Origin: Scenedesmus sp. PABB004
Lineage: Eukaryota
Length of the DNA: 64,000 nucleotides
Assembly (NCBI GenBank): GCA_014905635.1
Contig: JABVCE010000013.1
Location: 682,001 to 746,000, forward strand
Direction of reading: 5' to 3'
The translations under genes were made by a program, and so were the position numbers. Position 1 is the stretch's first letter. Every line of letters begins with the position of its first letter. The notes beneath the pieces were generated by a model. It did no database searches, was not told the origin of the DNA, and saw nothing but the letters and a program-made list of their open reading frames with translations. Shown piece after piece: positions 1 through 64,000 of this stretch.

Positions 1-229
1 TTGCTGGCGGAGCCGCCGGCACACTCCCTGGACCTGAGCGGAGCGCCCAGTTCGCCGCCCTGGCCCGTGAATGTCCCGTCCGCGGCCCAGGGGCCGGCGG
101 GCGAGGCCGGCGCCCGCCGCCGCGCGGCGGGCGATCGCGGCGGCGATGCGGGCAATCGTCGCGCCGCGAAAAAGCAAAGTTGAATGCAGCGCCCCGCAAC
201 CGCCTGCCTCACGCACGGCCCACGGCCAA

Positions 230-3200
230 CTACGACCGGCGCCCGCCGCGCGCGAGCGCGGCCACGCGCAGCCGGCCGCCCACGCCCGCCCGCCGCCCGC
301 CGCGCCCGCCGCCCGCCTTGTGCGCGCTGCCGCCGCCGCCGCGCTCGTCGCACTCCGCGGCGGCGGCGGCGGGCTCCTTGGCGCCGCCGGGGCCGTGCGG
401 CGCGAAGAAGCCGCTGCCGCCAGCGGCGACGACCGGCGCCGCCGGCGCGCCGAGCGGGCTGCGGCCCTTGCCGGGGCTCGCGCAGCCGGCGCCGTGCGCG
501 GCCAGGCGCGGCGACTCGCAGCCGCCAAAGCCGGCGCCCGGCCGGCGCGGGCTGAACAGCCCGGGGGCGCGCCGCCGCCGCGGGGCGTGCTCGCCGCGCC
601 GCCGCCACCGGCGCCCGCGAGCGCGCCGCGCGCGCACCCAGCTCGGCCCGCGCCGCGCTGTCCTCGAGCTGCCGTATCGTGCGCGCCTGCGACATGCAGC
701 GCGCCTGCAGCTCCCGCAGCTGGCTGGTCAGCAGCAGCGCGGTGTGCGCGCCCCCGCCGGCGGCGCTCGGCGAGGGCAGCCCCGCCGCGCCGCTGAACGC
801 GCCGCCGCCGCCGCCGCCGCGGGGCGAGAAGAGCCCCGGCGGCAGCAGCGGCGGCGCGCGCGCCGCGCCCCGCGGGCGCGGCGGCCGGCGGCGTCGGCGC
901 CCGCCAGGGGCGGCTCCGCGCGGCCGCCGCAGCTGCTGTCGCTGCGCGGCAGCCCCGCGAGCGCGCGGGGCGCAGGTCCTCCGCCACCTGGGCCCGCACG
1001 CGCGCCTGCTGCAGCGCGAGCTGCAGCTTCACGAGCTCACCCCGCAGCTGCACCACCTCGCCCAGTTCCTCGGGCGCGCCGCCAGGCGCGCCGCCAGCGC
1101 CGGGCGCGCCGTCCGCGCCGCACGCCGTGCCGGGCGCTGGCGGCGCCTCGTGGTGCTCCTCCGGCCCTGCCGGCACGCTGATGCGGAGCCGCGGCGCGCC
1201 GCCCGCCCTGCCGGCGGTGGCGCGCGCCTTGGCCGCGGCGCTGCCGGCGTCGCAGCTCGCCGACAGCGGCCGGCCCTCCGCGGCGTCCAGCGGGCTGCCG
1301 CCGGGGCTGCCCGCCGCGCTGCTGCGCAGCAGCTGCTGCAGGCGGCCGTCCTTGAGGCTGTCCCGCAGCTGGTGCTGGTCGCCGCCGCCGGCCGGGGCGC
1401 CCAGCCTGGCGCGCCCGCCTGCTGCGGCGCGGCGGCCCCGCCTCGTGGCTCGCGCGCAGCAGCTCGCGCTGCTTGCCGCGGGACAGGCGGCGGCCCGCGG
1501 GGCTGCGCGCGCCGCCGCCCACGCGCGGGCTGCCGCCGACGGCGGCCGCGTCGTCCAGCTTGGCTGCGCTGCCCTGGTCGCCGCACCGCGCCTGCGGCCA
1601 GCCCGACGCGTCGGCGCCCCGCGCGACGCCGCCCGGCGCCGCCAGCGCCGCTCGCGCCTCCGCGAGCTCCGCCGCGAGCTGCCGCTGCGCCTCCGCCAGC
1701 TGCGACAGCGCGCAGGCGTCGTGGGGCTGGCGCTCCGCGCCCTGCGCCGCGCCGCGCAGCAGCTCCTCGACGCGCTGCTGCTGCGCGGCCAGCTGCGCCA
1801 GCAGCGCCGCCCACCGCTCCGGCTGCTGCGCGGGCTGCTGTGCGGGCCCGCGCTCGCTGCGCGCGCTGCCCGGCTGCTGCCAGCTGCTGCCCACCTCGTC
1901 GCCACCGCACTCGTCCTGCTCGCGGGCGGCGTGCTGGCCTCGGCGGGCCGGCGCTATCAAACCGGCTGAGCAGCGACCGCGCGAGCGGCGACGCCGCCTC
2001 TGCCGCAGCCGGCTGCAGCGGCGGCTCGTCGCTGCTCCCCTCCTCCGCCACGCCCTCCAGCTGCGCCGGCGCGCCCGCGCTCCGCTTGGCGGCGGTGCCG
2101 AGCACGCTCTGCAGCTCCAGCACCGCGGCGCCGGCGTGCAGCAGCCCGCGCGTCGCCTCCAGCTCCAGCGCGCTCGACACCTGCAGCCGGCCCTGCAGCT
2201 GCGCCGCGGCGGCGCAGGGCCACGCGGCCGCCGGCTCGGGCGGCGGCGCGCCACCGTGCCAGGGGCTGAGCGTGCTCGCGGACACCGCCCGGAAGCTGCT
2301 GGTCTCGTGCGACTCCTGCGCGAGCGCCTGCAGCTGGCCGAGCAGGTCGGCCAGCATGCCCTGGCACGCGCCGAGGCTGGCGCTGCTGCTGCCGCTGCTG
2401 CAGCTCGAGCGCGCGTCGTCCTCGCGCGCCGCGGAGCCGGAGGCGCTCCGGCTCGGCGTCGTGGACGGCGCGGCGGCAGCGCCCGGCGACGCCAGGCCGC
2501 CGGCGGGGCTGCTGCCGCCGCCGTCGCTGCTGCGCCGCGCCCGCCACACCGAGCTGCCGCCGCTCGCGAGCAGCAGGCCCTGGCTGAAGGGCGGCCGCAC
2601 GCTGCTGCCGGCGAGCGCGGCGCCGCGGCGCCCGCGGCGGGCGGGCGGCGCGGCGGCCGCTGGCGGCGCCGCCGCCGGCGCGCCCGCCGCCCCGCTGGCG
2701 CCCGGCGAGTGCAGCGACCACGCGACGGTGTAGGTGCGAAGGTACTGCCCCGGCTGGTGCCGCGCGCCCGTGCTCGCGGGGCCGCGCGGCCACGCGTCGC
2801 CGGCCGCCCCGCGCAGCACCTGGCGCGGCGGCGTGCCGGCGCCGACGCCGCACTGCAGCGCCGCGCTGTGGCGCTGGTAGCGCTGCAACGCGAGCGCCTG
2901 CTGCGCGAGCGCGGCCGCGTGGTGCTGCGAGAGGCGGTCCATCTGCAGCTTGACCTGCGACAGCTTGGCCTCCAGCTGCTTCTCCTGCAGCTGCAGGCCG
3001 ACCGCCTCGAGCTGGTGCCGCAGCAGCAGCGCCTGCTCCGCCGCAATCTCGAGGTTGGAGGGCTGCGCGCACAGCTGGCTCGTCTGCTGGCGCAGCGCCT
3101 CGATGGTCGACGCCAGCGCGTCGGCGGGCCGCGGCGCGCGCGGCGCGGAGCGCCCCCCGCGCGCCGCCGAGCGCGAAACGCTGCCGGCGGCGCCGCCGCT

Positions 3201-4113
3201 GCCCGCCGCGGCGCCGGGGGCGTGGGCGCGGGGGCGGCCTGCTCGCCGGCCGCCGCGCCCGCCTTGCTGCCATCCGGCGCGTGCCACGCTGCCTGCGCGT
3301 CCGCCACGCAGTCATCAGCGGCGGCGCTCGCGCAGCTGGCCGCCGACGGCTCCGCCGGCAGGCCGCCCGCGGGCTCCGCGGCTGGCGAGGCCGGAGCGTC
3401 GGCCGCGGCTGGCGCCGAGGCATCGGGCAGCCCCTCTGCACTCGCGCGCTCGCTGCGCGCGGGGCTGCCGCCGAGCGCCAGGCCGCCAGGCTCCCCCTCT
3501 GCCGACTCGCCGCTCGCCGCAAGCCTGCGGCCGTGCATGCGGGCCGGGTAGCGCGGCGTGAGGTCGGCGGCGCCCGACGCTCGCCGCCCACGGGGCCCGC
3601 CCGCGCCGCGCCGGCGGCCGCACCTCGCCACCAGCTCGTGAAGGGCCTCCATCTCCTGCCCCTGCGCGGTGAGCTGCTCCTGGAGCTGGCTGTTCAGCTC
3701 CTGCAGCCCCGCGACCTGGCCCTTGGCCCACATCGCGTCGGCGTGCTCCGCCGCCGCCGCCGCCGCGGCCGCCTCGCTCTCCTCCAGCCGCGCCTGCACC
3801 TCCGCGAGCATGCCCTCGGTGCACTCCAGGCAGTGGCCCTGCTGCGCCAGCAGCGCCTCGGCCGCGCCCAGCGCGCTCTCGCGCTGCTGCAGCGCCGCCT
3901 TCAGCGAGGAGTTGGTGGCCAGCAGGTCCTAAAAGCGGCGGCGGCGGCGGCGGCGGCGCTCAGCGGGGGCAGGCCTTCGAGCGGCCTCGCGGCGCGGCGG
4001 CCGAGCATCCCCCCCCCCCCCCCAGCCCTGCCCCCGGGCTCGGCCGCACCTGCAGCTGGCAGGAGAGCTGCTGCAGCTCGTCCTCATACTCTGCGATGCC
4101 CCAGGCGGGCCCC

Positions 4114-4152
<39 letters not shown>

Positions 4153-5722
4153 GCCGGCGCCGGGGCGCTGCTGACCTCCTCGCCGGCGCCGCCCGCGCCG
4201 CCCGCGATCGCCGCGGCCGAGCACGCGAGCGCCGCAGACGCGCCGGGCGACGCCGCGCGCGCACGCCCCGGGCTGCCCGCGCCGGCCGGGCCGCCCGCGT
4301 CGCCGCAGCTGCCGCTGCGGCTGAGCGGGCGGGGGCTGGCCGCCGGCGACGCGCGCATGGCGGCGGCGACCGCCCGCTCGCACGGGCCCGCCTGCGCCGG
4401 ACCCCACAGCACGAGCACGCCCGCGCCGGCGCAGTGCAGGTCGGCACCCGGCGTGCGCTGCTGCCGCCGCGCCGCGCGCCAGCCGCCGCCGGTCGCTGGC
4501 GGCTGCTCCGCGCCGCGCGTGAAGCTCGCCAGCCCGCCGCCGCTGGCGCGGACGACGCCGCTCAGCCGCTGGACCTGCTGCAGCCGCAGCTCATCCAGGC
4601 TGCTGTCCCGCGGCTCCGGCTCGTTGGCGCCGGACGGCTGCTCGCTGCCGCTGCTGGCGCGCTCGGCGGCCGCCGCGGCGCCGCGGCTGGCGGCGATCGC
4701 TGCGTGCACCGCGCGCGTGAGCTGCTGGCGGTGCGCCATCTGCTGCTGGTGCTGCGCCCACTCGCGGTGGTGCTGCCGCCAGAGCTCGTCGTGGCTGAGC
4801 TGCTCCTCCTCGCCCCGGCCGGCGCCGCCGGGCGCCTCGGGGCTGCCGGGCGCCGGCAGGCGCGCCACGGGCGTGGTTGGCGAGCCCGCCCCGCCGTCCC
4901 AGGTGCCCGGGGGCGCCAGGCTCAGCTCCTCCTCCTCCGGCAGCTCGTCGATCGACTCCTGGCGCGTGCGCGGCCGGCGCGGCGGCGGCGCGTCAGACGG
5001 GGCGGCGCGGCAGCAGCACCGCTGCCCGTGGCGGGCCCCCACCCCTGGCTCCTCCCACACCGCCGCCGCCCCCTGCGGGCGCGCCTCACCCCGTACAGCG
5101 GCCGCAGGGGGCTGAAGCACGGCTGCGGCGACGGCAGCCGGCTCGACGCCAGGCTGCTGGGCGTCGAGCAGCGCGCGGCCGCCAGCACGCTGCGCGCCGA
5201 CGCGAGGCGCCCCGCCAGGTTGGTCTTCTCACGCGTCGCGAGCTCCAGCTGCTCCTGCAGCGTCGCCACCTGCGCCTGCAGCGCGGTCGCGCGCGCCGCC
5301 GCCGCCGCCGCTGCCGCCGCCGCCGCCTCGCCGGGCGCGCCGTCGCCGCCGCCGACGTGGATGCGCAGCTGCACCAGCGCCGGCTGCTCCTGCCCCAGCG
5401 CGCTGGGCCCGAAGCTCGCCCGCAGGTCGCTTGCGCCCCGGAAGCCCTCCGCGCGGCTGCTGCTCACGGCCGCGGCGCTCGAGCCCAGCGCCTGCTGGAG
5501 CTGCCGCACCTGCGCCTGCAGCGCCGTGTTGAGCTGGCGCTCCTCCAGGAGCTGCCTGTGCAGCTCAACCGGCACAAAGCTGGCCTTGGGGATGCCGCTG
5601 ACCACGGCCGGGCCCGCGCCCGGCGCCGCCGCCTGCTGCTCGGGCCCCAGCGCCGCTGCCGCCGCGGCGTCGCCGCCGCCCGGCGCGACCACCGCGCCCT
5701 CGCCAGGCGCGTCCGTCGCCGT

Positions 5723-5779
<57 letters not shown>

Positions 5780-6277
5780 GAGCTCGCCGCCGCCCGGCTG
5801 CTGCAGCGGCTGCTGCTGCGCCGGCGCCTCCGGCGCCTCGGGGGGCTCCGCGCTCGCCGCCGCCGCGTCCGCGCGCAGCTCGCCCGACGCCGCGCGGCTG
5901 GCGGCCGCGCTGGGCGTGTGGCCGCCCAGGCGGTCAATCTTGAACCAGCGGTGCCGCCAGCTGCGGTTCTCCTTGATCGTCTGCTGCAGCGACACCTGCA
6001 CCGCCGCGAGCTCCTGCCGGCCCTCCAGGCAGCTGCGCTCGAGCTCAGCGCGCTCCCTGCAGCCAGCGGCGGCGCGTGCGGCGCGGCGGTCGAGGGCAGA
6101 AGGGGCGCGGACGCGCTCGCTCGCGCTGCGGCGGCGCCCGCGCGGCGCGGCGTGGCGCTGCGCGCACCGCTTGCTATACTCCAGCGCGTCCTCCAGCTGG
6201 CCGTTGCGGTCGCCCAGCTCGCTCAGCAGGCCGAGCGCCTGCCCCAGCTGCGCCGCGAGCGCGTCGACCTGGTCAGC

Positions 6278-6313
<36 letters not shown>

Positions 6314-8358
6314 CTCGGGCGCGCCGCGCGCCGCGACGACGCCGCGCGCGAGCGAGAGCTCCGCGCGCAGCCGCCGGTTCTCGGCGCGCAGCAGCGCCGC
6401 GTCGCCGCGCGTGTCCTCGTTCACGACCGCGCGGTTGACCAGCTTGCGCGCGCGCGAGGCAAAGCCGAGCGTGGATACCGTCTCGCCGAGGCACGCCTCA
6501 CTCGGGCTGACGTTGGCCACGATCACGGTCTTGGCGTTGCCGCCGATCGAGTCCTGGGGGGAGGCACGCGGGTTTCGGCAGGCAGCAGGGGTCGGCGGTC
6601 GGGCGGTCGGCGCGGTCGGTCGGTCGGTGGGCGGGGCGGGCGGCGGCGGCACCCGCCCGGGCGGCCGCGCGCGCCGCGGCAGGCGCGCGCGCCTGAAGCA
6701 GGAACGTGAGCTTGCTATTGCGGTAGGGGATGTGCGGCTGCTGCTCCGTGAGGCGCAGGATGACCAGCCCCAGCACGGTGAGGCTGGTGTTGATGGCGGT
6801 CGTCTCGCGCAGCCGCGCGCCGCCGTCGGCAGTGCCGCCGCCGCCGCCCGACGCCGCGCCGGCGCGCAGGCGCTCGCTGCCGGCGAGGTCGACCAGGTGC
6901 AGCCGGCTGCTGCGCACGTTGACGAGGCCCGGCTGCGGCTCGAGCCGGCTCTCGACGTGGCACGTGAAGATGCAGTGGCTCCGGCTCGACGCCGCGTTGT
7001 GCTCGGTCGCCGCGACCTGCCGCGCCGCGACGCCCGCGCGCAGCACCGCCAGCGCGTCTTGCACTGCGCACGCGCGCGGGGCGGCGTGAGCGCGGCCCCG
7101 CGCCCGGCGGCGCGCGGCCGGGGAGGGCGCTCTCACCGCTGTCGGCGACGCGCTCCGAGAGGCCCTCAACATACACGCCCTGCCGGATGTCCTCCCGCAG
7201 CGCGAGCGGCGCGCCGCCGGGGCGCAGCAGGTCATATATGTCCTCCCTGGGCGCGGCGGCGGCGGCGGGGGGGGGGGGTGTAAGGGTTTAGGGCTCTGCC
7301 AGCGCGCGCCACGAACTGACAGACAGGCGGCTGCGCGCGCCCGCGCGGCCGCCGCCCGCCGCCGCACCGGTGGATCTCCAGCATGCTGCAGCGCACCAGC
7401 CACGTGAGGCGCGGCGCGCTGCTGGCGCCGGCGCCGGCGTCGGGCGCCGCGGCTGCCGCGGCGCGGCCGTCCGCCATGCCGGCCTGCACCTCGGGCATGC
7501 GCCGCCAGAGGTAGCTGAAGATGCGCGGCAGCAGGCCCGCCTGGCGCGGGGGCGGGGGCGGGGGCGGGGCGCGCGTCGCAGTCGCGCGGCGGCGTGGCGT
7601 GGCGTGGCGTGGCACGGCGCGGCGCGGGTGCAGCCGCCCCCGCGCGCCGCGGCCGCGCCCGCGTGCCGCGCCGCTGCTGCGCGCCGCACGTTGGCCGGCA
7701 GGACGCCCTCGTGCTCCGGCAGCTCCCCGATCATCGTGTGCGTCTTGCCCGCGCCCGTCTGGCCGTACGCAAACACGCACGAGTTGAAGCCGCTCAGGCA
7801 GTTCTCCACCGTCGGCCGGCCCACCACTGCAGCGCAGCGTGGCGCGGCGCGGCGCGGAGCGGCAGGTTGGGTGGCCGGGCGGGCGGCGCGCGGGCGCCGC
7901 GCCCGCCGCCGACGCCGGGCGCGGCGGCGCACCCCGGAAGAACTCGGCCTGCGTCGTGGCCGGCCCCGCGACCCAGTTGAACGCCCACGCCGACGCGCCG
8001 CCCTCGCCCGGCCCCGAACGGCGAGGCTGTTGTGGCCATCGATCTCGAGGCACGTCGGCACGTCTGCGGCGCGCGGCGCGGCGCGCGTGGGCGGGCGCCG
8101 CGCCGCGCCGCGCCGGCGTTGCCGGCCGCGCCGCGCTGCGCACCTGGCTGCAGCTCGGTGCTCAGCACCGCCGGCCGCACGCGCACCACGACCTGCGGCG
8201 GTGGGGGCGGTGGGCGGCCGCGGCGGCGGCGGGTGCGGCGGGCGCGGCGCGTTGCGGCGGCGCGCCTTGACGTCGGTGTCGCTGGCGGGCCCCAGGCCCG
8301 GGCTGCAGCCGTCCGACGCCTCTTCAGACGCGCCCGGCGGCTCCGGCGGGCCCTGCAT
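230..8358 (-). CDS. Kinesin-12 (KIF15/POK/PAKRP-like) motor protein, multi-exon, with long coiled-coil/low-complexity tail; 3' end approximate
   Basis: Spliced motor motifs: [36 protein letters not shown] (P-loop), [90 protein letters not shown] at 8358. Coiled-coil exons continue toward ~230; tail exon boundaries and stop are uncertain. Confidence 0.9.
5723..5776 (-). repeat. CAG microsatellite encoding polyQ (18 Q) in kinesin tail
   Basis: TTG(CTG)17 on + strand, in frame with the kinesin tail exon. A shorter run lies at ~4116-4150. Confidence 0.9.
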
Positions 8359-8813
8359 GGCGCCCGTGCGGCGCTAGGGGGCCGGGGTCATTGCTGTTGG
8401 CGCCGCCGCGCCAGCCTGGGGGTGGGCGCCTGCGCCGCAGCTCGCGCCGTGGGCTTGGGGCGCTGCGGTCGAGCTCCGGGCAGCTGAGAGGCCGCCGCAC
8501 GCGCCCAGGCGAGCGGGCTGCGCGATGGGTGTGGTGGCTCGGGCGCCGCAGGCGCGGCCGGGCGGTCGTCGGCGTGTCGGGAGGTGGCGCTGGTGCGCTG
8601 GGGTGCTGCGCGGGCCCAGCTGTCGGCGTGCATTCGCGCGGTGCTGGGGCGCAAGCGCGCGGCTCTGCGAGAGGCGTGGCGACGTGGCTTTCAACGCTGC
8701 CAGTGGCCCCACCCGCTGTGCAACCGTCGAGACCGCGCCCGCCGCGCGCAGCCCCCACCGCCGCCGGCGCGCGCCACCCGCCGCCCGCCGCGGCCGCTGC
8801 CGCTGCCGCCGGC

Positions 8814-9596
8814 ATGCTCACCGCCCGCTGCGGCGCCGCCGCCGCCGGTGGTAGCGCCGCCGGCCTGCTGCGTGTCGCGCGCCAGGGCGCGCGGGCGCTC
8901 GCGCCACCAGCGCAGCAGCGGCAGCAGCAGCGTCAGGCGCGCCCGCCGCCGCCGCAGCGCCGCAGCGTCGCCGCGATGGCCGCCGCCGCCGCGGCGGCGG
9001 AGGGCGCCGTGAAGACGGTGCTCGTGCCCGTGGGCAACGGCAGCGAGGAGATGGAGGCGGTCATTGTGATCGACGTGCTGCGCCGCGCGGGCGCGCACGT
9101 CGTCGTCGCGTCGGTGGAGGACTCGCTGGAGGTCACCTGCTCGCGCGGCGTGCGGCTCGTCGCGGACGCGCTGATCGGCGACGCCGCGGCGGCGGCCGGC
9201 GCCGGCGGCGCCGGCTTCGACCTCATCGCGCTGCCCGGGGGCATGCCCGGCGCGGAGCGCCTGCGCGACAGCGCGCCGCTCGGCGCGCTCGTGGCCGCGC
9301 AGCGCGACGGCGGGCGCCGCCTCGCGGCGATCTGCGCGACGCCCGCCGTCTTCCTCGAGGCCCGGGGCCTGCTGCGCGGCGCGGCGGCAACGGCGCACCC
9401 CGCGTTCGCCGACCGCCTGTCCAACCAGGCGGCGGTGGAGGACCGCGTCGTCGTCGACGACCTGCTCACCACGAGCCGGGGGCCGGGCACGGCGTTTGAG
9501 TTTGCGCTGTCGCTCGTGGAACAGCTGTTCGGCGCGGACAAGGCCGCCGAGGTCGCGGGGCCGATGGTGATGCCCCCGGCGCCGGCGCGCAAGTGA
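8814..9596 (+). CDS. DJ-1/PfpI (YajL/ThiJ-type) protein, single domain, intronless, probable organellar transit peptide
   Basis: KTVLVPVGNGSEEMEAV, FDLIALPGGMPGAERL, AAICATP (nucleophile Cys), TTSRGPGTAFEFAL. Ala/Arg-rich N-terminal extension from ATG 8814; TGA at 9594-9596. Confidence 0.93.
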   Translation: MLTARCGAAAAGGSAAGLLRVARQGARALAPPAQQRQQQRQARPPPPQRRSVAAMAAAAAAAEGAVKTVLVPVGNGSEEMEAVIVIDVLRRAGAHVVVASVEDSLEVTCSRGVRLVADALIGDAAAAAGAGGAGFDLIALPGGMPGAERLRDSAPLGALVAAQRDGGRRLAAICATPAVFLEARGLLRGAAATAHPAFADRLSNQAAVEDRVVVDDLLTTSRGPGTAFEFALSLVEQLFGADKAAEVAGPMVMPPAPARK

Positions 9597-9844
9597 GGGG
9601 TTGGTTGTGCGGCGGCGGCGGCGGCGCACGCAGAGGCAACCGCTTGTTGGTGCGCCGGGCACGGCGGCTGCGGTTGACCGCGCTGAAACTCGGCCCGTCC
9701 CGCCGCTCTAGCTGCCGCTGCCCGCCACTGCGTGCGCAGCCCGGCCGTCGCCCCCGCGTCGCGTGGTCACGCCCAGTCCGACGGGTCCCGCAGGCCCCCC
9801 AACCGTCCGCACCTCGCGGCACCCTTCGCGCCAGCCCGCACGCG

Positions 9845-10714
9845 ATGCTGGGCCTGCTGGGAACCGTGGCGGGGGCCACGGCGCTGGAAATCAAGCGCCT
9901 CCGCCGGCGCGGCAGCCTGGAGGAGGTGCGTGCTCCGCGTGCAGCGGCCGCGGAAACAGCGATGGGCCAGCCCCCGCCCAGCGCGCTGGCACGCCGCCTC
10001 ACGCCCCACACGCGCGCGTCGCAGCTCAAGGCCATCAAGGCCAAGGAGCGTGAGCTGCGCCAGCTGCTCGAGGTGCGCGGGCGGGGCGCAGGGGGCCACA
10101 ACAGCGGCGGCGCGCGCGACGTCGGTTTGCGCGCGCCGCGCCGCCGCGGGGCCGCCAGCGTCGGTGCCGGCGCGCGCGCCCGGTCGGCGGCGCCATTCTC
10201 CAGCCCCTGGACCGGCGCGGCTCGCGCATCTCGCGCCCCGAGCCGCGGCGCCGCGGCGCCGCGCAGGCCACCAACGACGAGCTCGAGCGCGTCAAGCTGC
10301 ACAGCGAGGCCGCCGACGCCAAGGCGGCGGAGCTGGAGGCGCGCACGGCGGCGCTGGCGGGCGAGAAGGCGGCGCTGGAGGCGCGCACGAGCGAGCTGGG
10401 CGCGCAGAAGGAGGCGCTCGCGCAGAACAACTCCAAGCTGGTCATCACCAACCTCATGCTCATGCACCGCGCCAAGGCCACCGAGGAGCACTCGCGCGCG
10501 CTCATCGCAAAGCAGGAGGACCTGCAGCACCAGGCGCGCGCGCGCGCTGGGCAGGCCGCCGCGGAAGCGCCGCGCGCGCCAGGCCGGCCCGCCCACGCGC
10601 GCGCCCCGCGCGCCCGACCGCCCGCCGCCGCAGCTGGAGCAGCTGCAGCGCGACGCCGCGGCCGCGGAGGCGGGCTTTGAGTCGAGCCTCGCGGCGCTCA
10701 AGGACCAGGTGCGC

Positions 10715-10748
<34 letters not shown>

Positions 10749-12142
10749 GGCGGCGGAGCTCTGTGTGATAGATAGGGAGGAGTCGCGGGCGCCCCAGCTC
10801 CCCCCAAAAAAAAACCAATCACTGCTGCGCACACACGCAGGTCACGGGCGTGCTGGGCCGCTACTTCAGCCGCGACATCGACCTCGCCGCCGCGCTCGCC
10901 GAGATGGCGGGCCTCGGCATCGAGGTGGTCGGCATGGACGACCTCGCCAGGTGGGGCGCCGGCACGCGGCGCGGCGCGGTGCGGCGCGGTGGGAGGGGCA
11001 GCGGCACGGGCCCAGCGGGCGTGTGCGGCAGCGGCGGCGGCGGCGGCGGCGCGCTGGGCCGGGGCCCGAGCCGCCCCGCGCCCGCCCCGCGCGGCGCAGG
11101 CAACCCGGCGAGGGCATGGAGTTTGAGGTGCGGCGCGGCGGGGCGGCGCGGCGCGGCGGGGCGGCGCGGCGCGGCGCGGCCTCCTGCAAGCGTGCGGTGG
11201 CGGCGCGCAGCCCGCGCGCCGCGCGCGCTCACGCCCGCCGCTGCCGCCGCCGCCGCCGCGCAGACCAAGCTGGTGCTGGACTCGCCGCACCGCATGCAGC
11301 GACTCATGTCCGCGGCGGCGGCGCGCGCGCCGCAGCTCGGCGGCCTGCCCCACGACAGCGACGTGCCCCGGTGCGGCGCGCTGGCGGCAGGCGTCGCGCC
11401 GCGCCGCGCGCGCGCGTGCGCGCGCCGGCCGGCCGGCCGCCGCCGACCCCGCCGCCCCGCCCTCCCGCCCCGCCCGCTGGCAGGCTGGCGGGCATGAGCT
11501 TCCCCATGGGCATCACGCGGGACCCCGCGACCGGCGCGCCGCGCATCACGCTCGCGTGGCGCACGCCCGAGGCGCAGGTGCGCGCGCCGCCCGCGCCGTG
11601 GCGCCCGCGCGGCGCCGCCGCCGCCCGCGGCGCGCCAAACCCCGCCGCTGCCGCCGCGCGCGCCGCCCGCAGTCGGCCGGCGCGCTGCCGTTGTCGGGTG
11701 GCGGCGCCGCCGACAGCCAGCAGGCGGGCTCGGACCAGCAGCCCCACGCCAGGCAGCAGGCGGCGGCCAAGGCGATCAAGGAGGCGCCCGCCGCTAAGGC
11801 GCCCGCGGCGGCGGCTGCGGCGGCCGGCGGCGCCGCGGCGCTCACCTTCGCGCCCTCGCCGTCCAAGGTGCGCCGCGCCGCGGGCGCGGGCGCGCGCTCC
11901 TGCGGGAGCGCGGCACGCCACGACGCGCACCGCCGCGCCGCCCGCGCCCGCGCCACGCGCAGGCCCAGCAGCAGCACAAGGGCGGCGGCTTCAGCCTGAC
12001 GTTTGGCGGCTTTGGCATCCGCGCCGGCGGCAGCGGCGGCGGCGGCGCGAGCTCGAGCGGCGGCGGCGCGGCGCCCAGCCTGAAGCACGACGCCGACGAC
12101 GACGTGTTTGTCGGCCGCGAGCTCGCGCTCGGGCGGCGGTAG
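9845..12142 (+). CDS. Hypothetical protein, ~10 exons, N-terminal hydrophobic stretch plus coiled coil
   Basis: Phase-consistent exons: MLGLLGTVAGATALEIK..|LKAIKAKERELRQLLE|ATNDELERVK..|..AALKDQ|VTGVLGRYFSRDID..|..FVGRELALGRR*. TGCAA at ~12174. No family recognised. Confidence 0.7.
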
Positions 12143-12601
12143 GCAGGGGCAGGGCCGCGTGGCCGCGTGGCGTGCAAGCATACGCACGCGCGCGGGGCCC
12201 GCCGCGGCGGACGAAGCTGCGGCGCCGGCCGGCTGCATTTCATTGGTCTGTGGTCCTGGGCGGCGGCCCCATGTCATTCCTTTGTTCCGTGGCGGAGCTG
12301 GCGGCGGCGGCGCGCCGTGGGCGCCGCTCGGCCGTGGGCGCGCGCGGCGGCGGCGCGGCGCGCGCCTGGGCAGCGACTGAGAGCGTCCCCCGGCAACGGC
12401 GCGCGACGACGCGGACCTCGCCGGCGGCTCCGGCGGCGGCGCTGCCGCCGGGCTCTCCGCCGGCGGTGCAGCGGCGCACCGGCGCTTCGCCGCGCCGCTG
12501 TGCCGCTCCATCTGGCGCCCGCCGGCCCGCGTGCTCGCACCTTTCGCTCCCGCGCCGTCTCTCGCGCCAGCCCGCCTCCTCCGCCCGCCACGCCCTCGGC
12601 G

Positions 12602-13777
12602 ATGTCGAGCCTTCTGGGCCGCCGCGCCGGCCAGGCGCGCCGGGGAATGCGCGCGCTGCCGCCCGGGATTGGGGGCGATCTACTGTTTCCGCGGAGCGCC
12701 GCGGACCCTGCAATTGGGCCGCGCCGGCGGTGCCGGCAGCAGCGGCCGACCCTGCCCGCCCCGCGCCCGCAGGCCGCCGCGCCCGCCCGCGGCGCGGCCC
12801 CGGCATGCCCCGCCCGCCCCCGGCGCGCGGTGCGCGCCCGCAGCACGGCGCCGGGCTTTGAGAAGGCCATGTTCGGCGAGGTGCGGCGCGGGGCGCTGCT
12901 CGCGCCGCCGGCGCGCGCCGCCGCGCCGGCCGCCGACGCCGCGCGGGCACGCAGGACTTTGGCGCGCGCGACCCCACGCCCGGCGAGATCGGGAGCAACT
13001 TTGGCGAGAAGATAGTGATGAACTGGGACACCGAGCACATCATCAAGTGCGCCGCGCCGCGCCGGGCGCCCGCACGCTCGCGCGCGCGGTGCCTGCCTGC
13101 CGGCAGCAGGCGCAGCGGCGCGCGCAGCGCCCGCGGCAGCCGCGGCGGCGGGCCGCCGACGCCGCCGCCCCGCCCCCCCGCCGCCGCCGCCGCGCCGCGC
13201 CAGGCCGCCGGACGCGATCGGCGAGCACGTGGGCCTCACGTCGCGCCCGTGCCGCGCGGACGCGGAGCTGCTGGACGAGACGCGCCGCGAGCGCTACCGG
13301 CAGCAGGTGCCGGGCTGGCGCATCCAGGCCACGCCCGCGGGCGCGCAGTGCATCCGCCAGGAGTGGACCGCGCGCGACGCGGGCGCCGCGAAGCAGCTGG
13401 TGGAGCAGCTGCAGGGCATCGCCGCGCAGCACGGCCACGCGCTGAGCAGCTGCGAGGCCGTGAGCAGCACGGTCGTCGCGGAGCTCACCACCGCCGCCCA
13501 GGGTGAGGCGCGGGGGCCGGGGCCGCCCGCCGCCCGCCAGCGGCCGCCCGCTCCCGCCCTCGCCCTCCCTTCCCCCCCCCCCACACACACACACAACACG
13601 CACGCCGCTCACCCGCCCACCCACCCGCCCACCCACCCGCCACACCCGCCGCGCCCGCCCGCGCCCCTTTTCCTGACAGGCGGTCTGACTGAGAACGACT
13701 TTATCGTCGCCGCGCACATCAACGCCGCCGACCTCAAGCCCCTGCTCGCGGCGCGCAAGGCGCGCTACTGGGCGTGA
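12602..13777 (+). CDS. RAF2: Rubisco accumulation factor 2 / pterin-4a-carbinolamine dehydratase-like plastid protein
   Basis: FGE|DFGARDPTPGEIGSNFGEKIVMNWDTEHII, VPGWRI, G|GLTENDFIVAAHIN and C-terminal RKARYWA match the recalled plant RAF2/SDIRIP1 pattern. Transit-peptide-like N-terminus; start is approximate. Confidence 0.85.
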
Positions 13778-13853
13778 GCCAGCCCCGGGCCCGGGGGAGC
13801 GCGTGCTGCAGCACAGGCCTGGGGGGCTGGCTGGGCGCGCGGCGCGGCGCGGC

Positions 13854-13858
13854 TGTAA
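13854..13858 (+). promoter_or_regulatory. TGTAA polyadenylation signal of RAF2 gene
   Basis: Canonical green-algal TGTAA 77 nt after the stop codon. Confidence 0.55.
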
Positions 13859-14552
13859 GTTACTCGCGACTGCCCCCAGCGCGTGCGCCCCTTGCCTGCA
13901 CACACACGTCATCGCAGCATTGATGCTGATGTCGCGCGTGTGCACCACCGGCCCACCTACACACCCACACAACCAGAGACACCCACCACACACACACTCA
14001 CACCCACACCAGGGCAGAACGTTGACGCACCTCCCGCCCGACTCCACACGCGTGTATCAGCAGGCGAGGCTGCTCGCCGCGTCAGGGTCTGCCGCCCAAA
14101 CCCAGCATCAGCCCAGACACCCTCATGGCGGGGCCAGCCGCCGCCAGCAACCCGCAGCGGCGCCCGGGAGGTCGGCTCGAGCCGCCGATCAGCGAAACGC
14201 CCGCGCAGGGCCCCGCGGGGCGCGCGTCATCACGCGCCGCGTGGGCGCGCCGGCAGCTCGTTCTGTCTTGCGGCGCAGCGCGCGCGTATAACGCGGCGCA
14301 TAATACCAGCTTCCTGCAGGCGCTTCCTTTGCACGTTGTCGCCGCGTCGCCGCCGGCACAGCGCCATGGTCGCGCCGCACAGCGCTCCGCACCAGGCGAC
14401 CATTCCCAGACCGTTTCCACTGCCTTGTGTTGTAAAAACAGTGCACGTGAAGGCATGAGTGAATGATCACACAACACACGGACACACAAAAACCGCGGCC
14501 GCCCCGCGTGGGGAGCCCGCCCCGCGGCCCGCGGCGGCGCCGCGCGCGCGGC

Positions 14553-14944
14553 TCAGCGCCCGTGGGCGCCGCTGGCAGTGCCGGCAAAGGGCTTGAACGC
14601 GCTCGCGCTCGCGACGATCGTTTCCATAGACCCCACGGTCGCGAGCAGCGCGACGACGCCCATGATCACTGAGCGCGGCGGCGGCGCGTCGGGCGCGCGC
14701 GGCGGCGGCGGCGCGGCGCGTCGGGCACGGCGGCGGCGCGGGCGTCGCGAGGCGCGCGCGCGCGCTCCACCTGCCACGCAGCGCGCCGCGGCCCGTGCGT
14801 GTGGCAGCGCGCCGCACCATTGATGATGTTCATTGCCACGCGGCGGGGGCCGCGCGGATTGTAGACCTTTTTGAACATCTGAATCGGGTAGAAGACGGCG
14901 GTCGGCCAGAACGTGAGCGCGCCCACGAGCCCCACAAACGCGCC

Positions 14945-14980
<36 letters not shown>

Positions 14981-15498
14981 GCGCGCGTGAGCGGCGGCAA
15001 GCGCGCGAACGCGGGTGTGGGCGCGCGTCGGCGGGCGAGCGGCGCGGCGCAGCGTGGCATGCGGGGTGCGCACTGAAGAAGGGCAGCGCGCAGGCGATGA
15101 CGGTGGTGACCACGACATAAAACGTCCTGCGCGCAGAGCGGAGGCGCGGCGGGTCGGGCCGGGCACGGGCGCGGGCGCGGCAGGGAGGGCTGCAGCAGGG
15201 GCGCGGCGCGGCGCGGCGCCGGCCAAGCGCGTGCGCGTGCGCGCCTGTACAGCGCGCGCAGCATCCACTCGCGGCCGACGCAGTTGTCGAGCTTCGGGAA
15301 GCCCCGCAGCAGCAGGTCCTCCAGCGTCGCGAAGCAGGGCTGGCTGAACACCTGCGCGGCGCAGCGCGGCGCGGCGCGGCGCGTGCGGCGCGGGAGGTGG
15401 GCGCGCCGCGCGAGACGCGCGGGAGCAGCGCGCGCGCGGCACTGCTCGGCCCAGCGGGGCGCACCTGATAGGCGGGCACCATATGGATGAGCACCTGC

Positions 15499-15530
<32 letters not shown>

Positions 15531-18069
15531 GTCGGGTCGGGCAGGCCCGGGCGCCGCGCAGGGCCGGGCGCGCGCGCGGCACAGCGCAGTCGCACCATCA
15601 GGTTGGCGAGCAGCTGGACCCAGAGCGGCGACGACGTGAAGCCGAGCACGATGGAGCTGGGCACCGCGTTGCCGAGGGCGAGGTAGCCGCACACGCTCAC
15701 GAGCAGGTACACTGCGGCACCAGCGGCGGCGCGGCGGCGCCGGCGGTGCGCGTGGGCGGCGGCGGCGACGGCGACCTGCCGGCGGCGCCGGCGGCAGCCC
15801 GGCGCCAGCCCGGCGCCGGCAACCCAGCGGCGCCAGCCCGGCGGCGGCCCGGCGGCGGCGGCGGCGGCGGCGGCGCACGCGTGAAGGTCGTGGAGAGCGC
15901 GGCGGGGACTGTCTTCTTCATGCTGACCGCCGCGGCGGGCGGCTCGCGCAGCGTGTCCTGCACCTCCATGAGAACCACAGCGCTGCGCGGGCGCGGGCGT
16001 GGCGGGCGCGGCGGCGTGGGCGCTCGCGCGGCGGCCGCGGGCGCCCAGCGCGCCCGTGGCGTCCGCGCGCCGCGCACACGACACACAAACAGCACACGCG
16101 CACCTCGAGTAGGCAAAGCCGATGTTGCCGAGGGAGTTGAAGACGCCAAAGGTCTTCTCCATCGGCGGCGCGGGCTTGCCCGCGAGCGTGCCGAGCTTGT
16201 TGTGCGCCTGGCTCGCGCCGAGCGCGATCTGCGGCGCGGCGCGCGCGGCGCGCGGCGCGCGGCGCGCCGGGGCGTCGGGGCGCCGGGCGCGGAGCGGCGG
16301 CGCGCTCGCCGTCGCGCGCCGCGCGCGCCGCGTGCGCCGCCCCAGCGCGCGCCGCCGCGGCGCGGCGCGCACCGCGAGCGTGGAGTAGCCCATCGACATC
16401 GCCGCGCCGATCGCGCTCGCCCACCACGCGGCCTCCAGGTTGGGCAGCTGGCTCATGAGCACCTGCACGCCGCCCTGCGCGCGGCGTGGCGCGGCGCGCG
16501 GCGGGCGGCGGGCGGCGCGCGGTCGCGGTCGGCCGCGCACGCGCGCCGCGCGCCGCGCGGCGCGCCGCCGGGCCGCGCGAGGTTCCGAGTCGATCGACGC
16601 GTCAAAACTCAAACACGTGTTCAAACACAAAAAATAACACACATAACAAATCGTTTGAGCTAGTTAGTGTGACAGCGCGCCGCCGCCGCATCTCACAAAG
16701 ATGATCGTCATCATCAGCTGGTTCTGGAAGCACCCCGCCCCGCCGGTCGCGGGGAAGCGCGACTCGCAGATGTGCCGCGCGACGTACGCCATGCTGTCGG
16801 CGGCCGCGATCTGCGCGCGGTGCCGGGGCCGCGGGGGCGGGGAGCGGATGGGGCGGGGGGGGGGGGGGGGGGGGGTCGCCGGGCGTGCGGGCGCGAGCCC
16901 GTGGCGCCGGGGGCGCCCGCGGCGGGCCCGCTGCGGCCGGCCGGGGCGGGCGCGGCGCGGCGCGGCGCGGCGCGGCGGCGCGCCTGGTAGCCGATGGCGG
17001 TCAGGAACATGTTGGCGTGCTGCGCGACCGACAGCACCGTGCTGTGCCTGCGCGGCGCGGCGGCGCACGGCGGCGGCGCGCGGCGGCGCTGGGCACACGC
17101 GGCGCGCGCGGGGCGCCGGCGCCGGCGGCTGGCGGCCAGCGCTGGGGGCTGGCGGCCAGCGCTGGCGGGTGGCTCACTTGGGACCCATGATCCAGAAGAC
17201 AGCAAACCTGGGCGGGCGGGGTGGGTGGGTGGGTGGGTGAGGCAGCAGGGACGCGCGCGGAGGCGCCCGGCGGGCGCGGGCGGCGGCGGCGCGCGCGCGC
17301 GCGCGCGGCGCGCACTTGTAGCGCGTGTGCCGGCGCCCGTTGACCTGCGGGCCGGCGGCGGCGGCGGCGGGAGCGCGCGCGTGAACGGGGGCAGTGCAGG
17401 GCCCCGAAGCGTGTGCGCGGCGCCGCTGGCTCCCTGCCTCTCTCCCTCGAGCTCGCTCTGCCTGTGCCTGTGCCTCTCACCATGTAGCAGTCGGTGAGCA
17501 TGAGCGCGCACCAGAGGGAGACGAGGAAGAAGAAAATAATGGCGGCGAGGCCCGCCGCCCAGCCCATCCACGCGACCGACGACGGCAGGCCGAGCACGCC
17601 CGCGCCGATGATGGCCGTGATGAGGTGGCCCGCCGCAGTCACCCAGTTGCCTGGCGCGGCGCGGCGCCGGCGGCGCGGCGCGGCGGCGGTGACCGGCGGC
17701 GGCGCAGGCCGCAGGCCGCGGGCGCGGCCGCCGGCGCCGCGCGGGCGCGCCACGCGGCACGCACTGTGCCCCGCGTGCGCGCTGCCCAGGCTGCTGCGGC
17801 GCCGGAGCTGCAGCACGGAGCCGTCCCTGGGCGCGGCCGGCTCGGCGCGCGCGGGGCGGCGCGAGCAGCGCGTGAGCAGCGGCCGCCGCCGGTGCCGCCG
17901 CGCCGATCGCCGCGCCGCTGCCGCGCTGCATGCGCCCCCACCGCGCGACGAATCCGGTGTGGCTGGTGTTGCGCTGCGCGTGCTCGGCGCGCTCGACGTC
18001 ATCGGCGAAGTGCGCGGAGAGCTTGCCCACGTCCGGCGCGGCCTCGCCGACCGGCTCAACGCCACCCAT
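14553..18069 (-). CDS. Amino acid permease (AAAP family), paralog 1, multi-exon
   Basis: GNWVTAAGHLITAIIGAGVLGLPSSVAWMGW, QVLMSQLPNL, FNSLGNIGFAYS, VLMEVQDTLREPP, GYLALGNAVP, PAYQ|VFSQP, LPFFSAFVGLVGALTFWPTAVFYPIQM. Stop at 14553. Confidence 0.93.
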
Positions 18070-18341
18070 GGCCCGCGCTCTGTCAACGGCGCGCTGTCGG
18101 GCGGCCTGCTGCGGCGGCTGGGCGGCGCCGCTGCTGCTTCCCTAGTGTGAGGCGCTCTTGCTGGCGGCCGTGCTCGGCGCGATCCCGGAAATGTGCGTCA
18201 GTGCCCTACAGCCAGCCGGGCGGGCGCGGGCGGGCGGGGCCTGGCGGCGCAGGGTTTGAGCCGGCGACGAGGCGGCGCAGACGACGTGGCGCCAACGACA
18301 ACCAGGCCTCGCCCACAGGCATCATCGGACCACGCCCGCCA

Positions 18342-20472
18342 CTACTCGCCCGCCTCCACTTCTGCCTGCACCGCCGCCGCGCGCGCCGGCAGCTGCTGCA
18401 GCAGCCACTGCGCGTGCGCCCCGCGCCGCCGCAGCGCGTCCTGCAGGAAGACCGCGTGTGAGGGCGCCAGCTCCTCGTCAAACTGGGCCCACAGGTCGGG
18501 CGGCGAGGACTGCGCGCGGCGGGCACAGGGCAGGGCAGGGGCAGCAGTGAGCGCGCCACGCGCCGCGTGCGCACGTTGTGCGCGCTCCGCCAGAGCGCCG
18601 CGGTGAGCTGGGCACCTCGGAATGCAGGTTGATGCTGAGATCGTCGCATCCTTCAGCATCTGAATCAGAGTGGTCGCCACGCCAGTCTTCAATCAGGTCG
18701 CGAGCGAGCGACTCCGACTCGACGTGCAGCCGGGTCAGCGCGGTCAGCGCCGTGAGCCGAACGATGCCCCGCGGCGACAGCCGCTGCGACGCCAGCACCG
18801 ATAGGTCGCGCAGGCCTGTCAGGCGCGCCAGCACACTGCGCGCCACGCCGTTGTCCACGCTCTCGCCGCCCACCACCAGCGACGTCAGCGCGCTCAGCTG
18901 CAGCAGCGCGCTCAGCCCTTGCCGCTCCTCGGGCTCCAGCGCGCCCAGCAGCGACAGCGCCTGCAGCCCGGGGCAGCAGCCGGCGATGCGCGCCAGCTCT
19001 GCCGCGCCCAGCACGGGCCCGTCTGGGCCGCCCTCTGCCCCATACAGGTCTGTGATGTCCAAGAATCCATCAAGAAACGCCTCATCATCCACGCCCAGCC
19101 GCAGCACGCGCAACGTGGCGCACGCCGGCGCGCCGGCCGCTGGGAGCGCGGCGAGCAGCGCGCCGTCGGGCAGGTCGCAGTCGCGCAGGTCGAGCTCAGT
19201 CAGGTGCGGCGACGCGGTGAGGCCCGAGTACAGCCCTACATACTCGGCGTGCAGCTGCTCGCCATCGCCGTCGTCGCCCACGCCGTCCAGCTCTGCCAGG
19301 TCGTCCGCCGACAGCGCCGCAAGCACCGCCCGGCCCAGGTGCAGCTGCCGCAGCTCGCGCAGCAGCGGCAGCACGCGCAGCAGCGTGCGCGTGTCGCCGT
19401 TGGGCAGCCACGAGCCGTCCCAGTCGCCCAGCCTCAGCGAGGTGAGTGCTGAGGCGTGGTGCAGCAGGGCCGGGTCGAACGAAGCGACTCCACGCACATC
19501 CAGGCTCTGCAGGCGCGGCAGCCCGCGCAAGCAGCAGGCCGCCGTGAACTCAAGCTGCCCGCGTCCGCGCAGCTCCAGCAGCGTCAGGCTGGCGGGCAGC
19601 GGCAGCAGCTGCGGTGCCGTTGTCACGCCGACCAGCCGCAGCTCGCGCAGGTCCTGCAGCTGGCCGATGAGCGCCACGCCGCCGGCTGCACCGCTGACCG
19701 ACAGGCGTGGATTGCCTCTGAACCACGAGGCCCCCACGCTGAGCGACGTGAGCGCGCGCATGCCCGTCAGACAATGCAGGTCCAGCTCGGCGTCGCACCT
19801 CGAATGCACAGCCAGTGCCCGCAGCTCGCTCAGCGCCGCCAGGTTGGGGATGGTGCTGGCGCTCCAGCTGTGCAGGCTCGACAGACTGAGCCGTGTGAGC
19901 GCGCAGGGCAGCGCGTGCGAGCCAGCCAGCAGCGGCGCGTCCCTGGGCGTGCACTCGATGAGCTCCAGGTCGCGCAGGGCCGTCAGAGTGCTGAGCTCAC
20001 ACGCCAGTGAGCCGCAGCAGCCCAGCAGCCGCAAGCTGGTGAGCTGGTCGCCAGCTGCTGCTGCCGCTGGAGCGGCCGCAGCGCCAGCCGCCTCGCCGCC
20101 TGCCACCGGCGCGTCCGGCGGCAGCAGCGTAACGTCCTCCAGGCTGAGGTGCCGCAGCGCCGGCAGCGGCAGCAGCAGCGGCAGCGGCACCTCCAGCCCC
20201 CAGCTGTGAATGCCCACGCGCTCCACGTGGCGCCCGTGCCGGCCCAGCCACGCCAGGAGCACCTTGCCCTTCTCCAGCTTGTCGTATTTGCTGCTCTGCA
20301 CCTCGCTGGTCGCCAGCACCGCCGCTGCGCGCCACGTGCGCGCCACGCGCGCCGCGGCGCTGAGGCGGTCCCTGGCGCCCAGGCGGCGGAGCGCCAGCGC
20401 CAGCACCTCCGCCGGCAGCTCTTGCCCTGGCCCTGCCGGCCCGCCGCTGCGCATGCTGGCGCGCTCGTCCAT
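18342..20472 (-). CDS. F-box/LRR protein, copy 1 (intact, 674 aa; exons 20472-18616 and 18509-18342)
   Basis: F-box-like ELPAEVLALALRRLGARDRLSAAARVARTWRAAA followed by many LxxLxL repeats (LRHLSL, LTSLRL, LRDLEL, LTELDL, CCPGLQALSL). Phase-0 GT-AG intron at 18615-18510. Confidence 0.85.
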
Positions 20473-20719
20473 GGGCCTGTCGCCGGCGGCGGCCTCCCCG
20501 GGCCTACGCGCGGCAGCAGTCGCGGCGGGAGCAGCGGCCGCAGCATCGGCGGGCGGGCCTGAGCGCGGCGCGGCGGCGGTCGGGCGCGGCGCCGCCTGGG
20601 CGCCCGCGCCCCTCCAGCCCACTGCCGGCACCGCGCCAGCGACGCACCCGGGGCGCGGGGCGGGGTGGGGGGGGGCGCTCTCTGGCCGGCGGCGCGGCGC
20701 CGGGGCGTGCCGCTGCTGC

Positions 20720-20833
20720 GTCGCGCGGGCGCTGCCGCAGTGGGTCCAGCGGGGGCTGGAGCCACGCACACGGGCGCTGGCGGCTGTGCCCGGGCGCCCC
20801 TCGGCGCTGGCCGGGCGGCAGGGGGCGGGAGCA

Positions 20834-20864
<31 letters not shown>

Positions 20865-21390
20865 GCTGCGGCGGGCGGGCCGGGCGGGCGACGTGCGGCG
20901 GCCGCGGGCGGCGTGTGGGCAAGCGAGGGCGGCGGCGGGGGTCCTGAGGAAGCTGCGGCGGCGGGAGGGGAGGCGGGACCGCGGCGGCGCAGACGACGCG
21001 CGAGCCGCGGCGGTGCGGCGGCCGCGGTCCGTGGTGCGCCCGGCGCCGTCGCACGCGTTCGCGGCGCGCGGCTGCGTGCGAGCTCAGGAGCTCCACAGGA
21101 GCCGCTGCGCACAGCGTGGCGCGGCGGTGGCCCTGGCACGCGCCGGCGGCAGCGCGCGCGGCGTGCTGGGCGAGGCGCCGCGGCGCCGTGGCCTCAACTC
21201 AGCGCTTGCACCTCGGCAACGCGTGGGCCGCACGCCCCCAACCGCAGCTGCACACACACCGCGCCACGCGCGGCCGCCACCCCACGCCGGCGCCCCCCAA
21301 GCCGCCACGGCCGCCCTCCCTCGCCATCTCAGCCGCTGGCGGCGCCCGCCCCCCGGCGCAGGGGCCGCCGCACGCTGCTGCCATCAGTGC
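20720..21390. repeat. Non-coding spacer between F-box/LRR copies: block A (5' flank of copy 1, ~20720-21030) plus block B (3' flank of copy 2, ~21040-21390)
   Basis: Both blocks recur as reverse complements at 58800-59490. The core of block B also recurs at ~30265-30295 and ~33275-33305. Confidence 0.8.
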
Positions 21391-21475
21391 GCCGCCGCAC
21401 GCGCTGCCGCCAGCTGCGCGCGCGCAGACGCGAGCTGCTGCCGCAGCTCCTGCGCGCGCGCCTCGTGCACCGCCG

Positions 21476-22332
21476 TCACGCCTTGCGCCGCCGCAGCGCG
21501 TCCTGCAGGAAGACCGCGTGTGAGGGCGCCACCTTGTCGTCGAACTGGGCCCACAGGTCGGGCGGCGAAGCCTGCACGGCGGGCAGGGTAGGGCAGGGGC
21601 AGCGGTGAGCGCGACGCGCGCCCCGCGCTGCGTGGTCGCGCGTCGTGTGCCCTCCGACCGAGCGCCGCGGCGAGCTGCGCACCTCGGACCACAGGTAGAT
21701 GCTGGTGATGTCGCAGTCTGCAGTATCTCGGTCAGGGTGCTTGTCATACCAGTCGTCAAACAGGTGGACAGCGAGCGACTCCGACTCGATCCACAGCCGG
21801 GTCAGCGCGGTCAGCGCCGTCAGCCGCACGATGCCACGCGGCGACAGCCGCTGCGACGCCAGCACCGACAGGTCGCGCAGGCCTGTCAGGCGCGCCAGCA
21901 CGTCGCCCGCCACGCGGTCGTCGTCCACGCTCTCGCCGCCCACCACCAGCGACGTCAGCGCGCTCAGATGCAGCAGCGCGCTCAGGCCCTGCTCGTTGGG
22001 CTTGGGCGCGCCCAGCAGCGACAGCGCCTGCAGCCCGGGGCAGCAGCTCACAATGTGCGCCAGCTCTGCCGCGCCCAGCACGGGCCCGTCTGGGCCGCCC
22101 TCGTCTGCGTACAGGTCTGTGATGTCCAAGAATCCATCAAGAAACGCCTCATCATCCACGCCCAGCCGCAGCATGCGCAGCGCGGCGCACACGGGCGAGC
22201 CCGCCGCCGGGAACGCGGCGAGCAGCGCGCCGTCGGGCAGGTCGCAGTCGGGCAGGTGCGGCGACGCGGTGAGGCCCGCGTACAGACCCACAAACTCGGC
22301 GTGCAGGTCCGCCAGCTCGTCTTCGTCTGACC
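21476..22332 (-). pseudogene. F-box/LRR copy 2: 5'-deleted C-terminal remnant
   Basis: Only the last ~270 codons remain. HLTELDLRDCDLP is shortened to HLPDCDLP. Intron 21682-21572 is retained in position. An insertion near the end gives an early TGA (21476) and shifts the homologous AQELRQQL tail out of frame. Confidence 0.75.
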
Positions 22333-22936
22333 CTGCGGCGGCGGGCGGAGCGGGGCGCTGCGTCGCCAGGCCTGAACCGCGCCCGCTCGCCTTCCGCGCG
22401 CCGTTTCGAACGGGCGCCGTTCACGGAGCGGGGCTGGGCACGCCGTGCCGCGCGACGGCGGGGTCGGCATGGCGCGGCGCGGCGGCTGCCGGCCGTGCAG
22501 TGGCGTTTGGCGCCGACGAGCGCCAATTGCACAGCGCTGCTGCAGGCTCGGGTCACCGCGCTCCACGCGCGTCGTTGACAGTTGAGGCCAAACTCGCTCG
22601 AACACCCAAGAAGTGCCGCGCCGCCGGCGCCGGCCTGGCGCTGCGCCGCCCGGGTGCGCCCCGGCCGCGACACGCCCCTGCCGGCGCCGCCGGCGTGCGC
22701 CCGCCCGCATGCATTCGTCGGCGAGGGCGGCACCGCAGCCGCCCGCGCGAGGGGCGGGGAATCAAGGCCATTGTGTACAAACAAACAGGACCGGCCGCCC
22801 AACCCCTCCCTCCTCACACGTGTGCACGCGCCTAGCGACGCCCCCAACGGGCCTCCCCCGCCCCGCCTGCCCCCTCTACACTCACAGCATGCGCCCGGCC
22901 GGCCGCCAGCCGGCGGCTCGCGCAGCCCCGCAGCCC

Positions 22937-25900
22937 TCACAGCTGCTCGCCCTGGTCAGGCCGCGGCTGGTGCTCCGCGTCGGCCCCGTCCGACACCGTC
23001 GCGGCCAGGGCCGCGAGCGCCAGCAGCCCCTCCTTGACGGCGCACGGCACCGCGACGATCGCCGCGGCGCCGCCGCCGCCGGCGGCCTCGCCCTGCGGCA
23101 CGACCGCGGCCGCGCCCACGGCCGGCATGCTGCGCGGCGCGCCCACGGGCCGGCCGGCGCCGGACGCGGCCGCGCCGGCGCCTGTGGCGACGCCCGCGCC
23201 GCCCGGCGCGGGCGCGGCGGCTGCGCGGCCCTCTTTGAACGCCAGGCGGAAGCGACTGTACCCCCCGGCGCCGGCGCCGCCGCCGCCGCCCGGCGCGGGG
23301 GGCGCAAACGGCGTTTCGGCGCTGGGCGCGTAGCTGCTGGCCCCGGTGACAAAGCCAGGGGCAGCGGAGGCGCCGCCCGGCGCCATGCGGCTGTAGCCGC
23401 CCCCGCCAGCGGCGCCGGCGCCGGCGCCGGCGTCGGGCGGCGCCGCGCCGCCGCGCAGCTGCTGGGCGAGCAGCGAGTTGGAGGCCACCACGGAGCGGCG
23501 CACCTCCTCGACCTGCGCCAGCGCCGCGGCGACCTTCTCGGCCGCCGCGCGGCGGGCCGCCTCCTTGCTCGCGAGCCGCGCCTCCGCCGCCTCGCTGGCG
23601 AGCGCCAGCGCGGGCGCGGCGGCAGCGGGCGCGGCGGCCGCGGGCGCACGGCTGCTGCCCGCGCCGCCGTCGCCGTCGCCGCTGCTGCTGGTGCTGCGTG
23701 CGCCGCCGCCGCCGCTGCTGCTGCTGCTGCTGCCCTTGCGCGCGCCGCCGCTGGAGCGGGGGCCGCCAAAGCCGCGGCCGCTGCTGCTCCCGCCGCCCTT
23801 GCCGTTGCCGTTCTTGCCGCTGCCCTTGGACTGGAAGACGGCGGCGATCGCCTCGATGGGCGACCGCGGCTGCTTCGCCGGCTCCGGCTGCGGCTCGGGC
23901 TCGGGCTCCGGCTCCGGCTCCGGCTGCGCCTCCGCCTGCGGCTCCGGCTGCGCCGCGGGCGGCGCGGCCTGCTGCTCCGCTGGCGGCGCGGGCGCGGTGA
24001 TGGTCGCCGAGATGGTGACCTGCCCCATCGACGCGAGGGGGATGCCCATGCGCGACATGAGCGCCGCGAGCAGCTCCTTTGCGTCCACGTCGACGCTCAG
24101 GCTCTCCGCCGAGAACGTGATCGTGCCGTCCGTGCCCAGGTTGACCGCCGCCGGCTGCGCCGCCGGCTGCGGCTCGAGCGGCTGCTGCTGCTGCTCCGCC
24201 TCCGGCTCCGCCGGCTGCTGCGCCGCGGCGAGCGCGGGCTCGGGCTGCTGCTGCGGCGCGGGCTCCGGCTGCTGCTGCTGCTGCTGCTGCTGCTGCGGCG
24301 CGTCGTCGGCGTCGAGGCTGCCCGCGGCGCTCGCGGCCTCGACCGCCGCGGCCGCGGCCTTCATCGCCGCCGCGGCCTCGGCCGCCGCCGCGGCCTCTGC
24401 CGCCGCCGCCGCCGCGAGCTCCCCGGGCGTCGGCAGCGGCGGCGGCGCGAGCGCGCTGAGCTGCTCCAGGTCGGCCGCGATCGCGCTGTTGCCGGCCTGC
24501 TTCGCCGCCTCGAGCAGCAGGCTCGCGCGCTGGTCGGCCTGCTGCTCCAGCGCCGACGCGGCGGCGAGCAGCTCCTCCACATACTCCTCGGCGAGCCGCC
24601 CCTCGTCCACGCCCGCCGCGCCGAGCGGCAGCGGCGCCGCGGGCCCGCCGTCGCCGCCGCTGCGCGAGAGCGCGTCCTCCGCCGCCGCGAGCAGCTGGTC
24701 CACCGTCGCCGACAGCACCGTCTCGCTCACGTGGCTCGCCTTGATCGCGCCCAGGCCGGGCACCGCCACGACGCCGTCGTCGCCGCCGCCGCCGCTGCCG
24801 GCCGGCGCCGGCGCGGCCGCGGACGCCGCGGCCGCGGCGGGGGCGGCGGACGGCGGCGGCGAGCCGAAGCCCTCAAAGCTGGGCAGCTCCGAGGGGTCGA
24901 TGATGGCGACCTGCAGCTTGCCGCTGTCGGGCAGCTCGGACCGGCCGCCGCCGCCGGCCGCCGCCGCGCGCTGCGCGAGCTCCGCGTCCGCCTCTGCCGC
25001 GGCCTCCTGCGCCAGCTGCTGCTGCGCCGCCATGGCGGCCTCCTTGCTGCGCTGGCGCGCCTCGATCGCCTCCTGCACGCCGCCCTCCAGCAGCGCGACG
25101 GTCGCGTCATACTTCTGCGCCGGCGCGGCGCGGCGCGGGGCAGGGCGGGGCGGGGCGGCCGCGCGTGAGCGCGCGCCCGCGCGCAGGCGGCGGGGCCCGC
25201 CCCGCGCCCCAGGCCGGCGCGGCGGCCGCGCGTGAGCGCCACGCGAGCGCGCGCCCGCGCGCGGGCGGCGGGGCGTGCTCCGTGCCTTCCCCAGGTCGGC
25301 GCCGAGCCGCGCCCTGGGTCGGCGCCGCACCTTGAGCCCCTCGCTGAGCAGCGACATGCGCTGGTCGAGCTTGCGCTTCTTCTCCTGGATCGCCATCACC
25401 CGCGCCTCGACGGCCTTGAGCTGCTGCTTCAGGTACGCCCTGCGCGGCGGCGCGCGGCGGCGGCGCGGTGGGCGCGCAGCGCCGCGCGCGGGCGGGCGGC
25501 GCGCGCCGCCGCCGTCGCCCCGCCCTCCGCGCCCCTCCCGCGGCCAGCCAGCGCGCGGCGTTGGGGCGCCGCACCGGTCGGGCTTGACCTCCACGCGGCT
25601 GTTGGTGACGTCGTTGAAGCTGCACGACACGCCGACCTGGCCCACGGGCGCGCCCGACACGCTCGTCGTCTCGGGGATGAGCACGCTGCGGTCGGCGCCC
25701 TGCTCCCAGCGCACGCCGCCGCCGGCCGAGGGCGGCTCCTGCATCACGACCTTGAAGTTCACCGCGCCGACGGGCAGCTGCACGTCGAGCGTCCACGTGT
25801 GGCCCTCGTGCCACTCCATCGTCGGCGCCTGCGCGCGCGCGCGCGCGCGCGCGGGCGCGGGCGGCGGCGGCGGCGCGTGGGCGGCGGCGCGCGGGCCCGG

Positions 25901-26779
25901 CGCGCGCTCTGCAGCCCAGGACGGCCGCGTCTCGCAGGCCGCGCGCGGGGGCGCCGCCGCACCTGCTCGACCTTCCAGTTGCCCAGCTCCTCGAGCGAGC
26001 CCACGACCTTGAGCACCTGGCCCCAGTGCGTGAGGTACTCAGGAACCACAAACTGCACTGGGACCTTGGCCGGCCCGCCGGCGCCGGGCGCGGCGGGCGG
26101 GCCGCCGCCGGGCGCCTGCGGCGCGAGCGCGCTGCCCGGGTCGGCCTGCGGGCGCGGCGGCGCGGCAGCGGGTGGGCCGCCGGCGCGGGGGGCCCCGGCG
26201 CGGCGCGGCGCGCGGGCGCCAGGGCGGTGGCAGCAGCGGCAGCGGCGGCGCGGCGCCCGCGCCCGCCCGCGCCGCGCGCTGCCGCTGGTGGCGCCCCCGC
26301 TGCCTGCGGGGGCCCCCGCGCCCCCTGCAGCCGCCGGAGGGGCGTGCGGGCCCGGGGCACGGCGCCAGGCTGCGTATCGGTCGCGCCCAACAAACGCGGC
26401 CCGCTCTCCCAGCCCGCGCTCGCGCAGGCGCCAGGGACGCACCTGCGGGTCCTCAGGCGCCGATCGCACACGGACGCCGCGCGGCAGGGGCACGGGGGCC
26501 CGGGAGCGGCGGGGCAGGGCGACGCGGCCTGCGCAATGATGCCGCGCGCGGGTGTCAGCAGGGGCCGCGGGCGGGCCCGGCGCTGCGCCCAGGCCTGACG
26601 CCGACGTCCCGCTGCCCAATGCCGGCGCGGCGCGTCGCACGGCGCCCCCTGCGAGGCGCCAGGCCCCTGGCGCTGCGCTCACCCGGCGCACTCGGGCCGC
26701 ACGGCGCCGCGCCCGGGCGCGGCGCCGGGCATGCGGAGCGCACGCCCCGCGCTAGGGCTCCCTGGTGCATCAGCAGCAT
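22937..26779 (-). CDS. Plastid-targeted CBM20 starch-binding protein with coiled coil and long disordered C-terminus
   Basis: Transit-like MLLMHQGALARGVRSAC..|..RGVRVRSA; CBM20 motif VQFVVPEYLTHWGQVLKVVGSLEELGNWKVEQ|APTMEWHEGHTWTLDV..FKVV..VRWEQGADRSV; heptads YLKQQLKAVEARVMAIQEKKRKLDQRMSLL; terminal exon of ~2.2 kb ending at TGA 22937. Confidence 0.82.
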
Positions 26780-27360
26780 CGCGCAGGCCCGCCGCGCATG
26801 CGGGAGTGTGTCGCGCCGCGCCTGGCTGCTGCGAGCGCGTGGGACGGACGCGGTGCGCGCACTGGGTCGACCCCGGCGCGCGGGCGGCGATCCGCGTGGC
26901 CGCAGGGGCAGGCAGAACGGCCGGCAGCACCCGAACAACCCCTGCGAACGCCCACGTTGCGTGTGCGGAGCGCCCCAGGCCGTCACTCGCCCGCCCGACG
27001 CTCCCGCGGCCCCGCCCGCCCTCGCTTGAGCACCCGGCCACCCCCGCGCTGCCGACCGCGCCCGAGCGCCGCCGCTGCGCTCGGCGCGTGGCGCGCAAGC
27101 CGCCCCGCACGCTCCGCCGCCACGACCCTCAGTCATCCGGCCGCTGTTAAGCCGACCCGCCTCGCCAGCCGGCGGCCGCCCGCGCAGCGCTCGCCGCTGC
27201 CGCCGCGCCCGCACTAGCAGCGCGCCGCATGCGCAGCGCGCCGCCGCGGCCGGCGGCGGCGCCGGCGGGTCGGCAGCAGGCCGGGGGACGGCGCAGCGAG
27301 CGGCGCGCCGCGCCGCCGCCGCAGCGAGCGTAGCGGGCGCGGCCGGCCCCAACCGCCGCG

Positions 27361-30122
27361 ATGGCGGCGGCGTGGGGCTCGCACGACGCGCACGGGCCCA
27401 TCGAGCTCACGCCATTCCGGCACAAGGCGCGCACGGGCCCGCCGCGACGCGCCCCAGCAGCAGCGCTCGCCGCGCGCGCGCGCCAGCGCCAGCGCGCGCG
27501 CGTGCCAGCCCGCGCCGCGGCCCGCGCCGCGCCGCGCGCCGCAGGACGCGCTCGCGCCGCACGGCCAGGCCGAGGAGGGGCTGCACGGCGCGGCGAGCCT
27601 CGACCTGCGGGACTATGGCCTTGGCGGCCCGCCGCCGGCGCGCCGGCCGCCGCGCTCGGCCTGGGAGTTCCTGCAGCACCAGGGCGGTGCGTGCCGCACG
27701 CGGCGCGCGCCGCGCACGCCGCGCGGCGCGCACGCGGCGGCGCAGGCGGTGCAGGCGGCGGCGCGGCCGCGCGCGCGTCACCGCCGAGCCCCCGCTGAGC
27801 CCCGCGTCGGTCGACCGCCAGGCTGGCTGCTGGCGACGGCGCACATTGTGACCGCCATCATCGGCGCCGGCGTGTTGGGCCTGCCCTATGCGCTCAGCTG
27901 GCTGGGTGCGCGCGCCGCCGCGCCGCCGCCGCGCCCCGCCCGCGCCGACGTCCGCGGCCGCGGCCGCGGCCGCCCACGCGCGCCGCGCCGCGCCGCTGCG
28001 CGCGCAGGCTGGGCGGGCGGCGTCGTCGTGCTGCTGCTCTTTTACGTCATAACGCTCGTGTCCAGCCTGCTGCTGACCGAGTGCCACGAGACGGGCGGCG
28101 TGAAGCACGAGACCTACCGCGCCGCGGTCAAGCATGTCCTGGGTGCGCGCCCCCGCCCCCGCTCCTCAGCGCCCGCGGCGCGGCGCCGCTGGCCGCACGG
28201 CCGCGCCGGCCCCGCCGGCATGCAGCCAACTCGCCGCCCCGCCGCGCGGTGCGCGCGCGCAGGCCCGCGGCACGCCGCCGTGCTGTCGCTGTTCCAGTAC
28301 CTTAACCTCGTCCTCTCATCCATAGGCTACACCGTCGCCGCGGGCCAGAGCCTGCGGTGCGCGGGCGGCCGCCTGAGCTCGAGCGGCGCAGCCGCCGGCC
28401 CCGCGCCGCGCCGGCCCCGCCCCGCGCGCGCGGCGGCGGCCGCGCGCGCGGCCGCCGCCGCCGCCGGCGCCGCCGCGACGCCCGCGCGCGCCGCGCCGCG
28501 CGCAGGATCCTCGTCGGCGAGGTGTGCAGCCGCTCGCGGTTCGAGGCGTGCTACGACCAGACCTGGGTGATGAGCCTCGTGTTTGGCGCGTGCCAGCTGC
28601 TGCTGAGCCAGCTGCCCAGCCTCGAGGCGGCGTGGTGGTCGTCCATCGTCGGCGCGGTCATGTCCTTTGCCTACTCAACCTGCGCCCTCGGCCTCGGCGC
28701 CGCGCAGGGTGCGCCCCGCCCCGCCCGCCGCCGGGCCCGCCGTTGCCCGCGCACGCCCGCGCCGGGCGCCGCGACCCAAACCCCGCGCCCCGCGCCCCGC
28801 GCCCCGCGCCGCGCAGCGCACCGGCGCCAGGGCGACCTGCTCGGCCGGCCCGCGCCGCCGCTGGAGAAGGCCCTGAACGTGTTCAACGCCCTCGGGTCGA
28901 TCGCGTTCGCATACAACTTCACGGGCGGTGCGCGGCCCCGCCCTGCCGCCGCGCCGCGCCGCCGTGTCGTGCCGCCGCGCCGCGCCGCGCCCCGGACATC
29001 CCCCGCGCCTGCGTGCTTGCACGGCTCTGCGCTGCCCTCAAGCCCTCCGCGCCCACGCCCCCCGTGCTCTCTCCCCTCACGCCCGCGCTCATGCCGCCCC
29101 CCCCCCTCTGCACGCAGTGCTGATGGAGATCCAGGCGACGCTGCACGAGCCGCCGCGCGCGGCGGTCAACATGCGCCGCGCGGTGCACGCGGGCATGGGC
29201 GCCTCGCTCGCCTTCTACATCGCCGTCTCGGCCACCGGCTACGCCGCGCTCGGCAACGCGGTGCCCGGCGACATCCTCACCGCGTACGACCGCCCCGCGG
29301 GCGTCGTGACGGCGGCCAATGCGATGGTCCTGCTGCACATGCTGCCCGCGTACCAGGCGCGCCGCGCCGCGGCGCGCCGCCGCCCTGCCCCTGCCCCGCC
29401 GGCGCCGCCCTCCCGCCGCCGCCTGCGCCGTCCTCCCCGCGTGCCGCGCCGCCCTCCCTGCGTGCGGCGCCGCCCTCCCGCCGCGCGGGCATGCCCGACG
29501 TGCGCGCCCCCCACCGCGCCCGCGCGCTCACGCCCCCGTGCGCCCGCAGGTGTTCAGCCAGCCCGTGTTCCACGGCCTCGAGGCTGCCTTCACCGACCAC
29601 GCGCCGCGGCGCTGCGCGGCGCTGCCGCCGCGCGCGCTGCGCCTGGCCGGGCGCTCTGCCTACGTCGCGCTCACCACGGGCGTGGCGGTGGTGATGCCCT
29701 TCTTCACAGACATCATCGGCCTCGTCGGCGCGCTCGTGTTCTGGCCCGCCGCGGGTGCGCGCCCGCCGCGCGGCGCAGCGCGCGCGCCCGCGCTGACCGA
29801 GCGGCGCGGCGCGCGGCGTGCGGGGGCGCGGCCCAGACGCACCCCCGCCCCTGCTCACACACCCACCCACCCACCCACACACCCTCTGTGCGCGCGCCCC
29901 CTGTGTGTGCGTGTGCGCCCCCTGTGCGCCCCCCCCCCCTCCCCCACAGTGTTTTACCCGGTCAAGCTCTACTCCGCGGTGTACCGCCCCGGGCGGCGCG
30001 CGCGCGCCGCGATGGCCGCGATGAACGCCGCCGCCGCAGTGACGTCGGTGCTCGCGGTCGTCGGCGCGTCGTGGAACATACGGCAGCACGTCGGCGCGTT
30101 CACGCTCGGCTGGCGGACCTAG
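27361..30122 (+). CDS. Amino acid permease (AAAP family), paralog 2, multi-exon
   Basis: [93 protein letters not shown]. TAG at 30120-30122. Confidence 0.93.
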
Positions 30123-30483
30123 CGCAGCGCTCGACGCGTGGCGGCGCGGCGGCGCGAGCGGCGCGCGCGGCGGCTACACGCGTCGCGCGCTGCCGGCGCT
30201 GCAAGGGCGCCGCGCGGCCGGGGCGCACGAGCGCGTGGGGCATGCCGGGCGAGAGACGCGGCGGCGTGGCCTCAACTCAGCGCTTGCAACTCGGCGAGCC
30301 AGGAGTGCCCCGCACGGCAGGGGTCCCCAGCAGCAACTGCGCACGCACCCACACACGGCCGCGGCCGCCGCTGCAGCCCCCGCACGCCTCGCAACGCCCC
30401 GAAGTGTGTGCGCACCGCACGGCCTGCGCCCGCCCGCGCGCACGCCACCGAGGCCCCGCCGCCTACTCGCCCGCGTCTGCTGC

Positions 30484-32658
30484 TCAAACCCATTCGCGCG
30501 CGCGCACCGCCAGCTGCTGCAGCAGCCCCTGCGCGTGCGCCCCACGCCGCCGCAGCGCGTCCTGCCAGAAGACCGGGTGCGAGGGCGCCACCTTGTCGTC
30601 AAACTGGGCCCACAGGTCGGGCGGCGAGGCCTGCGCGACAGCGCGGGCGGGCAGGGGCAGCGGTGAGCGCGTCGCGTGCACGCGCGTTGTGTGCCCTCCG
30701 CCAGAGCGCCGCGGTGAGTTGCGCACCTCGGACCGCAGGAAGATCTTGAAAGCATTGCAGTATTCATCGTCTGGGTCGGACGAGGGACCCAGGTCGCGAG
30801 CGAGCGACTCCGACTCGACGTGCAGCCGAGTCAGCGCGGTCAGCGCCGTCAGCCGCACGATGCCCCGCGGCGACAGCTGCTCCGACGCCAGCACCGACAG
30901 CTCGCGCAGGCCGGTCAGGCGCGCCAGCACACTCCGCGCCACACCGTCGTCCACGCTCTCGCCGCCCAGCACCAGCAACGTCAGCGCGCTCAGCTGCAGC
31001 AGCGCCCTCAGGCCCTGCCGCTCCTCGGGCTTGGGCGCGCCCAGCAGCGACAGCTCCTGCAGCCCTGGGCAGCAGCCGGCGATGCGCGCCAGCTCTGCCG
31101 CGCCCAGCACGGGCCCGAATGGGCCGCAATCATCCGAATACAGGTATGTGTAAGGAATAAAACCGTCAAACGCCTGCTCGTCCACGCCGAGCCGCAGCAC
31201 GCGCAGCGCGGCGCACGCTGGCGCGCCGGCCGCCGCCGGGAACGCGGTCAGCAGCGCGCCGTTGGGCAGGTCGCAGCCGCGCAGGTCGAGCTCGGTCAGG
31301 TGCGGCGACGCGGTGAGGCCCGAGCACAGACCCACAAACTCGGCATGCAGCCGCTCGCCGTCGTCATCATCCACGCCGTCCAGCTCTGCCTGGTCGTCCG
31401 CCCACAGCGCAGCAAGCACCGCCCGGCCCAGGCGCAGATGCCGCAGCTCGCGCAGCAGCGGCAGCACGCGCAGCAGCGTGCGCGTGTCGCCGTTGGGCAG
31501 GACATGAACTGACAGCCACGACCCACCCCAGTCGCCCACCCACAGCGAGGTGAGCACAGAGGCGTGGTGGTGCAGCAGGGCCGGGTCAAACGCAACGGCG
31601 CCGATCAACGCCAGGCTCTGCAGGCACGGCAGCTCGCGCAAGCTGCAGTCCGCCGTCAACTGAAGCCGCCCGCATCCCCGCAGCTCCAGCAGCGTCAGGC
31701 TGGCCGGCAGCGGCGGCAGCTGCGCCGCCGCCCACTTGCTGAGCCGCAGCTCGCGCAGCTCCTGCAGCTGGCTGATGGGGGCCAGGCCGCTGGCTGCACC
31801 GCTGAACGACAGGCGTGGATTGCCTGTCCAGTAACAGCTGGCCCCCAGGCTGAGCGACGTGAGCGCGTGCAAGCGAGCAAACACACGCAGGTCCAGCTCG
31901 GCGTCGCGCATCAGATGCACGCTCAGCGCCCGCAGCTCGCTCAGCGCCGCCAGGTTGGGGATGGTGCTGGCGCTCCAGCCGCGCAGGCTCGACACGCTGA
32001 GCCGCGTGAGCGCGCTGGGCAGCTCGTGCGCGCCCGTCAGCAGCGGTTGCTCTGTCTTGTCGTAGTAGCTTCGCTCCTCAAGCTCCAGGTCGCGCAGGGC
32101 CGTCAGAGTGCTGAGCTCACACGCCAGTGAGCCGCAGCAGCCCAGCAGCCGCAAGCTGGTGAGCTGGTCGCCAGCTGCTGCTGCCGCTGGAGCGGCCGCA
32201 GCGCCAGCCGCCTCGCCGCCTGCCACCGGCGCGTCCGGCGGCAGCAGCGTAACGTCCTCCAGGCTGAGGTGCCGCAGCGCCGGCAGCGGCAGCAGCAGCG
32301 GCAGCTGCACCTCCAGCGACCACCAGCTGTGAATGTCCACGCGCTCCACGTGGCGCCCGTGCCGACCCAGCCACGCCAGGAGCACCTTGCCCTTCTGCAC
32401 CTGCCTGTCATCATCGCCGGTGGCCTTGTTGAACTGCACCTCGCTGGTCGCCAGCACCGCCGCCGCGCGCCATGCGCGCGCCACGCGCGCCGCGGCGCCG
32501 AGGCGGTCCCTGACGCTCAGGCGGCGGAGCACCAGCGCCAGCACCTCCACTGGCAGCTCCTGCCCGCTGCTGCGCTTGCTAGCGTGGTTGGGCCCCATAG
32601 GCAGCTCCTCCCCTGGCCCTGCCGGGTCGCTGCTGCGCTTGCTGGCGCGCTGTCCCAT
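30484..32658 (-). CDS. F-box/LRR protein, copy 3 (intact; 96-nt in-frame intron 30726-30631)
   Basis: ELPVEVLALVLRRLSVRDRLGAAARVARAWRAAA plus an LRR series colinear with copy 1. Confidence 0.85.
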   Translation of the reverse strand: MGQRASKRSSDPAGPGEELPMGPNHASKRSSGQELPVEVLALVLRRLSVRDRLGAAARVARAWRAAAVLATSEVQFNKATGDDDRQVQKGKVLLAWLGRHGRHVERVDIHSWWSLEVQLPLLLPLPALRHLSLEDVTLLPPDAPVAGGEAAGAAAAPAAAAAGDQLTSLRLLGCCGSLACELSTLTALRDLELEERSYYDKTEQPLLTGAHELPSALTRLSVSSLRGWSASTIPNLAALSELRALSVHLMRDAELDLRVFARLHALTSLSLGASCYWTGNPRLSFSGAASGLAPISQLQELRELRLSKWAAAQLPPLPASLTLLELRGCGRLQLTADCSLRELPCLQSLALIGAVAFDPALLHHHASVLTSLWVGDWGGSWLSVHVLPNGDTRTLLRVLPLLRELRHLRLGRAVLAALWADDQAELDGVDDDDGERLHAEFVGLCSGLTASPHLTELDLRGCDLPNGALLTAFPAAAGAPACAALRVLRLGVDEQAFDGFIPYTYLYSDDCGPFGPVLGAAELARIAGCCPGLQELSLLGAPKPEERQGLRALLQLSALTLLVLGGESVDDGVARSVLARLTGLRELSVLASEQLSPRGIVRLTALTALTRLHVESESLARDLGPSSDPDDEYCNAFKIFLRSEVRNSPRRSGGGHTTRVHATRSPLPLPARAVAQASPPDLWAQFDDKVAPSHPVFWQDALRRRGAHAQGLLQQLAVRAREWV

Positions 32659-33497
32659 GGCGCTGGCGCCAGCGAGCGGGCCTGGCGTGTGGCAGCGGCA
32701 GGGCGGGCGTCAGCGTGGCGGTCGCGCGCGGGGCGCCTGCCCGCCCACGCCACTCCTGCCCGCTGCCGCCAGCGGACCATCCACGCACCGGGGAGGCGGA
32801 GGGGCGCTCTGGCCGGGGGCGCGGCGCTGGGGTGCGCCGCTGCTGCTGCGCCGTGCGCCGCCGCGGGCGCTGCTGCCGCGGGCCCTGCAGGGGCGCTGGG
32901 GCCGCGAGGGGCCGGCCGCGAGGCGCTGGCGAGCGCGCCCCAGGCGGCGCCTGACGCCTCGCGGGCGGCAGGTGGCGGGAACAGCGGCGCGCGCTGCTGC
33001 TGGCGGCCGCGCGGGCGAGATTCGGCGGCTGCTGCGGCGGCGCGAGCGGCGGCAGCACCTCCCTCTCTCTGACCGGCCGGCGGGCGGCGGCGTCTTGCAC
33101 ACGGTGTGGAGCGGGCGCTGCGTCACGCGGCCCTGAACCGCGCCCACTCGCCTGCCGCCACGGCACGCCACACGGCGGGGATCGGTGCGCGCGGCGGCTG
33201 CCGGCGATGGTCCTGCATCACATGCTGCCCGCGTGCCAGGCGCAGAGCGGTGTGCCGGGCGAGAGACGCGGCGGCGTGGCCTCAACTCAGCGCTTGCAAC
33301 TCGGCGAGCCAGGGATGCCCTGCACGGCAGGGGTCCCAGCAGCAACTGCGCACGCACCCGCACACGGCCACGGCCGCCGCCGCAGACCGCGCACGCATCG
33401 CAACGCCCCAGAGTGTGCACACCGCACGGCCTGCGCCCGCCCGCGCGCACGCCACCGAGCGGCCTCACCACGCCGCCTACTTGCCCGCGTCTGCTGC

Positions 33498-35639
33498 TCA
33501 AACCCATTCGCGCGCGCGCGCTGCCAGCTGCTGCAGCAGCCCCTGCGCGTGCGCCCCACGCCGCCGCAGCGCGTCCTGCCAGAAGACCGGGTGCGAGGGC
33601 GCCACCTTGTCGTCAAACTGGGCCCACAGGTCGGGCGGCGAGGCCTGCGCGACAGCGCGGGCGGGCAGGGGCAGCGGTGAGCGCGTCGCGTGCACGCGCG
33701 TTGTGTGCCCTCCGCCAGAGCGCCGCGGTGAGTTGCGCACCTCGGACCGCAGGAAGATCTTGAAAGCATTGCAGTATTCATCGTCTGGGTCAGACGAGGG
33801 ACCCAGGTCGCGAGCGAGCGACTCCGACTCGACGTGCAGCCTGGTCAGCGCGGTCAGCGCCGTCAGCCGCACGATGCCCCGCGGCGACAGCTGCTGCGAC
33901 GCCAGCACCGACAGGTCGCGCAGGCCGGTCAGGCGCGCCAGCACACCGCCTGCCAAGCCGTCGTCCACGCTCTCGCCGCCCAGCACCAGCAACGTCAGCG
34001 CGCTCAGCTGCAGCAGCGCCCTCAGGCCCCACTGCTGCTTGGGCTCCAGCGCGCCCAGCAGCGACAGCTCCTGCAGCCCTGGGCAGCAGCCGGCGATGCG
34101 GGCCAGCTCTGCCGCGCCCAGCACGGGCCCGTTCGGGTCGCACTGTCTCGCAGATAGGTCTGTCACTTCAGCAAAGCCGCAAAACGCCTCCTCGTCCACA
34201 CCCAGCCGCAGGGCACGCAGCGCGGCGCACGCGGGCGCGCCAGCGGCCGCCGGGAACGCGGCGAGCAGCGCGCCAGCAGGCAGGTCGCAGCCGCGCAGGT
34301 CGAGCTCGGTCAGGTGCGGCGACGCGGTGAGGCCCGCGTACAGACCCACAAACTCGACGTGCAGCTGCTCGCCATCGCCGTCGCCCACGCCGTCCAGCGC
34401 TGCCAGGTCGTCCGCATCCAGCGGCGCAAGCATCGCCCGGCCCAGGCGCAGGTGCCGCAGCTCGCGCAGCAGCGGCAGCACGCGCAGCAGCGTGCGCGTG
34501 TCGCCGTTGGGCAGGCATGCGACCCGCCAGCCGCCCAGCGACAGCGAGGTGAGCGCAGAGGCGTGGTGCTGCAGCAGGGCCGGGTCAAACACAGCGACAT
34601 CAATCAAGGCGAGGCTCTCCAGGCGCGGCAGCTCGCGCAAGCTGCAGTCCGCCGCCAGCTCCAGCTGGCTGCACTGCCGCAGCCGCAGCAGCGTCAGGCT
34701 GGCCGGCAGCGGCGGCAGCTGCGCCGCTGCGACCTTGCTCAGCCGCAGCTCGCGCAGCTCCTGCAGCTGGCCAATGAGGGCCAGGCCGCCGGCTGCACCG
34801 CTGACCGACAAGCGCACAGAGCCACTGAGCCAGCCAGCCCCAAGGCTGAGCGACGTGAGCGCGCGCACGCCGGTCAGAAACCGCAGGTCCAGCTCGGCGT
34901 CGCACTCGAAATCCACGGCCAGCACCCGCAGCTCGCTCAGCGCCGCCAGGTTGGAGGCAATGCTGGCGCTCCAGCCGTGCAGGTTTCACAAGCAGAGCCG
35001 CGTGAGCGCGCAGGGCAGCGCATGCAAGCCCGCCAGCAGCGGCTCATCGCTGGACATGAGCTCGCTGAGCTCCAGGTCGCGCAGGGCCGTCAGGCTGCTG
35101 AGCTCCCGCGCCAGGGAGCCGCAGCAGCCGTGCAGCCACAAGCTGGTGAGCTGCGCGCCGCCCGCTGCTGCCGCTGGAGCTGCTGCCGCGCCGCCCGCTG
35201 CCGCCGCCTCGCCGTCTGCCGCCGGCGCGTCCGGCGGCTGCAACTCGGCACACTCCAGGCGGAGGTGCCGCAGCGCCGGCAGCTGTGGCAGCAGCAGCGA
35301 CAGCTGCACCATCAGCCCGGGCCAGGTCACCTCCACGCTCTCCACGTGCCGCCCGTGTCGGCCCAGCAGCCAGTCGAAGAACTTCTCGCCCTTCTGCATG
35401 TCATGCTTGCTGAACAGCTTCAACTCCACGCTATTCGGCACGCCAGGCTCGCTGGTGTTGAACTGCACCGCGCTGGTCGCCAGCACCGCCGCTGCGCGCC
35501 ACACGCGCGACACGCGCGCCGCGGCGCCGAGGCGGTCCCTGACGCTCAGGCGGCGGAGCACCACCGTCAGCAGCTCCACCGGCAGCTCCTGCACTGGCCC
35601 TGCCGGCGCACTGCTGCGCTTGCTGGCGCGCTGTCCCAT
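33498..35639 (-). pseudogene. F-box/LRR copy 4, full length but with an in-frame TGA at 34988-34986
   Basis: ORFs 34986..35639 and 33498..34925 share a frame. ALTRLCL*NLHGWSAS aligns to ALTRLSLSSLHSWSAS of copy 1. Confidence 0.75.
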
Positions 35640-36169
35640 GGCGCTGGCGCCAGCGAGCAGGCCTGGCGTGCGGCAGCGTCAGGCGGGCGTCAGCGTGGCG
35701 GTCGCGCGCGGGGCGCCTGCCCGCCCACGCCACTCCTGCCCGCTGCCGCCAGCGGGCCATCCACGCACCGGGGAGGCGGAGGGGCGCTCTGGCCGGGGGC
35801 GCGGCGCTGGGGCGCGCCGCTGCTGCTGCGCCGCGCGCCGCCGCGGGCGCTGCTGCCGCGGGCCCTGCGGAGCGCTGGGGCCGCGAGGGGCCGGCCGCGA
35901 GGCGCTGGCGAGCGCGCCCCAGGCGGCGCCTGACGCCTCGCGGGCGGCAGGTGGCGGGAACAGCGGCGCGCGCTGCTGCTGGCGGCCGCGCGGGCGAGAT
36001 TCGGCGGCTGCTGCGGCGGCGCGAGCGGCAGCAGCACCTCCCTCTCTCTGACCGGCCGGCGGGCGGCGGCGTGTTGCACACGGTGTGGAGCGGGAGCCGC
36101 GTCGCGCGGCCCTGAACCGCGCCCGCTGGCCGCTCACAGCGCGCGACGGTCGCCGCGCGTGGCCTCACG

Positions 36170-36558
36170 TCACGTTGCCTTTTTCGACGCGACGCCCGGC
36201 CGCACCGGCCGCCAGCGCGGCACGAGCAGCGCGCGCGCGAGCCCGCCACCGCCGTCGTCCAGCAGCTCCGCGAGCCGCGCCGCGGCCACCTGCCAGCCGC
36301 GCCGCTCCCCAGCGCACGCGCCGGCGCCGCCGGCGCGGCCGGCCTTTAGCGACTCGACGTACGTCTCGCCGCGCGCGAGGTAGGCCAGCTGGCTCCCGAG
36401 CAGCACCCCGACGCCCAGCAGCAGCGCGGTGCACACCGCGACCATGTAATACGCCGCGAGCAGCCAGCCCGGCGCGAGCTGCATGAACACGAAAAACACG
36501 CCCGTCGACGCGATGAGCCACGCCGACGGCGGCCGCCGCGCGCCCGCGCCCGCCGCGC

Positions 36559-36589
<31 letters not shown>

Positions 36590-37622
36590 GCCCGGCGGCG
36601 GCGCGCCGCCGCGCGCCGCGACGCTCGCGCGCACGACGTGCCACTGCTGCGACACGAGCAGGCCGCACATCGCCAGCACGTACGCCGCCGCGAGGAGCGT
36701 CCAGAGCAGGAGCAGCATGAAGGGCCGCAGGTTGCCCGCGCCGACACAGTTGTTGATGAACGGGCCTGGCCGCGGCGGCGGCGGAGGCGGCGGCGGCGGC
36801 GGAGGGCCAGGCGGCCGGCCGGGCGGAGGCGGTCGGGGCGGGCGGCGGCCGGGGCGGGGCCGGAGCCCACCGCCCAGCGGCGCCGCGCGCCGGGCTCACA
36901 GTGGTGGTCCATGTCGACCACGCAGCCGCAGCTGCGGCAGTGGTGCGCTGCGGGCGGCTTGGCCGCCGCGCAGCGCGCGCACCACGCCCAGCCGTCGTAG
37001 CTGCCCGCGCGCACCTCGCCGTGCGGGCCGCGCGGCGGCGGGGGCGCCCAGTCGCGCGGCGCGCCGGCGGGCTGCGCGACGCACGCGGCGAGGTTGGCGG
37101 TGACGTTGACGGCGATGGCCGCCGAGAGCAGCAGGTTAGGGCCGTACGTCGCCCAGGTGGTGCACAGCCGCGGCAGCAGCACCACCACGCCCGTGACCGC
37201 CACGCTCGCGACGAGCGCGACGACGACGGCGACGACCGCCCAGCGGCCCGCCGCGAGCGCGGCGCGGGCCGCCCTGCCGGCGCAGCTCGCCGCGCCCCAG
37301 CGGCGCCGCCGCTGCTCCGGCGGGTCCAGCGTGTTGATGGCGGCGCAGTGGCCGCACTGCGGGCGCGCGCCGGCAGCGTGGCGGGCGCAGTCTCCGCCGC
37401 TGCCGCGCACTGGCTCGCGGCTGCGCTGGCTCGCGGCGCTCGCGGCGCTCGCGGCGCGCGCACCTTGAAGGCCTGCGCCGGCCGCCCCTGCACGAGCGGC
37501 ACGGCGATGAGCACGGCGCACGCCCAGCAGTATGCGGTTGGCCCCTCCGGCGCGCCGGCAAACGCGTGCGGTGGCACGTCGCCGCCGCCGCCGGCGCCGC
37601 CCAGGCTCGCCTCCTCGTCCAT
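36170..37622 (-). CDS. DHHC protein S-acyltransferase (PAT11-like, N-terminal CxxC..CxxC), 3 exons
   Basis: YCWAC..FK|CGHCAAIN, transmembrane segments, WCARCAAAKPPAAHHCRSCGCVVDMDHHC|PFINNCVGAGNLRPF, GETYVESLK. Stop at 36170. Confidence 0.92.
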
Positions 37623-37988
37623 GGGCGTCGCGGCACGTGGTTGTGGCCGGCAGAGGGCAGAGGGAGCTGCCGCAGCGCCTGTGCGTGCGGCCGCGCGCGC
37701 TGCTGCTGCTGCACGAGCGGCGGCGCGGCACAGCGGCGAGGTCCGGCGGCGTGCGCAGCGTGCTGCAGACCGCGGTGCCGGCGGCGCCGGCGCCGGCGCC
37801 GCAGCTTCTGCGGCCGGGAGCGGCGCGGCGAGGGGCGAGCTGCTGCCGCGGCGCAGGTCTCAGGCGCACGTCGCTTTGAGCTCCGCACCTCTCCTGCCCG
37901 CTCACTGAGCCCAGACGGCCAGCGCTGCCAGCGGCCCAGGATCGCGCCACGCCCGGCGGTTGGGAGCAGCAGCAGCAGGGGGGGCGCC

Positions 37989-40900
37989 ATGCTCGCCGCG
38001 CGCCCGGCGCGCCTGGGTGCGGCGAGCGCGCGATGGCCCGCGCTCGTGCCGCCCGCTGGCGCGTGTGCCGCTCACGCCGCCCTCACTCCCGCACCCGCCA
38101 GGCTCTGGGTCATCAGGGGGCAGCGGCGCGGCCCGCCAGGCGCAGCGCCTGCTGCGCGGCGCGCCGGCAGCAGCGGGTGCGGCGTGCGCGGCGCCGCGCG
38201 GCCGCCGCGGCGCCCACGGCGGCGCGGCCTCGCAGCCGACGAGCCTGCCTGCCTCCCTGCCTCCTCGTGAGCACGTAGGGCCGGCCGGCGGTCGGCGCCG
38301 CCGCGCCACGCCGGCGCGCGCGGCGCCGGGGGACGAGCCGCAGAAGCTGGAGGTCGCGGCCCCGGAGGCGGGGCGCCTGGACCTGCCGTTCGAGAGCGAC
38401 ATGCAGACCTTCAGCGGCGGCAGCACCCCCGGCGCGAGCAGCGGCAGCGGCAGCAGCAGCAGCGGCACGCCCGGTGGCGCGCTCGGGCCGAGTGAGTGGC
38501 CGCGGGGCACGCGCGGCGCGCGTGGCCTCCCCCCGCCCCTGCTTCTCGTCTCTCCCTTGCGCCCGCACTCGCGTGCACACGCGCGCGCGCCACGCCGCCC
38601 CCCGCAGGCCCCGTGCCCGCCGGCACCGTCGTGCACGGGCGCTACACGGTGCAGGAGGTGCTCGGCCGCGGCGCCAACGCGACCACCTACAGCGCGGTCG
38701 ACAACACCGACGGCAAAAAGGCACGCCGCCCGGGGCCGAGCTCGCCGCCGGCAGCACCGCGCTGGCCGGCGCGGCCGCGGCTGCGGCCGCGCCCGCCAGC
38801 CCACGCCGCCGCGGCCGCGGCCGTGGCCGCGCCGCGCAGGTCGCGCTCAAGGCGCTGTCGCTGCGCGGGCTGCGCGACTGGAAGCAGCTGGAGCTGTTCC
38901 AGCGCGAGGCGGTCGTGCTGCAGGGCCTCGCGCACCCCGGCATCCCCGCGTACATCGACTACTTTGAGGAAGACACCGCCAGCGACCGTGCATTCTACAT
39001 CGTCCAGGCGCGCGCCGCGCCGCGCCGGGGGAACCTAGACCCTGCCGCGACGCGGCGCCGCGGCGGGCGCGGCGCCGCGGCGGCGGCTGTGCTGCCGGCT
39101 GCGCCGCGCCGGCGGCGGCGGCGCGCGGCGCGCCGGCGTGCTGCCGCGACGCTGCGCCGCGCCGCGCCGCGCAGGAGGTCGTGCGCGGGCGCTCGCTCGC
39201 CGACATGGTCGCGGGCGGCATGCGCGCGGACGAGGGCGAGGTGACGCGCGTCGCGCTGGAGCTGCTGGCCATCCTCAAGTACCTGGGCGGCCTGCGCCCG
39301 CCGGTGATCCACCGGGACATCAAGCCCGAGAACGTGGTGCTCGAGGGCGGCGCCTGGGGCGGCCGCGTGTTCCTGGTCGACTTTGGCGGCGTGCAGGGCG
39401 CGAGCGCGGCGGGTGCGGCGGCGACGCGGCGCGGCGGCGCGGCGGGGCGACGCGCGCGCCGGCGGCGCCGGCGGGGGCGCCGCGCCGACGCCCCGCGCGC
39501 CGCGCCGCGCGCGCGACGTCGCGCAGGCGACGTGCTGGGGTCGACCATCGTCGGCACGTACGGCTACATGGCGCCGGAGCAGTTCTCCGGCGCGGCGAGC
39601 CCCGCGAGCGACCTGTACAGCCTCGGCGCGACGCTGCTCTTCCTGGCCAGCGGCCTGCCGCCGGGCGCGTTCCCGCAGCAGCGCATGCGCCTCGCGTGGC
39701 GGTGCGGCGCGGCGCGCGGGCCGGCGGCGCGCTGCGCGCGGGGCCGGCGCCGGCGCGCGGGGGCTGGCGCTGCGCCGGCGCGCACCTGACCGCCGCGCTG
39801 CACCGCGCCCCGCAGCGACCGCGTGACGGTCGGCGCGCAGCTGGGCGAGCTGCTTGACGGCCTGCTGGAGCCGGTGGCGGAGGACCGCCTCAGTCCACAG
39901 GCACGCGCGCGCCTGGCCGGGCCGAGCTCAGCTCAGGGGCGAGCTGGGTTGAGCTGACGCGAGCCGAGCTGAGCTGAGCTGAGCTTCCCCCGCCTGACTC
40001 GACCGCAGGAGGCGATCGACATCGCCACCGGCAAGGCGGCGCGCCGCCGCAAGAAGGCCGCCGCGGCGGCGGCCAAGTCGACGGCCGCCGCGGGCGGCGC
40101 CGGCGCCGCGGGCGGCATGGTCCGGCTGCGCGACGGCAGCCTCTACATGTGCGGACGCCGCGGCTGCGCCCGGCGGCGCCGCGCGCCCGGCCGCCGCCCA
40201 GCCGCGCCCGCCGCCGCACGCGGCCGCGCGCGCGCGCGCCCGCCGGCCCGCCTCTCACCCGCCGCGCGCCCCGTCCCCCCGTGTCCCCGTGTCCCCGCGG
40301 CAGGCCGCCGTCGATGCCGACGTCGCCCGTGCGCAAGCCCGCCGGCAGCCGCGTGGTGCTGAGCAGGGAGGGCGGCCGGCTGGACATTGACATCCCGCCC
40401 GAGGGCCTCTCGGGCAACACCATCGGCACGGGGCTCTTTGCCGTCGCGTGGAACGCGTTCGTCGCGTTCTGGACGGTGCGCGCCCCGCGCCGCTGCGCCC
40501 CGCACGTCGCCGCGCCTCACGTCCCGCGCCCCGCGCCGCCGCGCCTCTCTCGCGCGCGCCGCCACACCTCTCGCGCCGCCGGCGCCAGATCTCGGCGGTC
40601 GCGAGCGGCGGGCTGCTGTTTGCGCTCTTCTCCGCGCCCTTTTGGTTTGCCGGCTACCAGCTTGCCGGCCAGGCCTTCTCCGGCGCGCTCAGCCACGAGC
40701 GCTTCGCGATCGGCCGCAGCAAGTGGCGCGTCGCGCAGGTGCGGGGCGGCGCGGCGGCCGCTGCGTCGGGGGCGCGGCGGCGGCGGCGGCGCGCGCGGGC
40801 GGGCGGCCGCGCGCGCCCCGCCCCGCCATGCGCCGACCTGCGACCCCTGCCCCGCTGCCGCGCGCGCGCGGCGCCGCAGGAGCTGGCGCTGCTGCGCGGC

Positions 40901-41528
40901 GGCGCGGCGCGGTTCAGCGGCAACCTCAGCGGCGCCGCGGCGCGGACGCAGGAGGGCGACGCCGCCGACCTCACCGGCGCGCGCGTGGTCACGACCATGG
41001 TGGTCAACGGCGCACCGCGCACCGCGATCGAGATTGTCGAGGGCGTGCGCAAGCTCAGGCGCGCGGCGCGGGCGGCGGCGGGACGGGCACGCCGCGGCGG
41101 GCGCCCGCGCGCGGGCCGGGCCCCGACGCTCTCGCCCGCGGCGCGCCGGCTGCGCTGATCGGCCGCAGGTTTGGCGAGTCGCTGGACGTGTCGGAGCAGG
41201 AGTGGCTGGTGTGGGAGATCAACCAGCACATCGCCGGCGTGCGGGGCGTCGCGCCGAGCATGGAGGACATGCCCGTCGAGGAAGCGCCGGACGTGCGGCG
41301 CGCGGCGCGGCGCGGCGGCGCGCGGCTGCAGCGGCTGGCGTGCGCCGGCGCCGGCGCGCGCCGACGCGCCCGCGCCCGCGCCCGCGCGGCGCCGCGCAGA
41401 TGTATGACGACACCGACCAGGCCACGTCGGCGATGACCAACATAGACCCCTTCTGGGACATGCGCAGCCCGTCGGAGCGGGAGCGCCGCGACCCGTTTCG
41501 CGACCGGGACCAGTTTTGGCGGAAATGA
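37989..41528 (+). CDS. Ser/Thr protein kinase of bacterial Pkn2/cyanobacterial type with C-terminal two-TM domain; probable plastid transit peptide
   Basis: RYTVQEVLGRG, K|VALKALSL, DWKQLELFQREAVVLQGLAHPGIPAYIDYFE, PPVIHRDIKPEN, LVDFGGVQ, TIVGTYGYMAPEQF, ASDLYSLGATL. C-terminal KPAGSRV..IDIPP..LFAVAWNAFVAFWT..FALFSAPFW. Confidence 0.92.
39923..39985 (+). repeat. Intronic GAGCT pentamer array
   Basis: gagctcagctc..gagctgggttgagctg..gagccgagctgagctgagctgagct inside kinase intron 39901-40008. Confidence 0.7.
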
Positions 41529-42057
41529 GCAAGCCGCGCCGGGCGGCAGGGCGGCAAACGCACGAGGCGCGGGGGAGCGTGCGAGGCGCGGCGCGTGCCG
41601 GCGCGGCGTAAATGGCGAGAGCGCGACGTGCTCGCGCGCCGCCGGGGTGCTCCGCCCGGTCCCCCCGCCAGACGGTGCACCGCCGCGGCGCTTGCGGCGG
41701 CAGCAGCGCTGCGATGCCAGGCCGGCCACAGCGCGGTGGCGCAGCGCGGCGGCGCAGCGCGGCGGCGGAGCGCGGCGGAGCCCTGCGCCGCGCCGCGGAC
41801 TCGGCAGCGCGCTCGCCCAGCCCGTGGCAGCGCACGGCGCCCAGGGGCGGCCAGTGGCGATCGGTTTGCCGGCCCGCTGCTGCCGCCGGCCCCGGAACTT
41901 TGCGAGCCCGCGCCGCGAGCGCCCACCCGAGGCGCCACACAGTCCTCCCGGATCGCCCCGACCGCGCGCGCGGGCCGGCGGAGGCGGCAGCGGCGCGCGG
42001 CGGGGGCGGCAGCGGCGCGCCCCGGCGGCTCGCGCACGCCGCCCGGCGGCTCGCGCA

Positions 42058-42227
42058 ATGCTGTCAGAGCGGCAGAAGCGCGCGGTCCTGGCGCGGGAGG
42101 CGGCGGAGCGGGTGGAGAAGGTGCGGCCCGGCGGTCGGGCCGCGGCCGCCGCCGTCGCACAGCGCTGCTGGCTGCCGCCCGCCCGCGCGGGCGCGCGCGC
42201 CGCGGCCGGCGCTCAGCCGCGGCCTGC

Positions 42228-42289
<62 letters not shown>

Positions 42290-45200
42290 AGACGCTGGAC
42301 GTGTTCCGCCTGGTGGAGGTGCTGCACGGCGACGACGTCGTCGAGGTCGCCGCGCTCGTCACGGCCGAGCGCGGCGCGGCGCCGAAGCTCACCTTCCCGC
42401 GCGCCATGCAGGGCGCCGCCTTCCTGCCGCGGGTGCGCCGCCGCCTGCCAGCCGGCTGCCCCGCACCGGCGGCGGCGCCCGCCCCGCCCGCGCCGGCCCG
42501 CGCCGCCCGAGCGACGGCGGCGCCCGGCCGCCTGCTGCGCTGCCCGCAGATGGTGGTCGACTTGCAGGAGGCGTACGACGCGCTGCCGCAGCACCTGCTC
42601 GCCTGCCTGCTCGCGGCGGCGGGCGACGTGCTCGCGGCGGGGCCGCGCTGGGCGGCCGGCCTGACCGAGGTCAAGCTGAGCGACGCGGGGCCGTGGGAGC
42701 ACGTGTGCCGCGGCGCGACCGTGCTCGCCACGCTGCTGGAGCTGCTGCCCAAGTACCGGTGCGGCGGGCGGGGCGCTGCGTGCTGCGCGGCGGCGGCGGG
42801 CGGGCGGGGCGCTGCGTGCTGCGCGGCGGCGGCGGGCGGGCGGGGCGCTGCGTGCTGCGCGGCGGCGGCGGGCGGCGGCGAGCGCCGCACCCTGCGCCCT
42901 GCCGCTGCGCGCTTGCCCGCAGGCAGCTGCACGCCGAGGTCATGTTTGACCCCACCTTCACCGGCGCGCTGCTGGACCTGGTGCTCGCGATGCAGCTCGC
43001 CGCGGCGGGGCCGCTCGCGGCGGCGCTCGCCGACGAGCGCGCCCCGCAGGCCGAGCGGTGCGCGCCGCGGCGCGCGGGCGGTGCGCGGGCGGGCGGGCGG
43101 GCGGGCGGCGGCGGGCAGCCACGCGCGGGGCCCGCCGGTCACGGCCCGGCCGCCCCACGCGCGCAGGCTCGCGGCGGCGCGGTCGCAGTGCGGGCTGGTC
43201 AGCGGGTCGCTCGCGGTGCTGGTCGGCCTCTGGGGCGTCCCGGGGGCCGACGTGCAGCTGGTCAGCGAATTTGCGTACGGCGCGGTGGTGCGGCAGCTGC
43301 TGGCGCAGGAGCAGGTGCGCGGGCGGCGCCGGGCCGCCGCCCAGCGTGCGCAGCGGCGCGCACGCCGCCGGCCGGCGCCGCCGGCCGGCGCCGGCGCCGC
43401 CGATCGCCGAGCGTGCCCGCCGCGCGCGCCGCCCGGGGCCGGCCGCGCGCCGTGCAGGCGCCTCAGATCGTGCGCTCCACGCTGGACGCCGCGGCGATGA
43501 TGCTCCTGGGCCTGCGCAGCCTGCTCGCGTCGGCGCACCACCTGCCCGCCGCCGCGCTGGCGGAGCTGTCGCAGCACAGCGGCACGGCGCTGCACACGCT
43601 CGCGCAGGTGCGCGGGGCCGCAGCCACGGCGGCGCGCCCGCCCTTCCGGCGCGGAGCGCGAGCGCTCGCCCTCGCCGCCGCCGCCGCGCAGCTGTACAGC
43701 CATGGCCTCATGTACCACGCCACGCTGCTCATCAGCCCCGGCGGGACGGCGCTCGTGCGCCTGCTGTGCGCGGGCGCGGCGCTCGCCGACCTCGTGCCGG
43801 GTGCGCGCGGCACGCGGCACGCGGCACGCGGCGGGGGCCCGCACCGGCGCGCGCCCGCACGGCGCGCGCTCCCTCTCGCTGCCCCACGCCTGTCCCTCAC
43901 AACATTGTCCGCGACCGCCGCGCGCACACGCGCGCTCGCGTGCCCCAGACAACGCCGGGGCCAAGGAGGGCATCGCCCCGCTGCTGCTGGGCCGCTGCAT
44001 GGCGCTGCTGGTGCAGCTGTCCGAGTTCACATCTCCCGCCTTCGTCGACACCCTGGGCGCAGCGCACGGCAGCCGGCAGCGCCTGCTGCACGTGCTGCAC
44101 GCCGCCGCGGCGCTCGCGTCGCGCCGCTTCCTCGGCCCGCCGCCGCCGCCCGGCGCGGCGGCGCTCGCGCAGGCGGCCGCCGGCGCGTCCGCGCTGGACG
44201 GCCGGGTCGACGCCGCCGCGCTCGGGCCCGCCGCGCTCGCTGCGCTGCAGGCAGACGCGGCGCGGCTCAAGCCGAGCGAGCCGCAGCTGCTGCTCGCGAC
44301 GCTGCGGCTGCTGGAGCTGGCGGGCGACGACAGCGGGCTGCGCGAGGGCGCCATGGAGGCGCTCGCAGGCGGCCTCGGCGACGCGCTCGCCACGGAGCCC
44401 CTGCTGTTTGCCTCGCGGTGCGTGGACGAGCCCGCGCCGCGCCGGCGAGCCCTCGCCGCGCCGCCGCGTGCCACGCCGCCGCGCGCCACATGCCGCCGAG
44501 CACAACGCCGCCGCGCGCCACGCTGCTGCCCCGCAGCTGGTGCGGCGGCGACGTCGCCGTCACGCAGCACCTGCACGACGGCGTGCAGCTCGGCAGCGCG
44601 AGCGCGGCGGCGGCCCGCGACGCGAACAAGACCGCCGGCGTCGCGCGCTGGCTCGTGCTCGGCAAGCGCCTGCCGCCGCCGGCCGGGCGCGCCGGCGGCG
44701 AGGGGCCCTGGGCGGGCGGCGGCGACGCCGACGCCGACCTCGCCGCGCTCGTCGCGGCCAAGGCGTCGGCGCTGGAGCGCGCGCTGCTGCTGTTCAAGCT
44801 GCTCGGCGTCCTGCACTACTGGGAGGCCAAGCTCCCGCCGCGCCAGCGCCGCCGCTTCGTGGCGCTGCTGGTCGGCGGCCTGCGCGCGCGCGCGCGGTCC
44901 GAGCCCGACTTTGCCGCGTCCGCGCGCCGCGTGCGCGGCAACCTCGGCGCGCTGCTGCGCTTCCTGGAGCCGGTCAGCGGCGGCGAGGGCGGCGGCGCGG
45001 AGGAGGGCGACGTGCTGCTCACCCCGCTGGAGGTCAGCCTGGTCCGGGACCTCAACGCCGTCGTCGGCGAGCTCGCTGCGACGGCGTGGGCGGAGCAGCT
45101 GCCAGGGCCGCCGGTGCGTGCCGGGCCGCCGAAGTGCACAGCGGGGGGCGCGTGCACCGCGGCACCGCCGGCGCGGAGGGCCCCGCCTGCCGCTGACGCC

Positions 45201-45571
45201 GCCGCCGCCGCCGCCGCCGCCGCCGCGCGCGCAGCCGCCGCCCGCGCTGGAGGTGCCGGCGGAGGAGGCGGAGGCGCCGCCCGACCTGACACTGCTGGCA
45301 CCGGGCACGGGCCCCCGCGCCGCGCCGGGCGGCGCGGGGCAGCTGCTGGCGTCGCCGCGCGGCGTGAAGCGCGAGGGCGGCGACATGGATTGGGCGCCCG
45401 GCGGCGCGGCCGGCAGCCCGCCGGGCGCCGCGCTGACGGTGGACGACCTGCGCGCGATCCGCTCGCTGCTGGCGCAGCACGACGCCGCGGCCGGCGGCGG
45501 CGGCGGCAGCGGCGGCGGGGGCGAGGAGAGTGATTTCTATATGGACTGCGACGACGGCTCGCCGGGCGCGG

Positions 45572-45638
<67 letters not shown>

Positions 45639-46769
45639 CCGGGCGCCGTGGGGCGCGGGCCTGGCCGGCTGGGTGGCGGGCCACCTCGGCTGGGGCGGCG
45701 GCGGCGGCGGGCGGCGCCCCGCGGCGGCCAACGGCGGCGCCCGGGGCGGCGCCGCGCGCGCCGACAGCGGCGCCGAGTACGGGGAGTGCTTCGAGGAGGG
45801 CGGCCCCGGCTGGGCGGGCTCGGACGAGGAGGCCGGCACGCCGCACGCGGGCCGCGGCGCCGGCGCGGCGACGCCGCCCGCGCCGTGGGGCGGCACCGGC
45901 GACCGCGACGCGCACGCGCGGCCCCGCGGCGCGTCGAGGCGCAAGCCTGGCGGCGGCGGCGGCGGCGGCGGGCCGCGCGGCGCGGCCAGCCCCGACCCTG
46001 CGTTCCTCGCCGCCGGCACGATCGCGCCCAACGCGCCCGGCGCCAACCGCAAGGCGATGCCCGGCGGCCAGAAGCCCGCGACGCCCAACTGGTGCGGCCA
46101 CGCGGCGCCCACGCGGCGTCGCGGCGGCGCCTTGCACGCGCCTCTGACGCCGCTGCGCCGCTGCCGCCCGCCCGCCAGGTGCACCACCAACTACCTCGGC
46201 GTGCGCAAGCGCCCCAGCTCGCGCTTCATCGCAGAGATCCGCGACCGCCAGCAGCGCAGGGTGCGGCGCGCGCGCGCCACCGCTGCCCGCGGCGCGGGCG
46301 CAGGGCTCGCCGCGCCGCGCGCCGACGCGCGCCGCGCTCCCCGCGTGCCCCCGCGCGCCGCAGCGCATCTGGCTCGGCAGCTTCGCGACCGCCGAGGACG
46401 CGGCGCGCGCGTACGACGGCGCGGCGCGCCGGATCCGGGGCGCCGACGCGGTCGTCAACTTTCCGGACGAGGCGCGCGCTGCCGCGCCGCCGGGCAGCGC
46501 ACGCTGCGGCGGGGCCAGCGCCCGCCCCCAGCGCAGCGCTCCCACCACGCGCGCAGGTGGACAACATCGCCCCCGAGGGACTGCTGCTCAACGGCGGCCA
46601 CGGCGGCGGCGGGGGCGGCTGGCAGGCGTTTGACGACGTGAGCCCAGGCCCCGGCGGCGGCGGCGGCGGGCTGGCGGCGCTGCTCGGCGCGGTCGCGGCG
46701 GCGGAGGAGGAGCAGGACGCGGCGGCGGCGGCGGCCGGCGAGCGGGGAGACGGGCAGGCGCCCAGCTGA
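42058..46769 (+). CDS. Putative transcription/chromatin factor: NDX (nodulin homeobox) N-terminal-like helical domain, polyQ linker, C-terminal AP2/ERF domain
   Basis: AP2: [19 protein letters not shown]..|[34 protein letters not shown] (~46190-46470). N-terminal exons 42292-45090 are colinear with recalled plant NDX motifs (see findings). TGA at 46767-46769. Confidence 0.85.
42230..42283 (+). repeat. (GCC)18 microsatellite at 3' end of first intron
   Basis: Perfect GCC run just before the acceptor at 42290-42291. Confidence 0.85.
42763..42873 (+). repeat. Intronic 36-bp minisatellite, 3 copies
   Basis: Unit gggcggggcgctgcgtgctgcgcggcggcggcgggc repeated three times. Confidence 0.85.
45574..45636 (+). 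repeat. (CAG)21 polyQ tract in NDX-AP2 linker
   Basis: Perfect CAG run in the coding frame. Confidence 0.9.
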
Positions 46770-46779
46770 CGAGCGCGCC

Positions 46780-46784
46780 TGTAA
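46780..46784 (+). promoter_or_regulatory. TGTAA polyadenylation signal
   Basis: TGTAA 11 nt after the NDX-AP2 stop; the next gene starts ~200 nt later. Confidence 0.5.
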
Positions 46785-46986
46785 CAGCCGCTCCCGGCTG
46801 CGTGGAGCCGCCCCAGGCAGCTGCCCGCTCCCCTCTGCCCAGGCCGCAGCAGCAGCCCGCCCGCCAGCGGCGGCCGAGCGTCAAGCGCGCTGCTCCGCCC
46901 AAGCACCGTCCAGGCCCCGCAGCCCCACCCCTGCGCGCTCGTTCAGCCTAGATTAGCCATCGGGAGCTCGCTCGAGGCTCCCAGCC

Positions 46987-49301
46987 ATGGCGCCGGCAGC
47001 CGCGCCGACGTTTGATTCGGCACTCGTAGCGCCGCCAGCGCTCATCTACGCGGCTGGTGCGCCGCCCAACGTGTGCCTGCAGGAGCTTCCGGTGCGGCCT
47101 GGCGCTGCGCTTGCTGCTTTTTCCCGCCCGCGCCGCCGCGCCGGTCCGAGCTGACCGCGCGCGCTGCAGTTCTCGCCGATCGACCGCCACGTCGGCATCA
47201 ATCGCTGCTCCCTGCCGTGGGCGTGGCTGTTCGCCACCCCCCTCGCGCCGGCAGCCCTCGCCACCGCGCTGGCGGACGCCCTGGCCGCGCACCCGGCGCT
47301 GGCCGGCCGCGTGCGCCCGACGGGGCCGCACGACTGGGCGCTGGCGTGCTGCAACGCGGGCGTGCCGCTCGCGCTGCACGCGTCGCGCAGCAGCCTGGCG
47401 GACGTGGTGCGCAGCGGGGTGATGCGGTGCCGCCGGGGCTTTCCCTTCCCTGACGCCTCGAGCGGGGCCGCCTCGCTGCCGCGCTTCGTGGAGGTGGGCC
47501 TGCCGGCAGGCCCACAGTGTGGGGGCGCCCAGTGGGCCCCTGCGCCAGCCGCGCGCGCGTGCCTGACCGCTGACAGCCGCCGCCGCCCGCCGCCGCGTGC
47601 CAGCCGCTCGACGCAGCGGCGGTGCTCGCAGGCACGGCGCCGCTGCTGGCGGCGCGGCTCACGCAGCTCGCGGGCGGCGGATGCATCCTGGCAGTCACCG
47701 CGTCGCACGTCGCGGTCGGTGAGCTTGACGGGAGCGGGCGCTGCGCCTGCTGGGCAAGGCGCCGCTGGCCGCCGCCCGAGGCGGCTGCCGCCGACCGGGC
47801 CGCGTGCCGCCCGCCGCCGCTGCCCTGGCCCACGCAGACGGGCGCTCGCTCACTGTCTTCATGGCTGCCTGGGGCGCCGCGCACGCCGCGCGCGCCGCCG
47901 GCACCGCCCCGCGCGCGCCGCGCGCCGCGCCGCTCTGCGGCGCGCGCCTGCTGCGCGACCTCGCGGCGCGGCCGCCGCAGCCGCCGCCGCCGGCGCTCGA
48001 CGGCCCGGGCGGCCCCGGCGACGCGACGGCGACTGCGGCGGTGGCGCGCGCGGCCGCGCCCAAGGCGGCGGTCGCCGCGGCGGCGCCGCCGGCCGACCTG
48101 CCCTACAGCCCCCACCCGCTGCACGCGACGCGCGTCCTCGCGCCCGGCTGGCTGCGCGCGCTGCGGCGCGCGTGGGCGGCGGGGCTGCAGCTGCGGGCCG
48201 AGGCGCGCTGCGCACAGCAGGCCTGGGCCGCGCCGGCGCGGGCGCGCGGCGTGAGCACCGAGCTGCTGCACATCCCAGACGCGGCGCTGCGCGGCCTCAA
48301 GGTGGGGGGACAGCTGCCGGCGCGGGCGCGGGCGCAGGGCGCACGGCGTCGCACGCCGGCCGTCTCAGCCCGCGCGCACACGGGCCGCCGCCGCCAGGCC
48401 ACCGCGAGCGCGCTGTGCGGCGAGGGGCAGTGGGTGTCCACCAACGACGCGCTCACGGCCCTGGTGTGGGTGCTCTGCTGCGCGCTGCGCGGCCGCCCCC
48501 TGCCGGGCCAGCCCCGCCCGCCGGGCCGGCTGCGGGAGAGCTGCGTCGGCATCGCCCTCGACCTGCGCACCGCGGCCGCGCCCACGCCGGCCAGCGTGCC
48601 CGGCGGCGGCGAGGGTGGTGAGGGCGGGCTGCCGCTGAGCTGGTTTGGCTCCGCGGCCTGGTCGGTGCACGTGCGCGCGTGCGCGGCCGACGGCGCGGCG
48701 AGCGAGCTTCCGGGCGGCTGCCTCGCCGCGCCCTGGCGCCCGGACACGCCGCCCGAGGCCTGGGCGGCGCTGTGCGGCGATGGCGAGGCGCTCGCGCGCT
48801 CGCTCGCGGCGGGCGCGGCGCGCGTCCGCGGCGCGCTTTCGGCGGTGCGCCGCGAGCCCGGCCTTGCCGGCGCGCTGCTGCGGCAGGTGGAGGACAGCAT
48901 CGCCGCGCCGCCGTCGGCGCAGCTGGCGATGGCCGCGTCGCTCGTCCACAGGTCGTCCGCGCGTGGGCGCTGATGGCTGCCGGCTGCGCGCTGCCGCCCG
49001 GCTGCCGAGGCCCCGCGCCGTCGCGTGCGTTGACCGCAGGCTCGACGCGTTTGTGACGAGCTGGCTGCAGTTTCCCATCCTGACGGACGTGGCGTTTGGC
49101 GGCGCGCCACTGGCGTTCATGGGCTGCGTGCAACCGGTCCCGCCGTTTCACGCTGCGATCATGCCCGCGCCGCCGGGCGACGGCGGCGTGTGGTGCTGGC
49201 TGAGCGTGCCGAGCGGCCTCGTTCCGGCGATGGCCGGCTCGCACGTGCTGCGCGCGCTCGTGCCGGGCGCGGCCTGGCTGTCGGCGCCGTGCGCGGCGTG
49301 A
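46987..49301 (+). CDS. BAHD/CoA-dependent acyltransferase (Transferase family)
   Basis: ALADALAAHPALAGRV, CCNAGVP, PLLAARLTQLAGGGCILAVTASHVAV|DGRSLTVFMAAW (HxxxD split by an intron), VSTNDALTALVW, VTSW..DVAFGG.P (degenerate DFGWG). Confidence 0.85.
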
Positions 49302-49560
49302 GGCGCGAGGCGCGCGCGGCCGGGCGCCGCGTTGCATGGCTCACGTGCGCACCGCCCTCCTGCCCTCGTACAGCGATCCAGTGCACGTACAAAGAATGGC
49401 TCACGCGAGCGCGCTTGAGTTGAAGTGACCAACAGAGTTGACCGATCGCCCGGCAGGGCGGCCCCGCGCCCGCGCTGCCGCAATCCAAGAGATGGCCGAG
49501 TCCCAAGGCAGCCGGCGCCGGCTGGCATTTTCATTGACCGCAGCCCGCGCCGGGTCCGGG

Positions 49561-52500
49561 TCAGCCGTGCTCGACGGCGCCGCCGCCGCCGCCTGCGCCC
49601 GCCGTCCAGGGGCCGGCGCTCCACGCGAGGCTCAGCGCGCTGCCCAGCGCGATGCCGACGTCCAGCTGTATCGCCAGCAGCGACTCGACCTGGGCGGGGT
49701 GCACGGGCGGCGCGGGCGGGCGTCAGCGGTTGCCGCGACGTCGCGCGGTCGACCGCGCGCGCAGGGCCGGCAAGTCGGCACACGCGCGCGCCGGCGCGGG
49801 CGGCGCAGGCGTGCGCGGGCGCACGATGAAGGCGTCGTCCGGGTTGTGGCCGTCGCAGGCGAGGCTGAAGATCATGGCCTCGTACCTGCGCGACGACGGG
49901 CGGGGCACGGTCGGGCGGTGCGGTGCGGTCCAGGCGGCGGCCACGGGGCCCAGGCAGCGCGCGCGCCCTCCTGGGCGGCGCGCACCACGCGCTCAGGGAG
50001 AGCAGGAAGGTCAGCGGGAAGAGGACCAGCGGCCCCGCGCGCAGCCAGACCGCGGCCGCAAACGCAGCGAGGAAGAGGAGCAGGCGGGCCGCCGCGATGG
50101 CCATCACCGTCGCCTGCGGCCGCCGCGGGCGCCACACTGCGCGGCGCGGCAGCGGGGCGGGCGGGCGGCCGCCGTGGGCGCGCGCAGCCTCGGCGCGGCG
50201 CGTGTCGGCGGCTGGTCGACGCGCGCAGACTCACCGGGCAGCAGCTTCCCGGTGAGGTCGCCGCAGCCGTAGGTCGCCACGAGGAGCAGGCTGTACCAGC
50301 TGCCCAGGCGCGCCGGCTGCGGCGGCGGCGCGGGCGGGCGGCGCGGCGCGCGTCGACGTCGGCCGCCGCACCGCACCGCAGTCGCCGCACCGCGGGCGCT
50401 GCGGTGCCGCCGGCTGCGGGCTCGGATTTGAGCTTCCAGTTCAGACCGCACCACTACAGCAAAGGTGATGAAGGCAGGAAAGACGCTGTAGTTGGCTGTG
50501 TAGGTCAGGACTGTGGCCAGCACGTAGCACGCGTTGCCCCGCAGCGCGCGCCAGTTGGCCGCCCACACCGAGCCGTGTGCGTAGCGCGGCTCCGCCGGCG
50601 CGAGCGTGAGCGCCTGCGCGGCGCGGCGGCGGCGGCCGCGGCGGGGCGGTGAGCGGCGCGCGAGCGGCGCGCGCGGGCCGCCGAGCACCCGGCGCCCTGC
50701 GCCCTGGTCCCGTGCGCGCCTTGCTGAGCGCGCTCTCCAGCATGTGGCCCGCGAGGCCGCAGCTCGCGGCGCTGCTGAGCTGGCGCGTGGTGAGGCCGAG
50801 GTGCGCCGAGCCGGCGCGCGCGGGGCGCGGCCAGGCGGCCGGGGCCTTGCTGCCGGCGGCGGCCGAGAGGTCCGACAGGGGCGCCTTGCAGGAGAACGAG
50901 GCGTCCAGCGGGAGGTGCGCCAGCTGGTCAAACGGCGAGCCCTGCCGCGCCGGCGGCGCGCGCGCCGCGCAGATGGTCAGCGCCGCGTCGGCGTCGCCGC
51001 TGCCGAGCGCCGCGGAGCTCCGCGGGCTGCCGGCGTCCAGCGGGACGTGTGCGAGCTGGCCAAAGGGCGACCCGACGCCGCCGCCAGCGCCTGTGCCGAG
51101 CGGCACCTGCGCGAGCTGCACAAACGGCGACGCCACCGGCTGCTGCTGCTGCTGCCCCGGCGGCGGCCTGCTGCTGATGACGCCTGTGGCGAAGCAGTAC
51201 TCGTCCGTGGGCACGCGCTGCAGCGCGGCGGCCCCCGAGCCGCCCTGCTGGCTGCCGCGGCTGCTGCTGCGGCCGCAGCCGCCACCGGGCTGCTCGCGCC
51301 GCTGCGCCGGCGCCTGAAACGGCGACGCCGTTGTGGCGGGCGGCGGCGGCGGAGCCGCCTGCTGGTCAGGCTGCTGCTGGTCTCGCCGCCGCCGTCGCCG
51401 CCGCCGCCGCCGCTCCTTTGATGAAGCCTCTGCTAACTGCTGCTGCTGCTGCTGCTCCTGCTGCTGCTCCTGGTCCTGCTGGTCCTGCTGCTGCGACAGC
51501 TCCGCCGACTGCTGCTCCCGCGCCCGCTCGTCCTGGCGCCGCTGCCAGTCCTGCAGGTGCGCCGCCTCGCGCTGCTTGACCCACTCCTCCTTGCGCGGCC
51601 GCGGCGCGGCGCCCCAGCCCCAGCCCCAGCCGCCGGCGCCCGCGCCAGCGCCACCGGCGGTTGCGCCGCTGCGCGGCAGCGGCACGACGGCCACGTTTGC
51701 GTCCGCGCTGCTGCTGAGGTCGTCGTCGGAGTAGCGGGACGCAAAGTGGGTGGTGCAGATGGAGCTGCCGCCGTCGGCCTCGTCGCAGCTGCCGCCGCTG
51801 CTGTCTGACGCGTCATCAGAGGCCGCGGAGCTGCTGCCGCTGCGGCTGCTGCCGCTGCAGCTGCCGCTGCCGCCGCCGCCGCTGCTGCGGCTGCTGCTCG
51901 TGCCGTCGTCGCAGCCGTAGGTGAGGCTGCTGCTCGCGCCGCGGCCGAGGCTGCCGCTGCGGCCGGCCGCGGGCGGGAAGACGCCCGACTCCAGGTCGTC
52001 GCCCTCGTCGCCCTCGACGATGCTGTCCACGGTGGGCGCGTAGTGCGCGCGCTGGCGGTGGACGCTGAGGTCGAGCCCCTGCCACGCGTCGCGCTCGCCG
52101 CCGCTGCCCGCGGGCGAGCCCGGGCTCGCGTGCCCGCCGCCGCGCGGCGTGCCGAGCCCCGCCGCCGCGAGCGCCGCGAGCCAGCCGCTGCCGGCAGAGC
52201 CCTGGCGCCCGAGCGCGCCGGAGCCGGCGCGGTGCAGCGCGCCGCCGCCGGCGCCGCCCTTGGCCGCGCTGGCGAGGCCGGGGATGTCGAGCTGGAGCCC
52301 AGCCAGCGCGTCGTGGAGCATCGACGCGCGGCCCAGCGCCGCGCCAGGGCCCCAGCCGCCCACCGAGCCGCGCCGGCCGCCCAGGCCGAGCCCGCCCGGC
52401 ATGGTCGCCGCTGACTCGAGCACGCCGAGGCTGGCCATGCGGTCCAGCGCGCCCGCGGCCGCGCCGACGCGGAGCTGCGCCGGCGACAGGCCCGTGTGCA

Positions 52501-53813
52501 CGCGCTTGACCACGATGGGCGTGCCCCGCATGCTCACCGGCAGGCTCAGCGTGAGCGACAGCCCGCGCGCGAGGCTCGGCGCGCCGTGCGGGCCGAGCCC
52601 CGCCGCCGCCGCCGCCGCGCCGCGCCCGGCCTCGAGGTCGTGCGCGAAGCGCGCCGCAGCCGCGCCGCCCGCGCCGTCGCTGAAACCGCCGCCGCCGCCG
52701 CCGCCGCCGCCGAGCGTGGGGATGAGCGGGAGGACGCCGAGCTCGTCGTCGTACCTGCCGCCGCCGCCGCCGCCGCCGCGCGCCGCCGTCGCGACGGCGG
52801 GCAGCACAACGCGCACGTACGCTGCCAGCCCGACGAGCAGGACGCCCGCGGCGGCGCAGAAGTAGGCGACGATGGAGAGGCGCAGCCCCTCGAGCGTGCG
52901 CGGCAGCGAGGCCTTGAGAACGATGCGCAGCGCGGCGAGCAGCGGCATCACGCCCGACGTGCCCGCGACGAGCGCCTGCGGGTGCGCGGGTGCACGTGCG
53001 CACGTCAGTGCGCTCACGTGGACGGCGGCGAGGCGCGCGGGGGCGCGCGCCCCCCTTCCTGCCTGCCGCTCACGTGCGCCGCCGTGGGGCCGAGCACCGC
53101 CGCCTCGCCAAACACCGCGCCGACGGCGACGCCGTCGAGGGCGCCGTTGAGCGTGACGACGCCGAGCAGCGCGCCCAGCGCGTGCGCCGGCGGCGACGCG
53201 GCGTCGCGGCCGACGATGACCCTGTCCCACTGCGGGGCGGTCGCGTCGGCGCGGTGAGGCGGAGAGCCCGCCGCGCCTGCCGGGCGCCCCCGCAGCACTG
53301 CCGCGGCGGCTCACCAGCACGACGAACGCCATGAGGCACGCGACGCACACGTGCCGGCCCTGGATGCGCGCTGCGCGGCTGACCGGCAGCCGGCTGTCGG
53401 CGAGGTGGCACGCCACCTGCAGCGCGACGAACGCGACCTCATAGCAGACGGTGAGCTTGACCGCGACCTGCGCGCCCGGGAAGGCCTGCGGCGGCGGCGG
53501 GCGGTGGGCGGCGGCGTGGGCGGGCCGCCTGGCCGTGCGGCCGCCGGCGCAGCACGCTGGCCGCGGCTGCGGCGGCGCGCCTGCTCGTAAAAGTCGACTC
53601 CCAGCGTGTAGCTGCTGATGGGAGTGAACAGGGACACCTGCGTGAGCCCAGTCGGGCGCGGCGGGCCCAGGCCGCTCGGTCCCAGAGGCGGCATCTGCTG
53701 CCCGCCCTCTGCCCGCTCGTTGGCGCCGCTGCAGGCCCTGCGCGCGCGGCCGAGCGCCAGTACTACCCCAAGCCTACCCCGATCACGAAGCACGCGAGCC
53801 ATAGCGAGCGCAT
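49561..53813 (-). CDS. Equilibrative nucleoside transporter (ENT) with a very long central loop
   Basis: LWLACFVIG|VSLFTPISSYTLGVDFYEQ|AFPG, GALDGVAVGAVFGEAA, ALVAGTSG..LRIVLKASLP..GLRLS..YF, TYTANYSVFPAF, SWYSLLLVATYGCGDLTGKLLP, VGIALGSALSLAW. TGA at 49561. Confidence 0.85.
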
Positions 53814-54155
53814 GCCCCGGGCCGGCGGCCCCGGTGCCGGCCGGCACAGCGCCCGCTGCCGCTGCTCCCGCGGCCGATGGGCGCCGCGCTTAGCGCCTTG
53901 ACATCCCCGGGAGCTCGATCAGCGGCGCCGCTGGCCTCGCGGAAGCCCATTCGCGCGGAGGACTGGCCAGCCGCGCCGGGAGCTTCGCCGCCGCAGGCCG
54001 CGCGGGCTGGAGCAGCGGCGGCCAGCGCGGCTCGTCACCGCCAGGCGCGCACAGCCTGCACGCATCTCGCACGCCCCTCCGCGCCCACGCCCGGCGGCGG
54101 CCGCGCGCGCCGGCCCGTGGGTGACGCTGCCGCGCGCACGGCCGGCACGCGAGCG

Positions 54156-57100
54156 TCAGTACAGCCCGCCGAGCAGGTTGTGGGCGCGCGCGCGCAGGCT
54201 GGAGATGGTGTAGTTGTAGGCCTGCCCGCCGGCGCGCGGGTGCCACACAAACGCGGGCCAGTGGCGCGCGAGGCCGGCGCGCAGCGCCGCGTACTCGGCC
54301 GGCTTGATGGCCGCCAGCACGGCCGACACGTGCGGCAGGCGCGCCTTGGGCAGGCGCACACTGAACTCGTGGTACGGCAGCTGGTCCTGGTACGGCTGGT
54401 GCACGCCGTCCTGCGCGGCGCGCGCGGAGCCGGGCCAGCAGAGCGCGGCGCGCGTCGGCCGGCGCGGGCAACGGCGCGGGCGCGCGGGCCCCCTGCTCCA
54501 CCCCGGCGCCGCCCGCGGGCCGTCGCCGCGCCGCGCGGCGCCGCGCCTGCACGATGACGGGGACGCAGCCGAGCACGACGTACAGCCCCAGCGTGTTGCC
54601 CCAGCCGTGGCCCCAGGGCGCGAGGCAGAACTTGCTGCTGCGCGCGAGCTGCTTGAAGTCGGGCAGCTTGGGGTTGTCGCTGATCAGCACGTCGGGGCCG
54701 AGCTTGCCCGCCTTGAACAGCCGCCACAGCTCCTGCGGCGGCGCGTGCGCGCGTGCATGCGTGCATGAGAGGCGGCGCGGCGCGGGAGGGCGGGCGGCGG
54801 CGGCGCCGGCGCGGCCGCGCGCGCGCCTGGCGCACGCCGCCGCTGTGCTCCGGGCGGTCGCGGTTGATCGCGCCGGCGAAGAAGAGCAGGCGGCCCGACG
54901 GCACGGTGGCGGGGTCAAACGCCGCGTACGTCTCCTTTGCGAGCGCCTCCTGGCCGGCAAAGTAGGGCGCCGCGACGACGTCGCGCAGCGGCACGTGGCA
55001 CGCCGCGCCGCGGCGGGGCATGAGCGCAAAGTCGCCCGGCAGGCCGCCGTCCGGCGCGGCGTAGCCAAAGTGGGTGACCTTGATCGGTCCCCCGAGCAGC
55101 GGGTCGGCCGGGTCGATCCAGCACGCGCCGCTGCGGCGCGCGCGGTCGACGCGCAGCGGCGGGGTGGCGGGGAGGCCCCGCGTGAGCGACCGGACACGCA
55201 GCGCCCTGGTGCTCCCCGGTCCCCGCCCGCAACCAACACGCCGCCGGCGCCGGAGGCGGCCGCGCCGGCCCGCCCCCCGCGCGCCGCGCGGCGTGCGGCC
55301 TGCGTGCCCACCGGTCGTTGGGCAGCCAGAAAAAGTGGTCCTTGCCGGACGTGCGGTTGAAAAAGGGGTGCGCGCCCGCGACCCAGGTCATCACGCGGCG
55401 CAGGTGCTCCGTGACGTCACCGTTGGCCGCGCTGTACGCGTAGCTGAGCGCGGGGACGTAGAAGAGGCTCGCCTCCCTGCGCACAGGGGGCGCGCGGCGC
55501 GTGCGTTGTGTGCGTTGCATTGCGAGCAGCCGGCGGCAGGGGCGCGCAGGGGCGGCGCGCGGGCCCGCGCCGTGCCGCGCCGCACCAGGGGTTTTCTGTG
55601 CGCACGGCCCAGTCGGCCATGAATCCGCTGATGAATCCCTTGTAGGCAATGTAGCCGGGGTCGTGCCCTGGCCAGCCGGCACCGCGGCGGGGCCGGGAGG
55701 CAGGGAGGTGAGCGGACGTCGAGCCGTTTGCGGGAAGGGCGAGCGAGGGAGGGCGGGAGGGGGACGGGCGGGCCCGTCGGCCGCCGCCGGGGCGCCGCTG
55801 GCCAGCGCCGGGGCAGCCCCGCGCCGCGGCGCGCCGCGCGGCGCCGCACCCTGGAAGCCGACGAAGCGCTCCATGTCGAACGCAAGGTGCGTGGGCAGCT
55901 CGTACGCATACACGCGCAGCGCCGTGACCGAGCTGTGCGCGTTGTGCGGCGCGTACGCGCGCGCGCGGCTGCAGTCGCGCCCCCAGAAGCCCGGCTGGCA
56001 GTGGCAGAACCCGCCGCGGCAGACGCCGCGCCCGAGGCACTGGTTCAGGCAGGACGCCTTGTGCACCTGCGGCGTGCGCGCGGCGCGGCGTCGGCGTCGG
56101 CGTCGGCGGGGGCCGCCCGCGGCCGCGCGCGGCGCCGCTGCCGGTCGGGTCCTGCCCGGCGGGCGCGGGCGCACCTGCTCGCACTGCTCGCCGGCGTAGC
56201 CCTGCCAGCAGAGGCAGCGCGGCGCCGCGGTCGCGGCCTTCACGCACTGCCCCCGCCACATGCAGGACGCGGGGCAGCGCGCCAGCGGCAGCGCGACCAT
56301 GTCCGCCTCGCCCTGCGCGAGCGCCTTGACCTGCGGGCGGCGCCGACCGCGGCGGGCGGCGGCGGTCGGCGGCGGGCAGGCCCCGCGCCTGCGCGCCTGC
56401 GCGCGCGCCCCTCCGCGCCGCGCGCCCCCACTGCGCTCACCGCGGTCGCCTGCTGGCGGGTGAGGCCCTCGCGCTGGAGGTCGTCGCGGATGCCCCTGAA
56501 CCAGCGCACGCCCCCGCCGCGCTCCTCGGCCTCGCTCGGCACGTCCGAGTAGACCGCGCCGCGCGCGACGCGCTTGCCGCCGCCGCCGCCGCCCTTGGCG
56601 CCGCCGCCGGCCGGCACGAGGCGCTCGAAGCAGCGCACGAACCAGGGGTCGCGCGGCGTCTCGCACTTGCCGCGGTTGGGGCAGAAGAACGCCCGGCACT
56701 GGCGCAGGCACTCGCAGGAGCGCGGCATGCGGTCGCCGCAGTGCATCTCGGTCGCGTTGGCGGCCATCTTGCAGGCCGGGAACATCTCCTTGTTGCACAG
56801 CGGGCCGTAGTAGCCAAACGGGCACTCGCACCTGGCGCGCCGCCGCCGCCGCGGCCGCAGGGGCGCCGGGAGAGAGGGGCGTGGGCGCGCCCGCAGGCCC
56901 CCGCCGCGGCCCAGCCCCGCGCGCCGGCAGCGCCGCGCCGGCGCCCGCGCCACACGCGTCGTGCGCCCGCGCGCGCGCCGCGCGCGCACCGGCCCTCCTC
57001 GGCGTTGCAGTTGCCGCGCAGCTCGCAGCCGGGCGTGCACTTCTTGGCCGCCGCCGCCGCCGCCGCGGCCGCGCGCGCGTCGACGTAGTCCGGGTCCATC

Positions 57101-57390
57101 TCCTTGCTCACGGGCCCGGGGCCCCGGCCGGCCGCGCCCGGCGGCCGCGGCGCGCCGGCGCGGCCGCCGCCGCCGCGCGGCGCGCCGGCGCCGCCGCCCC
57201 AGACCACGAGCGTGCCCGCACCGCCGCCGCCGGGCGCGTCGAGCGCGTGCAGCACGAGCGCGACGGCCGTCGCGACGGTGCAGGCGCCGAGGGCGAGCAG
57301 GGCGTAGAGCACGAGGCGCCGCGCGCGCGCGAGCCTGGCCGCCGCGCCCGGCGGCGGCGCGGGGCGGGCCTTGCCGCGCGGCGAGCCCAT
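54156..57390 (-). CDS. Exostosin-family (GT47) glycosyltransferase with N-terminal TM anchor and EGF-like Cys-rich repeats
   Basis: Type II anchor LVLYALLALGACTVATAVALVL; CELRGNCNAEEGR|CECPFGYYGPLC; CLNQCLGRGVCRGGFCHCQPGFWGRDCS; VYAYELP; RTENP..ASLFYVP; PFFNRTSGKDHFF; SKFCLAPWGHGWG; LGCVPVIVQ|DGVHQPY. Confidence 0.93.
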
Positions 57391-57858
57391 CGCGGCCGCC
57401 CGCCGCGGCGGCTCACGCCGAGCGCGCCAGCGTGCCGCCTGCGGCGCGCCCGCGCAGTGGGGCACCGACGAGCGGCCCTGCGCGCCTGCGCCACCGGCGG
57501 CAGCAGCGGCGGCAGCAGCGGCGGCGGCGGCAGAGCGGTGAGCGCGGGGCCGCGGCCGGGCACCAGCGCACGGCCGACTGCCTCCCACGCACGCCGCGCG
57601 GCCCCGCACGGCCCCGAGCGACGCCTGTGCGCGGCAGTGCGCACCGCACCGGTGCGCAAAGGGGTCTGCTCGCAGGCGCCTGGCAGGCCGGTTCGGGCGC
57701 CGCGCTCCGCGAAATGCAATCAGCAATTTCACCCGCGATCGCGCGGTCCTCGCGCTTGCCCTTGAGCGCCCGGGCGGGCGCGGTGGGCTGGGCGCGCGCG
57801 GGCCCGCTCTCGCTGCTGGCGCGCGGCTGAGCTCAACGGCGATGCGCGTTGGTCGCAG

Positions 57859-58518
57859 GCGAGTGCCAGGGACGACGCGGAGCTGCTCAAGGGCGCGCTG
57901 GAGGTGCTGCAGCTCTCGGTCGCGCTCCCGCCGGGCGCGAGTGCCGGCGGCGGCGCCGACGCGGCGGCGGCGGCGGCGCAGCAGCTCGAGGTGCGGCCGG
58001 GCGGCCGGCTGCGGGCGGGCGCGCCCTCGGCGCGGCCCCGCGCGGCGCGGCGAGCCTCACGCCCGCCGCCGCCGCCGCCGCCGCCGCCCGCCGCCGCCAC
58101 CGCGCAGCGTGCGCCGCCGCCGGCGCTGATCAACGCCGACCTGTTCTGCCGCGCGCCCGACAACGTGCTGCTGCTGCTGGGCCTGCTGCGCGATGAGCCG
58201 GAGGGCGTGGACGACTTTTACGTCCGCTACGGCGCGCTGCAGGCGCTCAGTGGCCTCGCGGCAGCCTGCCCGGACAAGCTCCAGGTGCGCGCGCCGCGGC
58301 GGCGGCAGCAGTCGCGGCGGGGCGGGCGCTGCGCAGCCTGCCGGGCGCCGTGCGCGGGGCGCTGGGCGGCCTGCGGCGGCCGCGACGCCGTGCGCCCGTG
58401 CCGCGCGCGCGCGCAGGCGGCGGTGCTGACGAGCCCCGTGGGCGTCGTCGCGCTGATGGACCTGCTGGCCAGCCCGATGGAGGTCCTGCGCAACGAGGCG
58501 CTGCTGCTGCTGGTCGGG
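57859..58518 (+). pseudogene. Three-exon internal fragment of USO1/p115 (golgin GC6-like) vesicle-tethering head domain
   Basis: RDDAELLKGALEVL, ALINADLFCR..NVLLLLGLL..DDFYVRYGALQAL..LQ|AAVLTSPVGVVALMDLL..EVLRNEALLLL match the recalled p115 head. No upstream or downstream homologous exons are visible. Confidence 0.75.
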
Positions 58519-58799
58519 GGCGGGCGAGCGCGCCCGGCACCGGCGGGGGAGTGCTGCGCGCGGGCGCCGCGGTCGCAGGCGGCGAACGCGCGGGCGGCAC
58601 GCCCTGGGCGCGTGTGGCGGCGCGGGAGGGCGCACGCGGAGGAACAGGCGTCGGCACTGCTGCGGCGGCGACCGCGCGACGCGGCTGCGCGCGCGCCGGC
58701 GGCTGCGCCCTGCACCGCCGGCGGCGGGCGCCCGCGCCCGCCCTGCGCCGCCGCTCGCTGCGATCGGGCGGGGCGCGACTGCGACCGCGGCGGTGCCGC

Positions 58800-59490
58800 T
58801 GCGCTGCGCCGCGGCTCGCGCGTCGTTGTCTGCGCCGCCGCCTCTCGCCCGCCCCCCGCCGCAGCTGCTTCTGCTTCCTCAGGACCCCCGCCGCCGCCCT
58901 CGCCTGCCCACACGCCGCCAGCCGCCGCACGTCGCCCGCACGGCCCGCTCGCCTCAGCGCGCCGCCGGCCGCCGCTGCTCCCGCCCCCTGCCGCCCCGCC
59001 TGCGCCGAGGCGCGCCCGGGCACGGCCGCCAGCGCCCGTGTGCCACGCCCTCGCGGCCGCAGCGCCCCGCCGGGCCCACTGCGGCAGCGCCCGCGCGGGC
59101 GCTGCGCTGCGCTGCGCAGCCTGCCGGGCGCCGGGCGCTGACGGCAGCAGCGTGCGGGGGCTCCCGCGCCGGCGGGCGGGCGCCGCCAGCGGCTGAGATG
59201 GCCAGGGGGGGGCGTGGCGGCGCGCCAGGGCGTGGGCGGCGGCCGCGCGTGGCGTGGTGTGTGCGCAGCTGCGGTTGGAGGCGTGCGGCCCACGCGTTGC
59301 CGAGGTGCAAGCGTTGAGTTGAGGCCACGCGTGCACGCCGCACCTCGCCCAGCACGCCGCGCTCGGCGCCCGCGCTGCCGCCGGCGCGCGTGCCAGGGCC
59401 GCCGCGCGACCCTGCGCACTCGCTGGCTCCTGGGAGATCCTGAGCTAGCGCACACCTCGCGCGCGGCGAACGCGTGCACCGGCGCCCGGC
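58800..59490 (+). repeat. Dispersed 'empty' F-box/LRR cassette: 5' flank fused to 3' flank with no coding sequence
   Basis: 58800-59098 is a diverged reverse complement of ~21020-20725; 59137-59490 is a diverged reverse complement of ~21387-21040. Confidence 0.75.
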
Positions 59491-59834
59491 CGACCAGTAA
59501 CAGACGCGCGCCGCCAGGTCTTTGCCGCCGCGCCCTGCTGCCAGCGGCGCGCGCGTGCTGCCTGCGCGTCCAGCGCCTCGCCGGCGCCGACCCACACCAT
59601 CCACCGTGTCGCAGCTGCGCTCGCGGCGTCGCCGAGCCGCGCCGGGCAGCCATCGGCCGCAAACGGCCTCGCCAACCCCCGCTCCACCGCCGGCGCCAGA
59701 CGGGCCGGCTCCGCTCGAACGGGCGGAAAACATTCGTTCAGTTGCAACGGCATCGGCGTAGGCAGGCCAGCTCGGCGCTGCTGCCCGCGGGCGCGACCAG
59801 ACTGCCGAGCGCCTGCCCGGCGCTCGTGCGCGCG

Positions 59835-62800
59835 ATGGGCGCCATGCCGCGGCGCCGCGGCGCGCGCGTGGGCATTTTGATAGCAGTGGTAGCAGGTGAG
59901 CGTGGCTGGCAGGGCGCAGGCGGGCCTTGGGGGCCGGGCCAGGCTGCTGGGACACTGGCCAGGCGTCGCCCTGGCCGGCTGGCCCCAGCAGCCCCAGGGC
60001 CGCACGGCCGCGCGCGGAGCGTGCGGGAGGGCCGCAAGGGCGGCACGAAGGCTCCAGGCGGCACCGCTGTGCAGGACGCGCGGCGGCGGCGTCCCGCGCG
60101 CTCGGGCGCCACGCGGAGCGGCAGCGCGCGGCCGCTCGCCGGCAGCCGTGTTGGCGGGGCGGCGGCCGCAGACGCACCAGCAGCAGCAGCAGCAGCAGCG
60201 GCAGCAGCAGCCGCAGCGCCCGCAGCCGGGGGACGCGCGCGCTGCGGCGAGCGGGCCCGCCGCGCGCGCTCAATCAACCGCCCGCCGCGCCGCGCCGCGC
60301 CGCCCGCCGCCCCGGTGCAGCCAACCTCGCGCTGAGCGGCGCGCTGCCGGACCTCATCCGCTGGGACCCCATCCGCGAGGTCTGGGTGGACCAGAAGACG
60401 CGTGGCGTGGTCACGGTGACCTCCAACTCCGTCACCAACCCCGCGGCCGGCACGACGCTCGCGGCGGCGCAGGGCGCCGGCGTCGTCGCCGCGGCGCCGA
60501 CGTACTTCCAGCAGGGCGAGACGCGCGCGCAGCGCGCGAGCGACAAGTCGATGTTCCCCCTCGTCATCCCCGACGCCGACTGGTTCAAGACGTGCGGCAA
60601 GAACGCGAGCGACCTCATGTCCCTGATCACCACCAAGTGCGACCTCTTCAAGGACTACGTCAACTGCCAGCAGCTCGCCGAGATGGGCTACCTCCCGCCC
60701 GGCGTGCAGAGCTTCGTGCCCGGCGGCAACCTCAACGGCGGCTTCACCATCCCCAACGGCTGCAGCTCCGGCAACCTCGGCATCGAGTACGACGGCATCA
60801 AGATGGTCTTCAACAGCCCCCAGGCACGCGCCGCGCCTGCACGCCGCGCCGTGCCGCGCCGCTGTCAGCGCCGCTGCCGCGCCGGCGCCGCGCTGCGGCC
60901 CGGCGAGCGCCGCGCGGAGCCGGCCGGCCCGGCCGCCGCCCCGCCGCGACCGGCGCGCCGCGCTGCCGCGACCGGCGCGCCGCGCTGCCGCTGCCGCGCC
61001 CGCCCGCAGGTGCCCATCCTCGCGGTCATCGCCAAGGACATCCCCAGCCGCGTGTACTACTTTGGCTCGGGCGTCACCCAGGTTAGCGAACGAACGAACA
61101 GCCTCGCCCCGCCGGCCTCGCCCCGCCTGCTGCGCGCCCCCGCCGCCGCCACCTCACCGCCCGCGCCGCGTCGCCGCCTGAACCCCAGGGCCGCCTGCTC
61201 AACCTGCTGATGATGAAGGCCGAGTTCTGCTACGCGCCGCCGAGCATCAGCCCGCTCTACGTCAGCAAGACCGCGACGTACAGCACCGGCATGCAGCCCG
61301 GCACGTCGGCGTGGAACTTCTTCAAGACCGTCGCCCTCGCGCCGCCGTTCAGCAACAACGTCGCGCCCCTCTTCCGCGGCGACACCGCGGTGCGCGCCGC
61401 CGCCGCTGCTGCGCGGCCCGGGCTCGCCGCGCGCCGGCGGCTGGCCGCGCGGCCGGCGGCCGGCACCGGCGGCGGCCGCCGACGCCCGCGTGCCGCGCCC
61501 CGCGGCCGCGCAGGACGCGACGTGGACGCTGAGCGTGCAGAAGACGGGCACCGACACCGTGTACCAGGGCGCGGTGACGGGGCAGATCACCGTGACCAAC
61601 CCCCAGGTGCGCCGCGCCGCACCGCACGCACAGCGACCCCCTGGCAGCAGCACCGCGCGCGGCCGGGGGGCCCTGGCGCTGGGCTGAGCTCTAACGCGGC
61701 CCCGCCGCACCGCCCCCAGGCTGTGCCCGTGACTGTGTACAACATCAACGACTACGTCCAGGGCGGCCCCGGCTCCACAGTCTCGTGCGGCACGCCGACG
61801 CCCTTCCAGGTGCGCGGCGGCAGCGCGGCCGGCGCGCCCGCGTCGCCGCGGCGTCCAGGCCAGCTCACGCGCGCGCGCCGCCGCGGACGACGCGACCCCC
61901 ACAGATCCAGCCCTGCTCCAGCACGGTGTGCAACTACGTGAGCTACTGGCCCTCCGCGCCGCCGGCGGGCTCGTACACCAACCTTGCCGACGTGCAGTAC
62001 AGCGTCGGCGACAGCGGCGTCATGGGCAACCAGGTGCGCGCCAGGGTTTAGGGGCCAGGCTGGGCCGGGCGCAGCCGGGCGCGCCGTGGCAGCTGGCGGC
62101 GCAGCTGGGCCCGGCCGGCCGCCGGCGGGCTCGCGCGCGGCGGCGCGTAAACCCACGCCCCGCGCGTCGCGCCGCCAGGTCGGCACGTCGATCTTCAACG
62201 TCGGCTCCATCAGCGAGGCGGTGGGCATGATGAACACGCAGGTGCGCGGGCGGCAGCAGGGGCGGGTGCAGCAGCGTCAAGGGCGGGCGCAGCAGCAGCG
62301 AGGGCGGCGGCGGGGCGAGCGGCGGGCTCACGCCGCCGCGTCGCCGCTGCGCAGGTCGGCACCATCCCCGCGGGCCAGGCGATCGTGCAGGACGCCATGG
62401 CGCCGTCGCCATACTACTTCTCTGGTGCGCGGCCGGGGCGGGCGTGCCGCGGCGCAGCGGGGCGCGGCGGCGGCAGCAGGCTGGGCGGGGCGGACGCAGC
62501 GGGGCCGGCGGCGGCCGACCGCGCGCCGCGCCCGCGGCCCGCCGCGCAGGCACGACGCAGCAGTCGTACACCACGCAGCTGGCCTGCCCCGACTCGAGCA
62601 TCATCACCAACGAGGCGACGCTCACCGCCGCGACGGGGCAGCAGGTCAAGCAGGCCGCGACGGTGCAGAAGCTCTGCTTCGACCTCCAGGTGCGGCCCGC
62701 AAGCAGCAGGCGCAGCAGCAGTTTACACCGCGGGCGCTCGCCTGCTGGGTTGCCGCCGCGCGCTGAGCCGCCGCCACCGCCGCCACCGCGCCGCCGCCGC

Positions 62801-64000
62801 GCAGGTGCGCCTGTCCCAGACGGCGACGCCGTTTGTCGGCAAGTGGGGCTGGTCGGTCACCAAGACCGCGAGCGCGGCCAACATCACGCTCAAGCCGAGC
62901 GAGACGAGCTGGGACAAGTTTGTGAAGCAGCAGATGGACCTCGCGATCGCGGGCGGCACCGAGCCGTCCGCCGCGCTCGCGGCGATCACGGGCGGGCAGA
63001 ACTACAGCGCGCTCGCGTCGGCGGCGATGCCGGGGACGACCAACGAGGAGATCACATACACCGTGGCCTTCACGCGCAGCGCGCCCGCGGGCATGGCCGG
63101 CGGCGGCCCCGCGTTCCAGACGACCGGCGACGTGTTCATCACCAACAGCTCCCCGCTCAACGCGCAGCTCAAGGAGGTGCAGGTGTCCATCTCCAACCCC
63201 TTCGGCGGCATGCCCTACACCGGCACCGCCGCGTGCCCGCTGATGACGGTCGCGGCGGGGCAGACGCTCACGTGCCGCTACGTCGCGACGCCGAGCTTTA
63301 ACCCCGTGGGCGCGCAGATCACCGCGAGCGCGGTGTACCTGAACAACCGCAACGGCGTGCCCTCCGGCGCGACCACGGCGTTCGCGTCGGCGCCGCTCAT
63401 CGTCGGCGGCGGCGCGCCCGCCGGCGCGGCCGCGCCGGGCCGCAAGCTCCAGGCCGCGGCCGCGGGCGGCGGCGCCGCCGGCGGCGCGCCCGGCGCGGTC
63501 GAGAACATCGCCCAGGTGCTCGGCGGCCTGCTGCGCCCGCTCGACAGCAGCAGCGACGGCGACAAGGACACCACCACGCTGCCGCCCGTGGTCGGCCGGC
63601 CGAGCGTGTCGCTGCCGGCGATCGCGGTGCCGAGCCTGACCAAGAAGGGCGACGCGCCGGCGTCGGGCGACGAGTCCAACCCGCTCGCGGGCTTTGGCAA
63701 GTTTGTTACCGACATCGCCAAGAAGGTCAACGACAACGCGCCCCAGCTGACGATGAACGTCGTGGACGTCGCCGACATGCTCCCCAAGCTGCCGCCCCTG
63801 CACGGCAAGGGCGGCGCGCCCGCGGCGTCGCCCGCGCCGGAGCCGACCGTCGCCGTCGCGGCCAACCCGAGCGCGCCGCCGACCGTCGCCGCGGCGGCGG
63901 CCAACCCGAGCGCGCCGCCGACGCTGCCGGCCGTCGCGGCGACGCCCGGGCGCCCCGCGCCGACGACGTTCGACCTCAAGGGCCTGCAGCAGGAGTGCGT
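59835..64000 (+). CDS. Large secreted/cell-surface protein with Cys-containing beta-rich repeats and Pro/Ala/Thr-rich linker; 3' incomplete, 5' exons uncertain
   Basis: Signal-like MGAMPRRRGARVGILIAVVA|. Ten or more phase-consistent exons with coding-type codon usage from 60321, then an open frame from 62805 to 64000 with no stop. Confidence 0.75.

Follow-up and report, generated by a model that had tools for sequence, protein, structure and literature searches.

The window, i.e., the whole stretch of 64,000 nucleotides that was analyzed, belongs to a very GC-rich genome, probably that of a green alga (chlorophyte), and carries on its + strand, between positions 42058 and 46769, a spliced gene of 13 exons (3261 nt) that encodes a protein of 1086 aa. 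Its features are listed below, where the similarities to blocks of plant NDX (nodulin homeobox) proteins are those seen by eye, and the Nodulin_N and PF00847 positions are those of the Pfam models discussed in the following paragraphs.

42058..42120, + strand: exon 1, 21 aa, with the presumed start codon (ATG) at 42058 and the donor GTGCG at 42121
42292..42432, + strand: exon 2, with block 1, LVEVLHG, similar to plant AVKELHG
42550..42758, + strand: exon 3, with blocks 2 and 3, similar to plant LPLHL and LRGIRLLHSLCDL
42923..43057, + strand: exon 4, with the remainder of block 3, FDPTF..LLDLV, similar to plant LDDVK..LMDFV/LLDLV
43167..43314, + strand: exon 5, from the spliced model and its codon periodicity
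43458..43607, + strand: exon 6, with block 4, similar to plant LCQQCEASLQFLQSL
43692..43800, + strand: exon 7, from the spliced model and its codon periodicity
43949..44417, + strand: exon 8, with blocks 5 and 6; its tail (44275-44415) resembles Nodulin_N model positions 341-387
44537..45113, + strand: exon 9, with blocks 7-10; its core (44736-44966) resembles Nodulin_N model positions 433-516 of 518
45235..46091, + strand: exon 10, in frame with exon 9: low-complexity linker rich in Pro, Gly and Ala, with polyQ and an acidic patch; the polyQ accounts for all its Pfam matches
46179..46260, + strand: exon 11, predicted first half of the AP2 domain (PF00847 positions 2-25, E 0.043)
46364..46471, + strand: exon 12, predicted second half of the AP2 domain (PF00847 positions 29-53, E 4.3e-5)
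46557..46769, + strand: exon 13, tail rich in Gly, Ala and Glu, closed by the stop codon TGA
46780..46784, + strand: TGTAA, putative polyadenylation signal, which begins 11 nt past the stop codon

The analysis of splice sites and of codon usage confirmed this gene. All the acceptors have cag at their 3′ end, and 11 of the 12 donors read GTGCG, the one left, donor 12, being a GC donor (gag/gcgcgc). Codon periodicity was strong in all the exons, with a GC content of 0.93-1.00 at the third codon position (GC3) and of 0.43-0.68 at the second (GC2), as in exon 2, where the values for the three positions were 0.83/0.45/1.00. The introns were devoid of such periodicity, so that the model exceeds what chance open frames would produce in DNA of 80% GC. 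The frame of exon 13 depends on the GC donor of intron 12 (85 nt), and it is backed by periodicity, with position 2 lowest at coordinate mod 3 = 1. An alternative donor for intron 12 located inside GCGGTCGTC was rejected, since its use would cut the AP2 domain short and break the periodicity-backed frame of exon 13. Both borders of exon 8 are conserved in relatives. The peptides that the original prediction had listed are present in the spliced translation in the order claimed, with the exception of FASSWCGGD, which the model reads as FASRWCGGD owing to the junction codon cg/c.

AP2 domains comprise about 54-60 aa and consist of three strands and a helix. We are certain of the assignment of one such domain, predicted from the matches that follow, to the C-terminal end of the protein. 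It is interrupted by intron 11, and its two halves in the Pfam model PF00847 are colinear across this intron, i.e., exon 11 matched positions 2-25 with 14.5 bits and exon 12 positions 29-53 with 24.2 bits, neither half reaching alone the cut-off of 33.3 bits. Exon 12 also matched solved AP2/ERF domains with E-values of 2.1e-11 to 6.7e-8 (2.1e-11 for WRI1, 7wq5, and 1.8e-10 for AtERF1, 1gcc), and exon 11 matched AtERF1 (2gcc/1gcc) with E-values of 0.014-0.015. These matches bear out the expectation that an AP2/ERF domain follows a polyQ/Gly linker, in which the polyQ tract is encoded by a perfect (CAG)22 repeat at 45573-45638. In AtERF1, the contacts with the GCC box were reportedly assigned by Allen et al. 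in 1998 to Arg150, Arg152, Trp154, Glu160, Arg162, Arg170 and Trp172; when the alignment was read against this list, six of the seven predicted DNA-contacting residues were found to be kept, Trp154 being replaced by Ser. Homeodomain families, anticipated to be missing, were indeed absent from the Pfam scans of 12 exons (E<=1) and of three read-through translations (E<=10). Neither NDX-B nor the C-terminal domain was found in exons 10-13, where the Pfam matches were to polyQ-type families and AP2 only; a very divergent remnant may be present there.

The N-terminal ~640 aa are probably related to plant NDX-A, the Nodulin_N domain of Pfam (PF25246; 518 model positions, gathering cut-off 27 bits), a kinship that is supported by sub-threshold profile matches. 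The scans were carried out on exon-sized pieces. Nodulin_N was not detected in the window's own pieces (12 exons at E<=1; three read-through translations and six sub-stretches at E<=10), which we assume to be due to their extreme Ala/Gly/Arg bias. A conserved algal family of the NDX-like scaffold exists, with 13 fragments related to exon 9 (43-61% identity) and the orthologs P0014-P0016 of exon 8 (51-64% identity). Of the 14 orthologous fragments scanned, whose identity is about 50%, eight matched PF25246 with 11.1-17.0 bits, all of them below the 27-bit cut-off. This model was the sole family found for seven of these eight fragments and the second-best for P0008, other families appearing once each. 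The lone unrelated match of P0008, to LRRC37AB_C, had an E-value of 3e-4, which indicates that values that small can be spurious. All four fragments that cover the exon 8 tail matched (E 0.0021-0.13, with an offset of HMM = residue + 232), as did four of the nine scanned fragments that cover the exon 9 core (E 0.0045-0.13, HMM = residue + 366). The matches span model positions 341-393 in the exon 8 tail and 433-516 in the exon 9 core, the register is constant within each region, and the two regions are colinear, with a spacing of 115 aa vs 93 model positions. Six of the 14 fragments gave no Nodulin_N match, among them P0002, P0003, P0006 and P0009 from the exon 9 core.

When the algal protein was compared by eye with real plant NDX sequences, ten colinear blocks were found to be shared, from LHG at the N-terminal side to V.L[VL]R at the C-terminal side; in the N-terminal two thirds, the match to NDX is by eye only. 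The plant motifs quoted in the original prediction are present in real NDX sequences of Lotus, soybean and others (PMC2775110, supplementary file 4). The proposal of an NDX scaffold in this alga is supported by the eight same-register matches of the orthologs and by the ten blocks, with the reservation that no match reaches the cut-off. As for the profile match to NDX that was looked for across 42292-45090, it was obtained below threshold, and in the same register, with the orthologs, whereas the window exons themselves matched nothing. The AlphaFold2 models of exon 9 and exon 8 were all-helical, and their low mean pLDDT (53.2 and 43.9, respectively) made them unfit for fold searches, so that only their secondary structure was used.

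The sub-threshold nature of every Nodulin_N match and the lack of any in the window exons could also be explained if the N-terminal region were a lineage-specific ARM/HEAT-like helical repeat that resembles NDX in composition only, and the gene simply coded for an AP2 factor of the alga, extended by a long helical stretch at its N-terminus. In line with this, phmmer never reached plant NDX (the search with exon 9 against 1.84 billion representatives returned 13 short fragments, none of them from plant NDX), and the profile of exon 9 (alignment A2) retrieved from the PDB only three designed helical repeat proteins, with E-values of 0.003-0.007. In the ESM Atlas listing there was no Nodulin_N cluster, and generic helical-repeat (solenoid) families appeared instead, with the unrelated SYO1, Nup192, HEATR5A and DOP1 at similar scores. 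However, a single model among the 24,736 in Pfam recurred in eight of 14 fragments with a fixed register, and it did so in two mutually independent, colinear regions, whereas the other helical-repeat families of Pfam gave 0 matches. Furthermore, the stretches matched are the blocks most conserved in plant NDX (DDS..R, WC and NLH). We consider a lineage-specific helical repeat very unlikely, and retain remote homology to NDX-A as the reading of this region. A different objection is that the model might have merged two neighbors, an NDX-A-like gene whose end lies within exon 10 or shortly beyond it, and an AP2 gene that starts from an internal ATG of this exon. Exon 10 is of low complexity, cannot be aligned to relatives and carries in-frame Met codons; open frames are cheap at 80% GC, and a single gene requires the GC donor of intron 12. 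The DNA of relatives, in which the fusion to AP2 would be seen, was not recovered: among metagenome contigs, 0 of 53 pattern matches with alignment A2 and 0 of 598 with P0016 were confirmed, and among prokaryote genome contigs, 0 of 23 with alignment A2. Several observations argue against such a merger. Exon 10 was periodic in one frame in all five 150-nt sub-windows tested (45235-45984, GC3 0.94-1.00), the third-position GC in sliding windows stayed at 0.95-1.00 as far as 46080, and there is no stop codon in this frame. The splice phases of exons 9, 10 and 11 are compatible without adjustment, intron 10 (87 nt) leaves the AP2 exon in frame even if unspliced, and exon 11 has no ATG and is therefore excluded as a first exon. 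The periodic coding signal extends from ~42.2 to ~46.7 kb with intron-sized interruptions only, so that no internal non-periodic gap is as large as those that flank the gene (~0.9 kb upstream and ~0.35 kb downstream). The sequence TGTAA, which we take to be the chlorophyte poly(A) signal, occurs seven times in the 64-kb window, both strands counted, but not inside the gene, the first copy being the one at 46780, the sole one within 10 kb. Finally, in the seven relatives whose sequence covers the 3′ border of exon 9, the next codon is in all cases V (GTN, i.e., the donor) and divergence follows, which indicates that their NDX-like gene also extends downstream. These observations support the assignment of the NDX-like part and the AP2 domain to one gene, whose exons would be joined in a single transcript, and make a pair of merged neighbors highly improbable.

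It could also be that the architecture exists and that databases list it already, e.g., in the form of Nodulin_N plus AP2 entries for annotated green-algal proteins in InterPro/UniProt, which would make it commonplace to their users even if papers do not discuss it. PF25246 already exists in Pfam, and full-length orthologs of normal composition might exceed 27 bits in sum, which would lead to their automatic annotation. On the other hand, the searches for longer relatives with exon 9 or alignment A1 returned no full-length one (weak evidence). The literature searched contained no mention of PF25246, Nodulin_N or the NDX-A domain in the present sense, it never combined nodulin homeobox, AP2 and Chlamydomonas, and no description of an NDX-AP2 protein was found in it, which agrees with the original prediction that this class had not been described. 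Published accounts describe NDX as plant-specific and place its origin in land plants (PMC2775110; PMC10598176) or, according to TAPscan v4, in Phragmoplastophyta (PMC11712027). Prior cataloguing is, in our opinion, unlikely, although far from negligible.

Taken together, we propose that a single nuclear gene probably encodes a three-part regulator of ~1086 aa, composed of an NDX-A-homologous scaffold, a disordered linker and an ERF-type AP2 domain. The first part (aa ~22-660) would be an all-helical scaffold and a remote homolog of NDX-A/Nodulin_N, and the second (aa ~668-950) a presumably disordered, Pro/Gly/Ala-rich linker with the acidic patch and the tract of 22 Gln. The third part, a predicted single ERF-type AP2 domain close to the C-terminus, would confer sequence-specific binding to double-stranded DNA, and this binding might tether the NDX-A-like scaffold to target loci. 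By analogy with the presumed role of NDX-A in plants, where NDX associates with the PRC1 components RING1A/B, the scaffold may then offer chromatin or co-regulator partners a platform for protein-protein contacts.

The surveys on which the published NDX origin is based (PMC2775110, PMC10598176 and PMC11712027) all detected NDX by means of its homeodomain, and the algal gene suggests, as far as its sequence can tell, that the NDX scaffold predates the origin that has been published for the family. If the alga keeps NDX-A together with AP2, the origin of the scaffold moves well before land plants, and the scaffold, rather than the homeodomain, would be the conserved unit. Transcription-factor censuses based on DNA-binding domains overlook the history of accessory domains. 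According to the literature, the function of NDX-A is 'not known in detail' (PMC9420119) and 'less understood' (PMC10247719); under the same premise, the alga would offer a unicellular system to probe what NDX-A binds, free of the nucleic-acid binding of the homeodomain and NDX-B. A bolder and rather doubtful proposal is that the NDX-A scaffold is an ancient transcription/chromatin co-regulator module, present at least from the common ancestor of green plants and maybe kin to Lines/LINS1, which would have been linked to DNA by fusion to AP2 in chlorophytes, by fusion to the atypical homeodomain in streptophytes and in trans in animals. Were this true, the homeodomain would be a late addition to a protein whose functional core lies elsewhere, and it would be NDX-A that performs the conserved task of NDX (e.g., the docking of heterochromatin machinery or of Polycomb machinery of the RING1 type).

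The animal Lines/LINS1 proteins (Pfam LINES_N), co-regulators that work with DNA-binding partners, are helical like the algal scaffold, and are considered here as a lead only. An ESM Atlas cluster of 66 members, with LINES_N in 100% of them, was listed at rank 8 for exon 8 and at rank 1 of the named clusters for P0001, an ortholog of exon 9, in both cases with a score of 0.92. This cluster shares 142-151 of 256 features with the algal pieces, whereas true family members typically share 170, and Pfam LINES_N was not found in the ortholog fragments at E<=10.

Among the closest known systems is land-plant NDX (Arabidopsis At4g03090, Lotus and soybean). Like the algal protein, it begins with a long helical domain, whose conserved blocks, judged by eye, follow each other in the same order; in both, a DNA-binding domain comes after it, and the protein is presumably a nuclear regulator. 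The blocks that both have in common, as aligned by eye, are LHG, LP.HL, G..[LV]L..L..L, a DLV-type block and E..S..[FY][LV]D, followed by DDS..[FL]R, WC, [GA]NLH[YC][WF], NL..LL and [ED]V.L[VL]R. Sequence identity is low and the two are not connected by phmmer, and the algal scaffold is longer (~640 aa vs ~520-540 in plants), with extra Ala/Gly/Pro-rich insertions. In the HD-NDX class of Mukherjee et al. (2009, PMC2775110), NDX-A (~540 aa) lies upstream and NDX-B (~80 aa) downstream of an atypical homeodomain, in which six residues are inserted between helices 2 and 3. The alga has AP2 where plant NDX has this homeodomain and NDX-B, with no direction of change implied. With regard to the AP2 domain, the protein resembles ERF-type factors (AtERF1, 1gcc/2gcc; ERF096, 5wx9; WRI1, 7wq5) in having a single domain that matches across both halves, with identical counterparts of AtERF1 Arg150, Arg152, Glu160, Arg162, Arg170 and Trp172. 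It differs from them in the Trp of RPWGK, which is Ser in the alga (RPSSR), in the loop that precedes the third strand, which is one residue shorter, and in the intron that splits the domain. Moreover, typical ERFs are small proteins, whereas the algal AP2 domain terminates an N-terminal extension of ~950 aa.

The N-terminal part of the gene resembles NDX-A, the N-terminal domain of plant NODULIN HOMEOBOX (NDX) proteins, and is followed by a linker and an AP2 domain. Since the G+C content of the window is 73-83% throughout, open reading frames alone are weak evidence here. A 13-exon model on the + strand was built from the coordinates of the original prediction, and gave a CDS of 3261 nt (1086 codons, TGA stop):

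Exons of the NDX-A-like/AP2 gene
42058-42120, + strand, exon 1
42292-42432, + strand, exon 2
42550-42758, + strand, exon 3
42923-43057, + strand, exon 4
43167-43314, + strand, exon 5
43458-43607, + strand, exon 6
43692-43800, + strand, exon 7
43949-44417, + strand, exon 8
44537-45113, + strand, exon 9
45235-46091, + strand, exon 10 (linker)
46179-46260, + strand, exon 11
46364-46471, + strand, exon 12
46557-46769, + strand, exon 13

All exons carried the same codon signature (GC3 0.93-1.00, GC2 0.43-0.68), and the introns (82-93% G+C each) were without periodicity. Every acceptor ended in cag, and 11 of the 12 donors read GTGCG. Intron 12 (46472-46556) is the sole GC-AG intron of the gene (gag/gcgcgc...cag); no GT donor fits at this position, and the frame of exon 13 is backed by codon periodicity. 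The peptides originally read from the sequence were all recovered from the spliced translation in the order claimed, except that FASSWCGGD is in fact FASRWCGGD, because the codon at the junction is cg/c. Intron 3 contains a perfect 36-bp tandem repeat (42763-42875, 3.1 copies, 100% matches), and much of intron 1 (42139-42289) is taken up by (CGC)n/(GCCGCG)n.

The AP2 domain proposed in the original prediction was confirmed. Pfam PF00847 matched exon 11 (model positions 2-25, E 0.043, 14.5 bits) and exon 12 (model positions 29-53, E 4.3e-5, 24.2 bits), i.e., as colinear halves on either side of intron 11. Exon 12 alone matched the solved AP2/ERF domains of WRI1 (E 2.1e-11), AtERF1 (E 1.8e-10), ERF096 (E 1.9e-9) and TEM1 (E 6.7e-8), and exon 11 matched the first strands of AtERF1 (E 0.014). 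Six of the seven residues that, by AtERF1 numbering, we take to be the DNA contacts are identical in the algal domain, whereas the Trp of the AtERF1 RPWGK motif is a Ser. The domain is ERF-like, since it is the single AP2 domain of the gene. As also predicted, no homeodomain was reported anywhere in the gene by the Pfam scans, nor was NDX-B (the domain that follows the homeodomain in NDX) or any other DNA-binding family.

For the N-terminal region, 13 proteins of 69-271 aa (E 4.5e-48 to 1.2e-4, 43-61% identity) were retrieved when 1.84 billion representatives were searched by phmmer with exon 9 (192 aa); no plant NDX was among them. A word-indexed search with exon 8 added three further relatives (51-64% identity). 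These fragments (P0001-P0016) are open frames about the size of an exon whose tails are unrelated, which is what gene-calling on unspliced eukaryotic contigs would yield, and in the alignments they share the borders of exons 8 and 9. Searches limited to longer proteins found no longer homologs. In one exon 8 ortholog, P0015, the open frame passes the exon 8 border at residues ~170-185 into ...FAARCAGWCANR..., and its Pfam match reaches model position 393, so that in this species the WC motif may be reached with no intron in between, or across a very short in-frame intron.

When the window's own exon pieces of this region were scanned, no relevant Pfam family was reported. The ortholog fragments are less biased in composition, and 8 of the 14 scanned (P0011 and P0012 were omitted as very short) matched Nodulin_N (PF25246, 518 positions), the family that represents NDX-A. 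It was the sole family in seven of these eight; in P0008 it came second, behind a one-off LRRC37AB_C at E 3e-4. DUF592, ORC5_lid, DUF2277 and GxGYxYP_N_2nd appeared once each, and P0002, P0003, P0006, P0009, P0010 and P0013 gave no Nodulin_N match. With E values of 0.0021-0.13 and 11.1-17.0 bits, all below the cut-off of 27, none of the single matches is significant alone. The matches were then mapped to the window via the alignments. All four in the exon 8 tail fell at the HMM position that equals the exon residue + 232 (model positions 341-393), and all four in the exon 9 core at the exon residue + 366 (model positions 433-516). A distance of 115 residues separates the two regions in the protein, versus 93 positions in the model, and they are therefore colinear, with one Gly/Ala-rich insertion. 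That the same one of 24,736 models should recur by chance in two independent regions and in a constant register would be hard to explain.

The same region was compared by eye with the NDX protein sequences in supplementary file 4 of Mukherjee et al. 2009 (PMC2775110), in the portion of about 360 residues that each cell provides. The plant motifs on which the original prediction relied are accurate for the Lotus and soybean NDX sequences of that file.

Motif blocks of the algal protein and plant NDX, compared by eye over the sequence portions available in PMC2775110
Block 1: alga LVEVLHG, plant NDX AVKELHG
Block 2: algal peptide versus plant NDX IDMDKLAGSLPLHLT
Block 3: algal peptide versus plant NDX LRGIRLLHSLCDLSPR
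Block 3 (continued): alga FDPTF..LLDLV, plant NDX LDDVK..LMDFV
Block 4: algal peptide versus plant NDX LCQQCEASLQFLQSL
Block 5: algal peptide versus plant NDX ILLILCEAESLSFLD
Block 6: algal peptide versus plant NDX MRLADIFSDDSNFR
Block 7: alga FASRWCGG, plant NDX FLSCWCSS
Block 8: algal peptide versus plant NDX LFVKFFANLHCF
Block 9: algal peptide versus plant NDX NLRSLLSHAE
Block 10: alga LEVSLVR, plant NDX EDVQLLR

Within these portions, the ten blocks follow one another in identical order in the alga and in plant NDX across the whole domain, at an identity of ~20-30% as judged by eye, and the Nodulin_N matches independently marked blocks 6 and 8-9. What was originally observed in the sequence is confirmed; its reading as an NDX-AP2 fusion is supported in part, for NDX-A by sub-threshold matches in the same register but not at the cut-off of 27. 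From these sequence comparisons, we consider it very probable that the N-terminal region is akin to NDX-A.

AlphaFold2 gave low-confidence, purely helical models from the alignments of exon 9 (pLDDT 53.2, five helices) and exon 8 (pLDDT 43.9, seven helices). In the PDB, the matches to the exon 9 profile were all designed helical repeat proteins (E 0.003-0.007), and the ESM Atlas listed solenoid families such as SYO1, Nup192, HEATR5A, DOP1 and Tra1. On these models and matches, the region is best described as a putative alpha-solenoid-like scaffold. The Atlas also listed a cluster of 66 animal LINES proteins, 100% of them with LINES_N, for exon 8 (43951-44415; rank 8, score 0.92) and for P0001 residues 49-240 (rank 1 among named clusters, score 0.92). 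This hints at a possible kinship between NDX-A and Lines/LINS1; Pfam reported no LINES_N match in the ortholog fragments scanned.

The NDX-A-like and AP2 parts could belong to one gene or to two. In a sliding profile, coding periodicity on the + strand ran from ~42.2 kb to 46.7 kb, interrupted only at intron-sized stretches, and was absent from the flanks (41.3-42.2 kb and 46.75-47.1 kb). The linker exon that joins the two parts had a GC3 of 0.94-1.00 in all five 150-nt sub-windows tested (45235-45984), and exons 9, 10 and 11 joined in phase with no adjustment. Exon 11 is without an ATG, and if intron 10 (87 nt) were left unspliced the frame would still reach the AP2 exon. TGTAA, the chlorophyte poly(A) signal, occurs seven times in the 64-kb window (both strands) and never within the gene; one copy, at 46780, begins 11 nt after the stop codon. 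In the alignment, a V codon follows the end of exon 9 in all seven relatives' fragments that reach this point, as would result from reading through a GT donor, and beyond it they diverge from one another, which indicates that the NDX-like gene of the relatives runs past exon 9 too. These sequence features make a single gene highly likely.

The next gene downstream, on the + strand (46988-47500 and onward), begins ~220 nt after the stop, and gave a weak match, below the cut-off, to Pfam Transferase (BAHD-type acyltransferase, E 0.0019). Other coding segments of the window had the Pfam matches listed below, which suit a nuclear genome of the green lineage. Together with the AP2 domain, the TGTAA signal and the extreme GC3, these neighbouring genes make a chlorophyte the probable source of the DNA:

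6834-7076, - strand, kinesin motor (E 1.6e-18)
8943-9239, + strand, DJ-1/PfpI (E 6.2e-13)
25625-25870, - strand, CBM20 starch-binding (E 9.1e-6)
39139-39438, + strand, protein kinase (E 8.8e-9)
54514-54765, - strand, exostosin GT47 (E 7.7e-5)

Four coding-like segments of the - strand (21773-22066, 30832-31119, 31597-31815 and 33795-34145) encode near-identical leucine-rich-repeat-like peptides (…CCPGLQELSLLGAPKP…LSALT.LV.GGESVDD…LTGLR.LSVLAS…), which points to paralogous genes clustered locally; 33795-34145, the one segment scanned, had no Pfam match at E<=0.01.

One reading frame carries both an intact AP2 domain of the ERF type and a helical domain that is conserved. The AP2 domain would bind double-stranded DNA and carry the scaffold to its targets, where the scaffold would recruit partners. 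The linker, which has an acidic patch and 22 glutamines encoded by a perfect (CAG)22, might serve as a disordered spacer or as an activation-type region. Two papers (PMC9420119, PMC10247719) describe NDX of Arabidopsis as an associate of the PRC1 subunits RING1A/B that is active at heterochromatic siRNA loci. It binds nucleic acids through its homeodomain and NDX-B, the role of NDX-A not being known in detail. Because of that association and those loci, our best guess is that the algal scaffold may function in chromatin-repressive docking. Taken jointly, the kinship with NDX-A, the single gene and the proposed mode of action are likely.

We found no description of the NDX-A-like plus AP2 architecture in the literature, and proteins that have it may carry automatic database annotation (InterPro). 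NDX is said to have originated in land plants (PMC2775110), to have been gained in Phragmoplastophyta (PMC11712027) or to occur 'only in land plants' (PMC10598176). Of the three features that define the HD-NDX class, two (an atypical homeodomain and NDX-B) were not detected in the algal protein, and therefore this is not an NDX homeobox gene; its product is an AP2-family protein with an NDX-A-like domain.
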